NCBI GenBank assembly: GCA_964658305.1 | Contig: OZ210885.1 | Location: 19,716,001 to 19,780,000 of the forward strand | DNA from: Leptogorgia sarmentosa | Taxonomy: Eukaryota | Length of the DNA stretch: 64,000 bases | Direction of reading: 5' to 3' | Shown here: piece after piece, positions 1 through 64,000 of the stretch | Numbering within the stretch: the first letter of the stretch is position 1 | Layout: the number at the start of each line of letters is the position of its first letter | Notes under the pieces: model-generated | Seen by the model: the letters and a program-made list of their open reading frames with translations, nothing else | Told to the model about the DNA's origin: nothing | Databases searched by the model: none | Translations under genes and position numbers: made by a program

Positions 1-496
1 TTTCATCAAAACAGGCATAGTGATAATATCTGATTTGATGGCAGATGCTTCAGAGTTTTCATGTAATAAATCAATGTCCCCAGAAATGTAAGATTTGATT
101 CTGGAGAATTTCTTGAAGTGCTTCAACAGAATCCTAGCCACCAACATTTTGTACCGATACTGAATCAGTCTAATTTCATCATCTGATAGCAAAACAAGTT
201 CACGAAAAGTTACAACTTTTAATGTCTTTTTGTGGACTATAATCATCTAGATGGTTACTGGACACAAGGCTAAATACCAGACTGGTTGCGACTGCATGAA
301 CACTCTTGTTTTGATGAATTGCCCTCATATCATGAACTTTCTCGACCCAGTCTATATTATCTACAACATAGACGAAATTCTTGCCAGATTTAACAAGCTC
401 GATGGCATGATCTATAAAGTGCTTGCCAATTTTTTGAACTACATATTTCTTGGAAGAGCTCAGGCAGAATCCATATTTGTTAAGACGATCAATTAG
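1..496 (-). pseudogene. Exon/fragment of an Academ-type (DUF6589-like) transposase, running off the window start
   Basis: Manual minus-strand translation from an AG acceptor at 497-498: LIDRLNKYGFCLSSSKK...NFVYVVDNIDWVEKVHDMRAIHQNKSVH. It has the same LNK.G / DN.(D/N) pattern as the Academ transposase at 25968-26963. Confidence 0.55.
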
Positions 497-559
497 CTAA
501 AAATGGAAAAATACTGGACATTAGTAACCTACAATAACATATTGCTTGATTATTCATTG

Positions 560-1330
560 ATTCGTTGGATGTCTTACTGCTCAACCAATTTTACTTAATT
601 GCCCAGGCGATACTTGACCCATTGACAAGTAGGATTGCTTATAAATTGCAACATTTGCAATTTATTTTGGTCAATATTTGGAGAGTCAAGTACATTGATG
701 TAGGTATGCCTTACTTGTATACGTTTTACTATCTGTATACCTTTGTCGTGGCTTTGCCTTCTGTCAGAAGAATTGTGTTGATTCGTTGAACCCTGCTTAA
801 ATGTTTGCATCTTGTAAACATTATTGTGCTGTAAGTTCGCTTTCCCAATAGCTGCGAAGACTTGGCATCTGTACAAGTCCCATGTAGTAATACATGCCAA
901 TCAATTTTTCAAGCTCCTGGCAGGAGGTATTGACAGAGCGGCCATCTTTCTCAACACTGTATCGGTTGGTTTCATCCACAACAGATATTTTCATGCAGCA
1001 TTTCATCGGTGATGAACATCTTCAGAATTCCATACGGCGTTACCTCACCATCTTTATCAGTTGGAAGTTCAGGCAATTCTGTGTTACCACAAAATTCAAT
1101 GTTATTAGGTGGTACAAATTCATCATCAGACCATTTATACTCTGCACTAGGTGTGAGTGTTGCTATGCTTGCCAGGGGTCGATCATCCTCGGGATCCCAA
1201 TCACTTTCTTGCTGCACCTGATCAGTATCAGGAGCAGTTTCTTCCTCAGCTGGATCATCAGATTCAAAGGATAGGTCTTGCTCAAACTCATCATCAGATT
1301 CATTGCCAAATCCTTCAAGCTCACTATCAC
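560..1330 (-). pseudogene. piggyBac (PGBD-like) transposase N-terminal remnant, frameshifted
   Basis: Consecutive minus-strand ORF pieces ESDWDPEDDRPLA..TPYGILKMFITDEML / VVDETNRYS..QELEKLIGMYYYMGLVQMPSLRSYW match the typical piggyBac N-terminal region. No TTAA-bounded ends found. Confidence 0.75.
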
Positions 1331-1954
1331 ATCTGGCAGAGCCAAAACATTATCCACATTGTATTAGTGAACTTGTCCAGGCATAGTGCCACACTAAGAA
1401 ACCTATTGGGAAATTATAATTGTTACATTTGTTTGTCAAATATTTTTCGTTCAAAACAATGTTATTTGTTTAAATATTCGTTCCACACGGACTAGACAAC
1501 TAATAGTCCACAACGATTACAGAAAAATTTAGTTTAATGAAACAACAAAGCCTCAGAAACATAGAAAACTATAATTTGCTTAGTCACATGGTTTTGACCA
1601 CTAAAGCCTGAGGTATCAGATAAGATACCATGTGTTCACAAACATCATAGAAACAGTTTTTTTCACTCAATCATAATCAAAATACACTCAAATATATCAC
1701 CATTTGGACAAAATTGAAGAGATTATTTCCGATGAATTTCGCTTTAGAACAATCGCTGTGTCGGCCAGTGTTTGGAAATGATATTTTTGCGACAAATATG
1801 CAAAGGCAGCAGTTGGTGGACATTAAGTATGCTTTCTATACTTCATGTAAGATACCTGTGCTGGTTTCCCTCATAATTTATTATTCATTGTTAATTTATA
1901 CGATAAATTAAAAGTCATTCTGCTTTGCTCATAATGACACAAAAAAACATGTCA

Positions 1955-2075
1955 TTCAACAGCCAAGATCCTGATCTTTATATGACCATGCAAAAATTAC
2001 ATTCATACACCCAGTAATTAACACACAATGGCATGCCAAAGTTTACCTTTGATTACCTTTTTTTGAGACACCCTG
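1955..2075. repeat. Solo right arm of the Tc1/mariner-type MITE family also at 42203 and 46098
   Basis: Ends ...GATTACCTTTTTTTGAGACACCCTG followed by TA, a diverged copy of the TIR at 42532-42642. Confidence 0.8.
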
Positions 2076-2394
2076 TATATGATACTGCCGGCGCTCCAGG
2101 GTAAAAGAAAAAAAATAGTCAGTGGGAAAGGTAGAGCCACCTAATAAGGGCATCCTGACCATATATGGGGATCAGGCCCAACAAGGGGACACCATGCCAC
2201 CAACTAGGGCGGCCATTGAGCTTTGCTAATACAACAAAACAAGACAATATAAATTCTTTAATCATAGCCAATATGAATCGCCGTATAACATGAATATCTA
2301 TGGTGTGACACTTTCAGGTTCGTGGCCAGGTTCATCCATCACAAACACATTTACTCTGAAAACAAGAAGAAATAGATATTGGCAAGGTAGTCAA

Positions 2395-3010
2395 ACACTG
2401 TGGGAGGGTGGGTGTGGAAATTAGTAAATTCTTCGTGCAACATTAACAGAATTCTGATTGTACATCAGCTACTATGTAGCCTAGCACAATCTACAATTCT
2501 GTAACATGTTGCACTCCGAATTCAATAATTGGTCTCGTTCAAAGCTAGCACTGACCTAGGGAAGAGCTCAGAGGGAAGCTGCCTGCAAACTTACCAATTT
2601 CCTGCACTCTTTCCTTATGTTGCTCACTTTGTCCTTGGGAAGTGAGAACTCCATGGTCTGTGAGTTTATCAGGACTCCGAGAAACTCCATTTCCTGTGAG
2701 GGGAAGAGAATAGATTTGTTTCTGTTCACAATAAAACCCAGATTTTCCAACAGATAAACCATTAGAGATGCATCTCTGTGAGCCTCTTCCTTGTGGGCAT
2801 TGAGGATCAACATGTCGTCCAGGTAAATACATATCCTTATGCCCATGCTCCTCACATAGACCATAAGTGGTTTCATAAATAAAAACCTGTGGGGCCGAGG
2901 TTAGGCCAAACGGGAGACAACGAAAATAGAAGGTTTTTCCCTGAAACTGGAAGCACAGCAATCGCTGGTACTGTCGATGGATTGCCACTGCAAAGTAGGC
3001 ATCCTTTGCA
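2395..3010 (-). mobile_element. Internally deleted DIRS1-like retroelement: RT core joined to a DIRS-type 3' terminal region
   Basis: ORFs 2545-2988 and 2568-2876 contain FRCLPFGLTSAPQVF, IYLDDML and EFLGVLINS (DIRS RT). They are followed on the minus strand by AGCTTTGAAC..., resembling the post-recombinase region at 5538 onward. Confidence 0.75.
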
Positions 3011-4896
3011 CATGAAATCGCGAGGGCTGCAGCCAGGAGCAGGGGACAGTTCCTGAGCTTCCAGAACCCCTCAACGTTCCAATAAGACCTTCAGTGGTGC
3101 TGGGTCGAATGGGAAATTTACCGGTTTAATTTATGTTTGCAGATTTTCTTCTCCCAGTTCTCAAACAGAAACTCCCCCCAACAGGACATCTAAATTATTT
3201 CAGTTCAATATGGGAAACAAATTACGGGGGATCCTTGGGTTTTACAAGTAGTCCAGGGTTATGAAATCGAATTTGTAAAGCCTCGTGTTCAAACTTCACC
3301 GGCAAGATTACCAGCTCTGACCCAGCTGTAGGCGCAGTGCTAGATCAGGAAATGCACGAATTGCTGGAAAAGCAGGCAGTGCATCCAGTGGATCACAATC
3401 TTCGGACAGAAGGCTTTATACGTTCGATGTTTGTAGTCCCAAAAAAGGATGGGGGAAGTCGAAACCCATGAATCAATACCTAGTATACGGAGGGCATCCA
3501 CATGTTACGAGAAAGTATATTCTGGCATTCAAAAGAATTGCCAGAAACTCTTATGGCTACAAGAGGTCTCAATAAGGGAATTATCAAAATTCCTGGGGCT
3601 CCTGACCTCATCCATCCAAGCTATTTTCCCAGCTCTCCTCCATTTCAGGCATCTGCAACGTCTCAAAAATCAGGCCATGTGCTCACAAAGATTGTACGAT
3701 GCCATGACACCGCTGGACCAAGCATCCAGGGAGGAGATCACCTGGTGGAGAGATCATCTCCAAGCATGGAATGGCCGCACACTGTTCCAGAAACCAGTAG
3801 ATTTCATCATCGAAACAGATGCTTCATGGAAAGGATGGGGGGCATACTGCCAAGGTATAAGTACATGGGGTCCATGGTGCTTGGAAGAAAAGAGGTTCCA
3901 TATAAATTGTCTAGAACTTCTGGCTGGGTCACTGGCAATCAAGACCTTCACAAAAGGCAGAATGTGTGCACATGTAAAGCTGTTAATGGACAATGCTGTG
4001 GCAGTAGCATACATAAACAAGATGGGGGGTATTCATTCCCAAGCGTTATCAAATTTAGCATTAGGCCTCTGGGAATGGTGCATTCACAACAAGATGGAGG
4101 TTTCAGCGCAGCATCTTCCAGGATGTCTGAATGTTCGAGCAGACAGGGAGTCCCGTCCCTTACTAGATTCCAGCGACTGCAAGCTGGACCCAGCCATGTT
4201 TCAATGGCTGGTGGGGAAATGGGGCCCCCTAGAGAGATCTATTTGCTTCACGCCTAACCTACCAACTCCCACAATTTGTCAGTTGGAGACCGGACCCCTT
4301 AGCGATTCTTGCCGATGCCTTTTCAATCAATTGGAAAAACCTTCAGGGGTATGCTTTTCCACCATTTGCCTTGATAGGTCGTTGCCTACAGCAGGTAATG
4401 AATCAGGAGGTGGACCAATTAGTTCTAGTAGCACCAGATTGGCCAGCTCAGCCGTGGTACCCAGTGCTACTTCGTCTGTGCACAGACTTTCCTCTGTTAT
4501 TCCAGATGTCACGAACACTGATGATGAGGGACAATCAGCCTCACCCATTAACCAATCTACAACTGCCTGGGTGGAAACTCGCAGCCACCATTATGAAGCA
4601 GCAGAGATTTCAGAGTCAACTAGAAACATACTGTTGGCAGCATGGAGAAAGAACACAACCTCCACTTATTTATCAGCTTGGAATAAAATCAATCCCCTTT
4701 CAACTCGCCTAAGTTCAATATTAGAGTTTCTAAAAGACCAGTTTGAAGAGGGAAAGGCATATCGGACAATTAATGTCTACCGCTCAACGTTATCCGCTCT
4801 GCTACCAGAGATTGATAAATTTAAGGTCGGTATCATCCCTTAGTCTTACAATTATTAAAAGGAATTTTTAATCTGAGGCCACCTGAACCCAGGTAC

Positions 4897-5532
4897 TTGC
4901 ACACCTGGCAAGTTTCCATTGTGTTAGATTTTCTTAAATCTTTGCGCAGCAATGATGATATGGATCTCAAGCTCCTGTCCTTCAAGTTAGTTACCTTGTT
5001 AGGCCTGACTGCCCCAGATAGATCGGCGGAGTTGGTTAAGAGAGATCTAGGATTTCGTACCTTTCTCCCTGAGGGAGTAGCCTTTGAATTGCCAGGTCTC
5101 TCAAAGACGTCTAGACTGGGAGATTCTCCAAAGCACAGTTTTCATGCTGCTTTTGCCCAAGACTTGCACTTATGTCCAGTGCAATGTTTAAAATCATATG
5201 AATACAGAACTAGAATTTCTAGACTGCTGGATGATCAGCAACCAAACCCATTGTTTCTGTCTTATATTCAAACTTATAAACCAATATCTTCTGCTTCATT
5301 AGCAAGATGGATAACGAGTCTACTGAAATTAGCTGGGACTAATGCAGGGATATTTTCTGCCTATTCTTTAAGGGGTGCAGCTACTTCTGTGGCATTTAAT
5401 CAAGGTGTTTCTATTTCGGAAATTTTGAAGATGGCAAACTGGTCCCAAGATAGAACATTTTGTAAATTTTATTACAAACCTTCCTTTAATATGTTACCCG
5501 GTAATGCAATATTATCAAGTAGCGTAATCTGA
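4897..5532 (+). pseudogene. DIRS tyrosine recombinase, C-terminal catalytic part
   Basis: PDRSAEL (catalytic R), LCPVQCL, FSAYSLRGAATS (HxxR with H changed to Y), ANWSQDRTFCKFYYK. The N-terminal part lies in another frame at about 4560-4843. Confidence 0.85.
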
Positions 5533-5582
5533 TGGCAGCTTTGAACATGCATTGTTAAATTGAAGTCGAGTATCTTGAAATA

Positions 5583-5947
5583 TAATTTTAGATTATGCAA
5601 GTCTGTGTAGCAGATGCAGTATAATATTAATTATATGAAAGATACGAGACAGGATTTAACAATGCATTCCCGCCTCTTGTGTGACCCATCCTATGAATTG
5701 TTGTTATGGGATGTTTTCTTTGTCTTATTTAGGTCGTTCGCAAAAAGACAAAGAGCAGGCGCGGGTCAGCGGACTGTATAGTACTTTGTTTCTTTTGGTT
5801 ATAATTCATGTTTTTCTTTAATTCACTGTATTTTTGTTGATTTGCAGTGAAATAAAGAGACAATGCATTGTTAAATGTCGTCTAGTATCTTTCATATAAT
5901 TAATATTATACTGCATCTGCTGCACAGACTTGCATAATCTAAAATTA
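5583..5947. repeat. DIRS internal complementary region and right terminal repeat (~86-bp inverted repeat)
   Basis: 5583-5668 (TAATTTTAGATTATGCAAG...TTAACAATGCATT) is the near-perfect reverse complement of 5862-5947. Confidence 0.85.
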
Positions 5948-5974
5948 TTGCTATGGAACTACAGATGAAGATGC

Positions 5975-6080
5975 CTAAAGACATAAAACACTATTTGCAT
6001 GTTGTAAGAGAGTATCATAAAGCTCCAGTGCTTCTCTCCAATCTGCAGGTTTTCTAATCTCCCTCTTCAAACAACCAAAT
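5975..6080 (-). pseudogene. Short C-terminal remnant of an IS3EU-type transposase
   Basis: Minus translation KPADWREALELYDTLLQHA resembles PPSIWNDALTLYRELLEIA (28871 region) and TPEDWVNAYLYV (52208 region). Confidence 0.4.
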
Positions 6081-6329
6081 TACCGGTTTTTAAAGAAGGA
6101 TTCTATTGGTATTTGTATATGCTTTGCCAAAGGGGAAGGCAATTCAGTCGGATGTGATAACTCCGAGTGATAGACGAATGGTATGTTTATCAAAAACTAG
6201 TGTTTTGAATGTTTAGTGTTTTTATATTACATCGCATTTGGTAATGTATTCATTTTTCGACATCAGTATAGTTATATGTCCTGTAAATAACCATATCTGT
6301 TTGTTACTTTATAAAGTTGATCAAGTCCA

Positions 6330-6750
6330 TGAAGCAAGACGATTCTTTAGCTGGTGAAGGTTCATGTATTGATCTCGGAGCCAAGCAATGTCAGACACCA
6401 AGATCGAGCAACAAAAACCGGTGCAAGAAGAGAAGGCATGATACGCAAGATGTTTAACCTGACGCAACACAATATGTTGAACCTGACAAAACGCAAGATG
6501 TTGACCCTGACGAAAGCTACCATCACCAGGCAATAAAGTAAAGCTACCATCACCAGGCAACACATGATTAAATGTGTGTTGATGAATCATTGGGTCTGTA
6601 TGACAACGTGTCTCAAGTGAACTCAAAGCCAACTTCAAGAAGTGGATCAAGAGATCTTCAATTGCAAGAAGTAAATTTAGTTCAAGATCACACACTAGTT
6701 CTATTTCTTCTGCAAGAGTAAGGGAAGATGCAAGAAAATTTTTGTCAAAG
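6330..6750 (+). pseudogene. Probable BEL/Pao Gag N-terminal fragment with 24-bp tandem repeats
   Basis: Plus-strand DNVSQVNSK..SRSSIARSK..SSISSARVREDARK is a Ser-rich stretch typical of BEL Gag. Imperfect ~24-bp tandem units lie at about 6436-6560. Confidence 0.4.
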
Positions 6751-7122
6751 TGTTGGAATGACAAAATGTTTATTAAACAAAATGAGGCTTTCAGGTTTTG
6801 ACAAGGTTTGATTTTATGATGGTAGCTATCATTACCAGCAGGTAAATTGTTTTGTGCAACAACTTGCACTGATTTCATTCAGATACTGCATCTACTGTAA
6901 ACATCCAATTAGCAGCCTAAGTGATAATTTCTTTATCATTGGTTGGACACAGTTATGCATCACTTGTTAAAATAGTACTTTTATGTGAACTAATCTATAT
7001 TTTAGGAGATTCTACAGCATGTTATATGTATAAGAAAAAGTTGCAGAAAATATCTCCTGTAATGCCTGTATACTCATGAATAGTGTATGTTTGATCAGTG
7101 TCTTCGACTTTGTTGAAACAAG

Positions 7123-7577
7123 TGGTAAGGACGCATGCCAGGGAGACAAACTGCGACACACAAGGAGATTTCCTTTTAATTTAATTCTAAAAATCATAAA
7201 TTTACAAAGATATAGCATGCACATTCCAATCATATTTTACAATAACAAAGAATAAAATGTTCGCTAAAATCGACTATAAAGTTAACTAATAAAACAAATA
7301 ACATCGAAGACTGTTCACGGAACTATAAAACTATAAAATAGTACCTGAAGGGTGGATCTCCTCACGCTCGAACTCTCTATTGAATCGTCGTTTTACTTGC
7401 TCTCTTAAAAGCGTGAATCGTTTTAGCTTTCCTAATTCGACTTCAAATCTCTCGCCTTAAATTACATATCGTGCGCTGATGACGTAATCTAGAGGTTGCT
7501 AATAAATTAACTTAACTTAACAGAACTTTAATTAAACTATAATACTAAGGTAATAAAAATGTCAACTGTTCAAAACA
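7123..7577 (-). repeat. 3' LTR of BEL/Pao element 1
   Basis: Direct repeat of 13073-13527. Confidence 0.97.
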
Positions 7578-7610
7578 TACCCTCCGGGGGCGCGACTTAC
7601 AAACGTGGGC

Positions 7611-10600
7611 TTACTTGTCTTCCAAGAGTATGCAGCATTTCTGGATCGATCTCTTCAGTTCTCCATTCTGTGTTTTGAGACGCAGGTTTCTCACTACACC
7701 ATCCTTTCTGGGAAAGACTTCCAGGACTCGACCAAGGTTCCACTTTCCTCTTGGTACATTGTTCTCCACGATGAGGACAATATCATTCTTCTTAACTTGA
7801 TATTTCTTTTCTTGCCATTTTGATCTTCCTCTTGCTATCAACTTGGGGATATATTCCGCAATAAATCTCGTCTGGACGTACTGGAAGCGTTTGTGGGTGT
7901 TTTTCGTGTCTTCATATGGACCATGTGGAATATCTGCTGACGCTCGCCCTAATAACAGGTGGTTGGCGGTAAGGGGACGTAGATCGTTGGGGTCATCCGA
8001 CATATAGGTTAAGGGGCGGCTGTTAACGATAGACTTTACTTCTGCGAAAATCGTAGCCATCTCGTTCCGGGAGAGGATTTGTTCGCCAGTACTCATACGT
8101 AAAGCTCTCTTTGTGACTTTAATCAAGCTTTCATACATTCCTCCTTGATGAGGACTAAGGGGGGTGATGAACTTCCATCGGATCTTATGCAGCACTGCGA
8201 AATCTGCTAGACGTTTCTTCCCTTCGATAAACAACTTTCGCAATTCCACTTCTGCTCCAACGAACGAACCTCCGTTGTCAGAGATGATCGTCTGTGGCCA
8301 TCCGTGGTGGGATGCAAATCGTCGCGATGCTTGTGGGAAGGTTTCCGCTGATGCAGATTCCACGATCTCCAAATGGACTGCCCTGGAGGTCGCACACGTA
8401 AAGATAGCTCCCCACGCTTTGCTTGACTTATTTCTGCCGTACTTCAGAAGGAAGGGTCCAAAAAGGTCGACGCCAGTGACTGTGAACGGGGGGCGTGTAT
8501 CTTTACTCGATCTTGAGGTAGATTTCCCATTAGCATTGAATGTGGTGGTTGATGTGCTTTCCTACATATCACACAATTTTTCGTTAGGTCCTTAGCAAGT
8601 CGTCTGCCACCAAGAATCCAATACCTCGCTCTTGATTCACATAGTGTTCTTTCACGACCAGCATGTCTCACCTTTACGTGGGCACTTCGCATAATGAGGG
8701 ACGAGATGAGGTGGTGCTTTGGAAGAAGGACTGGGTTGACTTGCTCGTGGGGTAAATGTGAGTTACTCAATCGACTGCCGACTCGGATTAGTCCATCTTC
8801 GACGAAGGGGGATAGGTTTGGATAGTCTGCCGCTTTCAATTCGCTCTGGGCTTCTCGGATCCAGTAATTTTCAGCTTCTTGGATATCTTCGGGTTGTAGG
8901 TCTCTCTTTCTGATCTTTGATGGATCTTGTTTCGCATACTTTATGTTCTTGACAAAACGTTGACAATAAGCAGTCACTCTCACTAATCTGTCCCAATCTG
9001 AGAAATGCTCTGGATTTAATAAAGGTTGGGGTTTCACCATTGCTGCCAAGGAGTTTAGGGGCCTTTTCCTTTCGGGATCTTCACTTCGAATGTCGGGTTC
9101 TGTAGTCCTTTCGCAGGGCCACTCGGTCTTTGGCTTCGAGAGAAAGGGTGGACCGTTAATCCAACGACCTGAGCTCAATTCTTCTACCGTGATACCACGA
9201 CTCAAGTCATCAGCTGGATTCTCCTCGGATGGGACGTATCGCCATAAACTTGGACTCCAACGTTCTTGGATCTCGGCCACTCGAACTCCAACGAACGGCT
9301 TGAACGAAGTCGATTCCGAACACAACCAACTGAGTACTATGGTAGAATCTGACCAAAATGTGACGTTCGAGGGCTTTAACTTGAATTCCTCAACAATGGT
9401 GTGAGCGAGTCTAGATGCGATTAATGCAGCCATCAACTCCAGTCTCGAGATGGTAGTGTGTCGCAGTGGGGCCACTCTTGCTTTCGCGGACACAAGGCTA
9501 ACATGGAAACCATGGGGGGTCGTCCAGACCAAATACGCTACGGCACCATAAGCATACTTGCTTGCATCAGCGAAGACGTGCAACTCGGAAGGACCGGATA
9601 CTTCTTTCGGTTGAAGACATCTTGGAAACTCGACTTTCTTGAGACTTTCAATTTCTTTGAACAATTTCTTCCAAGTGTCGCTCATAACTTCGGGAAGAGG
9701 GTCATCCCAATCAAACTGCTTCGCTTTCCAAATATTCTGTAGGGCTATTCTCGCCTTTATCGTTACTGCAGACGCTAAACCAAGAGGGTCGTAGAGCTTC
9801 GAAATATTCGAGAGGATGGATCTCTTTGTCAGTCTTTCGACTCTTACTTCCTTCGAAGCAAACCCGATTACGTCTGTCTTCGGATTCCATATTACACCGA
9901 GAGTTTTGTTCTCTTCTTCACCGTCCAGATTGACAATTGGCGTGACAGGGTGTGAATCACTCTCGTTACCGCCTGCTTCTTTTAGCTGCTCACTTTCATT
10001 TGTCTTCTCGACTGTAGAGGAACATAACCATTCCTTAATTTTGAAGCTTCAGGTTGACAAAACTTTATCCACTTCTTCAATGCTCTTTACTGCTTCGTCC
10101 GTACTTGGACACGAATGAATTAGATCGTCCACGTATCTATCACGCTTCAAGATCGTGGCAGCTCGAGGACATTCTTTTTGGTTCGCTTCTGCCATTTTCA
10201 AAATGACAAAGCTCGCCATGTCGGGAGAGGGCTTATCTCCGAATGTTACTCTTTGGAGGACGTATGTCGTTGGCTCTCTTGTCGTATCAAGGTTTCGCCA
10301 AAGGAAACGGTGGACGTGGGTATCTTCTTCCGGCAGTAGGATCTGAAGGAACATCTTGGATATGTCTCCACTAAAGGCAACTTGTTCTTCACGGAAACGT
10401 AGAAGCACTCCGAGCAGGTTGCCAATCAGACCAGGACCTTTGAAAAGGAAGGAATTCAAAGACATGCCATGGCAGGGAGTCGCTGGGTCAAAGACTACTC
10501 GTAACGGGGTACTCTTCTTGTCCGGGCGATAGACTCCATGATGAGGCAGGTAATAGACGGGCTTCCTATCAATCTTAAGATTTTCTTCACTGAGCGGTAT

Positions 10601-13008
10601 TGCCCAGTTGTTTTCTACGTATTGCATTAACGCTTGATCATACATTCTCGCCTTTTCTTCATTCTTGCCGAGGCTCTTTTCTAGGGATCGAAGTCGTGTT
10701 TCTGCTAGTGAACGGTTATCAGGCAGAGAGTTCTTATCTCTTCTCCACGGAAGACCGATTACATAACGATTGTCATCGACCTTACATGATCGTTCCATAA
10801 GCTCCATGGCTCGTTTCTCATCGAGCGAGAGGGCTGACTTAGGACACGGACAATTGACTGCTTGTACTCCCAATGTCTCGAACTGATAGAACTTCTCCAT
10901 GTCGATCTTTCGCACAAAGTGAATTGAACAAAGTTCTGGGCTTCCTTTCTCTTCGTTCGCTCCTATCACATACCAACCAAGCTTGGTTTTCTTGGCCACT
11001 GGTTGGAATTCTTCTCCATGCCGTATCTCTTCTTCCGAGTGAAGGTGGGTATAATGGACCCCAAGTATAAGGTCAATTGAACCTGATACGTGATTAAACT
11101 CAATGTCTCGAAGATGAGGGAAGGAACTGAGCCATTTTCTGTCCAACTCGGGCACGTTGAGAATAGTTTTCTCAATCTCGTGGGCTTCGATCTTGAACTC
11201 TTGATCGCCTTTGAGTGCAGAGATCCAAAAGTTCACCCGTCGGCTGTGTGGTTGCTCTAATCTCTCTCCTCCAACTACTGCTAAATCGATTCGTTCTCTT
11301 TTCCCATTCAATCCGAGATCTTTCGCAAAATGCTTCCGAATAACTGTCGTTCCAGCGCCACTGTCAATCAACACGTTCCCTTCACGAACTCGACCGTTGG
11401 GGGCTCGGAATCTGGCTCTAATTACGGGCATCATGCTAGCTTTATCTAGTATTGAGGCAACTAGTGGTGGACTGGAATGTAAGAGAGGATGATGAAAGTG
11501 GGGACACGAATCACTCTTTTCACATTTCTTCTTCGACCGACAATCATTCTTGGAGTGTCCACGATTCAAACACGAGAAACATAGTCTTGCTTTCTTAGCT
11601 AGTTCTAGTCTTTCAGGAACTGAGGCTTTCGCTAACACTGGGCATTCAATGACACGGTGCTCTTCTTCGCATACGTAACACTTCATTGGCGATCTGTTTG
11701 AATCCCGACCGGCAGCGTAGATCCCTCTTCTCGGCTGAGGATGGTCACTTCTTGGGGGTCTCGAATCTCTTTGTAGGTCGCCGAAATCAGGGTCAAACTC
11801 CGCCTTTACTCTTTTTCTCACGTATTCACTTATATGGCTGACTGTAGGTGTCTGACCTTTCTCACGAATGTCCGCCACGAAGACTTTCCACCTTTCAATC
11901 ATGTGGTCTGGTAAGCGTGTGATGATCTTCCTTAGATTCTCGTTGGCGTTGATATCTGCTGTATATCCAATGCGTTTCATCGTGGCCATGCAATTGATAA
12001 GGTCAATCGAGAACTCTCGCAATTTCTTCCTGTCACTTCTACCGATTTTCTCTCCTTTGGTGACGTTGTTCACTAACGCACGGGCAATTACGCTTGGTTG
12101 TCCAAATTGTTCTTTGATCATCTTCAAGGCAGTCGCATACATTACTCCTTTCGAACCTAATCCCGAAATTGCTCTTTCCGCATCACCACTGACGTGCATT
12201 TTCAGCTGGATCATTCTGACATCATCGGTGAGGTGGGGTTTGTCATGGATATGTATCTTAAAACGATCGATAAAATCCGCGTATTCCATTGGATTCCCAG
12301 AGAATTTGGTCAAAGTGACATTTGGCATATCTCGACTTGCTTCCAACTTTAAAAGCGCATCTGCAATCGACATTTGCGATCCATCAACTGGTAGTGTTAC
12401 TTTAGTTTCTTCGAATTCTCTCAACTCGTCTATCCAGGAATCAAAGGTAATTGGGTCAAATTTTGTTTCTACGGTACTGTTCATATTGCTTGTAGGCGAC
12501 GGAATCTCTTGAATTTCTTCTGTAATGTAGAGGTATTAGCTTCCGGCGTTGACGCTTGCGATGACATTTGAGGCTCTTCCGGAAATTGATCTACTGACGC
12601 GCTCTGCGGGGAAGTTGCCTTATTTTCTCCAGATGCTTGGCCATTTGATTTCGAAACACTTCGAATATATTCTTCGACTCTTTCTTCGATCCCATACACG
12701 TCACTCGTTAAGTCGTCTTCCCACTTGTCTAGTATATTAGCGTCTACGTCGGGTAAATCGTAAAACTGGCTGTGTAACTCACGCGCAACTTCGAAGTCCT
12801 TTCGTAATTGCTCGATTTCCTTTTCAAAACGCCGTAAATTTCGATCTTCTTTCGAAACTCCTTCGCTTAGACGCTTTATACTGCGAGTAATCTTCCCTCG
12901 AACTTGTTTACGTTTGTTTCTCAACGTGGCTTCGCTTGAACTGTTGTCTAATATCAAAGCTTCGCTCGATTCTCCCTCGGACATTGTGCTTGCCAAATAT
13001 ATAAACAC
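7611..13008 (-). pseudogene. BEL/Pao gag-pol polyprotein broken into ORFs 12481-13008, 10049-12484, 8444-9685 and 7611-8372
   Basis: CYVC..H..C / CFSC..H..C knuckles, DSG protease, YYLPHHGV, TFGDKPSP, YVDD, KARVAPL/SRLEL, NPADDLSRG, SDNG, NSRPL. The ORFs are separated by frameshifts. Confidence 0.95.
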
Positions 13009-13072
13009 TCGATTATCTGTTGCTTTATTTGCCTACTAAATCGGCACTAAACTGTTTTATACCTTCAGAAGT

Positions 13073-13527
13073 TGGTAAGGACGCATGCCAGGGAGACAAA
13101 CTGCGACACGCAAGGAGATTTCCTTTTAATTTAATTCTAAAAATCATAAATTTACAAAGATATAGCATGCACATTCCAATCATATTTTACAATAACAAAG
13201 AATAAAATGTTTGCTAAAATCGACTATAAAGTTAACTAATAAAACAAATAACATCGAAGACTGTTCACGGAATTATAAAACTATAAAATAGTACCTGAAG
13301 GGTGGATCTCCTCACGCTCGAACTCTCTCTTGAATCGTCGTTTTACTTGCTCTCTTAAAAGCGTGAATCGTTTTAGCTTTCCTAATTCGACTTCAAATCT
13401 CTCGTCTTAAATTACATATCGTGTGCTGATGACGTAATCTAGAGGTTGCTAATAAATTAACTTAACTTAACAGAACTTTAATTAAACTATAATACTAAGG
13501 TAATAAAAATGTCAACTGTTCGAAACA
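13073..13527 (-). repeat. 5' LTR of BEL/Pao element 1
   Basis: Direct repeat of 7123-7577. Confidence 0.97.
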
Positions 13528-14349
13528 ACAAGTACTTACAATGTCTTACAATATCTGGCAAACAACAACAAATCCCATTAAAAGAACAAATCCCAAACTA
13601 AAACATTGAAAACATCAAAAGTATAAGTGATGCTTAAGGACAAGAGATGCATTGGTGAAGTTGCATGTAATTGATAAAATTCTGTATGAAAATTTGAAGC
13701 TAAAACATATTTGAAATGACAAAAGTTATAGACTGACCTTGTTTTGATACAGTTAGAAAGAAATTGCAGGAATTTTTTGCAACCAACTTTTGAACAGTGA
13801 ATCTATCAATCACAATCAATCTTCTTAAGTATAAAGTTTTCTATAATTTAAAAAGTGTTCAAAGTTCATAAATGTCAATATCCGAAATGGTGTTTTCTAT
13901 ATTGTCATACATAATTTTATATACGCTTTCAAAGCTGAGAAGCGCCATTGCCAAATCATCTATCAACCCTTTCTGAGCGCTGATTGGCTAAAACAAGGAC
14001 ACATGTGATCACCTGACTACATACTTTGCAATTGGAATTCGAAAACAGTCATTTGATTGGTGAGTATTTGTTGTTTGTTAGAATGCGTAATTGTTTTTAG
14101 TTTCAATTTTAGTATATTTGAATCATCACAAAATATTTGCATAATTTGCAATCCCTGCCAATCCTCGCATATGTTTACGTTTTTTGTTTAACCTATCCAC
14201 GCGTACTGAAGTGTGAAATATTCCCCAAACGTGTGAGAGCTTTTTACAACTGGGAAAGCACAGTCAGTCATGCATGCTCTTGGTCGGTTGTAGCTTTATG
14301 CCATTACAATCTGTAGTCCATACCAATGCTTGCTTGTGTTTGTATTATC

Positions 14350-14696
14350 TTATCTGGGGGAGGGTACTAATTCCGCATGGCTATTTACACCTGAGCAAAG
14401 GAGAGCATAGCGGAGTCGAAAGTCATTTCGCCGCCATTTTGGGTCAAGGTAGGGTGGGTCATCAATGGTCACAAAAAAAAGGCCGACTGCATGAAAGGCG
14501 AACACTAAAGGCTTTAGAAAAGTGGAAAACAAAGACGAAGACTATTGCTGCAAGACTATAAAAAACTCCTGAGAATACATTAATGCTGGGAAGAGACTTT
14601 AAATCTGCGAGAAGCAACAATGGATTAAAATACAAGACAAGCGTTTGTATTGTTTGCATATAAAATTCTTGCATATTTATATGAATGAAGGCTGGC
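14350..14696. repeat. Dispersed repeat, diverged copy of about 16465-16880, interrupted by the hAT MITE
   Basis: Shared blocks GAGGGTA.TAATT..GCA.GGCTATTT.CACCTGAG and CCATTTTGGGTCA. GCTGGC...CATTTAATCT resumes after the MITE at 15440. Confidence 0.65.
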
Positions 14697-15431
14697 CAGT
14701 CCCGGGTTAACCCCATGGCAGACCCGGCATATGCCGGGGGCCCTGCGCTTTTAGGGGGCCCCGCTTTTTATAAGGGAAATTTTTGTTTTTCTGTTCTGAA
14801 GTTTCCACAAAAAAATACAGGCCCCTGGCTTTTGGGGGCCCCTGTGCTTTATATAAAGGAAATGTTTCTTTTTCTGTTCTGAGGTTTCCGCAAAGCAATA
14901 TAGACCCCCGGAGGCCACGCAGTTTTGGGGGCCCCCGCGCTTTATATAACGGAAAATTGGAAATGTTTCTTTTTTTACTCTGAGGTTTTCACAAAGGGAT
15001 AAAGCCCCAGGCCCAGAAAGAGTGAAGCCTGCTGAAAGCTAAAATGTGGGGACCACAAAACACGAGGCCTCAAAAACACCGGTGAATTCCAGCAGTATGT
15101 GGCCCTGAATTTTAAAATTGCAGTGGTCAAAGCGTGCGCGCTGCGTCAAATGTTTTTGAGGTCAGCCAGTCTCTAGACTCTATTCTGAGTATTAAGGCTT
15201 TGGTTAACACTCTGAAATGGCCGTTTCCGGCGATCTAGAGCCTCTAAATTCTCAAAATTTTCTCGTTCAACACCAACCATAGTCGCCCCCCCAAATTTCA
15301 AACCGTTCCTACGCCCCGGAAATCGCGGTAATGCTGTGATATGCCCCGACAATTATAATTGAACAAATAAGTGTGAGGGGCCCCGCGCTGAACATCTGCC
15401 ACAGGCCCTGCGCGATGTTAATCCGGCTCTG
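14697..15431. mobile_element. Non-autonomous hAT-type element with 8-bp TSD AGGCTGGC
   Basis: TSD at 14689-14696 and 15432-15439. Imperfect 15-bp TIR CAGTCCCGGGTTAAC / GTTAATCCGGCTCTG. GGGGCCCC subterminal motifs and three ~80-90-bp internal tandem units. Confidence 0.88.
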
Positions 15432-16921
15432 AGGCTGGCTTAGCCGCATTTAATCTGTTTACAGTTGAATTTAAGAAATTTTACGTTGTGCAAATGTAGG
15501 ACGGCTTTTTTAGTATTTCAAGATACTAATGAATTTTAGATGGAAAAGAATACGAGCGAATATTAGCCTAAAATAGTTTTATTTCAAAGACGAAATTTGT
15601 ATGAAATAAAAATATAATTTCCTAAAGTTAAAAGATTTGAAAACATCCAAATTTTACATCAACTTTCGGTTCAATGACATTAGTGCCATGAATATTCTGC
15701 AAATTAAGAAGCATTCTGCAAAAACCAGGTTAAAAACTGATATTTTTCCCATTATTTTTTCATTTTTAAAAAAATATATGGAAAATATGAATTGCCATGT
15801 TGTTGTTATGACGACAATGACTTGGTACTTCATGTTGTTAGAATATAGGTGCATTCAGTTGAATGTAGTCTTGCTACGTTAGTAAGACGAGCGTGAGTTT
15901 GCTGCATGTATGTATTTCTAGTAGAGTAGTGCTGGAATTTTAAAGTTTTTAAAAAATTGTTTATCTGTTGCATGTGTGCAGAATTTAACTATATAGCTAT
16001 CCCCAAATTTAAGAACATGTGCTTGCTAAGTTTTATCACACTACATTTGTAATCCCTATTAATCCTTGCTTGTCTTTAGGTTTTGTTCTTCAACTTACTA
16101 AAGATAGTGTAGTGCTAGTATTTTTCAAGGTTCTGAGATTGTTTTTCCTTGCCATGTGCAGTAAACTACTACTATAATGTGACAAAGTGGAGCTGTAACC
16201 TTTTATAAGCTTGTCCAAATATCCTACAAGTGATATTGGCATTTAAACACCCTAATATTTCCCTGTTTGGAATATTGTGCAATATTCTTCAATATTCTTC
16301 AATACAAATATGTATTCAACTTTATTCTTAAAACAAACTATTTGTTTAGAGACTTCTATACACACTCTGTTTTCGTTTGTCTGTCTATCATGTCTTGCAT
16401 GTTGTCTTCAATAACAACATGAACTATTATTCCTGAGCCATGGCGCGAATGTCTGGGCGTTAGCCCGGGGTGAGGGTAATAATTCTGCACGGCTATTTGC
16501 ACCTGAGTAATGTGCAGCAAAGCGGGGTCCAAAGTTGCTCGATTTGGCCACCATTTTGGGTCATCGTCGAAGGGTGGTCATCACTGATCTCGAAGATGTG
16601 GCGGACTATCATGAACAGCCGAACCTTTTCAAAGCTTTTAAGAAGCTTTTTAAAGGCTTTAAGCTTTTGGAAAGGTGAAAACAAAGACAATATCTATGCT
16701 GTAAGACTTGAAAAGCCTTCTCAGAAGATATAAAACGCTGAGAAAGTGGAAGAAACGACCATGAATTGACACACAGGACCGATAAGTTCGTCCATATATT
16801 GTCAGCAGTGAACTTTTGTTTTGCATATATTTACTATTTGACCTATGAAAGGTCGCTGGCCATACCCACATTTAATCTATTAACGAAATATTTACAAATT
16901 TTACCCTAAAACGAGCAAACA

Positions 16922-19130
16922 TTAAAACAAGGGAACAAACTCGCTTAAGACTGTCCGTTTGGTTGCAGCATCTTTACTTGTGTCAGGAAATGTAACTCTA
17001 ATCTTATCTGTGGCTTTATTCCAGGATACTCCCAGTAGCTTTGTTTGTTGTCTCTTCACACCCAACTTCTGTTTTGCATAACTTTGATCAATATCTGTTG
17101 CACCACTGGCAGGATTACTTGCTTCCAATTCCTCAACATTTGAGTGCCATTTATGAAGCTTAAACTGAGCCTTATCAAAAGATGTCTATGGCTACTTAGA
17201 TGTTGTTCAAGTTACTCTGCCAAGACAAATGGTGATTGATTCAGTCAGAATAAGGCACATGTAAACTGATATACATCGATTTCCCTTGGGTCTCCCTCGA
17301 TCCAGTGAAACCTGAGTGCATCACGATCTTTCTCCTTTATTCTTATCTGCAGCAAGTGCCAATGGTTTGAATCGATTACGTACTAATATATTCCACAAGA
17401 GATTTTGCAATGCCGACCCCCTCTGTAAGCAATCGTTCAATGATAGTGAATCGTCGTTGGCTTTCGCAGATGCGTCATAAACTATGTGTACCTTGGTGCT
17501 CTCAGCAGACTGGCTTGTGTGCCAGATAGAATTCTTTTCCTTGTGGTTCTTGTGTAGCCTTCTCGAGAATTTCTTGCTCTTTAATAATCTTATGATATTG
17601 TTGGCACAGTTCTGGTCTTTTCTCAAGTTTCTGAACAAGTTTTCCCAATCTCGCTAAGCTTCCTGCTTTGTTGCTTGGCAGCCCATCTGTGTTTGGTCTT
17701 GACATCCTGGTAAACTGCTCCTTCTTCGTCTGATTGGTGGTTTAAGCCAAGCACATCCAGATCACATAACTTCTGGTAATCTTCTGCCGATGATTTGGTG
17801 AACGTGTTGGTTGTATCATTCTCTGACCCAGATGACATGAAGGTCCAACCAAATTTGGTTAGCTCAGCAACCAGCTCACCAGGTTGACCAATGCGCGGCT
17901 TCGTTGCGGTTTTGATCTTTGAATATTCACTTGCACCTAAGATTATAAGTGTACAGGGACTTCAGGTTTTTCATCAACATCTGCCATTGACACTCTATTG
18001 ACACCATGTAGCTACATACTATTTGGTTGTATCTTGGGTTTTCCATGCACAGTAGGTTACTTCGGTCAACTTTAGTTACTTCTGCTTGGAGCTTGAAGCT
18101 TTCATCCAAATCACTAATTGCCACTCGATAGACCTCTATTGGTCTGTTGGTTGACTGCGTCATCATTTCGATCCTTTTGTACTCCTTTCCCACCGGATGT
18201 TTCTTCAGTTTGTCTAGCAGGGCCCCTGCAGCATATGAGCTCCCCGCCCCTGTGTCGAAAAGTGCTCAGCATATAACTGCATCAACCTTGAGCAGGACCA
18301 CCTGTCTCCCCATTGGCAACCAACATTTGTTCACCACCATCCCCTTGGTCGCTAGCTTTCATTGTACAAATGGATGAGTGCAATTGAACCACAGTTGTTT
18401 GTCTGCCAGGATCTTCCTTCCGGTCGTTCACTGTGGCCACCTTTTTACACTCAGCTGATCGATGGTTATTCTCGTCACAATAAACACACCCTCATGCCTT
18501 TGATTCTTGTTGTCTGGTTTGAAAACTACTTGAACTTCCTTGATCATCTGGTTTAACTGGGTTCCTTGCCATATTCCGTCTCTAGAATGTTTTTCGTTCC
18601 TTCGTACCCCTCTGATGTAAAGGGGTAAATTGATAAATGTGCACTCTTTGGGGTCGACCAGCTCTTTCAAGTACGAAAATTTTGTCATGCTACTGACCTC
18701 GGTGGTGTCAATTTCTGCTTTAAACTGCCCCCAAAACCGTAGCCATTCCATGAATTTACCACTAAACTTGGTGATGACTAACTTGGGTAGTTTTGTCGTT
18801 GCTGTGCCCGAGCTGCTACCGTATTTATTATTTTCTGCTATTAATGCTTTTTTGTTTTCCAACCGTTGTGCCAATCTCCTCTGTTAAAATTTTAGTTCTT
18901 CAAATTGTTTGCGTTTGGCGTGAGCTGCGAACTCTACCTCACTCTTCAACTCTATCTTCCCACATGTTTTCGCTCAGATATGGCACCTTCAAATTCCGCA
19001 AGCTTGCCTTCAATGGCCGAACTCCACTGTCGTATTTCTTCTAAATCTTCACTGTTTTCAAGTTTTAGTTCTTGAATTTGAACCTTCAAAGCATGGACTT
19101 CCTAAATCTTACCTTCAATTGTCTTCAAGG
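16922..19130 (-). pseudogene. Heavily decayed BEL/Pao gag-pol remnant
   Basis: KLPKLVITKFSG..WLRFWGQF (Gag), LFDTGAGSSY (protease), VYDASAK..SLNDCL (RT), KLLGVSWNK..TKRTVLS. Many stops and deletions; no LTRs seen. Confidence 0.85.
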
Positions 19131-20019
19131 AAAAATTGACTCCAATTGGATCATCACACATTTCATTAGGCACTGCTTTTTTCCCATAATGAAACAATTC
19201 AAAGCCAAGTAACAATGAATGGCCACTCACATACTTGGCCATTGGTGCTGATAGTTTTTGTAAAATCCACTGAAATATCAATGATGTGTGGATACCATGA
19301 GTTTGGAGACATCATTTAACCCAACATTAAAAAGGTCAAACTTGAGTAATGAGGGAGCCAATCAAAATACTGAATTGAAATTGCACCATACCATAACTTC
19401 TAGAATTTTGAACGATACGAACTAAACATAACATCATCCCTTAACATCATCATTGGAAAAAATATCTTCACTGTCACTCTGAAATGAAAAATATGTATTG
19501 TAGTGTATGTACCGGAAGCGGATATAGAATATAGAATAATATGTAAATTAGTTAAGGTATATAAGTTCGTGTTGACCATTGTGTAAGATAGTTCTAATAG
19601 AGGGAGTATAATAAATAGGTTCAAAATACTACATGTATGAGCATAATAGAGATGGTATTATACTTAAACATTTACTGCACAGCTATTTTTTTATATATTC
19701 GTATTCAATTAAAATGCACATTCAAGGTATTTTTGTATGATACAACAACCCAATGACATGCAAAGTTGGAGTATTTGTATGTAAGCAGTAGAAAAATCAT
19801 GGGTTGTAGGTACAATAAATGGGGAGACTGCATAAAAAATACAAAAGTATTTAACAAATTGGGCATAGGGATATGCACCAATAGCCCCCCGACACGCAGG
19901 GGCTTAAATGGAAGCATCAGAATGCGGTCAGACTTGTCAGGTTGTTGTATATTTAATGACAACCTTATGTACCTGTGTACTTGATTCAAGACTGTTATTT
20001 GGAACAACCCAGAAAGTCT

Positions 20020-20300
20020 GGTCAGCACTAGATCATGGTGACCTTACGCACACATCTGAGTCTGCTGTACATTCACGTCAGCGGTGATAGAAATTTCTTT
20101 TGGCATATTCACAAAATATACCAGACCCAAACCATAAATCTGACCTTTGGTTATGGTTTGGGACTGGTGGTTAGGGTCAGATTTATGGTTTGGGACTGGT
20201 TTATTTTGTGAATACGCCAATAGAAATTTCTATCACAGCTGACGTGAATGTACAGCAGTCACGGATATGTGCGTAAGGTCACCATGATCTAGTGCCAACC
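20020..20300. mobile_element. Foldback MITE, Mutator-like, 9-bp TSD AGAAAGTCT
   Basis: Arms of ~125 bp are near-perfect reverse complements (GG..GCACTAGATCATGGTGACCTTACGCA / TGCGTAAGGTCACCATGATCTAGTGC..CC). TSD at 20011-20019 and 20301-20309. Confidence 0.88.
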
Positions 20301-21214
20301 AGAAAGTCTGCATAATCGTTCTCCATTTAATGTTTGGTTGGGCATCAATGCAGGCTCAACCAAGTTGCATCCAATTCCAATCTTGATTACAAAGCTAAAT
20401 TACAACATTGTAAATTTAAAATAAATATATACAATATCAATTTTTTACAAGATAAAATATATTTATGAATAATATGATGGTTTATTACTGAAGAGACAAT
20501 GGCACTACACAAGCACATGGGGATATCATCAAGTTTCCCTCTGTAAAATCACACTGCACCTTGTTACAGTACATCTACGTACAGTGGAACTCTTGCAAGT
20601 TGTAGAACTCCATTGCAAGGTTGTTGCAGACACCTCTTTATGTGGACACTACTCACAGGTCCTGTCCGAATATCCATTCTTGAGGGTTTTGACAAATTTA
20701 TTATGTCAACACATCAACTGGAGGCAGTTGGGCCCATTTAGCATCGGAAGACATGTTTATGATAAAGTACACACATTACCTACATCCTCCAAGCTTTTCT
20801 TGGAACACCTGAGGAATGCGACTGAATACTTCCTCTTCGGTCCAGCTTCTATTGAAATCAAAAACACTAACGACCCGTACGTTCTTCTTAAGATCGGCTT
20901 TAGCATCCCTCATAGCACTGTCAGTAGGCTTGTTTAGCGAAACAACTTCGAGTAAAGTTTGCCGTGCTAATACCCATGCCTGATGTGGCCGATCCTGTTG
21001 GAGAATACCTTCGGCTTCGACAACTGCTGTGAGACTGGACACAGCCATGAAGGGTGCTTATGAGCGTAAAGGAATAAACTGTCCCCGCTCCTTGCTGCTC
21101 TCGAGTAACCCAAAATCTGAAAATGGAGTTAAATTCTTCTACGGGAGTATGTGGACCAGGCAATCGGCGTTGAAGTGGAAGAAGTGCATGTTGAATTCGT
21201 AGAGTGTGTTTTTT

Positions 21215-23402
21215 GGTGGCCGGACATTTTGCCGAACAGACGGTTTGCCGACGGACATTTTGTCGAACAGCCAATTTGACGAACGGACAATTTGACGAAC
21301 GGACTTTTCGCCGAAAAGACATTTTGCGGAAAGGACAACTTGCCGAAAATGGAAATATAATGACAAAAAAACTTTGATAGCGAAGTTGTTTCGTATCATA
21401 ATCTTTCAAGTCTTTGACTACAAGATTACCAAAATTTCGCGATATATAAAGAATAACAAGACGCCTATCAGGCGTTCACTCGGGCTACATGAAGTTTATA
21501 AATGACGAACCCACTGGCAGTGCGCGTGGCATGACCATGAACCCACGCATGAAACGATTCAACGAAGATTTTCATTGGTTCAAGGACTTTGTGTCGCCCA
21601 CGCATGTTTTTTGCAAACTCGTGACCAAAAAAAAGGAAAATGGAAGCCCATTTTTAAACTCGGTCTACCTACGCTAGCCCGAGTAATAACATCCATTTAA
21701 CATCATTCATGAACATCAAGGTAAAAATTTATTATGTACATTATTTATTACAAAAGGCTAGTAACTGTTTTACAAATTCTGCGCAATAGCTCGACAGTAC
21801 GCTATCATGTTCTCGTAGGTGTCAATTTTCCCAAGAATATTTTTCAATCGGCTGAGGAATTCAGGCCAGCACTTGCTCTAGGAGAAGTTCGTTGCTGGCT
21901 TGTTCTTTCACTAGCTTGGCGGCCAATCGACGGATTGTTGGGTGGGTGATCGCAACACGAAGGTCAAACGAATGATGCCATCCTTCGATGGAATTGTTTG
22001 TTCGCGGAAGATCTTGCTCAACACGACCATGTACATTCCACAGAGAGACGGAGAATAGAGGACGGCGTCGACGACCATGTTGAACCACACCGATCCAAGT
22101 GGCCTCAAAATAGGACAGAAAATCTGACAGAAGTTCATCTGTTTCATCAAGAGACTCCATTAATTGCTGGAAAGCTTCTGTTACACGATTTGGTGGTACA
22201 AACGCAAGAGCTTGAAAAGACTTGATAATCCATGCATTATTCGGGTCGTCTCTGTACCATCCCTACGGTCCTAGCCTCTATAAATTTCTCCACAGGCACT
22301 GGCCAAAATGAAATAGGCATCCTTGGATTTCAGCTTCGGGAAAATGGTGTTGCAATGACTGTATCGCCGCCATCTCGAAATCGATCATCACTGTCAGCGG
22401 AGAGAGATTGGGTCGACGATCTTTAAGAAACTGGAAGATCCGATCGTAGCTATTTCGGTCTTTCCTTTTCGTGATGCAGTATACGACGGGCACAGTTCTG
22501 GATCCATTGGCGATCATGTGTAAAGTGTACAGCTGGTATCCATTCAGCGTGCTATCGAAAGTTCCGTGACAGAACCAATGTCTTTGGCGTACAAGAACGT
22601 CCAAGTTCTTATCAGTTGCGAAGACGTAAATATCTAGGTTGTCAGCGTGGAGTGCCAGGAACTCTTCCCCATGTGTAGTTTGGCAAATGTTGTCAGGAAT
22701 ATCATCACCATCTGGGGCTTTTCGCTTTCTTCTAATTATTCTTGCCAGCGTTTCTCTTCGGGGAAGACTGCCTGCAGCGGCAAGTGGAAAATCCTGGGTG
22801 CAGTTCTGGATGATGTTGCTGGTAGATTCGTCAGAGTTCTCTGCACGACGTTTCATTGCTGACACTGCACGTTGGACAGCCACATGAGATGGATCTGGAG
22901 GATGCGAATGCTCTGACGGTTCCTGCCATAATGTGTCTACGAGAGTCGAGAGTCTACCAGAGCATTCCTTGCATCGTTCGCATCTCCAATAAGATGTTTC
23001 TTCTTTCTTCTTATCCAAAACATAAACAAAACCTTCATAAATCAATTTGCGATTTCCCCGAGAACTTTGAATATATTCCATGATTCTCGAAGTGAAATTT
23101 GTTTACGTTGTGGTCTTTATATACGCTTGCTTGTTTGCGACGTGATGTCAAAACACATTCCTAACAAATGAGTCATCCGCTGCACAAACAAGCTACCAAC
23201 AATCAATATGGTTATGCACTGCTAATGACACATCATATAATGATGTTATTATACATCATGTAATGATGAACCATATAATGGTTATTTTACACAATAGTTG
23301 ACTGAATAATGAGTCACAACCCTAAACATTTTGATGAAATAAGTTACAGTCCCAAACATTCCACTATTTTCAGCAAGTTGTCCTTTCGGCGAAATGTCTT
23401 TT
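21215..23402 (-). mobile_element. Decayed MULE (Mutator-like) DNA transposon, one TIR truncated
   Basis: Left end has a tandem array of GGACATTTTGCCGAA-like 15-17-mers (21220-21350) that is mirrored at 23367-23402. Contains a FLYWCH plus MULE transposase. Confidence 0.85.
21780..23081 (-). pseudogene. FLYWCH-MULE transposase pseudogene
   Basis: YWRCERCKEC..HSH (FLYWCH); WFCHGTF (DGTF with catalytic D changed to H); MIDFE; GCLFHFGQCLWR; RTNNSIEGWH. A stop plus deletion separates 22278 from 22160. Confidence 0.9.
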
Positions 23403-23938
23403 ACCATAGTGAAAATACCACTGAATAATTTTATAGCTCAGTGGGAGCAGTGTTTTATTTGTCATGTTTGGCACCCCATACTATAACAATAATATGAGCT
23501 TCATCAATAGCAACGTACACACAGTCTTTCATGAATGATTGGGATTTCCATATTTTCCCCCTTCTTTTGGTGGCTAGCATTGACTCAGGAGACGCGAAAA
23601 TCAGTGAATAACATCCATGTAAAATATCATTGAGTGCATTATCCCCTCTCTCCTCCGCAGAGGCTTTTTATTACTTTTTATTATCTTTATTACTGTTTAT
23701 TATTAGTGCATGTGCGCTAGATCGTAAGGGCATAGCATAGACGAAAAAGCGGAAAATGAAGAAAAAAATGGAAACGCAGCGGAAAAGTGAAAGGAAAAGT
23801 GGAAACGTGGAGGGAAAAGCCTCTGCTACATTTGGTTCCAAATATGGCATCCATCCGGGGGGGGGCACATAAAGAAAAAAAATTGGGGGATATAAGTAAA
23901 CTGCTAACACAGTGCTGCTAATCTACGAATAGCGAAAT

Positions 23939-25700
23939 ATGGCTACAGCAACAGCCGAAGTTGGAGTCTCTCTTCACAGTATAAATCCTGAAAGACAGTA
24001 TTTGTTTGCGCTTCGAGATGATTGCGTATGCTGCCCTAAGTGCGAAAACAACAATCCCAGTTGCTTTTCTCGAGAAGGATTGAAACATCATTATCAGACT
24101 ATGCACAAACAAGTCAACTTCACTGATGAAATTTTTGTCGCAAGAGTTGCAATATTACGTACTCGAGCAGCATCAGAAACCTTATCTAATTTGTTTGCAT
24201 TGTCTGAAAAGCGAAAGGAAACGGTAAGTTGACTTGCACCTTGAAAAATAATACATATATATTTTTATAATATAAGTAGGGTAAAATCTACAACGCGATT
24301 GGCTAATGAGCGTGCATTATAACAGCGTAATGCACACATCTAGCTAGTAAATTTCTCCCGCCACTTTTTTGTTTGACAAAAAGACAATAAAAGTAAATAT
24401 ATACTAAAAATACATACGTAATCAAAGGATGTGGTGAACAAGCACAATTGTATTGTGAAAGTGATAAAGAAGCGGCCAAGTTGTTCGGGTTATATTTAGA
24501 CCACAAATTGTCTTTACCGAAAATAGAGTCTAATGGCGAAGGAACTGAAGTTTGTGTTGAGGGAACTTCGTCAAATTCAATCTACAAACTCTGGCTTGCA
24601 AGACAACATTTATGCTGAAGCTATTTACTTTCAGTCAGTAAGTTAATTTGCAATTTAGGCATCCATATTTTGCTCATGTTTATGTAATTTTGCTCATGGC
24701 TATGCTAATTTCCTCATTCTATATATATTTGCTTTTCGTACTTCAGAGTGGCTTGAAACTTTGAATGTATGCCTGTAAAGTGTGAATTGTGATCATATTT
24801 GCTTTCTGTTTCGACATTTAGAAAAACCCCGTTTCTTCTTTTCCAACACCTAAAGAGAATGTGTTAAGAATGACGTGCGAAACACCGCTAACTTTACCTG
24901 CAAAACAGGAGAAGGAATTGTTTTTACTTAAACACTTATATGGATTTGACTCATTTAGAGAAGGGCAGCTAGAAGCCATACGTTCCATCACAGATGGTAA
25001 TGATACACTTGTCATAATACCAACTGGAGGTGGAAAAAGTCTAATGTATTTTGTGGCTGCTGTTATTATGCAAGGCCTAACTGTGATTATAGAACCATTA
25101 AAATTTATAATGGAAGAACAAGCTGAGAAACTATGAGCAAAACAAATTCCTGCATTCTACTACAATTCGTCCCTAACAGATACTGAGATGGACTATGTTG
25201 CAAACACCTTGTGTAGGCACGATTTACCTTACACTGTTCTGTTTACTAGTCCTGAATGCATTTCTTCTCGAAAGCTACAGCATGTCCTCAAAACATGGAA
25301 TGATTTAGGGAAATTGAGCTTCATCGCAGTTGATGAGGCTCACTGCATCGATGCATGGGGTCATGGTTTTTGGCCAGATTTCCTAAAACTTGGACACCTG
25401 AAAGATTTAGATGTTCCCATGGTTGCCCTTACTGGGACAGCAACAGAAAGAGTAACAAAAACTATACTGTCTACACTTCACATGAATTTGCCAAAAGTTA
25501 TTGAACTAAATTGTTCAAGAGAAAACTTATTTATACAAATTAACCAGAAAAGTGATCATCCATTTCAACAAATAGTTGATTTTATTATGTCAAGCTATTT
25601 AGGACAAAGAGGAATAGTGTACTGTCTCAAGTGGAAAGATACAGTTGATCTGCACACCACTTGAAATCGAATGACATCCTTTCTGTTTCTGTTTCTTCAG
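23939..25700 (+). pseudogene. RecQ-like SF2 helicase of AcademH, truncated, with an upstream C2H2-like exon
   Basis: FREGQLEAI, IPTGGGKS (motif I), VDEAHC (motif II), ALTGTA (motif III), GIVYC (motif IV). In-frame TGA at 25134-25136. Exon 23939 to about 24223 has CPKC..HYQTMH followed by GTAAGT. Confidence 0.88.
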
Positions 25701-25723
25701 TGGCATGGAAATTATTTATTGAA

Positions 25724-27540
25724 TTAGGACGATTGTGATGATTGTGAAGAGTCAATGTAAGAGTAATCAGCTGACACTTTAACTTCTGTTGATACGGAAT
25801 ATGATTGCGTGGATAAGCAATGATCACATTCTTTTTCAGTCATTTTACTTAATGGTTTTTCTGTTGAAATGTTTAGACCATCATGTAGTAAGTTAGTAAA
25901 ATAACAATCAAGATGCTTATTCCACAGTTCGTGTTTTTTATTGTTTTCCAGGCTAATGTCCTCAAATTTAAAGTTTATGACATTGTGTTGACTTTGGCAT
26001 GCAGTCTCTGTTGACATTAGCAACTAGGTTTGGAATTAACATTCCTCTTACAGTAAAGTTCCACATATTACTTCCATAGGCTTTAAACAGTCGATGATGC
26101 CGCTTATTTCCACGGTACATGTTGACATTATCTATAAGCAACAACAATGGCATCTCTTGTGGTGTAGAGGCTGAAACATGCTTTGTTTTGTTTTCTAACT
26201 GCTGGTCAAGATAATTCATCAATGTGTTCCAATGAAGAGTAAGACCACACTTATTGAGTATATTAACCATGCGGCAACCAGCACCATACGAGACAAGCAA
26301 GATTGTAAAAAATAGTGTTACATCATTTCTGCAGTGTCGATTTTGCAAGCTTGTCAATAATGATAAAGCATGTATAGCACATTTTGGTTTCCAGTCTGAA
26401 ATTTCACTTTCAGGAAATAAACTTTGAATAACACATGTTAGTAATGGGCAGTCTCTTGTAAAATTCAATTTCAAATTGTTGAACATATCACTAGATACCG
26501 TTTCCTCGAGCGAAGTTGCACCACGCCTAATACCAAGATCCACTAGTTCAGATAATTTATCATACTCTGATATCATGACTGACGTTTCTGTGGCTGAAAG
26601 TGAATTGTCTGGGCTACTTTGCAACAAAACTTTCAACTCTCTTTCATAAATTCGATCAACACAGTTTGTTAATTGAGTAATACTTTCCATTTCTTGATTA
26701 TACATATTGATCACAGAACGCAAGTAGACACTGCCTTGGACATCAGAATTAGACATAATTGTGTCCATTATCTTCTTTGCATTGTTCCTACGAGCTGATA
26801 TCTCTCCTTGTAGTCGTAGAATTTCGGTGTTTTGGCTGACCTCCAAATCTGGTGTTTCATTTGACAATTCAAAAAAAATAGACTTTCTCATATTTCTGTA
26901 CTGTTTCCTTCGTTTATTATATGTAACAGTGGGGAATGCAGCCTTTACTGATCTGGTGGTCAAACTCTTGCTTTCAGGTAATCCATAACTTCAGCCCGGT
27001 CTGTTGTTTTTCCAGTACTTTCAACAAATTTTTCTTGAAGGCAAGATTGCAATACATTTTGTCTTTTTTTGCAAGCATCGCCATGTAACCTTTTTGGTGG
27101 GGGTTCATATTCACTTTGGTCAAGTTCTACTTCGGCTTTTCCTCGTTTACTTTTTACTGGTGTGCTTGTTATTAATGGAGCGTGTTCGTGACCAGGGTAT
27201 TCAGAGAACTCATGATCAGACAGTTCAGGTCCTTCCATAATAAAATATGCTTTATCTTTTGGTACACGAGAACGTTTATAATAACATTTATAATAACATT
27301 TATAATAACATTATGCAATGATATTCATATTATTAAACTGACTTTTGGAAGAAAATAAAAGGACAAAATAGCCTTATTGTGAATAAGGTTTACATTCGCG
27401 CATACATTGAAATGATATAAATTTAACACATTCGAGATATGAGGACAAAAGAGAGCAAAAAATAATAGTTTACCTTCCAAAGATAAATTATGTAGGGATT
27501 CATTCAATAGGTCAACGTCGTGATTCGAATCGTCATCCAT
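25724..27540 (-). pseudogene. Academ transposase N-terminal half (DUF6589-like), frameshifted and truncated
   Basis: ORF 25968-26963 has ILNKCGLTLHW..LLIDNVNMY..MWNFTVRG. It lies inside the TIRs, convergent with the helicase. Confidence 0.7.
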
Positions 27541-28390
27541 ATTTGCATATTTTTGCAACAGGAACAACAACAAATGATAACTAAACGGTTGAATCACATC
27601 ATTGGTTGAATAAGTATCGCCAAATTTTTTGCTACTGAAGAAAAAAAATTCAGAATGCAATAAAAAAATTAGGATGTACCACTTTTCGAGCTTTTGTCCC
27701 AGAAATTGAACCAAATGTAGCAGAGGCTTTTCCACTTTTTTCTTCATTTTCCTTCGTTTTCTGCCATGCCCTTATGATCTAGCGCACATGCACTAATAAT
27801 AAACAGTAATAAAAAGCCTCTGCGGAGGAGAGAGCATTATCCCTAAGTCGTTCATTTTCTTTACTTGATTGTGCATTAGTAACACCAAAGGGCATATGAC
27901 AATCATGGTGCTAGTCCCTAATGCTTGGTCGAACAGAATATCAGTGAGCAAAAGAATACACCAAAACACAATAGACTTTCCATAACCGGTATTATTAGCA
28001 CAAAAGAAAACATTGTTTCCTTTAAAAAACGATTAAAATCATATTACTATCATATGCTATTAAAATATACATATTAAACTTAAAATATTATCCTAGATAT
28101 TTAAACGATTCTTCAATTGTAACCATTGGTACCAGACAATTGTTGATGAGTAGTTTCAGAAGAAAAACATCGATAATCAAACATAGTAAAAAGCAAAGCC
28201 ATTACATACCGTTAAGTGTGTACATTTTAATTCGGATTCTGTGTTGACTTGAGTGCTAATATTTGTATAGTTCTAAGTCCAAATTGCCCAAGGGTGGGCA
28301 CTTTATTCCGAATTGTCATTGTCGCCTTTCTCCATGTCATATTTGCCAACATCTTCTCGTAAACAACAAATGATGAAGTGTGTTTCTCGT

Positions 28391-28436
28391 CAGTCCCAGA
28401 TTAACCCCATGGCAAACTCGGCATATGCCAGGGGCA
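28391..28436 (+). repeat. Solo 5' end of the hAT MITE family seen at 14697
   Basis: CAGTCCCAGATTAACCCCATGGCAAACTCGGCATATGCCAGGGGC versus CAGTCCCGGGTTAACCCCATGGCAGACCCGGCATATGCCGGGGGC. Confidence 0.75.
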
Positions 28437-29415
28437 TACGAAATTTTCGCAAATATTGTCACTGTCATGCTTTGTAATTGTTAGACTTTCTCTGTTATTT
28501 TACTACTTGTAAAATTCTGGTAACAATCTATAGGTCTATATTAAAATGAATAAAAATATCAGCTTTTACTAACTTCATCATTAACAACAGTACTTAGCAA
28601 ATATTGTCATTGTCTATCTATTTTTCAGATGCAAAAGTGTATTCTTTATGGCCTGGATATCCCAGTGAAATACAACACTAAATTTAGCGGGGATGGGGCT
28701 AAAATGACCAGATTGACCGGGTTAGATTATAATTTAATTTTCAATTTTGAATGATGAGGGAACTGCAATGGCGGCATCCATATGCTTCTATCAATTTCTT
28801 TCCTATATAATACATGTGATAAAAATGTATAAAAATACAATATTTGAAGATGGTATCAGTTGTTAACAACTTACTCTGCTATTTCTAGAAGTTCTCTGTA
28901 CAAAGTCAGAGCATCATTCCAAATACTTGGTGGGTTATAGCCACCCTTGGTAAACAAATATGAAAAGTATTCATAATAAATAGATACCTCATGATAATCA
29001 CAGGCGAATTCTAGCATATCTTGATACTTTGGTTCTTCAATGATATGCAAATGATCTGCGGCATTAACATTTTCTGGCAAAAAATAAATCACATCTGGCC
29101 TCCCAGGTACAGTACCATGTCTTAATTTTCTGATATAATGTTGCTGTACCTGTAGAATTTCACACACAAGCACATTCAATTTTTTAAACGATATATTCAC
29201 ACAAACAACCCAAATTTCTCAATATTTCAAAACGTGCACTCTATCATGCAATCATGCCCTTTTTTTCGTCCCGGCGATTCGTCCCCGGCCGCCGGTACCA
29301 GTCACTCGTATGTTCTAATTTATTCTACACTCCCCACCCATTGGTCGGGGATCATGCAACCAACTAACAACAACGACCAATGTAAATAATATTCCACTGT
29401 TCAATGCATGCAATA

Positions 29416-32400
29416 TTAATAAAATGTCTGTCTTTTTATGTCACTCATAATTGCTGCACGACGTCTTGGGTTTCCTCGATTATTCGTGACTGCGGCTATC
29501 GAACTTGCATCGTTACTACCAGAAGACTCCTTACCATCAGCTGCAACAGTACCTTTGTCGTTGCCCGCATCAGTTATCGTTACAGGTTTGTCGTTACACT
29601 CAACCGGAACAAGACATTCGATCGATCGCCTAAGTTCCGTGAACCGTTTATTGTCGCCTACCACTCGTACCACAGCACCTCGAGCTTTACCATCACTCCC
29701 TTTGATCATCTCTCTTACTCGACCTAACTTCCACGTGTTTCTGGGGCGTTTGTCATCCTTAACCAGTACAACATCTCCTTCCTTGACTCCAGCTTCACTT
29801 GTTGACTTGTTACTACCAATCGCGTATCGGTGGAATTGTCTAAGTTCCGTCAAATATTCTTTCTGCCAACGGTTCCAAAAATGCTCTTGCAACAACCGTA
29901 CATACTTCGCCCGTTTGTTCACATCAGATCGAGAGTTGAATGTCTCTTTTCCCTTTGGCGTTGTGTTAGAAGACAACAATCTTCGTCCGACTATCAAATG
30001 TGATGGTGTTAATGGTTCTTCAATCTCGTCATCGTAGACATATGTCAGCGGTCTCGAATTCAAAACGCTTTCTACTTCTACTAACATGGTAAGCAATTCT
30101 TCGTACGTCAGCCTAGCTCCTCCAAGGGTCTTCTTCAGGCAATGCTTAGTGCAACGAACTAAACGTTCGAAGAACCCTCCCCACCATGGGGCTCGCGGCA
30201 TATTGAATCTCCACTCAATTCCCATTTTCATCGCAAAGTTCTGCACATCCCGACTCTTAAAAGTCTTCGCATTATCTGAAACAAACAGTTGATTTACTCC
30301 TCTTCGTGCAATAAATCTCTTCAGACACCTGATGAACGCGTGTGCCTGTAAGGTAGAAACTAGATCTAAATGCACGGCCCTTGAACTTGCGCACGTGAAC
30401 AGGGCTATATAGACCTTGTACATGCTTTTATCACCGCCGTATATATTTTTCACGTACAAGGGGCCGGCGAAGTCCACTCCAGTGTTCGCGAATGCAAAAC
30501 CTTTCTCTACTCTAAAGTCGGGAAGCTCTGCGGGGACAACCGGTCGGCATACCTTTCCTTGAACTTTCATACACGTCGAACAGTCCGCAATCTCGCGTTT
30601 CACCGTTTGTCTTCCTTTAATGATCCAATAACGACATCTCAGCTCTGTCAAGGTATCCTTTACCCCCCGATGTAGTACCTTTTCATGGCATTCTCGTACG
30701 ATCAACAATGTAAGATGATTCTTTCGTGGCAACAAAACTGGACACTTCGTCTCGTAAGGAAGAGATGACTTCCCCAGTCGTCCCTTACATCGATAAACTC
30801 CTGTACCATCAACAAACAATCCTAACGAGTTTTTAATCTGACCAAACTTATCGCCAGCAACAATGGGTTTCTGTATCTCTCGTAACCAAATTGTCTCGGC
30901 ATGTTCTAATTCTTTAACAGTCAGAGCTCCTTCCGCTGATTTCTGGAATTCTGCCAGATTAGGCAGCTGACTCTTCAACTTTGCAATGAAACGAATTACG
31001 TAAGCTGTTACTCGAAACAATTTCTTGCTACTGCTAAACTCCTCTAGACGAATACAGTTTCCCACAGATGCGTTCAAACTAGTCGTTAAATTTGTACACG
31101 TACTCTTATTCTTTGATTCCGTTTTCACTTCCTTCATAGCCTCTTCATCCTGACTGGTTCCTTGAGGTTTTGTTGGCCACTGTTCTTCGGGTAATTTCAG
31201 GAAAGTTGGACCATTCCACCATGTATCTGCTTCTATAAGCTGCGTTGCCTTCGCTCCTCTTGATGGCAAATCGGCTGGGTTCACGGCAGTGTTACAGTGG
31301 CTCCATTGATTCGGATCAACATTATTCCTAATTTCCAGCACTCTGTTCTGAACAAACTGCTTCCATGTCTTATCTGTTTGCACAATCCAGTAGAGGACAA
31401 CCATCGAATCTATCCAACAACGTATATTATCAATGTTTAAGATCTGCGACAACGCTCTTTGAACATTTCTCACCAGTCGTGCGAGGATAACTGCTGCTAG
31501 AAGTTCCAGTCTGGGTATTGTGCATCCACTAAGTGGGGCTACTCTTGTCTTGGCTGCAACTAACACCACACGAATGTCACTTGGATATACAATTCTAATG
31601 TAAACAGCTGCGGCGTAAGCGTAAGAAGACGCATCACTAAAGCCATGCAACTCAATTGACGCGGTCTCGAGATCATTTCCATTAAAATAACAACGACTTA
31701 ATTAGACAGTTCCAGCATTGCTAAGTTCCTTTAACCAACGCTCATACGACTCCTTCAACTCTGGAGTAAGTTCATCATCCCAATCACCTTTCATCTCGCA
31801 TATCTTCTGAAAGAGAACTTTCATATCCACAATTATTGGCGATATCCAACCAAGAGGATCATACACTTGTGCCGTTACCTTTAGAACTGTTCGCTTTGTT
31901 ACTGGTAAATTGGCTGCTACTTCTAGAATGGGTTTGAAGTCAATTATCAGTTCGTCGGTACGGTGGTTCCACAAAAGTCCCAAGACCTTGTGCTCTATTT
32001 CTTCGTTGATCTCGTGGTCAACACCCAGTGTGGTACTCGTATAGCTGTGGTCATCTTCAATGACTGATCTAGTTTCTTGGGCTTCGTATCCAGCACAATC
32101 AGATTCTCGTATTCTTTAGATTAATTCCGAGGAATTGGACGACCACTTTCTCAGGTTACATCCAGCTTCCAACATTCTCAACTTCGATTTAAGGAACAAC
32201 TGATATGCTTCTTCCACGCTTTGATCTCCACTTGTGAGGTCGTCAACATACAATGCTTCGAGAAACCTTCGTACAAACTCTGGATCAGCGACCGTGTACT
32301 TGTTGATATGGTATCTCAAGGTCGCATTAAGTAGGAAAGGGCTACTGGATACTCCAAACACTAAACGTGTAAATCTCTTCGTCACCACCTTCGGATGTTC

Positions 32401-34953
32401 TGAATCAACATCGTCTATCCACAGAAATTGCAAAGCATCCCTATCATTCTCATCTACTCCAATCATCAGAAAAGCCTTTTCAATATCTGCCACCAGTGCC
32501 ACCTTGAAACAACGAAATCTGAGCATGACGTCCATCAACAACGGAGACAGAGACGGCCCCGCATGTATACAATCGTTTAAGGATGGTCCATCTTTCTTAG
32601 CAGACGCATCGAATACTATCCGCAGTTTTGTAGTCTGTTTGTCTGTTCGAATGATTTCTCGGTGAGGCAGATAATGAATCTTATTAGACGTAAGCGTTGG
32701 ATTAACAGCTTCTATGATACCCTTCTTTTCTTGATCCCGGATAACCCTGTCATACTCACGCAAAATCTCGGGTGTCCTCCGCAGACGTCTTAACGTGGAT
32801 CCCAGTCGGGTACAACTTAAGTTGTAGTTGTCAGGCAGGGTTGGGTGACCATCTTTCCATGGGAGGGATACTTCATACCGACCATCTTTCATCTGAATCT
32901 CATTCAAAAACTGCTGATGGACTGCATCTTCACTTTCAGGAACTATTCCTATCGATTCAGTTTCCCAAAATTTGGCAACCTCTTTTCTTAACGAGCACGG
33001 TTCAGCAACTTCTTCGGTGTCTAGCCTCAGGACATGCGTATTACTCATACATACAGATGATTCAAGCAGACTCTGGCTCACTTCCACGACTGGACCCGAC
33101 AACACCCACCCTAAATGGGTTTTTACAGCCACTGGGCCACCATGTTTCCCTCTCCTCGTCTCACCCGTTACGAACTGCCAGTAATAGTCACTTCCGATCA
33201 GGATATCAACTGGCATATCAACTTTACCATCACAACTATCAGCCAAGTCAAGCGATGACAAGTGGTCATAAGAGGCCTCTGCTACACGAATCTTCTGCTT
33301 CGAAACAGGGGAACAGATTGTTTCCACTGAAAACGCATCTACATACAAATGGATTCCACCACCTGGTTTATTCAGGCTAAATTTTACAACATCACAGCTC
33401 TTAGGCTGCTCTTTCTCTGAGCCAAACGTTTTTATTAGCAAATTCTCCGTCCCTATCGCAGGTAATTCGAGAACATTTCTAATACGATTCGAAATATATG
33501 ACCGCTGTGACCCACTGTCGAATATCAATCTTGCCTTTACAGACTTCTTACTTCCAGGATTTGTGACTTCGGCCACAGCAGTTTGCAATAGCACTGAGGT
33601 TTCAGTGTCTACATAGTTGGTTGCTGTTGTAGCCAAATTTGAACCTGGTGGAGATTGCTGATCATCATTACTTCCTACTGGTTTAATCTTAGGTGGAGTC
33701 TTACATACTATACTATGATGTTTGGCTCCACACTTCATACATTTCATCTCTGACGGACAATTTCTCACTATGTGCCCGCTCTTCAAACAAAGGAAGCATC
33801 TCCCCTTCTTCTTTAAAATTCCCTTGCATTTCTCTGGATCAGTAACTATTGTACATTTGTAGGACCTGTGCCCAGGCTGATCACATAGGTAGCATGCAGC
33901 CTGAGTAGCGTCATTTGCATACAAGGCAGCTGCCGTTGTAGGGGGGTCCTTATATCTACCACCCTTGGGCCCCGGTTTTTCTGTAGACCCACCAGCTCCT
34001 CTGGTTTTCTCTCGTGCCTCTAATTCTTCCTTAAATATATCCAATAGCTTGGTTATGTCCCAAGTGTCAGATTTCATTTGTCGACTTATAATTAACTGAA
34101 ATTCATTGGGGGTCTTTTCCATCAAAACTGGGATCAGGAGACTCCCATACATCTCAGCACTAACACCAAGGGCTTGCAAGCTTCGTACATTTACTTCAAT
34201 TTGGTCATACAGGGGTCTCATACGTTTATCATTTGCATCAGTTACTGGGGGAATCTTTAATAATGAATCCATGTGAGAACTTATGACTAGCTGCTTATTG
34301 CCATATCTTTCATTCAAAATGTCAACTGCAATCTTATAATTTTCATTTGTCAGAGACAGTCCAGCAATAGACGCAGCAGCAGGTCCCTCCAAATACGACC
34401 TCAAATAATTCAGTTTTTCAATATCACTCAGTGATTCATTCGAGTGAATAGCTGCTTCGGAACTTTCGCGAAATGTTTGATATTCAGAATGTTTACCATG
34501 AAATTTCTTAATTTCTAACTTGGGCAACTTGATATTGTTTTTAACTCTCTCCGACTGACCGTTCTTGCCAGACGTCTCCGACTGACCGTTCTTGCTAGAC
34601 GTCTCCGAGTTTTTACTCGAAACTAAGCTGTTCTCTACACTTGCTACTTCATCAATTGGTAAAGCAAGTTCAATGTTCACAATACGCTCTTGAATATAAC
34701 ACCTTATCTCACTCGCTTCATCGATCTCTTTCTCGATATCTTCGTCGTCAATATTACCCAAGATTGACGCATCCAAATCGCTTAGTACTCCTAGTTTCTC
34801 GTTTAAAACATCGCTAAATGTTTTTGCCTTACCTCGATTTCCTTCGCTAAATTCTGCTAACAAATTGTCTACCTTGTCACATACTTTCTTCACGTAAGAT
34901 CTGTGACCTTGTCGTTGTCTCTTCAATCGCTTCACATCAATTTCCTCGTCCAT
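29416..34953 (-). pseudogene. BEL/Pao gag-pol single reading frame with two in-frame TAA stops (32116, 31702)
   Basis: ORFs 32116-34953, 31702-31983 and 29416-31650 share one frame. KLPKLEI, zinc knuckles, FDSGSQRS, YVDD, FSDAS, SDNAKTF and GGFFERLV are present. Confidence 0.95.
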
Positions 34954-34972
34954 ATCTTCGCTATGTGCTCAT

Positions 34973-34990
34973 ATCCGGCTCGAAGGACCA
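34973..34990 (-). promoter_or_regulatory. Primer-binding site complementary to the tRNA-Tyr 3' end
   Basis: Minus strand TGGTCCTTCGAGCCGGAT immediately follows the 5' LTR. Eukaryotic tRNA-Tyr ends ATCCGGCTCGAAGGACCA. Confidence 0.9.
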
Positions 34991-35444
34991 TGTAGAATTT
35001 CACACACAAGCACATTCAATTTTTTAAACGATATATTCACACAAACAACCCAAATTTCTCAATATTTCAAAACGTGCACTCTATCATGCAATCATGCCCT
35101 TTTTTTCGTCCCGGCGATTCGTCCCCGGCCGCCGGTACCAGTCACTCGTATGTTCTAATTTATTCTACAGTACCTCATCAAGCTCTAGTTGCAGCAATTC
35201 TGAAAATGAAAACCACAAACACTCTGTTTGCAGAGTATTTCATGTACTCAGCTCCCCAGAGTCTATAAGATCTTTAAAGAAATTGATCCACCAATTGGAC
35301 CATGACTTTCTCAAAAAGGGCCACCATGCTTCGATTCTTTGGTTCGAATGTGATGAGCCAAATACATGGGATTTTGCTCATAAAATGTAGCAAAATGGGG
35401 AGCGATTATAGAATACCCATCCACTTTTGAAACTATGACTTGTT

Positions 35445-36442
35445 ATCATGATACGATGATACGAAGTGAGATTAATGACGTAATATATAGTAAGTCCAAG
35501 CAAGCTGAAAGTTCCTGGGCAAGGTATATTTTTTCGTGATATGATGATATGAAGTGAGAATAATGACGTAATATACAGTAAGTCCGAGCAAGCTGAAAGG
35601 TCCTGGGCTAAGGATATACCTTTTCTGCCAACTAAGACGACCTAGTAGGCAGCTCGCACACTGACTAAAATGGTAAAGGGACCTTTATACTGACATACTA
35701 TCGATGACCGTGACGCTTAACGATGACCGTGACGCCTAACATGCCTCTATACTAACCGAACATTGTTCGCTCGCTTGCTACTAAGCCCTGTCTTTCATGA
35801 TACGATGATACGAAGTGAGATAGTAAATCCGAGCAAGCTGAAAGGTCCTGGGCAAGGTATATTTTTTCGTGGTACAATGATACGAAGTGAGATAAGTGAC
35901 ATAAGATACAGTAAATCCGAGATACATAAATGTGTTCCGTTAAAAACGCATGGGCGCAAGCTAATCCCTTCCAAGAAACCCGAACAGTAAACACTGACCC
36001 TAACAATGAACACTAACCCGAACAGTAAACACTGACCCTAACATTGAACACTAACCCGAACAGTAAGCACTAATATATATTATTGTAAGCACAAATAACT
36101 GTTTGTTTACGCTTATAGTGTACCATTGGCTTTCAAAGAAAGCGTATTGTTTTCGCATGTTTAGTGTGCGGTTGGTCTTTAAAGAACGAGATATAAAAAC
36201 AGTATGCATAAGTAAATGCATAATTATTTTCACTTGATTTAATTGTATTAGGAAATGCATGCTTTTTGAATAATCACGCGTAAATCACATTTACGTTGGT
36301 ATCATCATATCACGAAAAAATAGATGTTGGCAAGGCTTCTTTAAATATTTTGCTATATTACATTACGTCATTATTCTCACTTCGTATCATCGTATCACGA
36401 AAAATATACCTTGCCCAGGACCTTTGAGGTTGCTCGGATTTT
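35445..36442. repeat. Composite repeat: ~84-bp units in direct (35445-35615, 35797-35900) and inverted (about 36299-36440) orientation, plus a 37-bp tandem repeat (about 35978-36070)
   Basis: Repeated GATACGATGATACGAAGTGAGA..GCAAGCTGAAAGGTCCTGGGCAAGGTATATTTT and its reverse complement; repeated CCCGAACAGTAAACACTGACCCTAACA.TGAACACTAA. Probably a decayed non-autonomous TIR element. Confidence 0.7.
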
Positions 36443-37030
36443 CACTTAATGACTGTCTCGAAGTCGGCCCTCCACTGAAAAATAAATTGTGGTCTGTGTT
36501 AGTTCGGGGAAGATTTCACCCTGTTTGTCTTTGTGGAGAATACGTAAAGCGTTCCTACAAGTGAGAATCAGTAGCAGTGATAGATGTCCTCAGATTTTAT
36601 TGGCTGAAAGATATCAACACAGATGAAATACAAACTCTACGATTTACAAGAGCCCTCTTCGGATTGACATCATCCCCATTTCTCCTGGGGGGAGTGATTC
36701 AACAGCACTTGGAAAGTTGGCACCCGAAGCACCCTGCTGTAGTCGATGAGATTGACAAGAGTCTCTACGTCGATGACCTTGTTAATGGAGCAACTACAGC
36801 CGAGAAAGCATTACAGTTGAAGGGAAAAGCAACTGAAATCTTTCAGGATGCCACGTTCGATCTGCATAAGTGGCAGTCAAATGATGAGAGACTAGAAACG
36901 GCATTCTCATCAAAGCAAGAGGACGAGACTTACGCAAAGGAACAACTCAGGATTCCAACTAAAGAGAATGGTAAACTCCTTGGTCTTGACTGGAACAAAG
37001 ATGAGGACACGATAAGCATTTCCTTCAGCA
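36443..37030 (+). pseudogene. BEL/Pao RT fragment
   Basis: LNDCLEVGPPL, LRFTRALFGLTSSPFLL, LYVDDL, LHKWQSN, KLLGLDWNK. Confidence 0.88.
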
Positions 37031-40000
37031 TTTCCATCAATCGCTTTACTATCCTCGATGCATATCCACTGCCAAAAATTACAGATCACAGCTCTCGCTC
37101 AACATGTGCGACGATCACGCTCACGCTCTTCCTACTATGCCACTTCCGGTGCCCCAATCCCTGACACACTCCCCCATATATATTCTAGATTTAGATATAT
37201 GTGTAAAAAATCAACTGGTTCCACATTCGACAATGTCACAGTCTTAACAAAACTAAGAAATAACTGATGTACTTTATATAGTTCGTACGAGTAATGATAT
37301 ATAAATGTTCATTTGTCCCTTGTTAATGTTCTTTGTTCTCTTGTTCTGATATTTCCTTTACTCTCAATAATGCTGCAGCTGCTGAATCTCTTCTGGGTCT
37401 CGGTTGATACTCCTTGGCAGTTGGGTTAAGTTGACTCGTCGGAGTAACATAACAACTGAGTTCCAGAGGGAACAGGTGTTGGGTTGCTCGTTCTAGGTAA
37501 CCGTTGGTGGTTTTTAGCTGTGCTGCCCTGACAATGCCATCTCTCCCCGTGATTACGCGCTTGACTACTGCTAATTTCCACATGTTTCTAGGTTTCTGGT
37601 CCTCTTTAATAACAACGACATCTCCAGGGCTTGGTCGCTTTCTTTTCTCCGGTTAGGCGATGCTGCTCACGAAGTGAATACATCACGAGGTAGGCTTTCC
37701 ATTCTTTCTTTGATTGCTGTGCATACGTAATCGGACCCGCAAAGTCGACACCAAGTACTTGGAACGGTGTAGTACCTTGTGTTCATGTGGTAGGTAGGTT
37801 TCCCCGGTGGTGGCTCTTGATATGCTTTGGCTTGTAACCTTCTGCACCCATGACAGCTGTACAGATTTTCTTCATCAAACGCCGAAGTCGGGGCACCTAG
37901 AAGCGCTCTCTTACTTTTGCCATTGTGAGTCCAATCCCTCCATGCAGTGTGGAGATGTGTGCTTGGCATATGACTTGCGTTGTAAAGGGGTTTTGGAGTG
38001 GCGGAACCGGATGTAGACAATCATTTAAGGAAGGATCTAGATTGCTCTCCCTTGCAGATGCATCGAAGACAATACGCAATTTAGTACTCTCTGCCTTGCT
38101 CCTGGTGACACCTTTATGTGGAATATAGAATTCTAGATCTCTAGAGCATAGATCTCGACTCTAGTAGTAGTTGACCCAAGCATCATTTCAATTCGTTTTG
38201 TTTTCACCTCTTTCGACTTCATCTTCATTGAACTTATCAAGTCACTGGAAGCATATGAGCTGCCAGCCCCAGTGTCAAGGAGTGCATGTGTCTTAATCAC
38301 TTCAACAAAGACTATTGGGTATATCACTTCACTGTCAGTAGGACTATGGGCTGACTTCATTAGTTCCTTCTCATCTACTTTGAGTGTGTCACAGATTGAT
38401 GTGTGGTGCCACTTTTTACACAATTGGCAGTTGGAGGTACTTCGACATTTAGAGGCCCTGTGAGAGGGCCCTGTGCAGTTAGAGCACAGCTGATTTTCAG
38501 CCAGGAACTTCTTTTGATCTTCGAATGTCAAAACTGTGTCACACTCAGCAGATTTATGGCTTTCAGAGTTACAAGAAACACATTTACAGGTAGGTTTACT
38601 TATCTGGTGAGGTTTCTGCTGGGTTGCAAACTGGTAACCACCATGTCTCCGCTCTGGTTTCTTCATCACATCACCAGGTTTATGTCTGTCAACTGGGTTT
38701 CTTCGGGTCCAGTGTCGCAGTGCCTCAGTAAACTGAATAAAGTTCCAATTCTCCCAATTGGGATCATTTCGTACCAATCACCTCTGATTGCTGGTAATTT
38801 CTCTAAGGTCATTGTGACTGTGCCATTAACTGCTTCATGTTGGTTGAGCGTCTCCAGTGATTGTACAGAGTGGCACGCTTATCGTGAAACTCGTGTATTT
38901 TCTTCACATTAGATGTAGGAATATGAGGCAGGTTTAATATGTCCTTTGCATAGGTCTTCACAATCTCACTTTGTTTTCCAAACCTGCCCTTAACTATTGC
39001 ATAAAACACGTTTGATATTGTATTTTGCTCGTTAAATCCCATCAAAGAGATGTCCTGAACTCTCGCCTCCAAGATGTATCCAGGACGAATCACTTGGAAT
39101 ATTGAAAATTATGTCACTTCCGGTACCCCAATCCCTGACAATTAATCTCCGGAGTGCCTATCATCAATTGCCTCTCAAAGAAGAAGATAAACCGTATACT
39201 GCCTTTCAAGCATGTAATGGTCTGTACCAGTTTACTCGCTTGCTTTTGGAGTTACCAACGGTGTAGCTTGTTTTCAAAGGGAAATGGTTAAGTTGGTCGA
39301 GCAACATTTTCTTAAAGGTACTTTCCCCTACCTTGATAACATTACCATCTGTGGCAAGGATCAAGAAGAGCATGATGAGAATTTGGGAAAATTTCTAGAA
39401 GGAGCAAATGCATAAATGTTTGTTACAATGACGATAAAAGTACCTTCTCAACGAGATGTCTTCCTCTCTTTGGATACTTGATTGAAGAAGGTAGCATCCG
39501 TCCCAATCCTGAACATTTGAGATGCCTCCTAGAGCTCCCAGTTCCTCACGATTCAAAGTCTTTAAAGAGATGTTTGGGATTATTTGCCCATTACTCACAG
39601 TGGATTCCAGAGTATTCTGATCGAATCAAGCCAATCACTAGTTGCAAGTCATTTCCTCTTTTGCAGCAAGCCTTTGAGAGTCTCAAGAAGAAGGTGGAGG
39701 ACACTGTTGTCGTCGCAATTGACGATAACATTCCTTTTGAAGTTGATACAGATGCATCTGATGTCGCCCTGGCAGCTACCCTCAACCAAAATGGACAACC
39801 AGTTGCTTTCTTTTCGCGAACATTACAGGATAGCGAATTAAAGCATGCATCTGTGGAAAAAGAAGCACATGCTATCATAGAAGCTGTTCGACACTGGAAA
39901 CATTTCTTAACCGGGAGGCATTTTGTTCTGAAAACAGATCAGAAGTCTGTCCCCTATATGTTTGATTAACAGCACAAAACGAAAATCAAAAACAACAAAA

Positions 40001-40745
40001 TAATGCAGTGGAGGCTGGAACTCTCCTGCTACAGTTTGGATATTATTTATCGTCCAGGAAAAGATAACATCCCCTGATACATTGTCCAGAGCAACATGTG
40101 CCTCGGCGTCAGAAGATTCCCTCTATAAACTCCACGAGTCACTTTGTCACCCTAGAGTAATACGACTTTATCATTTTGTGAGAACAAAGAATTTGCTGTG
40201 TGCCTTGGACGACATTAAGAGAATTACAAGCAGATGCCGTGTTTGTTGTGAATGTCAACCGCAATTCCATAATCCTCAGAAGGTACCTCTTATCAAAGCT
40301 ATCCAACCGTTTGAACACGTAAATATAGACTTCAAAAGTCCATTGCCCAGTGTTAATGGGAACAAGTACTTTCTCAATGTTATTGACGAATATTCTCGAT
40401 TGTCCTGATTTCTCAGCAGCAACAGTTGTGAAGTGCCTCATTTCTCTTTTCTCCTTCTTTGGAGAAGCACATGTTCATTCGGACCGTGGGGCTTCATTTA
40501 TGAGCATGAGTTGTGTGCTTTCTTCGGGGGGAAAGGCATTGCCACAAGCAGGACGACAAGCTATAACCCTGAAGGTAATGGTCAAGTTGAGAAGTATAAT
40601 GGTGTGGTATGGCAAGCAATCACTAAGGCACTCAAGTCCAAGGGTTTAGAAACCAAACACTGGCAAGATGTCCTGCCAGATGTTTTACATTCTCTTCATT
40701 CACTCCTATGTACTGCCACCAACGAGACTCCACACGAGCGGAGCG
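37030..40745 (+). mobile_element. Gypsy/Ty3 pol remnant (RT-RNase H-integrase) interrupted by a BEL remnant at about 37090-39140
   Basis: INRFTILDAYPLPKI (37030-37088) resumes as NLRSAYHQLPL at 39141, then YLDNITI, TDASDVAL, EKEAHAI, KTDQKS, H..C..C zinc motif, HSDRG, NGQVEKYN. Confidence 0.88.
37090..39140 (-). mobile_element. Internally deleted BEL/Pao element nested in the Gypsy remnant
   Basis: Direct-repeat LTR ends CACTTCCGGT.CCCCAATCCCTGACA at 37141-37167 and 39115-39140. Polypurine tract next to 37167. Gag knuckles, LLDTGAGSSY, RIVFDAS, and an integrase C-terminus (GRDGIVRAA, LFPLEL). Confidence 0.82.
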
Positions 40746-42202
40746 TCTCAAGTCAAGCCGGTGTCAAACGATGTATCTCCCGTGTTAGCAGAAGATCAAC
40801 CCGGCGCTGAACACTTACAGATCTCTGCGCGACCACCATTGTGTCGTTTCGAACATGTGTCTCGCCGCCGGATAGACTTGGATGGACATAATTATAAGGA
40901 TGGTGTAAATGTTGTAAATTACATTCATCCAAATATTAATTTCTTCATTGAAGTTGAACTTTAATAACTTTAGGTATTCTGGGCAGATATTAGGAGCCCG
41001 CAGTCAAATTGTACATTTTTATCTTGTAGCATTTTAATTCGGTAGCCATATTTGTAGTCTCTTTATGTATAGCAGAATTTTGTTGATTAAAGTCTAATTT
41101 AATAGGCAAATAGTATCGAATTACTTTACAACAGTAAGTGAAGTCAAATGTATTATATTTGTACAAAACAATAACAATCCTTATGAAATCTACAATAATT
41201 ATGTTGAAGTAAGCATAGTTTTTCATCCTATGAAATTTTTTTTTTTAAAAATCAGAGATTTAAAACTCTGCCAGGCATATTTGTGATTTCATGCATTATT
41301 AGCCATTTGCTGGGGTGGTGCATGGTCATTTTCTTGTGACATATTATACTTAGCGAAATTTTTCCCTCCAATGACCACCCCTAAAAGCAACCCTTCTTAA
41401 CACTATAAGCACTTCAGAAAAGCTGTTGCTTTTATTTTTTGGAAGTTAGAGGTGTGTCGACACTGCCATTTCAGGGCGGGGTCATTTTGAGCACTTTTGT
41501 CCCGGATTCAGGTTTTGGCACATATGCCATGTTGACTGGCATGGTCAATTTACCCTAAAACAGTTGAGATTATCTGTCCTAAATGAAGTGCATACAAACT
41601 CATATACAGGTCCTAGACTATACGGCGATAAATGACACGATTACGGCGATTTCAGCAACAAATGACAACGAATTAGTGTTTGTTTCACCTGTAGTTAATG
41701 ACTAAAATCACGTATATAACGCAATGTATGACGCACATATATGTAAATGATTCATCAAATATGCGCGCCAATTTTCTGTTGTATTATTGTAAATGCGCGA
41801 ACTATACTGCTACTCTCTACTGCCGCAGTTTGCATGCTAATACCCGAAGATTGTTTAGGTGTTTACTATATAGATAGTATATATAATGTTAGATTTACTT
41901 TTAAATATCAGTTGGGCAATTAGCGAATATTTCAGGTTACAAGAGTTCTAGAACACATATATACCAAGTATACAATTTGTATGCGCGTTTGAGTTGCAAA
42001 TAAATGATGTGTATTCGAATACACTAGAGAATGATGCCCTAAAGCTTTACAAACCTTATCTTCTGATTCAAAATGCTTTCATAAAATTCAGTAATACATG
42101 AAGGCAACAACTACTGCAAGTTCACTCCACAATATGCAAAGATCAAAGTCAGACGTATTAATTGGTGTTTGAATTGCAAAAGCTAGTACTGAAAGTATCA
42201 TA

Positions 42203-42642
42203 CAGGGTGTCTCAAAAAAAAGGTAATCCAACTTTGGCATGCCATTGTGCGTTAATTACTGGGTGTACGAACGTGATTTTTGCATGGTCATAAAGATCAA
42301 GGTCTTAGCAGTTGAATGACATATTTGTTGTACGATATGGAAGAAAATCGGGCAAATGCGAGCGTGTTGAAAAATCTCGGTGAAAAACGCATTCTTTCAC
42401 CTCTGAGAATTGCAGCTAAACTTATTCAAAATTAACTCCCTCTGGGACTCGAAGATGACGACCTTCCCTTCAACAATCGACCTGATTATGCATAATTATT
42501 AATAATCCTGATAAAATCTTTGTTTCCATGAAACTGCTAAGACCTTGATCTTTATGACCATGCAAAAATCACGTTCGTACACCCAGTAATTAACGCACAA
42601 TGGCATGCCAAAGTTGGATTACCTTTTTTTTGAGACACCCTG
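42203..42642. mobile_element. Tc1/mariner-type MITE with 111-bp perfect TIRs and TA TSD
   Basis: TA|CAGGGTGTCTCAAAAAAAAGG...CCTTTTTTTTGAGACACCCTG|TA. Arms at 42203-42313 and 42532-42642. Confidence 0.95.
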
Positions 42643-44269
42643 TATAACAAACATGTTAGGATTGATAGTTGACCAATTGGCAATGGAGCGGCGTTCCTTA
42701 GAAGCATCGCTTGCAGTTCGCCTATAATCCTCGAATAGCAAGTTGACTTAGCGTGTGCGCAATAGCTGATTTATCATTGTCGAGGCAAGCACGTAATAAT
42801 GAAGAAATAACCGGAATTTTTGTGAAGGGCACAGCATAACAATCAATACGTGCTCAAAGATATAGCTAAGCCCTACGAAACGTCTAGAAGTAATTGACAG
42901 ACAACGAAAAATATAGAAACTTGAAACCTCAAGCTCGCAATGATATATATAGATGCTAACATCACGTATTTGGGCTTAAACAAGCGCTGTAATAAACAAT
43001 GTTGTTAACCTGCTTTATCAGCAAAGATTCTAACATTGTTGATTTCGAAATTATCTTTGAATATTTTTTTGAGATCTAAATGTTAGGGCAAGCGGGGCTT
43101 GCCTGCGCTTGCTGGACCACACGCCACTGCTTAGCAGGCTAAATAGTCTCCAATACTTTAGACCAAGAACCAAAATTCTAAGACAAAATTCTTATAATGT
43201 TCATCATCTTGAATGCCACAAGTTGCATTTGCTGGACTCTAATTTTCAAAATTCTATGGGAGGGATTTTCGAAATGTGGGAAACAGTATCTACTGTAGGG
43301 CAGACAATTATTTGGGTTTTCCATCCTGGTCTCTTGTCTGTTATCATGAAAAATACTAAAAAGAGTAAAACAATTTGGACTGTTGGTGGGAAGCCATCAG
43401 CAGCAAGCACCCATCCATGAATACTGTCTCTCCTGGGAATCATAATACCCCCTTAGCCTAACAATCATGTTTATTTATTTTTGTAATCATTAGTTTAAAA
43501 CTGGCCCTAATAAAATATTGATAATAATAATAATAGTAGTAATAATAATAATAATATAATTAATGATCATGGTTATACTAGTGTATTGTATAGACAACTG
43601 TATTAATTGTTATATTCTATGTTTAATTTGTGCACTATCCTTTTGTAGCCATGGCTATCTCACTCACATTTCAAAGTTCCTTTAGCTTTACAAAATTTAA
43701 ACAAAGTGGCTTTTCAATATCATTTGAAAGATGGATGGACAAGGCATGCAATGTTTCTGTGTAATAGCTTTCAATTGGAAGCAGGTTTTTAAATAATATA
43801 CACAGCTGGTCCAATAATTAGCAGTGGAAAAACTCGTAAGTCTTGCTGCAAGACTGCTAATTATTGGCAGTGTTCTGTTTTTTTTTAAATGCATACTGTA
43901 TGTATATGTTCAAGCTTGCACTAACCAAAATTACTGTAGCCTAAACCTGTACCCGTCTATTTCTCTTTTTACAGTATTATTTTTATACTAATCATTGCTT
44001 GTGTTTACTATCTTCTAGAACAATTCATTTAACAGTGACTTACCCATATGTCCTATAAACGAAAACAACCATTGGACACTTTGTGTAATTATTGCAAATC
44101 TGTTTTCTCTTACATAGAGATACCAGAAGAGTATACTTATTTCATACAAAATGTTTAAAATGCATAAATTATGTCTACATTTTAATTATAAGCTGACTTT
44201 AGTCATAGCTGTTCATCACAGGCGATTTGTGTTCAGCTGTAGTTAATATGTGCTGTGTATTATGATTCT

Positions 44270-44375
44270 CATTAAGGTGGTGGACACAAGGAGCAAAGTA
44301 GTTACCTATTATGATTCAGTGGGTGCTTCACGTACACCACCATATGTTGATGGACACCTCAAGTTAATGAAGTAG
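44270..44375 (+). pseudogene. Possible Ulp1/SENP-type protease exon fragment
   Basis: VVDTRSKVVTYYDSVG resembles the C48 peptidase VVD..I.YYDS motif and is followed by a GT donor. The match is very short. Confidence 0.3.
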
Positions 44376-46097
44376 GTATGATTATATAGTGAATAACAAG
44401 CACCTGGAAATGAGGCACTAGTTTTGAACATACATAGTAAATAATAATATCCAGTGGGTGTATCCTGCATGTAGAACTAGCTCAGGTAGTAATGTTGATG
44501 TCCTTCCAGTTGGAAACTAGGAATCCAAGGATAGTGCAAAGTTTGTACGAAGATATCGAGCTAAAGCTGATGTCGCTTGGCGGCCTGTTGTGATCCGAAT
44601 TGCCTTAAAAATCATTCCATGTAACATCAGCTCAAAGAAAAGCTTGATGTAATAAAATAATTTAAAAGACTTTATAGCCAAAAAAAGGAAATCTGCACGT
44701 TCAAATTTCGCGTGCTCGACATTATTTTGTTGAATCTGTGACCTCTGACCTTCATGTTATAATAATAATACGGAGTGTAACAATGAACGGGCGATTATAC
44801 AGTACTCAACAAATGTATAACCTGTAGGTTACCTCTGCGTTATAATAGAAATTCAGTCTATTCACAATTTTAGGCCAACGTTAAATTTACTTTTGTTCGC
44901 CTACATATATAGTTTAATTCTGCTGCGAAATTGAAGAATCCCTGAGTCGCCACTAATCATGTAAACAATCTAGACAAGCAACCCAAGCTTACTGAAGCTG
45001 TCGACTATTTTCTGTCAGTATGATCATGAATCATGTCATCTATTTAGTCGACTTAAATAGATTACCAGGCAAAAGTGAGCAACTGGCTGAATTTGATTGT
45101 AGTAAATTATTCTTTTACATTGGGAGTACAATGGGAATATTTCCATAACCGCTAAGCTGCGACTATGGCGAGAACAAATGGAAACAAACACGTTCAAATA
45201 AATGTGTGAAGCGAATACACCGACCATTATATATCAATCGTATGAACTAAATAAGATTTAAAATTATGGTTTTCTTGTTGCGACGAGTTTATTACTGCAT
45301 TAAGTGTACCCTCAAAGCAAATACGGCAAACTAAAAAATGTATGCAGATTTATAATATCCACGGCAGCAGTTGATAGTATGGGGCCCTGTGAGTATGGGC
45401 TATGGCTGTTTTTGTTCATGACAACTCATACTTGTTTTCTAGATTCATCGCAGATATTCAAATAACATTTTAACCGCTTTGGCAACATGTTGAAACATTG
45501 TTGAAACTTGGCCACATTACTGATTCAATGTCGCACTCCTTAGCGTCTGCCATATTGTATTACACAAATATTTCATCCCACGAACACGTGCCGAGTTGCA
45601 ATTTTCGCAAAAATCCAAATTCCGGAGGGGCTTTGCGGCATTGTGTACTATAACTTGAGGCATCTTAGATTACATTACTTCCCTAGCTATATTTCTTATC
45701 CATACGAATAACTGCAAACAATGATGAACAATAGTATAACGTTACAATTGGATAATTTTTGCTTAAAAGTTGAAAGGATATCGGTACACTAAGGAGTTTC
45801 GCACATCAACAGAAATTGGGACACTCCCCCCGGAGTTTACACTATGACTGAATAGCTGAATGACTGAATGACTCGATGACTGATGTGAATTTTCCCCACT
45901 CATCACAATACTGAAGGAAATACTAAAAAGAAGGCTACAACACTTTCTCAAGCCCAGAAATTTCGTAAAGCATTGGATGTGGCCTGAAGCATGGCGTCAT
46001 TGGCAAGCGAAGGTGCATTGCCGACATTCGAAGCAAGGTCAAGTTCACCAAAAAGAAAATTCGCCAAACAATCTGTTTCCAGGAAGTGACAATAATA

Positions 46098-46660
46098 CAG
46101 GGTGTCTCAAAAAAAAGGTAATCGAACTTTGGCATGCCATTGTGCGTTAATTACTGGGTGTATGAACGTGATTTTTATATGGTCTTAACGAGCAAGTTAT
46201 TAGCTGTTGAACAACAAGTTTTTTGTACCATTTTGAGTAAAATGGAGGACGTATAAGTCTATTAAAAATCGTTGGTCGAAATTGAATATATTCACCTCTG
46301 TGCCTAATTAAAGCAGTGCATAACAAAAGAAAAATGCAATGAATCAAGAATGTGTCATGGTAACAAAGATTTTATCAGCCGATTATTAATAATTATGCAT
46401 AATCAGGTCTTTTGTTGAAGGGAAGGTCGTCATCTTCGAGTCCCAGAGGGAGTTCATTTTGAATAAGTTTAGGGTGAAAATATGCGATTTCGACCAACGA
46501 TTGTTAATAGACTCATACGTGCTCCGTTTTACTCAAAATGGTAGAAAAAACTTGTCGTTCAACAGCTAATAACTTGCTCTTTATTACCATATAAAAATTA
46601 CGTTCATACACCCAGCAAATAGCGCTCAATAGCATGTCAAAGTTGGATTAAGACACACTG
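46098..46660. mobile_element. Second Tc1/mariner-type MITE (longer, diverged TIRs of ~190 bp)
   Basis: TA|CAGGGTGTCTCAAAA...AGACACACTG|TA. The internal block at about 46356-46470 is the reverse complement of about 42421-42530. Confidence 0.9.
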
Positions 46661-46789
46661 TATACCGGTGGTTAAAAAGGATCATGGTCCTCCTGTCAGT
46701 CATAAGCTTCGCAAGTGCAAATCTCCCGCAAATGAAAACTCTCCTAGCCCACCTGATATGCCAGTGACCAATGAAGCTCAGGCCTTGGT

Positions 46790-47385
46790 TGCCACTTCTT
46801 AAAAAAAACAGAACTTGTTTGCAGTTCAACAACGAAGGGTGGGGATAGCGAAATGAAGGATGTCAAGATGCCTCCAAAAATGCACAAAAGTGGAAGACCA
46901 AAAGGAGCAGAATTGATAGTTATTGGTCTGCCCAGAGTGAAAAAGGTGAAGAAAGGAATGGTGCCATTGGCAAAAGTTAGACCAGAAGAGAAGAACAGAA
47001 TTCTGTTAGAGTGCTTTGTCAGTCCAGCTGTTGCTAATAAAGCAATCCTAAGTGGTGCTTCAATACCTTCAGAGGAAGTGGAAACGATCATTCATCGCAT
47101 TCCAGATATGGTTCGGGATAAGGAAAATGTTGACCCAAGTCGTATTGAAAAGTACTTTACAGAAGATGCATGGAGAATTATTCTTGAAGCAAGAGAAAGG
47201 AAGAATAAATCGAAGTGGATGTGCCCAACGTGCCTGCGTTCAATCAATGGAAAAGATAGTATTGCCTGTGACAGATGTCTATGTTGGCATCACATTAAGT
47301 GTGCTTCATTGAAAGGACCACCTAAAGTACGAAATTAGTTTTGCAAGAAATGCAAAGCAAAATACTTTTCATTGACCAGATTGTA
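46790..47385 (+). pseudogene. C-terminal fragment of a transposon-type protein with a GRPKG motif and PHD finger
   Basis: KSGRPKG; WMCPTC..IACDRCLCWHHIKC..*FCKKC (C4HC3 with the conserved W mutated to TAG). No upstream part is visible. Confidence 0.7.
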
Positions 47386-48039
47386 AAACCATCTACCGTA
47401 CCTTTTATCTCACTGAAGTACTGTAATATGCCTTTAAAATATTCTATTTAGTTTATAAGGTTTTTGTTATAATTTATGTTACAGAATAACCATATTGAAA
47501 CTGGCTTCTTTTCTACCAGCACAAGACAGTACAGTATTTTTGTTTATGTTTTAAACATTCTTATGGTACCGAGAATATGCTCCTCAAATTCTAGAAACTT
47601 ATAAAATAATTAGCTTTTTCTTTACTCACATTCAAATGATCAGTTAGGACATGGGTGTGAGGACAAGGCAACTCACGCCTCCCAATTATTTGATGAAGTA
47701 AAGTATAGAAAGAAGATTAAACAGTAAATATGTCGAAGGACTTGCAGAGAATATCAAAATAAAATAACATCCGACAGTATCGATTATCACGATGAAGAGA
47801 CCCAAAGTTCTTATGTAGTTTGTATACTAAAAAGGTGAGATCAATCAGGAAAGGCTACCTATATTTGTAATCAGTATAATGCATTTGAAATCTACAACGT
47901 TATTTAGTATTGCAGAGTGCCAGTCATTTAGTATTTCAGGCCTTTTTAGATAGCTGGCTATATAGTAAGATCAGCAAATTCCAAATAACCGGCTGCCAGT
48001 CGTCTAGTTACTTCGAATAAAATGAACACAACAAACATA

Positions 48040-48310
48040 AAAGTATGTTATAAAACTGTTCACACGCTTCTTTTATGTTCTCAATAGACAGCTCTTCATA
48101 TTCTACCCCAAATGGTACAAAATCTCTGGTATCTAGTGGTTCAAACTTTTTCAATCTCCCACTAGGATGACTAGATATCCTCTGAACCAATATATGATTT
48201 GGAATTTTGCCAAGAGCCCTCTTCCCAGATGACGATTCTCGATCTTGCCCCGCTTCGTTTTAATCCGACTCTTTTTCGAAATCTTCCCAACTTTCTCTTG
48301 CTTTCCTTCA
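48040..48310 (-). pseudogene. Diverged N-terminal fragment homologous to the alpha-kinase ORF of the IS3EU element
   Basis: SWEDFEK..AG..LVQRISSHPSGRLKKFEPLDTRDFVPFGVEYEELSIENIKEACEQFY aligns by eye with AWKNFKN..AG..TVQRLSAYVTGKAQKYTRIGAREFVPYEFDEVTIPNIRRACLEHF. Confidence 0.75.
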
Positions 48311-48389
48311 TTTCATGCAACCATAATATCAGATAACACTATGAGAAAATTTTGTCTCCTGTTTGGTTTCACGATTTTACAATCCAATA

Positions 48390-48902
48390 TAGCAGAAATG
48401 TATAGCCACAGAACACATTATGTAAACTGGACTATGCTTTTAAGACCTGGACGACATATGGAGCGGGTGTGCGAGCGGATTCCCTCATTTCTCAGGCAAG
48501 ATGAGACAAAATTCAACGCCACAATGAAGAGGTAAGGCAAAACAGGGAAATTCTGAAAACCATCACTGAAGCTGTATTGTACCTATCCCAACAAGAGTTG
48601 GCGTTCAGAGGGCACAATGAATCAGAAGACAGCTTGAGTAAAAGTAACTATAGGGAGTTACTTGAGTCCTTTGCTAAATTTGGTTCAGGTTTTGAACGGC
48701 GCTTGCATGACAGATTAAGTGAATCTCAAAGGGGTGGGGCCCGTGATGGTGGACGGTTTACTGGGGTTTCTCCCGAAATCCAAAATGATTTAATTAGTTG
48801 CCTTGATTCAATTATTGAGGATGAAATTTTGAAAGAGAACAAGCAACTGGGATTTGTTGATGTCAGCTCAAATAGAGATGCTGCTGCTGTATCCTGGGTA
48901 AT
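48390..48902 (+). pseudogene. hAT transposase (ZMYM1/DUF4371-like) N-terminal remnant
   Basis: YLSQQELAFRGHNESEDSLSKSNYRELL and SPEIQNDLI motifs. Confidence 0.85.
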
Positions 48903-49285
48903 TGATTTTATATTTTTGATATAGGTAATAGGAACCACATTGTTGCCGTATATTTCATGTGGTAGCAGTATTGTGTAGGTTACAGAGATAGGGGATTATT
49001 GCATGCGGTAAAACATGTTTCCGTTTGGCCTATCACTTAAACTGCACGTTTTTAAGGTAGATATGATGGAAGCATTATGTAAAAATGAATAAAATGCTTG
49101 TATGTATGTATACTTATAAACTGTGTGGATGCCAAAGTGTAAACATATACATAGAGTTAAGATGTGTGGTGTGTAAAAAGGGATCAAGTCCAAATCGGAA
49201 ATGATCATGTTGAAATAAAAGCTTGTAGGATACATGTATTTTCGATAAAAAGGTAGAGAAGGAAGAGTATGTGTGTGATTCAGTG

Positions 49286-49330
49286 TCCCTGGACGCGGCG
49301 TTTCGTCCTCCGTGGACTCATCAGCAGGGA
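49286..49330 (-). ncRNA. Minimal type I hammerhead ribozyme
   Basis: Minus strand UCCCUG-CUGAUGA-GUCC-ACGGA-GGAC-GAAA-CGC-C-GCG-UC^CAGGGA has the full conserved core, a 6-bp stem I, a 4-bp stem II, a short stem III and a GUC cleavage triplet. Confidence 0.93.
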
Positions 49331-50352
49331 ATTGGGGTTGGCGCATGTTAAAAGATAAGGAAGCTTAAACAGGAGTGTAAACAAACTAAAATAAAATTTG
49401 CTATATATGTGTAGAATGTTCTAAAAGGTTATCATACCAAATTGTTTCATGTTGCGATGCAGGCCAATGCGGAATTCCATTTTAGTAGAATAAACTTGAG
49501 GGCTTTATGGTGTCTGCTAGGAGATGCTTGCTGTAGCGAAAGGGTCGAATGTCATGTGCGCACATGTGTATAAATTGTGTGTTAGGGGGCGTCTTGGGCA
49601 TGGCTGTTGCTGTGTGGTTAGTTGGGGTCTTAGGGGGTGAATGTTGTGTAGGTAGGATAATTGCTTGTTACTTCATGTAGTATGTTGTAAATGTTATTGA
49701 TTTTGGGAAGTAATTGTGTAGTATCCCCGTTATTCAAGGTAATAATAGTTATTTGGGTCTATATGATAATGGCGACGCTGTAGTGGTTGTGAAATGTGAA
49801 GTTGGTGGATGCATCCAGAACAATACAAGATGGGTCGGGGAAAATGTCGTATATATATTTATACAGAAATTTATACGTTCGTGCAGCTGAGGGAGGATTC
49901 TATGTACAAGGTGTGAGGCCATATAGTATAGTGATGTGTTTGTGTCTTGAAAATATATATAGTAGATGACTAATTATTACCTTATAGCATGATGCTGTGT
50001 TTCAATGTAATTGAACAGTCTGTGGTCCATACAGTGTAAAAACTCCTATGTATATATGAAGTACAGGTCAGAGTGTTATGTAGTTGACGTGTAGGTTTTT
50101 GTGAACACATATTGGTGTAGAGGTAATTGGAGCCTCAATAGGAACAGTGGATTGTATCTGAGGATACATTGAGGCTGCAAAATGTTAAACATTGCACTCT
50201 AAAAATTACAGGCCAGCCAAACCTAAATGGTGCCTAGTTGTTGCAATTGTTCTGTATGGTTAGGTTAGGCTATCGTCCCTCCCTCTGTGGGCATGACCAT
50301 GTAGTGTTTAGTAGAATGTAGTCTATAGAAAGAGATGACATGGTGCAAGGTC

Positions 50353-50737
50353 TATGGTGGCCGATTCGTTTTTTGTCATTTATTGGAATGTTTTTTTAAA
50401 TGATTATCATTACAAAGTCAAAATTGAATGCAAATTAAAATTCGAATTAAACTACAAGTAAAATAAAAGTACACTATAAAGTAAAATCGTATTTAAATCG
50501 AGACACCATCGTTATTAAAAGTAAAATCATTTTGATGTTAAAACTAAAATCAATTATTGTCTCAAATAAAAGTACCATTCAAAATCAAATCAAATTTAAA
50601 ATCAAACGAAAACATTTTTTTATCGGCCTAGCGCTATCATAGTATCCCATCAGGCATTGCTAAGGTATTTACGCCCGCACTAAATCAATCGTTAAGGTTT
50701 GGAGTGTACTTGGTGTAAGCTATCTATGATGTATCAG
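50353..50737 (+). repeat. Left TIR (385 bp)
   Basis: Reverse complement of 53951-54344 apart from a 9-bp deletion (CGCTATCAT) near the tip and a few substitutions. Confidence 0.96.
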
Positions 50738-50763
50738 CACGTCATGCATGTGGAACATATAAA

Positions 50764-52058
50764 ATGGCTGATAAAAATGTTGCTTGGAAAAACTTCAAAA
50801 ACGCAATGGCAAACAAACATGCTGGGAAGAAATCTTCCCCAGACGCAAAAATTTTAGAAGATGAAGCAATTACAGTACAAAGATTAAGCGCGTATGTAAC
50901 TGGGAAGGCACAAAAATACACAAGAATTGGTGCCAGGGAATTTGTGCCGTATGAATTTGACGAGGTGACAATACCAAACATTCGGCGTGCGTGTTTGGAG
51001 CATTTTGATGTTGGCGAAAATATGTTTTGTGACATCTTGGCAGGTGAACAAGGACCTAGCTGCTTAACGGTAAAGCAGATACCAAGTCTTAATGTAGTGC
51101 ATGTACGATTCATTGAGGATGAAAATTCGAGTAAAGCGGGAACATCAAAGTCAAACGAATGTGCAAGGAGTAACTTCGGCAGGCCTAATTGTGTACAGGT
51201 GCGGAAAAGAAAAGCCGAGGTGTTACACTCTAGTTCTCCCCCTGTAAAGTTATCTGAGCGAAGCAGTCGAGCTAGTAGCAAATTTATCCCGAAAAGCATG
51301 TCTGCTGTCGACATGCTCAAACTCGGAAAGGAAATCAAGTCTCCACTAACAGAAATACAAGTATACCGTTTTAATTTTGGCAACATGTCATGGCCGGAAA
51401 AAACAGACAAAGTATTGTTTGAATTAAGTGAAGAACCAATCGGCACAGGGGGATTCCGTCAAGCATTCAAGGCCACCAGTAAAACAGTCGGCTACAAGCA
51501 CACCTCTTGGGTTATTAAAAAAAATTGAAAAAAACTGTTGAGGACATAACAGCTTTGGGTCAGACAGTGGAACAGCATACCAGAAAGAATGTGCAAATGC
51601 ACTGTTTGGCTCGAAATTTGGCTGCAAAATTAGAGAAAGAACTTCGAGAAACAAATAAGACAGAAGAGTTTGATGATGTATTTGCATACAACAACGTGTT
51701 TTTTGGCAAAATTGGTGAAGAATGTGTCACTGTTGAACAATTCATCTCAGGCACATTTGAAAAGCATGTGAATAACACAGGTGATGTCTGTGGAGATGCA
51801 GATAGTGATCTCTGTAAGAAAGCAGAGTGCTTTGTACATTATTCCTACATTCGATCTGAGAAGAAGTTGATGGCACTTGACATACAAGGCTGTAATTACA
51901 TTCTATGTGACCCAGAAGTGGCCAGTGAAGAGTCAAGCAAAGATGGAGAATTTCTTTTTTGCACTGGAAACCTATCAACTGAGGCTATCAAGCAATTTTG
52001 TGTAATGTACACTTGTAACAAATACTGTAAATTACTATGCTTGTCAGAGCTTTCCTAG
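50764..52058 (+). CDS. Alpha-kinase family protein (eEF2K/MHCK/TRPM-kinase-like) with an uncharacterised N-terminal domain; one frameshift at the A8 run 51517-51524
   Basis: IGTGGFRQAFKA, WVIKK, VQMHCLA, VEQFISGTFEKHVNNTG, FVHYSY..LMALDIQG, LCDPEVA and GNLSTEAIKQF..CNKYC are the alpha-kinase motifs in the correct order across ORFs 50764-51528 and 51525-52058. AATAAA at 52171. Confidence 0.9.
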
Positions 52059-52207
52059 GGAGTTTGAAACATATTTATCTACTGGCCTCTACTGACATTT
52101 TTATGACTATGATGTTACTGGTAGTCATCTGGACCATGTGATACTCTAATTAAATTTTGTTGTTTGCTTGAATAAAAAGTTCTGTTACTGGCTGATAGGA
52201 TTGACTT

Positions 52208-53862
52208 TTAGTTAACATATAAATATGCATTGACCCAGTCTTCGGGAGTAACATCATCTATATTTGGCACCCATTTCTCACATTCCCTTCGAATTGCTGG
52301 CTCCAGAAAATCATCTCCAATTTCCAGAACACCAGAATGATTTGCCACTTCTCTTAAGCTATGTTCTGTTACTGTCCACCCTAGATACATAGAGAAGTCT
52401 TCTAAGATAAGCACATGTAATACATTACATCACTTTATCCCATTTGCTAATAAAACGCACCTTGCCTCACTCCCTGTTATTTTTTGTATTTGGAACATGT
52501 TTAACATCATGATTTTTTCCTAATACCATAGAACATATAAAAAATATAACATACCACATTCCTCTAATCCATACTCTTCAGGGAATTCATAAATATGATT
52601 CGGAACGCCATTCGGTAACTGAGTATCTTTCTGCTGGCGGATTCTATGGATGTTCCATACAGTGTCTTTGAAAGAATTTAGCTCTTTTTGAAGGACTGGT
52701 ATAAGAACAAATGCAAGGATCATCCTTGAAAACAAAACAATCACATTTACATAATTGTATTCCTACTACTTACATGTACAGAGTATAAATAACTTTGCAA
52801 ACACTGACCTATCGGTCTCATTATGTGGATCGTAATGATTATTGCTTTTCAAAACAGAAAGTTGTTGTTTGAAGAATTTTTCCAGCCTTTCGTGCAAGTC
52901 TTTCCACCATCTCTCAATCTATTAAAAAATAAAAAGGTATACCAGAATTTTGATACCATGTTTTGATAACCAAACAATTACTGTCAAGTCTTTTAATTAA
53001 TATTTTTATCAAGACCCAAAGCAAGACAGTAAGAAAAAACATAAACAATCTATACCATCACCATATAGCCATTTTAAATTACTGAACATTGTCTTGTCAA
53101 GCCATAATTTCTTACTTGGTTAGATGTTGATGGTCCATATAGTACAGTGTCACTTGCATTTTCCATATCTCCATGATTATTCCGCAAGAAAGCATGCATG
53201 GTGGCCATTATTCCGGTTTCTGTTCCTTTATCCATGCGAAGATAAGAAGCCACAGTTCTGGTCTCATACAAATGTTCGAAGTACCAACGTCCAATAATCG
53301 TTGGATCTGAGTTAGTAGTCCAAATGCGCAGCCAGAGCAACTTTCTGCTACAGGTATCTAAACAGCCGTAGACAGCTAATGGGAAAGTGCTATTTTGATA
53401 GCCCATTAGCTTGTCGTGTCCGTCTACAGAGTGGACCCAGTTCGGGCCTTTCGTGGTGAAGCAACCTTTGGGTTTCTTTCTCTTAGCTCCAACAGCACGG
53501 GCTTGCAAGCCATCAGGGTCTAAATCATACATCACGGCATGAACAAGGTCTCTGGGTACGTTTAGTTCATGCTCTTGTCTTACTTTCTTGTGCATGGCCC
53601 GGTAGCCTAAAAGTTTTCCAGGGCCACTAAGTTCCTTCGAAACAGCATCTCTAACATCATCAACAGTCACATTGCTATCAACATATCTTATATCGAAGTA
53701 CCGTAGATGTCTGTCAAGAGTAGGGATGCTCCAGGCATACTGCGGAAAATCTTTACGGAGAAAATCTAACATCTCCTTTCTGTGAATTCCTTGTCTTACC
53801 AAGCTTTGCATCTTTTCTTTCAGCGAACAGTCGTTCTTCCAAGATTCATTTCTTCCCGCCAT
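52208..53862 (-). CDS. IS3EU-type DDE transposase (integrase-core fold), 4 exons, predicted 399 aa, apparently intact
   Basis: Exons 53862-53116, 52918-52809, 52724-52555 and 52380-52208 have GT-AG introns and join in frame (1200 nt). Motifs LGYRAM, VDGHDKL (D), GCLDTCSR, LRMDKGTE (D), NQIERWW (E), WNIHRIR. Confidence 0.9.
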
Positions 53863-53950
53863 TGTAAATTTACAACACAATTATCTAATACTTGGTGTAA
53901 GCAACCTATAATAGGCTGTCTATATTTCTTTCACGCATACGTCGGGTATA

Positions 53951-54344
53951 CTGATACATCATAGATAGCTTACACCAAGTACAGCCCAAACCTTAACGAT
54001 TGATTTACTGCGGGCGTAAATACCTTAGCAATGCCTGATGGGATACTATGATAGCGCTAGGCCGATAAAAAAATGTTTTCGTTTGATTTTAAATTTGATT
54101 TGATTTTGAATGGTACTTTTATTTGAGACAATAATTGATTTTAGTTTTAACATCAAAATGATTTTACTTTTAATAACGATGGTGTCTCGATTTAAATACG
54201 ATTTTACTTTATAGTGTACTTTTATTTTACTTGTAGTTTAATTCGAATTTTAATTTGCATTCAATTTTGACTTTGTAATGATAATCATTTAAAAAAACAT
54301 TCCAATAAATGACAAAAAACGAATGATAGCGATCGGCCACCATA
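53951..54344 (-). repeat. Right TIR (394 bp)
   Basis: Reverse complement of 50353-50737. Confidence 0.96.
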
Positions 54345-54405
54345 AAGGTCAATGTGAGTGGATGAGATCTCTTTCTATGGCTTCAGTATAACCACTGTGA
54401 AGTTG

Positions 54406-54463
54406 TCACAACATTCATCACAACATTCATCACGACATTCGTCACAACATTCATCGCACATTC
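54406..54463. repeat. 12-bp minisatellite (CACAACATTCAT-like, about 4.5 copies)
   Basis: Directly visible tandem units. Confidence 0.8.
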
Positions 54464-55393
54464 GTAAGCAGATTAAATCTGCTGATAAAGACCACATGTT
54501 GCGCGCTTACTATTTACCATCATTTAAAAGTTTTAACAGTTAAAGTGTACTATTTCTTGAGCAGATTTAACAAATTCTTCATGTTCTAACCTGCCTTAAA
54601 TTCCCAAAATAGTTTCGAGAAGGTTTAGGTAATAATGACTACGAAACCTTTCGGATTCAAAGTCTCTTCTTGTTTGATATATACAATTAGTAGTTTACAC
54701 CTTATATGCTACAGGCCCGACATTTAGTTTCAGTATACTGTGAAACCCTAAACTACAGTGGCATATGTGACTAAACAATGATTGCATATATTAGTGTATG
54801 TATGGTGGTGTTACAATATTCCCTGTATTTAGTTTCTTCATATTGTCCTTCAGCTGTGCATTGTTCATGTGAGGTGTTTCAAATTGGGTTGGAATCTTGA
54901 TTTTCAGGTTGCCAGTGTGTGGAGACTCTGATTGTGTGGTACCTCTAACGTGCCAGTGTCTTCTGTTTTCCGTATTGGTTTTATTTGTCTTGTTTAGGAG
55001 GTGGGATGGGTTGGGTTGTCTCGGTGGTGTCAGGGTGGTGAGTGGGTCTTGGAGGGGATGTATAGATTGTGGGTTGGTGTTGAAATGGGTTTCCAGATGG
55101 TGGATTCAGTGGGAGTTTTGTGGCAGTGGTTTAATTAGGTGTTGGCAGTTGAGGTGGTGGGTTGGTGTTGGTGGTGTCCGAGTTGTTATTATATTGTATA
55201 GCGAATATGGGGCTGTTGTTAGTCTTGGAGCACTTGGTGTTGTTGAGCAGTTTGCTTTGTGTTTTGTATGTTAGTGCTTTGTTAAATTGAGTTATTATAT
55301 TATTTTGTGTATATCCTCTATGTACGAGTGCGACAAGGAGATGGTTAAGTCTATTGTGTAGTTTGTCATTGTCTGTTATGATACGTCTGTATA

Positions 55394-57854
55394 TTATTGC
55401 GTTCTTACAGGGTTGGGGATGGAAGGAGTTTTGTGGTGTAGTAGGAGTGTTCTGTCAGTGGGTTTAATGTAAAGGTCTGATTCAAGTTTGTTATTGGGGT
55501 TGATGTAAATGGTTGTGTCCAGGAAGTTAACTGATTTGTGTGAGTATGTGTAATCAAATTTAATGGTCGGGTGGAATTGGTTGATGTATGTCAGGAATAG
55601 TTGGAGTTTTTCAGTGTCATGTGTCCAAATTGCAAATATGTCATCTATAAATCTTATCCACTCAATTGGTACAAGATTATTAGGTGCCTTTTTAAGTAGC
55701 TCCCTTTCTAGTATAGCCATGAATATATTAGCATATGTGGGTGCCATGGGAGATCCCATGACAGTGCCGTGAATTTGCAAAAAGTGCTCATTATTGAATG
55801 TAAAGGTGTTTTTGTTTAGTACAGTTGATAAGATCTCCTTCACGGATTGTTTTAATTCAGGAGTTATTGTGTGATGTTCTTCCAACATATCTATGCAGGC
55901 CTGAATGCCCTCATCATTAGGTATGTTGGTGTACAGGCTTCTAACATCAATTGTGATAAGTATGATGTTTTTTGGTAGATTTTGGTTTAGAGTGAAGATT
56001 CTGCAGAGAAAGTCTGTTGTGTCTTGTACATATGATGGAATGTTTTTGAGGATCGGTTTGAGGAGGTGGTCAGCATATTGAGATAGCTTGACTGTTGGCC
56101 CTCCACAACCTGAAATGATTGGTCGTCCTGGAATATCTGGTTTGTGGATTTTTGGTAAGAGGTATAGGTGTGGTGTTCTTCAATTGAGTCTGTTCTGAGA
56201 AATTTGTGTGTTGTGTTGTCTATAATGTTAGATTTGTGTAACTTGTTGGCAAGTTTTTTTGTTTCTGCTAGTATTTCAAGGGTTGGGTCATGTGGAATTT
56301 TATGATAATGATTTGAGTTGTTTAATTGTCTGTATGATCATCTAATAACCCTAACCCTTGCCCTTCTCTTTTTTTTTATTTTTATCAGCCAGATAAGAGT
56401 CTTTTGGCCAGATTATAATGGCCCCTCCTTTCTCTGCTGGTTTGACTATGAAGTCATTATCTTTCCTAAGATTGTATATGGAGTCTAGTTCCTGTTTCGA
56501 TAGGTTTGGTGGTTGGGATTTATGCTGTATATTGTGTGAAGTCTTGATGTCATGATAAACATTGGATATGTATTCCTGTAGGTTACTGTTATCTGGTGTT
56601 GGAGCGCTAGTAAATTTTGTTGGTAGTTTGAAGGGGTATTTGATTGTTTTTTCTGAATGTCTGAAATAGTATTTGTTGTACATGTTCTTTCTGTATGTTA
56701 GGAATGAGGTCTAGACTTGTTCATAGGGTGTGGGTTTGGGTGATGGGATGTAGTTAAGTCCTTTGGTGAAAGTGCTTATGGTGGATGTGGGTAGGTTTTT
56801 GTTGGACAGATTAATGACAGTGTTACTTAGTATATTTTGTTTTTCGTTGAGGTGTCAGTTGTTGTTGTTGTGTCGGTCATATTTCGAAAATTTTAGAATG
56901 GTGGTTTTGTTGCATGTGTTGAGGTGAGTGTTAGTGGGGGGTTGTGTTATTTGTGTTGTGATAAAATTTTGTATTTGTGAATGTATGTTTTGCATGATGT
57001 CTGTCGGGATGTTTGTGTTGGGCTTATTGGTTAGTGGTGTGGGTGTCATGTCTTGTTGTTGTGGGCCGTGTTTCTGTGTTGGTATGGGGTGGATTGACGA
57101 TGTTGGATATTGTGTGCAGTGACATGGGATGGGTGGGATGCGTAGTTGCGGTGTTTGTGTTGACGTGTGTGGGCGTTGAGTGGTGTGGTAAGGGGTTCGA
57201 ATTTGCATGAGTGGTGTGAATGTGGAGTGTTGTGTGTGGTCTGCTGTTGTGTTGGTCCTGCGTTTTTTGTTGTAGTTAGCAGATTGGGGAGTGTGTGTGG
57301 GGATTCGTTGGGGTGTGTTTGTGTGTGGAGGTGTATTTATATGTGCATGTTTCTGTGTGATTTGGGGTTGGGTGATGGGTGTTTGTCTAGGGGGTGGAGT
57401 GTGTGATGTTGTGTGGGTCTGTGCTGGTGTTTTTGTAGGTTGCTTGGTGCGTTTCAGTCCGTTTATTGTTTGTACTGTTGTGTTTGGTGGTGATGTTGTT
57501 CTTGGTGGTGTTATTTTATCTTGTTGTATATTTTGAGCAAAGTATATCTGTTTTGTCAAGAATCTTCTGTGCTGTGGTCTCGTTGCATTTAATTTTAAGC
57601 TAGTCTGTCCTGTGTTTTAGTTTGTATTTTGTGTCTTGAATCATGTGTTGGTGGTAGTCAATAGTGATGTCTAGTAGAGCGTGGGAGGCATCTGTCAGAG
57701 TGCTCTCCCAGCATTCTCCAAATTGTTTAGGTAGGTAGAAGGTGCATTTGTGGTTGATTTTCAGACCTGGTGGTAGTGTGTTTGTATTTTTGTGCTCTGT
57801 GAGTTGATCTAATTTAGTTTCAAGTTTGTGGAGTTTAAGTTTAAGTGTGTGCAA
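55394..57854 (-). pseudogene. Penelope-like RT polyprotein, frameshifted, with a long T/P/Q/H-rich N-terminal region
   Basis: VINLS, NLSKQEL, VKPAEKGGAIII, LPKIHK, RPIISGC, DVRSLYTNIP, QIHGTVMGSPMAPTYANIFM, WIRFIDDIF, VNFLDTTI, LYIKPTD. Confidence 0.92.
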
Positions 57855-57859
57855 TTTCT

Positions 57860-57996
57860 ACAAAACTGTTTACCCGTGCCACACTCACCTTTTTAGATCT
57901 TGTAAGCCCAAGGGTATTTAAAACTTGGGGTGGAGTGGTACCAGCTGACAAAATCAGTCTTCTCAAAGAAATGTATGGTCCCCTATTTGATGTGCC
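57860..57996 (+). pseudogene. Probable middle fragment of the hAT transposase begun at 48390
   Basis: FLDLVSPRVFKTW..PADKISLLKEMYGPLFD lies on the same strand and between the N- and C-terminal hAT fragments. Confidence 0.5.
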
Positions 57997-58154
57997 GCTT
58001 TCCAGTCAAAACGTCCCCAAGCCAAAACGTCCCCAAGTCAAAACGTCCCCAACCCTAGGGTCAAAACGTCCCCCGCTTATAACTTTAACGAGATGTGTTT
58101 CAAAACATATCAAAGTTCAATAACTTCAGTAACATCTTTAAAATCGTGACCTAA

Positions 58155-58275
58155 AACCTACTCTGGATTAGGAAACAACTGTCTCTAAAATGTCTCAATT
58201 GCAAATGTCTGTATTTGATTAATACAAATGTTGAGATATTTTAGAGACAGTTGTTCCCTTCATCCAGTGTAGGTA
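58155..58275. repeat. Small imperfect inverted repeat inside the MULE
   Basis: CCTAC.CTGGAT..G.AACAACTGTCTCTAAAAT.TCTCAA pairs with TTGAGATATTTTAGAGACAGTTGTT...ATCCAGTGTAGG. Confidence 0.7.
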
Positions 58276-58489
58276 TTAATACTTTGTTTTTTTCCAACCG
58301 ATCAACCAATTCCTTTATTGATAATATAAGACTAATCATAATACTGCATTAGAGGAAAATTCAAGAACATGTATTTTTTATATGCATATTTTATGTATTC
58401 AAGATTATTTACAGTTATGATTATTTACAGTTATTACAGTTAAGATTATTTACAGTTATTATTACAGTTAAGATTATTTACAGTTATTT

Positions 58490-61021
58490 TTATTCCGCAT
58501 TTCCCCAAACAAGATGTGCACACCTGGATAACAGTTCCTTTGCTGACAGTTCTCCAGCAATATATTCGGACCAATTTCTAAGGAGCTTTCCTTGCACTTG
58601 TCTGTACTGCTTTCGTTGTCTTCTTTTTATCTTCTCATCTGATACCAAACGAACTTGCATCTCAACAACTTGTGTTTGTTCGTGGAGGAGCCGCACCATC
58701 AAGTAAAATGAAAGATTTCCACGTTTAGCATGCCTATTGAGCATGCCGTGCCAACCCTCGACATCGTTGTTTGTTCTGACAACTTGGCCAAAGACACTCC
58801 ATGCTTCAGGATTCCAAAGATCTCCTTAAAAAGAAACAAAAAGTATTTATATTAATAATGTTTAAAATTAAAGGATCCAATGACCATGATGGATTGATTA
58901 ATAAACCAACCACCATAACAATCAAAACTTAATTTTATAGACAATCAACTACCTTGAATCCAGTTAACCCGAATATATGTGGCCAGGTCCATTAACTTTG
59001 GAGTAGTAGCTTTCCTGGCTAGTTTTTCAAACATGGCTGGTATATGCTCTTTTGGCAAATATGGAAGAGCCAAAAACTTCCTGCACAGCTTATGAGTGCT
59101 ATTGTCATTCTTGTATGCAGGGGCTAGACCAATATCTTGGATTTTTCTCCAAATGCATTGTGCCCAATGAAACGAGCACCCTTGGATCAGGACACCTGGA
59201 AATACAAATGGAATAGCCCTCCACAGGGCTTGCTCGAAGTCGAGAACAAACTTCTCAAGCTTTCTTCCTTCTGTTAGACGTTTGATGGCTTTAAGGACTT
59301 TCCGGTAATCTCTCTTGCGCTTTCCAGACATTAGAACAAACGCCAGTGGAACCTGCTTGGTACAGTCTCCACTTCGAACAAATGAGTGGATGCTGAACAG
59401 TTGCGCAAAAGGAGCTTTAACGACTTTAAATGTTCCATCGACATACCAAGTCTTCGATCTTTTAAGCAGACACAACATCTTCTCAGTCGCAAACACAAGA
59501 TGTCGCCGTCCACCTACCCTTAGATCTGACTGCAGGAAACCTGTTGGCAAATGGTCTTCGCTTATCTCGAAATCCAGTTCCAATGGTTCGGCTGGTCGTT
59601 TTTTCTGTCGGTGACGATTTGCAGCCCTTGCAAGATATTCAGGGTTCTTCAGTGCAGGTAATGGCTCAGTTGAATTTGCTATGCCTTCTTCTAGCATTAC
59701 CTGCAAATGAGTTCAAGAAAGCAGTGCATCAGTATGATTTATTACAAGCTCAAGGTTACTTACAACACTGCTACCAATATAATATATGTTTTGAATGTAT
59801 AGATACCTTATTGACAATTTCGGCTGCTGATGTGAAAATTTCAGTAGCTGCGATTTTTTTCACAGCTGTTGAAACTCTTGTTGCTGTTGCTGCTCCCAGT
59901 TGTGGTGGATGCATATGACGCTGTGATCCCCGTGCAAACCCATCCGCCTTCTGTGTTACTCGAGCTTTGCACCACAGTGATTTATTTCGAACACTGCATG
60001 TCCAAACTGTATTTCCATTAGCCCTCCGTTCCTTGACTGTGTAAGTGTAGCCTTCACTGTCTGCCAGTTTTTCTTTCCCTTTCTGAGATCCTTCTTTTAT
60101 TACTTCATATGTTGTGACCTTCGGCATTGCTATGTCATCATTTTGCACCGGAGTATCATCCTCGATTGAGGACTCTGACAACTGTCGCGGAACTTCAAAA
60201 CTAATATGGATGTCATCATTACTGGGTTCGACCTCCATTGGTGCAACTGGCGAGCTGGGGATATCTGGAAATAGAAGTGGAGAAACGTCATGAGGGGAAC
60301 GATCTATAACGGAGCTAAGTACTCTACCAAATCCTAGCAATTGCTTAGCATATTATATTCGCCCTTGACCTGTTTTGAAGCATATAAGGTGGAGACTGGA
60401 GACTTTAATACAACCTTGAAAATCCAGGTTTTTCAACTGTGAGGGTTTACTAAATAACTAGCATTTATTAAAATAAAGATAACTGTTATGTTAACCTGGC
60501 TTACTCTCATTACCTTCTCTTTCATTCGCCATCTCAAGCAGTATGTCGACTAACTCTTCTGCGATTGACTGATCACTCGGCTGATCATTGGCTGATAAAG
60601 TCTCCAAGTGGTCGCCTAGAAAGCATTACAGAGTATTAGACATCAGAACAAGGATATTTGATATTTGAAAATACTATGTGATATTTGTAGATAATGAGTT
60701 GATATCTGAAGATAGTCTAACACGATTAGCAGAAATGGTCTAATACGATTGTAAAGCACTGTGGAATGAAATATACTCACCTATTTGGGTTACACGCGTA
60801 CTTTCAGCGACAGGTAGGAGGAATCCAGCACTCATGTTTTTGCAATCCTCACATCGCCAGTCTACATCACAGCCACATTTCACTGATGTGCGATATTCGT
60901 CCCGGGTTATCCCGCTATCACACTTTCGGTGCTGCCATCTGTCGCATCCATTGCACGGCAAACCTTCCTGCCGGGCTCTAACAGGTTCCTTGCATCGAAT
61001 GCATATATCTTGTGTAGACAT
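58490..61021 (-). CDS. PHD-FLYWCH-MULE transposase, 5 exons, predicted 650 aa, apparently intact
   Basis: Exons 61021-60781, 60615-60514, 60333-59807, 59700-58953 and 58824-58490 have GT-AG introns and join in frame (1953 nt). PHD CIRC/CNGC/HRKC/CEDC; WTCSVR..C..HMH; YVDGTF, LDFE, GCSFHWAQC, RTNNDVEGWH. Confidence 0.88.
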
Positions 61022-62524
61022 GATAGAACGGTCGTAATCCAAACTTTATTTTTTTTTCAGCTTTCTTCTATTGCAGCGTGTTCCAGCAGTGAGTGAATAA
61101 GTGTGTATACCGAGTTTTTTCACGCATTTTATACGCTTATGGCAAGCTATTTAGCATTTAATGGTGCGTAGGAAGAATGTGTTTTTATTTTGGTGCGTGT
61201 TCAACAGACAATAGTCTTTTGAATTTGTTTCTTGTTAATAGGAAGTCAAAATTCAAATATAGCAACACTGATAGGTCATTGAAATTTTTTTGAGGTGAAT
61301 CACTGTTGTGAATTGGGAAAACATATCACCGGAACAAATAGTTAGGGAAAAAATTGCAGCAGAAGATTGATCGATGCGGAAAAATTGCACTAATGAAAAT
61401 CGATTAGTGAGAGTCTTGTCAAAAACATGTATTCAAAATTACCACAATCTTAAAAGAATAAATCCGACTTTATTTACTTTATTTATTCGTATATAGTAAC
61501 TGTTACCTAGAAGTATAGCTCTTTGCGTATATAGAAGCTCCAAAGCAAAGCTTCATACCATCCTTATATTACTCGCAATTATTTGCATTCTCGCAAGTTG
61601 TGTGTTCTTACATGTTTATGTTAGTTATATTATAATAATATCCGTAATAACATATAAAAACAATCGCTTGCAAATTTTATCAATAGCAATGTTAACAATA
61701 GCCACCACAGTAATCACTTCATTCACCTGTTAACAATAAACTATAGGATTAGTAAAAAATCTATGGAATGTGTTGGGAAGCGCATTGAGTCATCAATTTC
61801 CTGTCAGTGATGTAATCTTGATTCTTGCCTTCCGAAAAAAAAATGCATGATATACATGTGATAACTGATGTGGTTTATTAAAACAGTTTCATGATACTCT
61901 GATATTATATATTTGATAAAATATATCGCAGACAAAAAACGAACTTTGGATTATGGCACACTACCGCCATCTTATTCTGCTGTAAGAAGCGAAAGTCAAA
62001 TGAGGTCATAAGATAGACGAACCATTCATATATCGCAACCGTTGATGCAACAAGGTTGTCAAATTAGCAGGCAATGTTTTTCTATGTTTACAGTTTCCTA
62101 GGTAACGAATCATGAAACGCTAACTTTAGCGTTCTTAAGCATTATTGATTTAAAAAGCAAGAGCTTCTCTTGTTTTTTATAAAGTTTTATTTAAGACAAA
62201 ATATTTGCATACATGTGCGTTCCCGCCAATTACACGCAAGTCTGCCTATCTTATTTCATATGCAATTCTTTGGCTACTCCGCGACACGTGCCAATCCACA
62301 TGACTATAATTGTTAAATATATTATATAATTTAAAGTTTCTTATACCACTGCAGTGGCACTCATCAGATATATTCTTTCTGTAAATTGGTTGTTTTCTAG
62401 TTTATTGATTAAATGGGGACGTTTTGACCAGGGCAATTGGCGACGTTTTGACCTGTACATGTGGGGACGTTTTGACCAGTGTAAGTGGGAACGTTTTGAC
62501 TTGGGGACGTTTTGACCGGACACC

Positions 62525-62668
62525 GCTCAGGGTCGACCGAGTTCTCTTTGTAGGATTTCAATTCACAAAGACATTTTAAAACTCAAAGAAGATGCCAATG
62601 TGCTGCATGAGGAGGTTGTGAAAAAGTTTGTTGAAAAACCCAGAAGACTTGCCTTCCTCTACAAATAG
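62525..62668 (+). pseudogene. hAT transposase extreme C-terminus (dimerisation region end)
   Basis: QGRPSSLCRISIHKDIL..VVKKFVEKPRRLAFLYK* resembles the hAT ending Q.RLS.L..ISI...F....RR..F. Confidence 0.7.
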
Positions 62669-62768
62669 ATTTAACACATTTGTGCTATCTATTTAATTTC
62701 CTCTACTAATATATTTCTTATTGCTTTTCTTATTGCTTTTTTTTTTCTTATTAAATTTCAAATATATA

Positions 62769-62957
62769 TTCTCTATAGTACTATTTGGGGAGATATCGAC
62801 TTCACTTTGAACAGTGTGTGGTGACCCCACAGAATAGTATTTTCTTTCCATAGTTAAAAAAATTGTCTAATTCTCTATAGTTGTATTTGGGGAGATACCC
62901 ACTTCACTTCTGTGAGTGGTGACCCCATAGAATAGTATTCTCTTTCCATAGTTAAAG
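62769..62957. repeat. Two ~90-100-bp direct tandem repeats
   Basis: TTCTCTATAGT..TATTTGGGGAGATA..GGTGACCCCA.AGAATAGTATT.TCTTTCCATAGTTAAA occurs twice. Confidence 0.8.
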
Positions 62958-63512
62958 TGCTACTGAATCGAAATTTTGGGGATGCGTTTTTTTACATAAT
63001 CGAATAGTTCAATCTTTCCTGATCAATATGGTATATTTTTTATAATAATTGAAGAACGGGAACACAGATAATTTTCGCTTCAAAGTTGGGCTATGCATGC
63101 GAATTTTTTCTCTTGAAATATGATGCCGGCGTGACGTAATTAAAAGGACGGAAGTCGATGTATGAGCAAGCTTTGCTATATATTTTGTTAGTGTTTTCGT
63201 GTATGTTCATGAATAAACATGAGTTTATCGAGCAGAGAAAGCAAATGGAGTTTGAATAACGAGAACTCTGATGCATATGGATTGGTTGTGAATTCCCTTG
63301 TGAATCCGTATGAAAACGAGCCGCTCGCAAAGCCCTATTGGACTTTCCTTTGAATGATGTTGTAGGTATTTTAGATCTGCTGTATAGGTATGATCATGTA
63401 TTGTGGGTATTAGGCTTTAGTCCTTTTTGTTATATAGTCTAGGTGTTTAAAATGTCCAGTCCGTGTTGTAGTGTGTCTTAAATGGCCAAAACACGATATT
63501 CACGCAGCGTCT

Positions 63513-64000
63513 ATATTATAAGACTGTCCTACGAGGTGCTTTTTAGGAAGACACGCATATAGCACAGATATATACATATAAGTTCATACATTCCACGTGC
63601 ACACAATTAAAAACGTGAAAAATAAAGCTACAATTAATGTATTAAAAAGTAAAAGGAGCATGAGAGGAAGGTATTGTGGATATGGTTGTCTAAGTCAAGT
63701 GTGAAATATCTATGTATGTATGTATGTTGAGGCCATCATATAATTCAAAGAGTCTAGGATTACTAGACCTTACTTTTGAAGTATATCGGCGAGAGTTATT
63801 TGAGTATAGATACAATCATCCGTGGATAAGTTTTGTATAGTAATGTCACCTTTTACACTTTTTAATACATTAATTCTAGCTTTATTTTTCACGTTTTTAA
63901 TTGTGTGCACGTGGAATGTATAAACTTATATGTATATGTGTGTATCTGTGCTATATGCGTGTCTTCCTAAAAAGCACCTCGTAGGACAGTCTTATAATAT
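63513..64000. mobile_element. Foldback/MITE with >140-bp inverted arms, right end beyond the window
   Basis: About 63513-63656 is the reverse complement of about 63849-64000 (ATATTATAAGACTGTCCTACGAGGTGC... / ...GCACCTCGTAGGACAGTCTTATAATAT). Confidence 0.85.

Follow-up and report, generated by a model that had tools for sequence, protein, structure and literature searches.

An IS3EU-type transposon of Leptogorgia sarmentosa with an alpha-kinase as a probably long-standing second gene

The element at positions 50353-54344 of the window, i.e. of the 64,000-nucleotide stretch of Leptogorgia sarmentosa DNA analysed here, contains a transposase gene and a convergent alpha-kinase gene. On balance, we consider it to be a copy of a two-gene IS3EU/GingerRoot transposon that inserted recently and is now decaying. 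We take its alpha-kinase to be a second gene of long standing, inherited together with the transposase and probably acting as a nuclear helper in intact copies. To our knowledge, signalling enzymes are rarely retained by cut-and-paste transposons. In the present group, dozens of families retain, under purifying selection, an alpha-kinase that is apparently active. The features of the element are the following.

50347-50352, no strand: left target-site duplication (TSD), 6 bp, AAGGTC; empty-site joint
50353-50737, forward: left terminal inverted repeat (TIR), 385 nt; the outer conserved 16-nt motif lacks 9 nt, inner copy at about 50625-50640
50764-52058, forward: alpha-kinase gene, intronless; 1-nt frameshift near 51519-51528, zinc-ligand His to Tyr at 52008-52010
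50836-51135, forward: kinase N-terminal domain; beta-grasp/ubiquitin-like fold (predicted)
51136-51280, forward: linker of the kinase, poorly conserved, with the basic cluster RKRK
52208-52380, reverse: transposase exon 4, with the stop codon
52555-52724, reverse: transposase exon 3, piece of PF24764
52809-52918, reverse: transposase exon 2, catalytic E251, piece of PF24764
53116-53862, reverse: transposase exon 1, catalytic D147 and D211, PF24764 rva_4 (E 3.9e-6)
53951-54344, reverse: right TIR, 394 nt; 16-nt motif present in an outer and an inner copy
54345-54350, no strand: right TSD, 6 bp, AAGGTC

The boundaries proposed by the first-pass annotation, a 6-bp TSD and TAT..ATA ends, agree with what we find: AAGGTC stands on both sides, the termini are TATGG..CCATA, and contigs joining position 50346 to 54345 with six shared letters occur in all four of the sequencing runs examined (seven runs contain the stretch). 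An empty site with a single copy of the 6-mer exists; since the flank is a high-depth repeat, the contigs may represent paralogous empty sites. The near-identical TIRs of ~390 bp are likewise confirmed, differing by three substitutions and one 9-nt indel. Being 99% alike, they make a recent insertion plausible. This part of the suggestion that the copy is young, possibly mobile and kinase-bearing can thus be retained, but a working kinase cannot, because of the frameshift. The outer 16-nt motif, found at the same place in 26 of 29 relatives, has been lost from the left TIR of this copy. Contigs within the element have a summed depth ~1-1.5 times as high as the contigs at the left junction (about 100 vs 78 for X1, about 185 vs 128 for X2), which hints at a low copy number, although such a depth comparison is no measure of copy number.

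The transposase is predicted, with a splice model taken from homology, to consist of four exons separated by GT-AG introns and to be 399 amino acids long, as had been annotated. The joined frame has no internal stop and contains the DDE residues D147, D211 and E251, the first of which is thus 100-300 residues from the start. The identity to five annotated full-length relatives is 58-68%, and 835 relatives were found for exon 1. No N-terminal HHCC was seen when the translation was judged by eye, and a search of PDB sequences with the transposase profile gave no significant match. With TA..TA (TAYGG..CCRTA) termini, a 6-bp TSD, an integrase-like DDE transposase and two proteins, the element has the features of IS3EU/GingerRoot, and it is almost certainly of the IS3EU type, as first proposed.

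The alpha-kinase gene is convergent, intronless and of the family originally assigned to it, but it is not a single open frame. The first-pass annotation speaks only of a joined ORF and does not mention that the copy is damaged. The suggested profile search gives a clear result: PF02816 (Alpha_kinase) matches the C-terminal half with an E-value of 5.5e-28 and 98.7 bits, compared to a curated cut-off of 21.3. Frame 1 runs from the ATG at 50764 to a stop at 51526-51528, just past the catalytic-lysine motif, and the remainder (51519-52058) sits in a different frame. An assembly or sequencing error was considered as the cause and rejected, as the X1 contig (50953-53159) has the same sequence and the X4 contig, from a separate study, shows no differences over 51343-51550. 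An intron spanning the frameshift was also ruled out, since relatives align across it without a gap. In addition, the second zinc-binding histidine is replaced by tyrosine (codon 52008-52010). The catalytic domain with its zinc site is therefore not intact here, while it is intact in most relatives. The kinase of this copy is a pseudogene, although the transposase frame has stayed open, and because of the broken kinase the copy itself is of little use. Of the same-species coding differences listed, 8 of 10 in the kinase and 9 of 13 in the transposase are non-synonymous, one being a stop, and these variants look neutral.

A pseudogene with seemingly neutral variants is what one would expect of a host gene that was captured once and then carried neutrally, and the related GingerRoot elements do capture host gene fragments (PMC6839031). 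The relatives largely refute this explanation, and we regard it as very improbable. They comprise 80 loci that were picked via the kinase; many represent one family from several samples, so that family counts are fairer. Together with the window they form 45 groups at 85% amino-acid identity, which have one layout wherever it is visible, and 18 of the 45 have enough of both genes for comparison. The transposase is present at 51 of the 80 kinase loci, in every case downstream and on the opposite strand. When at least 1.5 kb of downstream sequence is available, it is found in 38 of 43 loci and in 17 of 17 families; conversely, no transposase precedes the kinase in any of the 12 loci for which 1.5 kb or more of upstream sequence is available. 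At locus L011, where the kinase is near-full, the 2.9 kb of downstream sequence gave no transposase match. Of the 26 loci with 700 nt or more of upstream sequence, 19 share a terminus that precedes the kinase by 300-452 nt, the flanks varying within families, and three further complete, TSD-flanked elements were identified (L051/L052, L064 and L076). The check for a stable linkage thus came out positive, a one-off capture is not borne out, and the pairing appears to be a regular part of the group.

The two genes have also diverged together. Across the 18 families, the kinase and transposase distances are correlated (Mantel rho 0.83, 0 of 5000 permutations), and the trees, which like the dN/dS values were built on tblastn-mapped pseudo-alignments, have 6 of 15 splits in common (shuffled mean 0.24) and no conflict at a support of at least 95. 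The kinase dN/dS, which was another of the proposed checks, is 0.25-0.58 in five unsaturated pairs, i.e. below 1. The catalytic lysine is conserved in 149 of 153 relatives, the aspartate in 110 of 117 and the second aspartate in 107 of 113 (~93-97% for the catalytic residues), and the four zinc ligands in 117 of 120, 99 of 106, 104 of 113 and 99 of 108, the second of these being the histidine lost here. Among near-full kinase loci, 29 of 38 are open. The congruent trees, the conserved catalytic residues, the open frames and the low dN/dS all argue against neutral carriage, and a selected, trans-acting helper is quite a likely role for the kinase. None of 32 pattern matches in viral contigs and none of 71 in prokaryote genomes proved to be a relative of the kinase, and a search of longer proteins for host or fungal outgroups yielded one retroelement fusion only, which is weak evidence against a TRPM channel-kinase.

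The structure of the protein was considered next to these data. The model of a 426-aa relative (P0001, mean pLDDT 61) matches the TRPM7, MHCK and eEF2K structures and thus has the alpha-kinase fold; PF02816 is its only domain, the TRPM channel domain being absent. Among solved structures, the TRPM7 kinase comes closest (E 2.6e-26 by sequence, 5.7e-13 by Foldseek). The N-terminal domain is modelled with a pLDDT of 90, and its listed structure matches are mostly ubiquitin-like, PB1, FERM, CIDE and RA domains, including Mpe1 (VIA; Z 6.6, rmsd 3.2, 75 residues) and the RBBP6 DWNN domain (VIA; Z 6.3, rmsd 3.4, 74 residues). With Z below 8 and Foldseek E-values above 0.001, the matches support the beta-grasp class and no specific subfamily. 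The domain has no Pfam match common to the members and no PDB sequence match; ESM Atlas scores of 0.75-0.77 to the TDP-43 N-terminal domain and GRHL1_C are a lead only. The linker is poorly conserved between families (median identity 12%). Its basic cluster is a possible nuclear localisation signal. It is present in more relatives than after shuffling (62 of 111; shuffled mean 27, maximum 38), but its absence from the others counts against nuclear entry as a general property.

These observations suggest the following mechanism. The chemistry of DDE transposases is established, and from it we infer that the transposase would bind two 16-nt motifs per TIR, excise the element and insert it with a 6-nt stagger. 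The genes start just inside the near-identical TIRs (27 and 89 nt), and a TIR-borne promoter would therefore, judging from this anatomy, co-express them. The kinase would enter the nucleus via the basic linker, dock on a partner via the ubiquitin-like domain, and phosphorylate host chromatin or silencing proteins, such that the element stays expressed. Chromatin or silencing as the target is a tentative assignment, for which we would claim somewhat less than an even chance. Alpha-kinase substrates (eEF2, myosin, TIFA) are unrelated to each other and the identity to TRPM7 is only ~25%, which makes TRPM7 a weak precedent for histones. This precedent is the reported nuclear location of the cleaved TRPM7 kinase, leading to H3 Ser10/Ser28 phosphorylation, as summarised in a review (PMC12699267). 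The TET/JBP genes of fungal IS3EU elements, proposed to counter methylation silencing (PMC12730594), also speak for this reading. If the chromatin-kinase reading is true, this would be the first anti-silencing kinase from a cut-and-paste transposon.

Another option is that the kinase acts on its own transposase, the ubiquitin-like domain docking on it and phosphorylation switching transpososome assembly, activity or turnover. The tight co-divergence is what a cognate pair would show, but it follows from physical linkage alone. Between families, the median identity is higher for the N-terminal domain (53%) than for the kinase domain (43%), as for a binding surface, and co-expression from the near-identical TIRs is likely. 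On the other hand, related elements with no reported kinase, GingerRoot and Styx, are mobile, and we consider this option possible but somewhat unlikely. Indeed, the kinase may be dispensable, given that GingerRoot, of the same lineage, is described without one and that Styx/REP9 elements have other accessory genes. Locus L011 and the loss of the kinase from this copy, which retains an uninterrupted transposase frame, likewise count against a helper role.

A target outside the nucleus was also considered. In this case the kinase would act in the host cytoplasm, on translation, stress or innate-immune signalling, or else be a toxin-like gene, of the addiction or drive type, favouring element-carrying cells or gametes. 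A ubiquitin-like header followed by an enzyme is the layout of Crinkler-type effectors, and the host alpha-kinases eEF2K and ALPK1 are both matched; they score, however, below TRPM7. Moreover, the stretch between the two genes is free of ORFs of 110 aa or more in 26 of 27 family representatives, so there is no third gene to act as antidote, and a broken kinase is tolerated in this species. This scenario is thus decidedly unlikely.

The relatives also have consequences for annotation. In Dendronephthya, Paramuricea, Saccoglossus and Clytia they are annotated as "TRPM6-like" or "MHCK-A-like", which bears out the concern that such elements inflate alpha-kinase counts. Stand-alone ~430-aa "TRPM6-like" or "MHCK-like" genes of cnidarians and hemichordates probably belong to transposons, as does a relative from a sea spider, and host kinome counts should exclude them. 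In Dendronephthya, XP_028396933.1 and XP_028397102.1, both on a contig of equal length, are a candidate for an intact cognate pair. A much broader proposal is that the second gene of IS3EU was ancestrally an alpha-kinase, in animals and fungi alike, and that this enzyme is a transposon-encoded chromatin kinase, which in animals docks via its ubiquitin-like domain, phosphorylates histone H3 or silencing factors, lifts the repression of its own element, and is the source of many "TRPM6-like" invertebrate genes. Taken as a whole, this proposal is speculative and probably goes too far.

Finally, we compare the element with known systems. IS3EU elements are defined by TAYGG..CCRTA ends (PMC10045372, PMC12730594), encode two proteins, with the first D of the DDE 100-300 residues from the N-terminus (PMC8232023, citing Kojima 2019), and occur in Hydra, zebrafish, beetle, acorn worm and fungi (PMC11934779). 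The present element shares the TA..TA termini, the 6-bp TSD, the position of D147, the two proteins and the lack of a visible HHCC, as compared with the published descriptions. These do not name the second protein of the animal families. The pairing itself is not new, although no description of it was known to the first-pass annotation: section 4.1 of Kojima 2025 (PMC12730594) names fungal IS3EU elements with oppositely oriented transposase and alpha-kinase. In the literature on IS3EU, GingerRoot, and alpha-kinases with transposons, it is the only statement of the pairing that we found; the second gene of animal families may already be identified as a kinase in Repbase or in Kojima 2019. Kojima 2025 devotes two sentences to the kinase and describes neither its function nor its domain layout nor a case from animals. 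The TET+ IS3EU elements of rust fungi and Tuber described there have the same TAYGG..CCRTA ends, 6-bp TSD and opposite genes, but carry between these a TET/JBP gene, proposed to counter methylation silencing (PMC12730594), which the present element does not have; the fungal and animal kinases are likened at the family level only. GingerRoot (Cerbin et al. 2019, PMC6839031) is similar in its 6-bp TSD, its integrase-like DDE transposase and its relatives in corals and sea anemones. It differs in having TIRs of 100-150 bp, compared to ~390 bp here, and captured gene fragments, and the main text of that paper never uses the word "kinase". With the host alpha-kinases TRPM6/7, MHCK A, eEF2K and ALPK1 (PF02816), the transposon kinase shares the fold, the P-loop-like GxG(G)xR, the catalytic lysine, the DxQG and DP motifs and the H/H/C/C zinc site. 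The identity to them is ~14-25%, and instead of a channel, WD40, calmodulin-binding or ADP-heptose domain, the transposon enzyme is a stand-alone protein of ~430 aa with a predicted ubiquitin-like N-terminal domain.

The window element is a real IS3EU-type DNA transposon, with the following features.

50353-54344: IS3EU-type element, bordered on both sides by AAGGTC
50764-52058, plus strand: intronless alpha-kinase gene (from its ATG), the second half matching Alpha_kinase (E 5.5e-28)
53862-53116, 52918-52809, 52724-52555 and 52380-52208, minus strand: transposase exons, with GT-AG introns

The first-pass annotation had described a young, possibly mobile element with a 6-bp target-site duplication (TSD) and near-identical terminal inverted repeats (TIRs) of ca 390 bp, and its boundaries are borne out. 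Position 50346 is joined to 54345, with six letters in common, in contigs from all four sequencing runs examined, which confirms the element ends and AAGGTC as the duplication. These empty sites may be paralogous, since the element is flanked by high-depth repeats. The depth of the flanking repeats (50200-50346 and 54345-54500) is hundreds to thousands of times, compared to 100-185 inside the element, and the right flank contains a 12-nt tandem array at 54406-54455.

The left and right TIRs (385 and 394 nt) differ by three substitutions and one 9-nt gap close to the left end, and a recent insertion is plausible. In IS3EU relatives the TIR is bipartite, with a 16-nt motif at nucleotide 7, a second copy 220-400 nt further in and an AT-rich spacer between them; the outer copy was found in 26 of 29 relatives and both copies in 22. 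These motifs are putative transposase-binding sites. The outer copy is missing from the left TIR of the window element, which may be immobile now. A 24-nt inverted repeat (88%; 53889-53912/53958-53981) between the inner end of the right TIR and the transposase start could serve for additional binding or for regulation.

As originally suggested, the four predicted transposase exons join to a stop-free protein of 399 aa, with D147, D211 and E251 as catalytic residues and 58-68% identity to five annotated relatives. Its pieces matched PF24764, and 835 relatives were found. Eleven columns that are invariant in five relatives are altered in the window protein. Intron positions vary by clade: in the metagenome loci L003, L005, L007, L009, L018 and L032 they lie near residues 252, 288 and 345, as in the window, and in L014, L022, L025, L038, L045, L055 and L068 most of them fall near 140, 204 and 288, so that both groups have an intron near 288.

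The convergent kinase gene is intronless and recognized by the Alpha_kinase profile, as had been proposed, but its frame is broken by a stop at 51526-51528, directly past the catalytic-lysine motif, and continues in a different frame; the alignment of relatives has no gap across the break. The window sequence at this point is also present in contigs of runs X1 and X4, the latter from a separate study, and contigs of X2 and X5 have different indels close by. The second zinc His is Tyr in the window, with a His codon in X2, X4 and X5. Among the 40 differences listed of 71, 8/10 coding differences in the kinase and 9/13 in the transposase, one a stop, are non-synonymous, the pattern expected of neutral decay. 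The window copy is decaying.

Other elements are also found in the window. An LTR retrotransposon at 7123-13527 has 455-nt repeats that are 98.5% alike and broken gag/pol ORFs, and a second at 29151-35169, apparently very young, has identical 179-nt repeats and long gag/pol and integrase ORFs; by their motifs, both appear to be BEL/Pao-like. Decayed reverse transcriptase/RNase H-like ORFs and a tyrosine-recombinase ORF (PF00589, under cut-off) at 2545-5532 are presumably DIRS-like. Remnants of MULE transposases that carry FLYWCH domains lie at 22278-23102 and 58945-60352. At 25137-26990, a DEAD-box helicase fragment, which we assume to be RecQ-like, faces a 340-aa ORF for which no Pfam match was found; we take this region to be possibly an Academ-type transposon remnant. 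A reverse transcriptase fragment (PF00078) at 55394-56179 is, by its motifs, presumably Penelope-like.

We now turn to the relatives. Scanning metagenome contigs for the kinase gave 167 relatives, and 80 loci were retained; these were chosen via the kinase, and many represent one family from several samples. The transposase is present in 51 of the 80, in every case downstream and on the opposite strand. Where at least 1.5 kb of downstream sequence is available, it is found in 38/43 loci and 17/17 families, which disposes of the case, envisaged in the first-pass annotation, of a kinase confined to a single copy. Four of the five exceptions are kinase 5' fragments, and the fifth is L011. This locus (1533-4436) has a near-full kinase and 2.9 kb downstream without a transposase match; other members of its family differ. 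Of the 26 loci that extend 700 nt or more upstream, 19 have the same terminus 300-452 nt ahead of the kinase, and the 6-mers flanking it vary within one family. Complete elements with 6-bp TSDs are found at L051/L052, L064 and L076. IS3EU derivatives with internal deletions, retaining the ends and parts of both genes, occur at L008:1-1493, L064:102-2795 and L076:295-2363, the latter two with TSDs. In Dendronephthya, the closest kinase (XP_028396933.1) and the closest transposase (XP_028397102.1) are on contigs of equal length. The pairing is thus general in this element group.

Over 18 families, kinase and transposase distances are correlated (rho 0.83, 0/5000 permutations), and the two trees have 6/15 splits in common, compared to 0.24 by shuffling, without strongly supported conflict. 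This shows that both genes are inherited together, and is not evidence of binding. That the kinase regulates the element's own transposase is a separate proposal, less likely than not in our estimation, but nearly as likely as the nuclear role discussed below.

The kinase itself appears to be maintained. Its frame is open in 29/38 near-full loci, dN/dS is 0.25-0.58 in five unsaturated pairs, and, in an alignment of 162 proteins, about 92-98% of the relatives that cover a given catalytic or zinc residue have kept it. A kinase held intact by selection is probably of some use to the element, and its neutral carriage is highly improbable. The closest solved structure to the catalytic domain is TRPM7. 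The N-terminal domain (residues about 30-118; median identity 53% between families) is predicted to adopt a beta-grasp, ubiquitin-like fold (pLDDT 90), a statement of fold class only, as the match scores are middling: in VIA the best match is Mpe1 (Z 6.6, rmsd 3.2, 75 aligned), followed by RBBP6 DWNN (Z 6.3, rmsd 3.4, 74 aligned) in a list dominated by ubiquitin-like folds. Next comes a variable linker, in which 62/111 relatives have a basic cluster (shuffled mean 27).

From the established chemistry of DDE enzymes and the TSD, the transposase would cut out the element and reinsert it with a 6-nt stagger (cut-and-paste). The start codons lie 27 and 89 nt inward of the near-identical TIRs, so a TIR promoter could co-express both genes. 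The kinase might then act as a nuclear helper, docking via its ubiquitin-like domain and phosphorylating host chromatin or silencing proteins. This tentative reading, to which we give somewhat less than even chances, draws by analogy on the basic linker, the nuclear H3 Ser10/Ser28 phosphorylation described for TRPM7 in the available text of PMC12699267, and the TET/JBP cargo of fungal IS3EU in that of PMC12730594. A cytoplasmic or addiction role is improbable, less likely than either the nuclear helper or transposase regulation.

A profile search gave 451 kinase representatives at E < 1e-30. The members that carry a name belong to soft corals, Clytia, Saccoglossus and Pycnogonum, and all except that of Pycnogonum bear TRPM6-like or MHCK-A-like database labels. 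These genes are mislabelled, and the suspected inflation of alpha-kinase annotation is supported. Judging by the nearest named relatives, the window probably comes from a cnidarian.

Kojima and Bao 2023 (PMC10045372) unite IS3EU with GingerRoot and take TA..TA ends plus 6-bp TSDs as its definition. In the sections available, PMC8232023 gives described IS3EU two proteins, and PMC11934779 enumerates animal hosts and calls structure and function largely unexplored. No IS3EU-kinase link was found in the available parts of PMC6839031, PMC10853768, PMC3520738 and PMC5751038, nor in that of PMC4455052, where IS3EU was the only term looked for. The available text of Kojima 2025 (PMC12730594), whose supplement did not yield the word "kinase", gives the ends as TAYGG..CCRTA and places, in every TET+ IS3EU family, the TET gene between oppositely oriented transposase and alpha-kinase genes. 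The pairing, for which novelty had been left unverified, is thus already published for fungi. The present analysis adds that in animals the pairing is constant and the two genes co-diverge, and it further contributes the predicted ubiquitin-like domain of the kinase, the two-part structure of the TIR and the wrong labels of the database genes.
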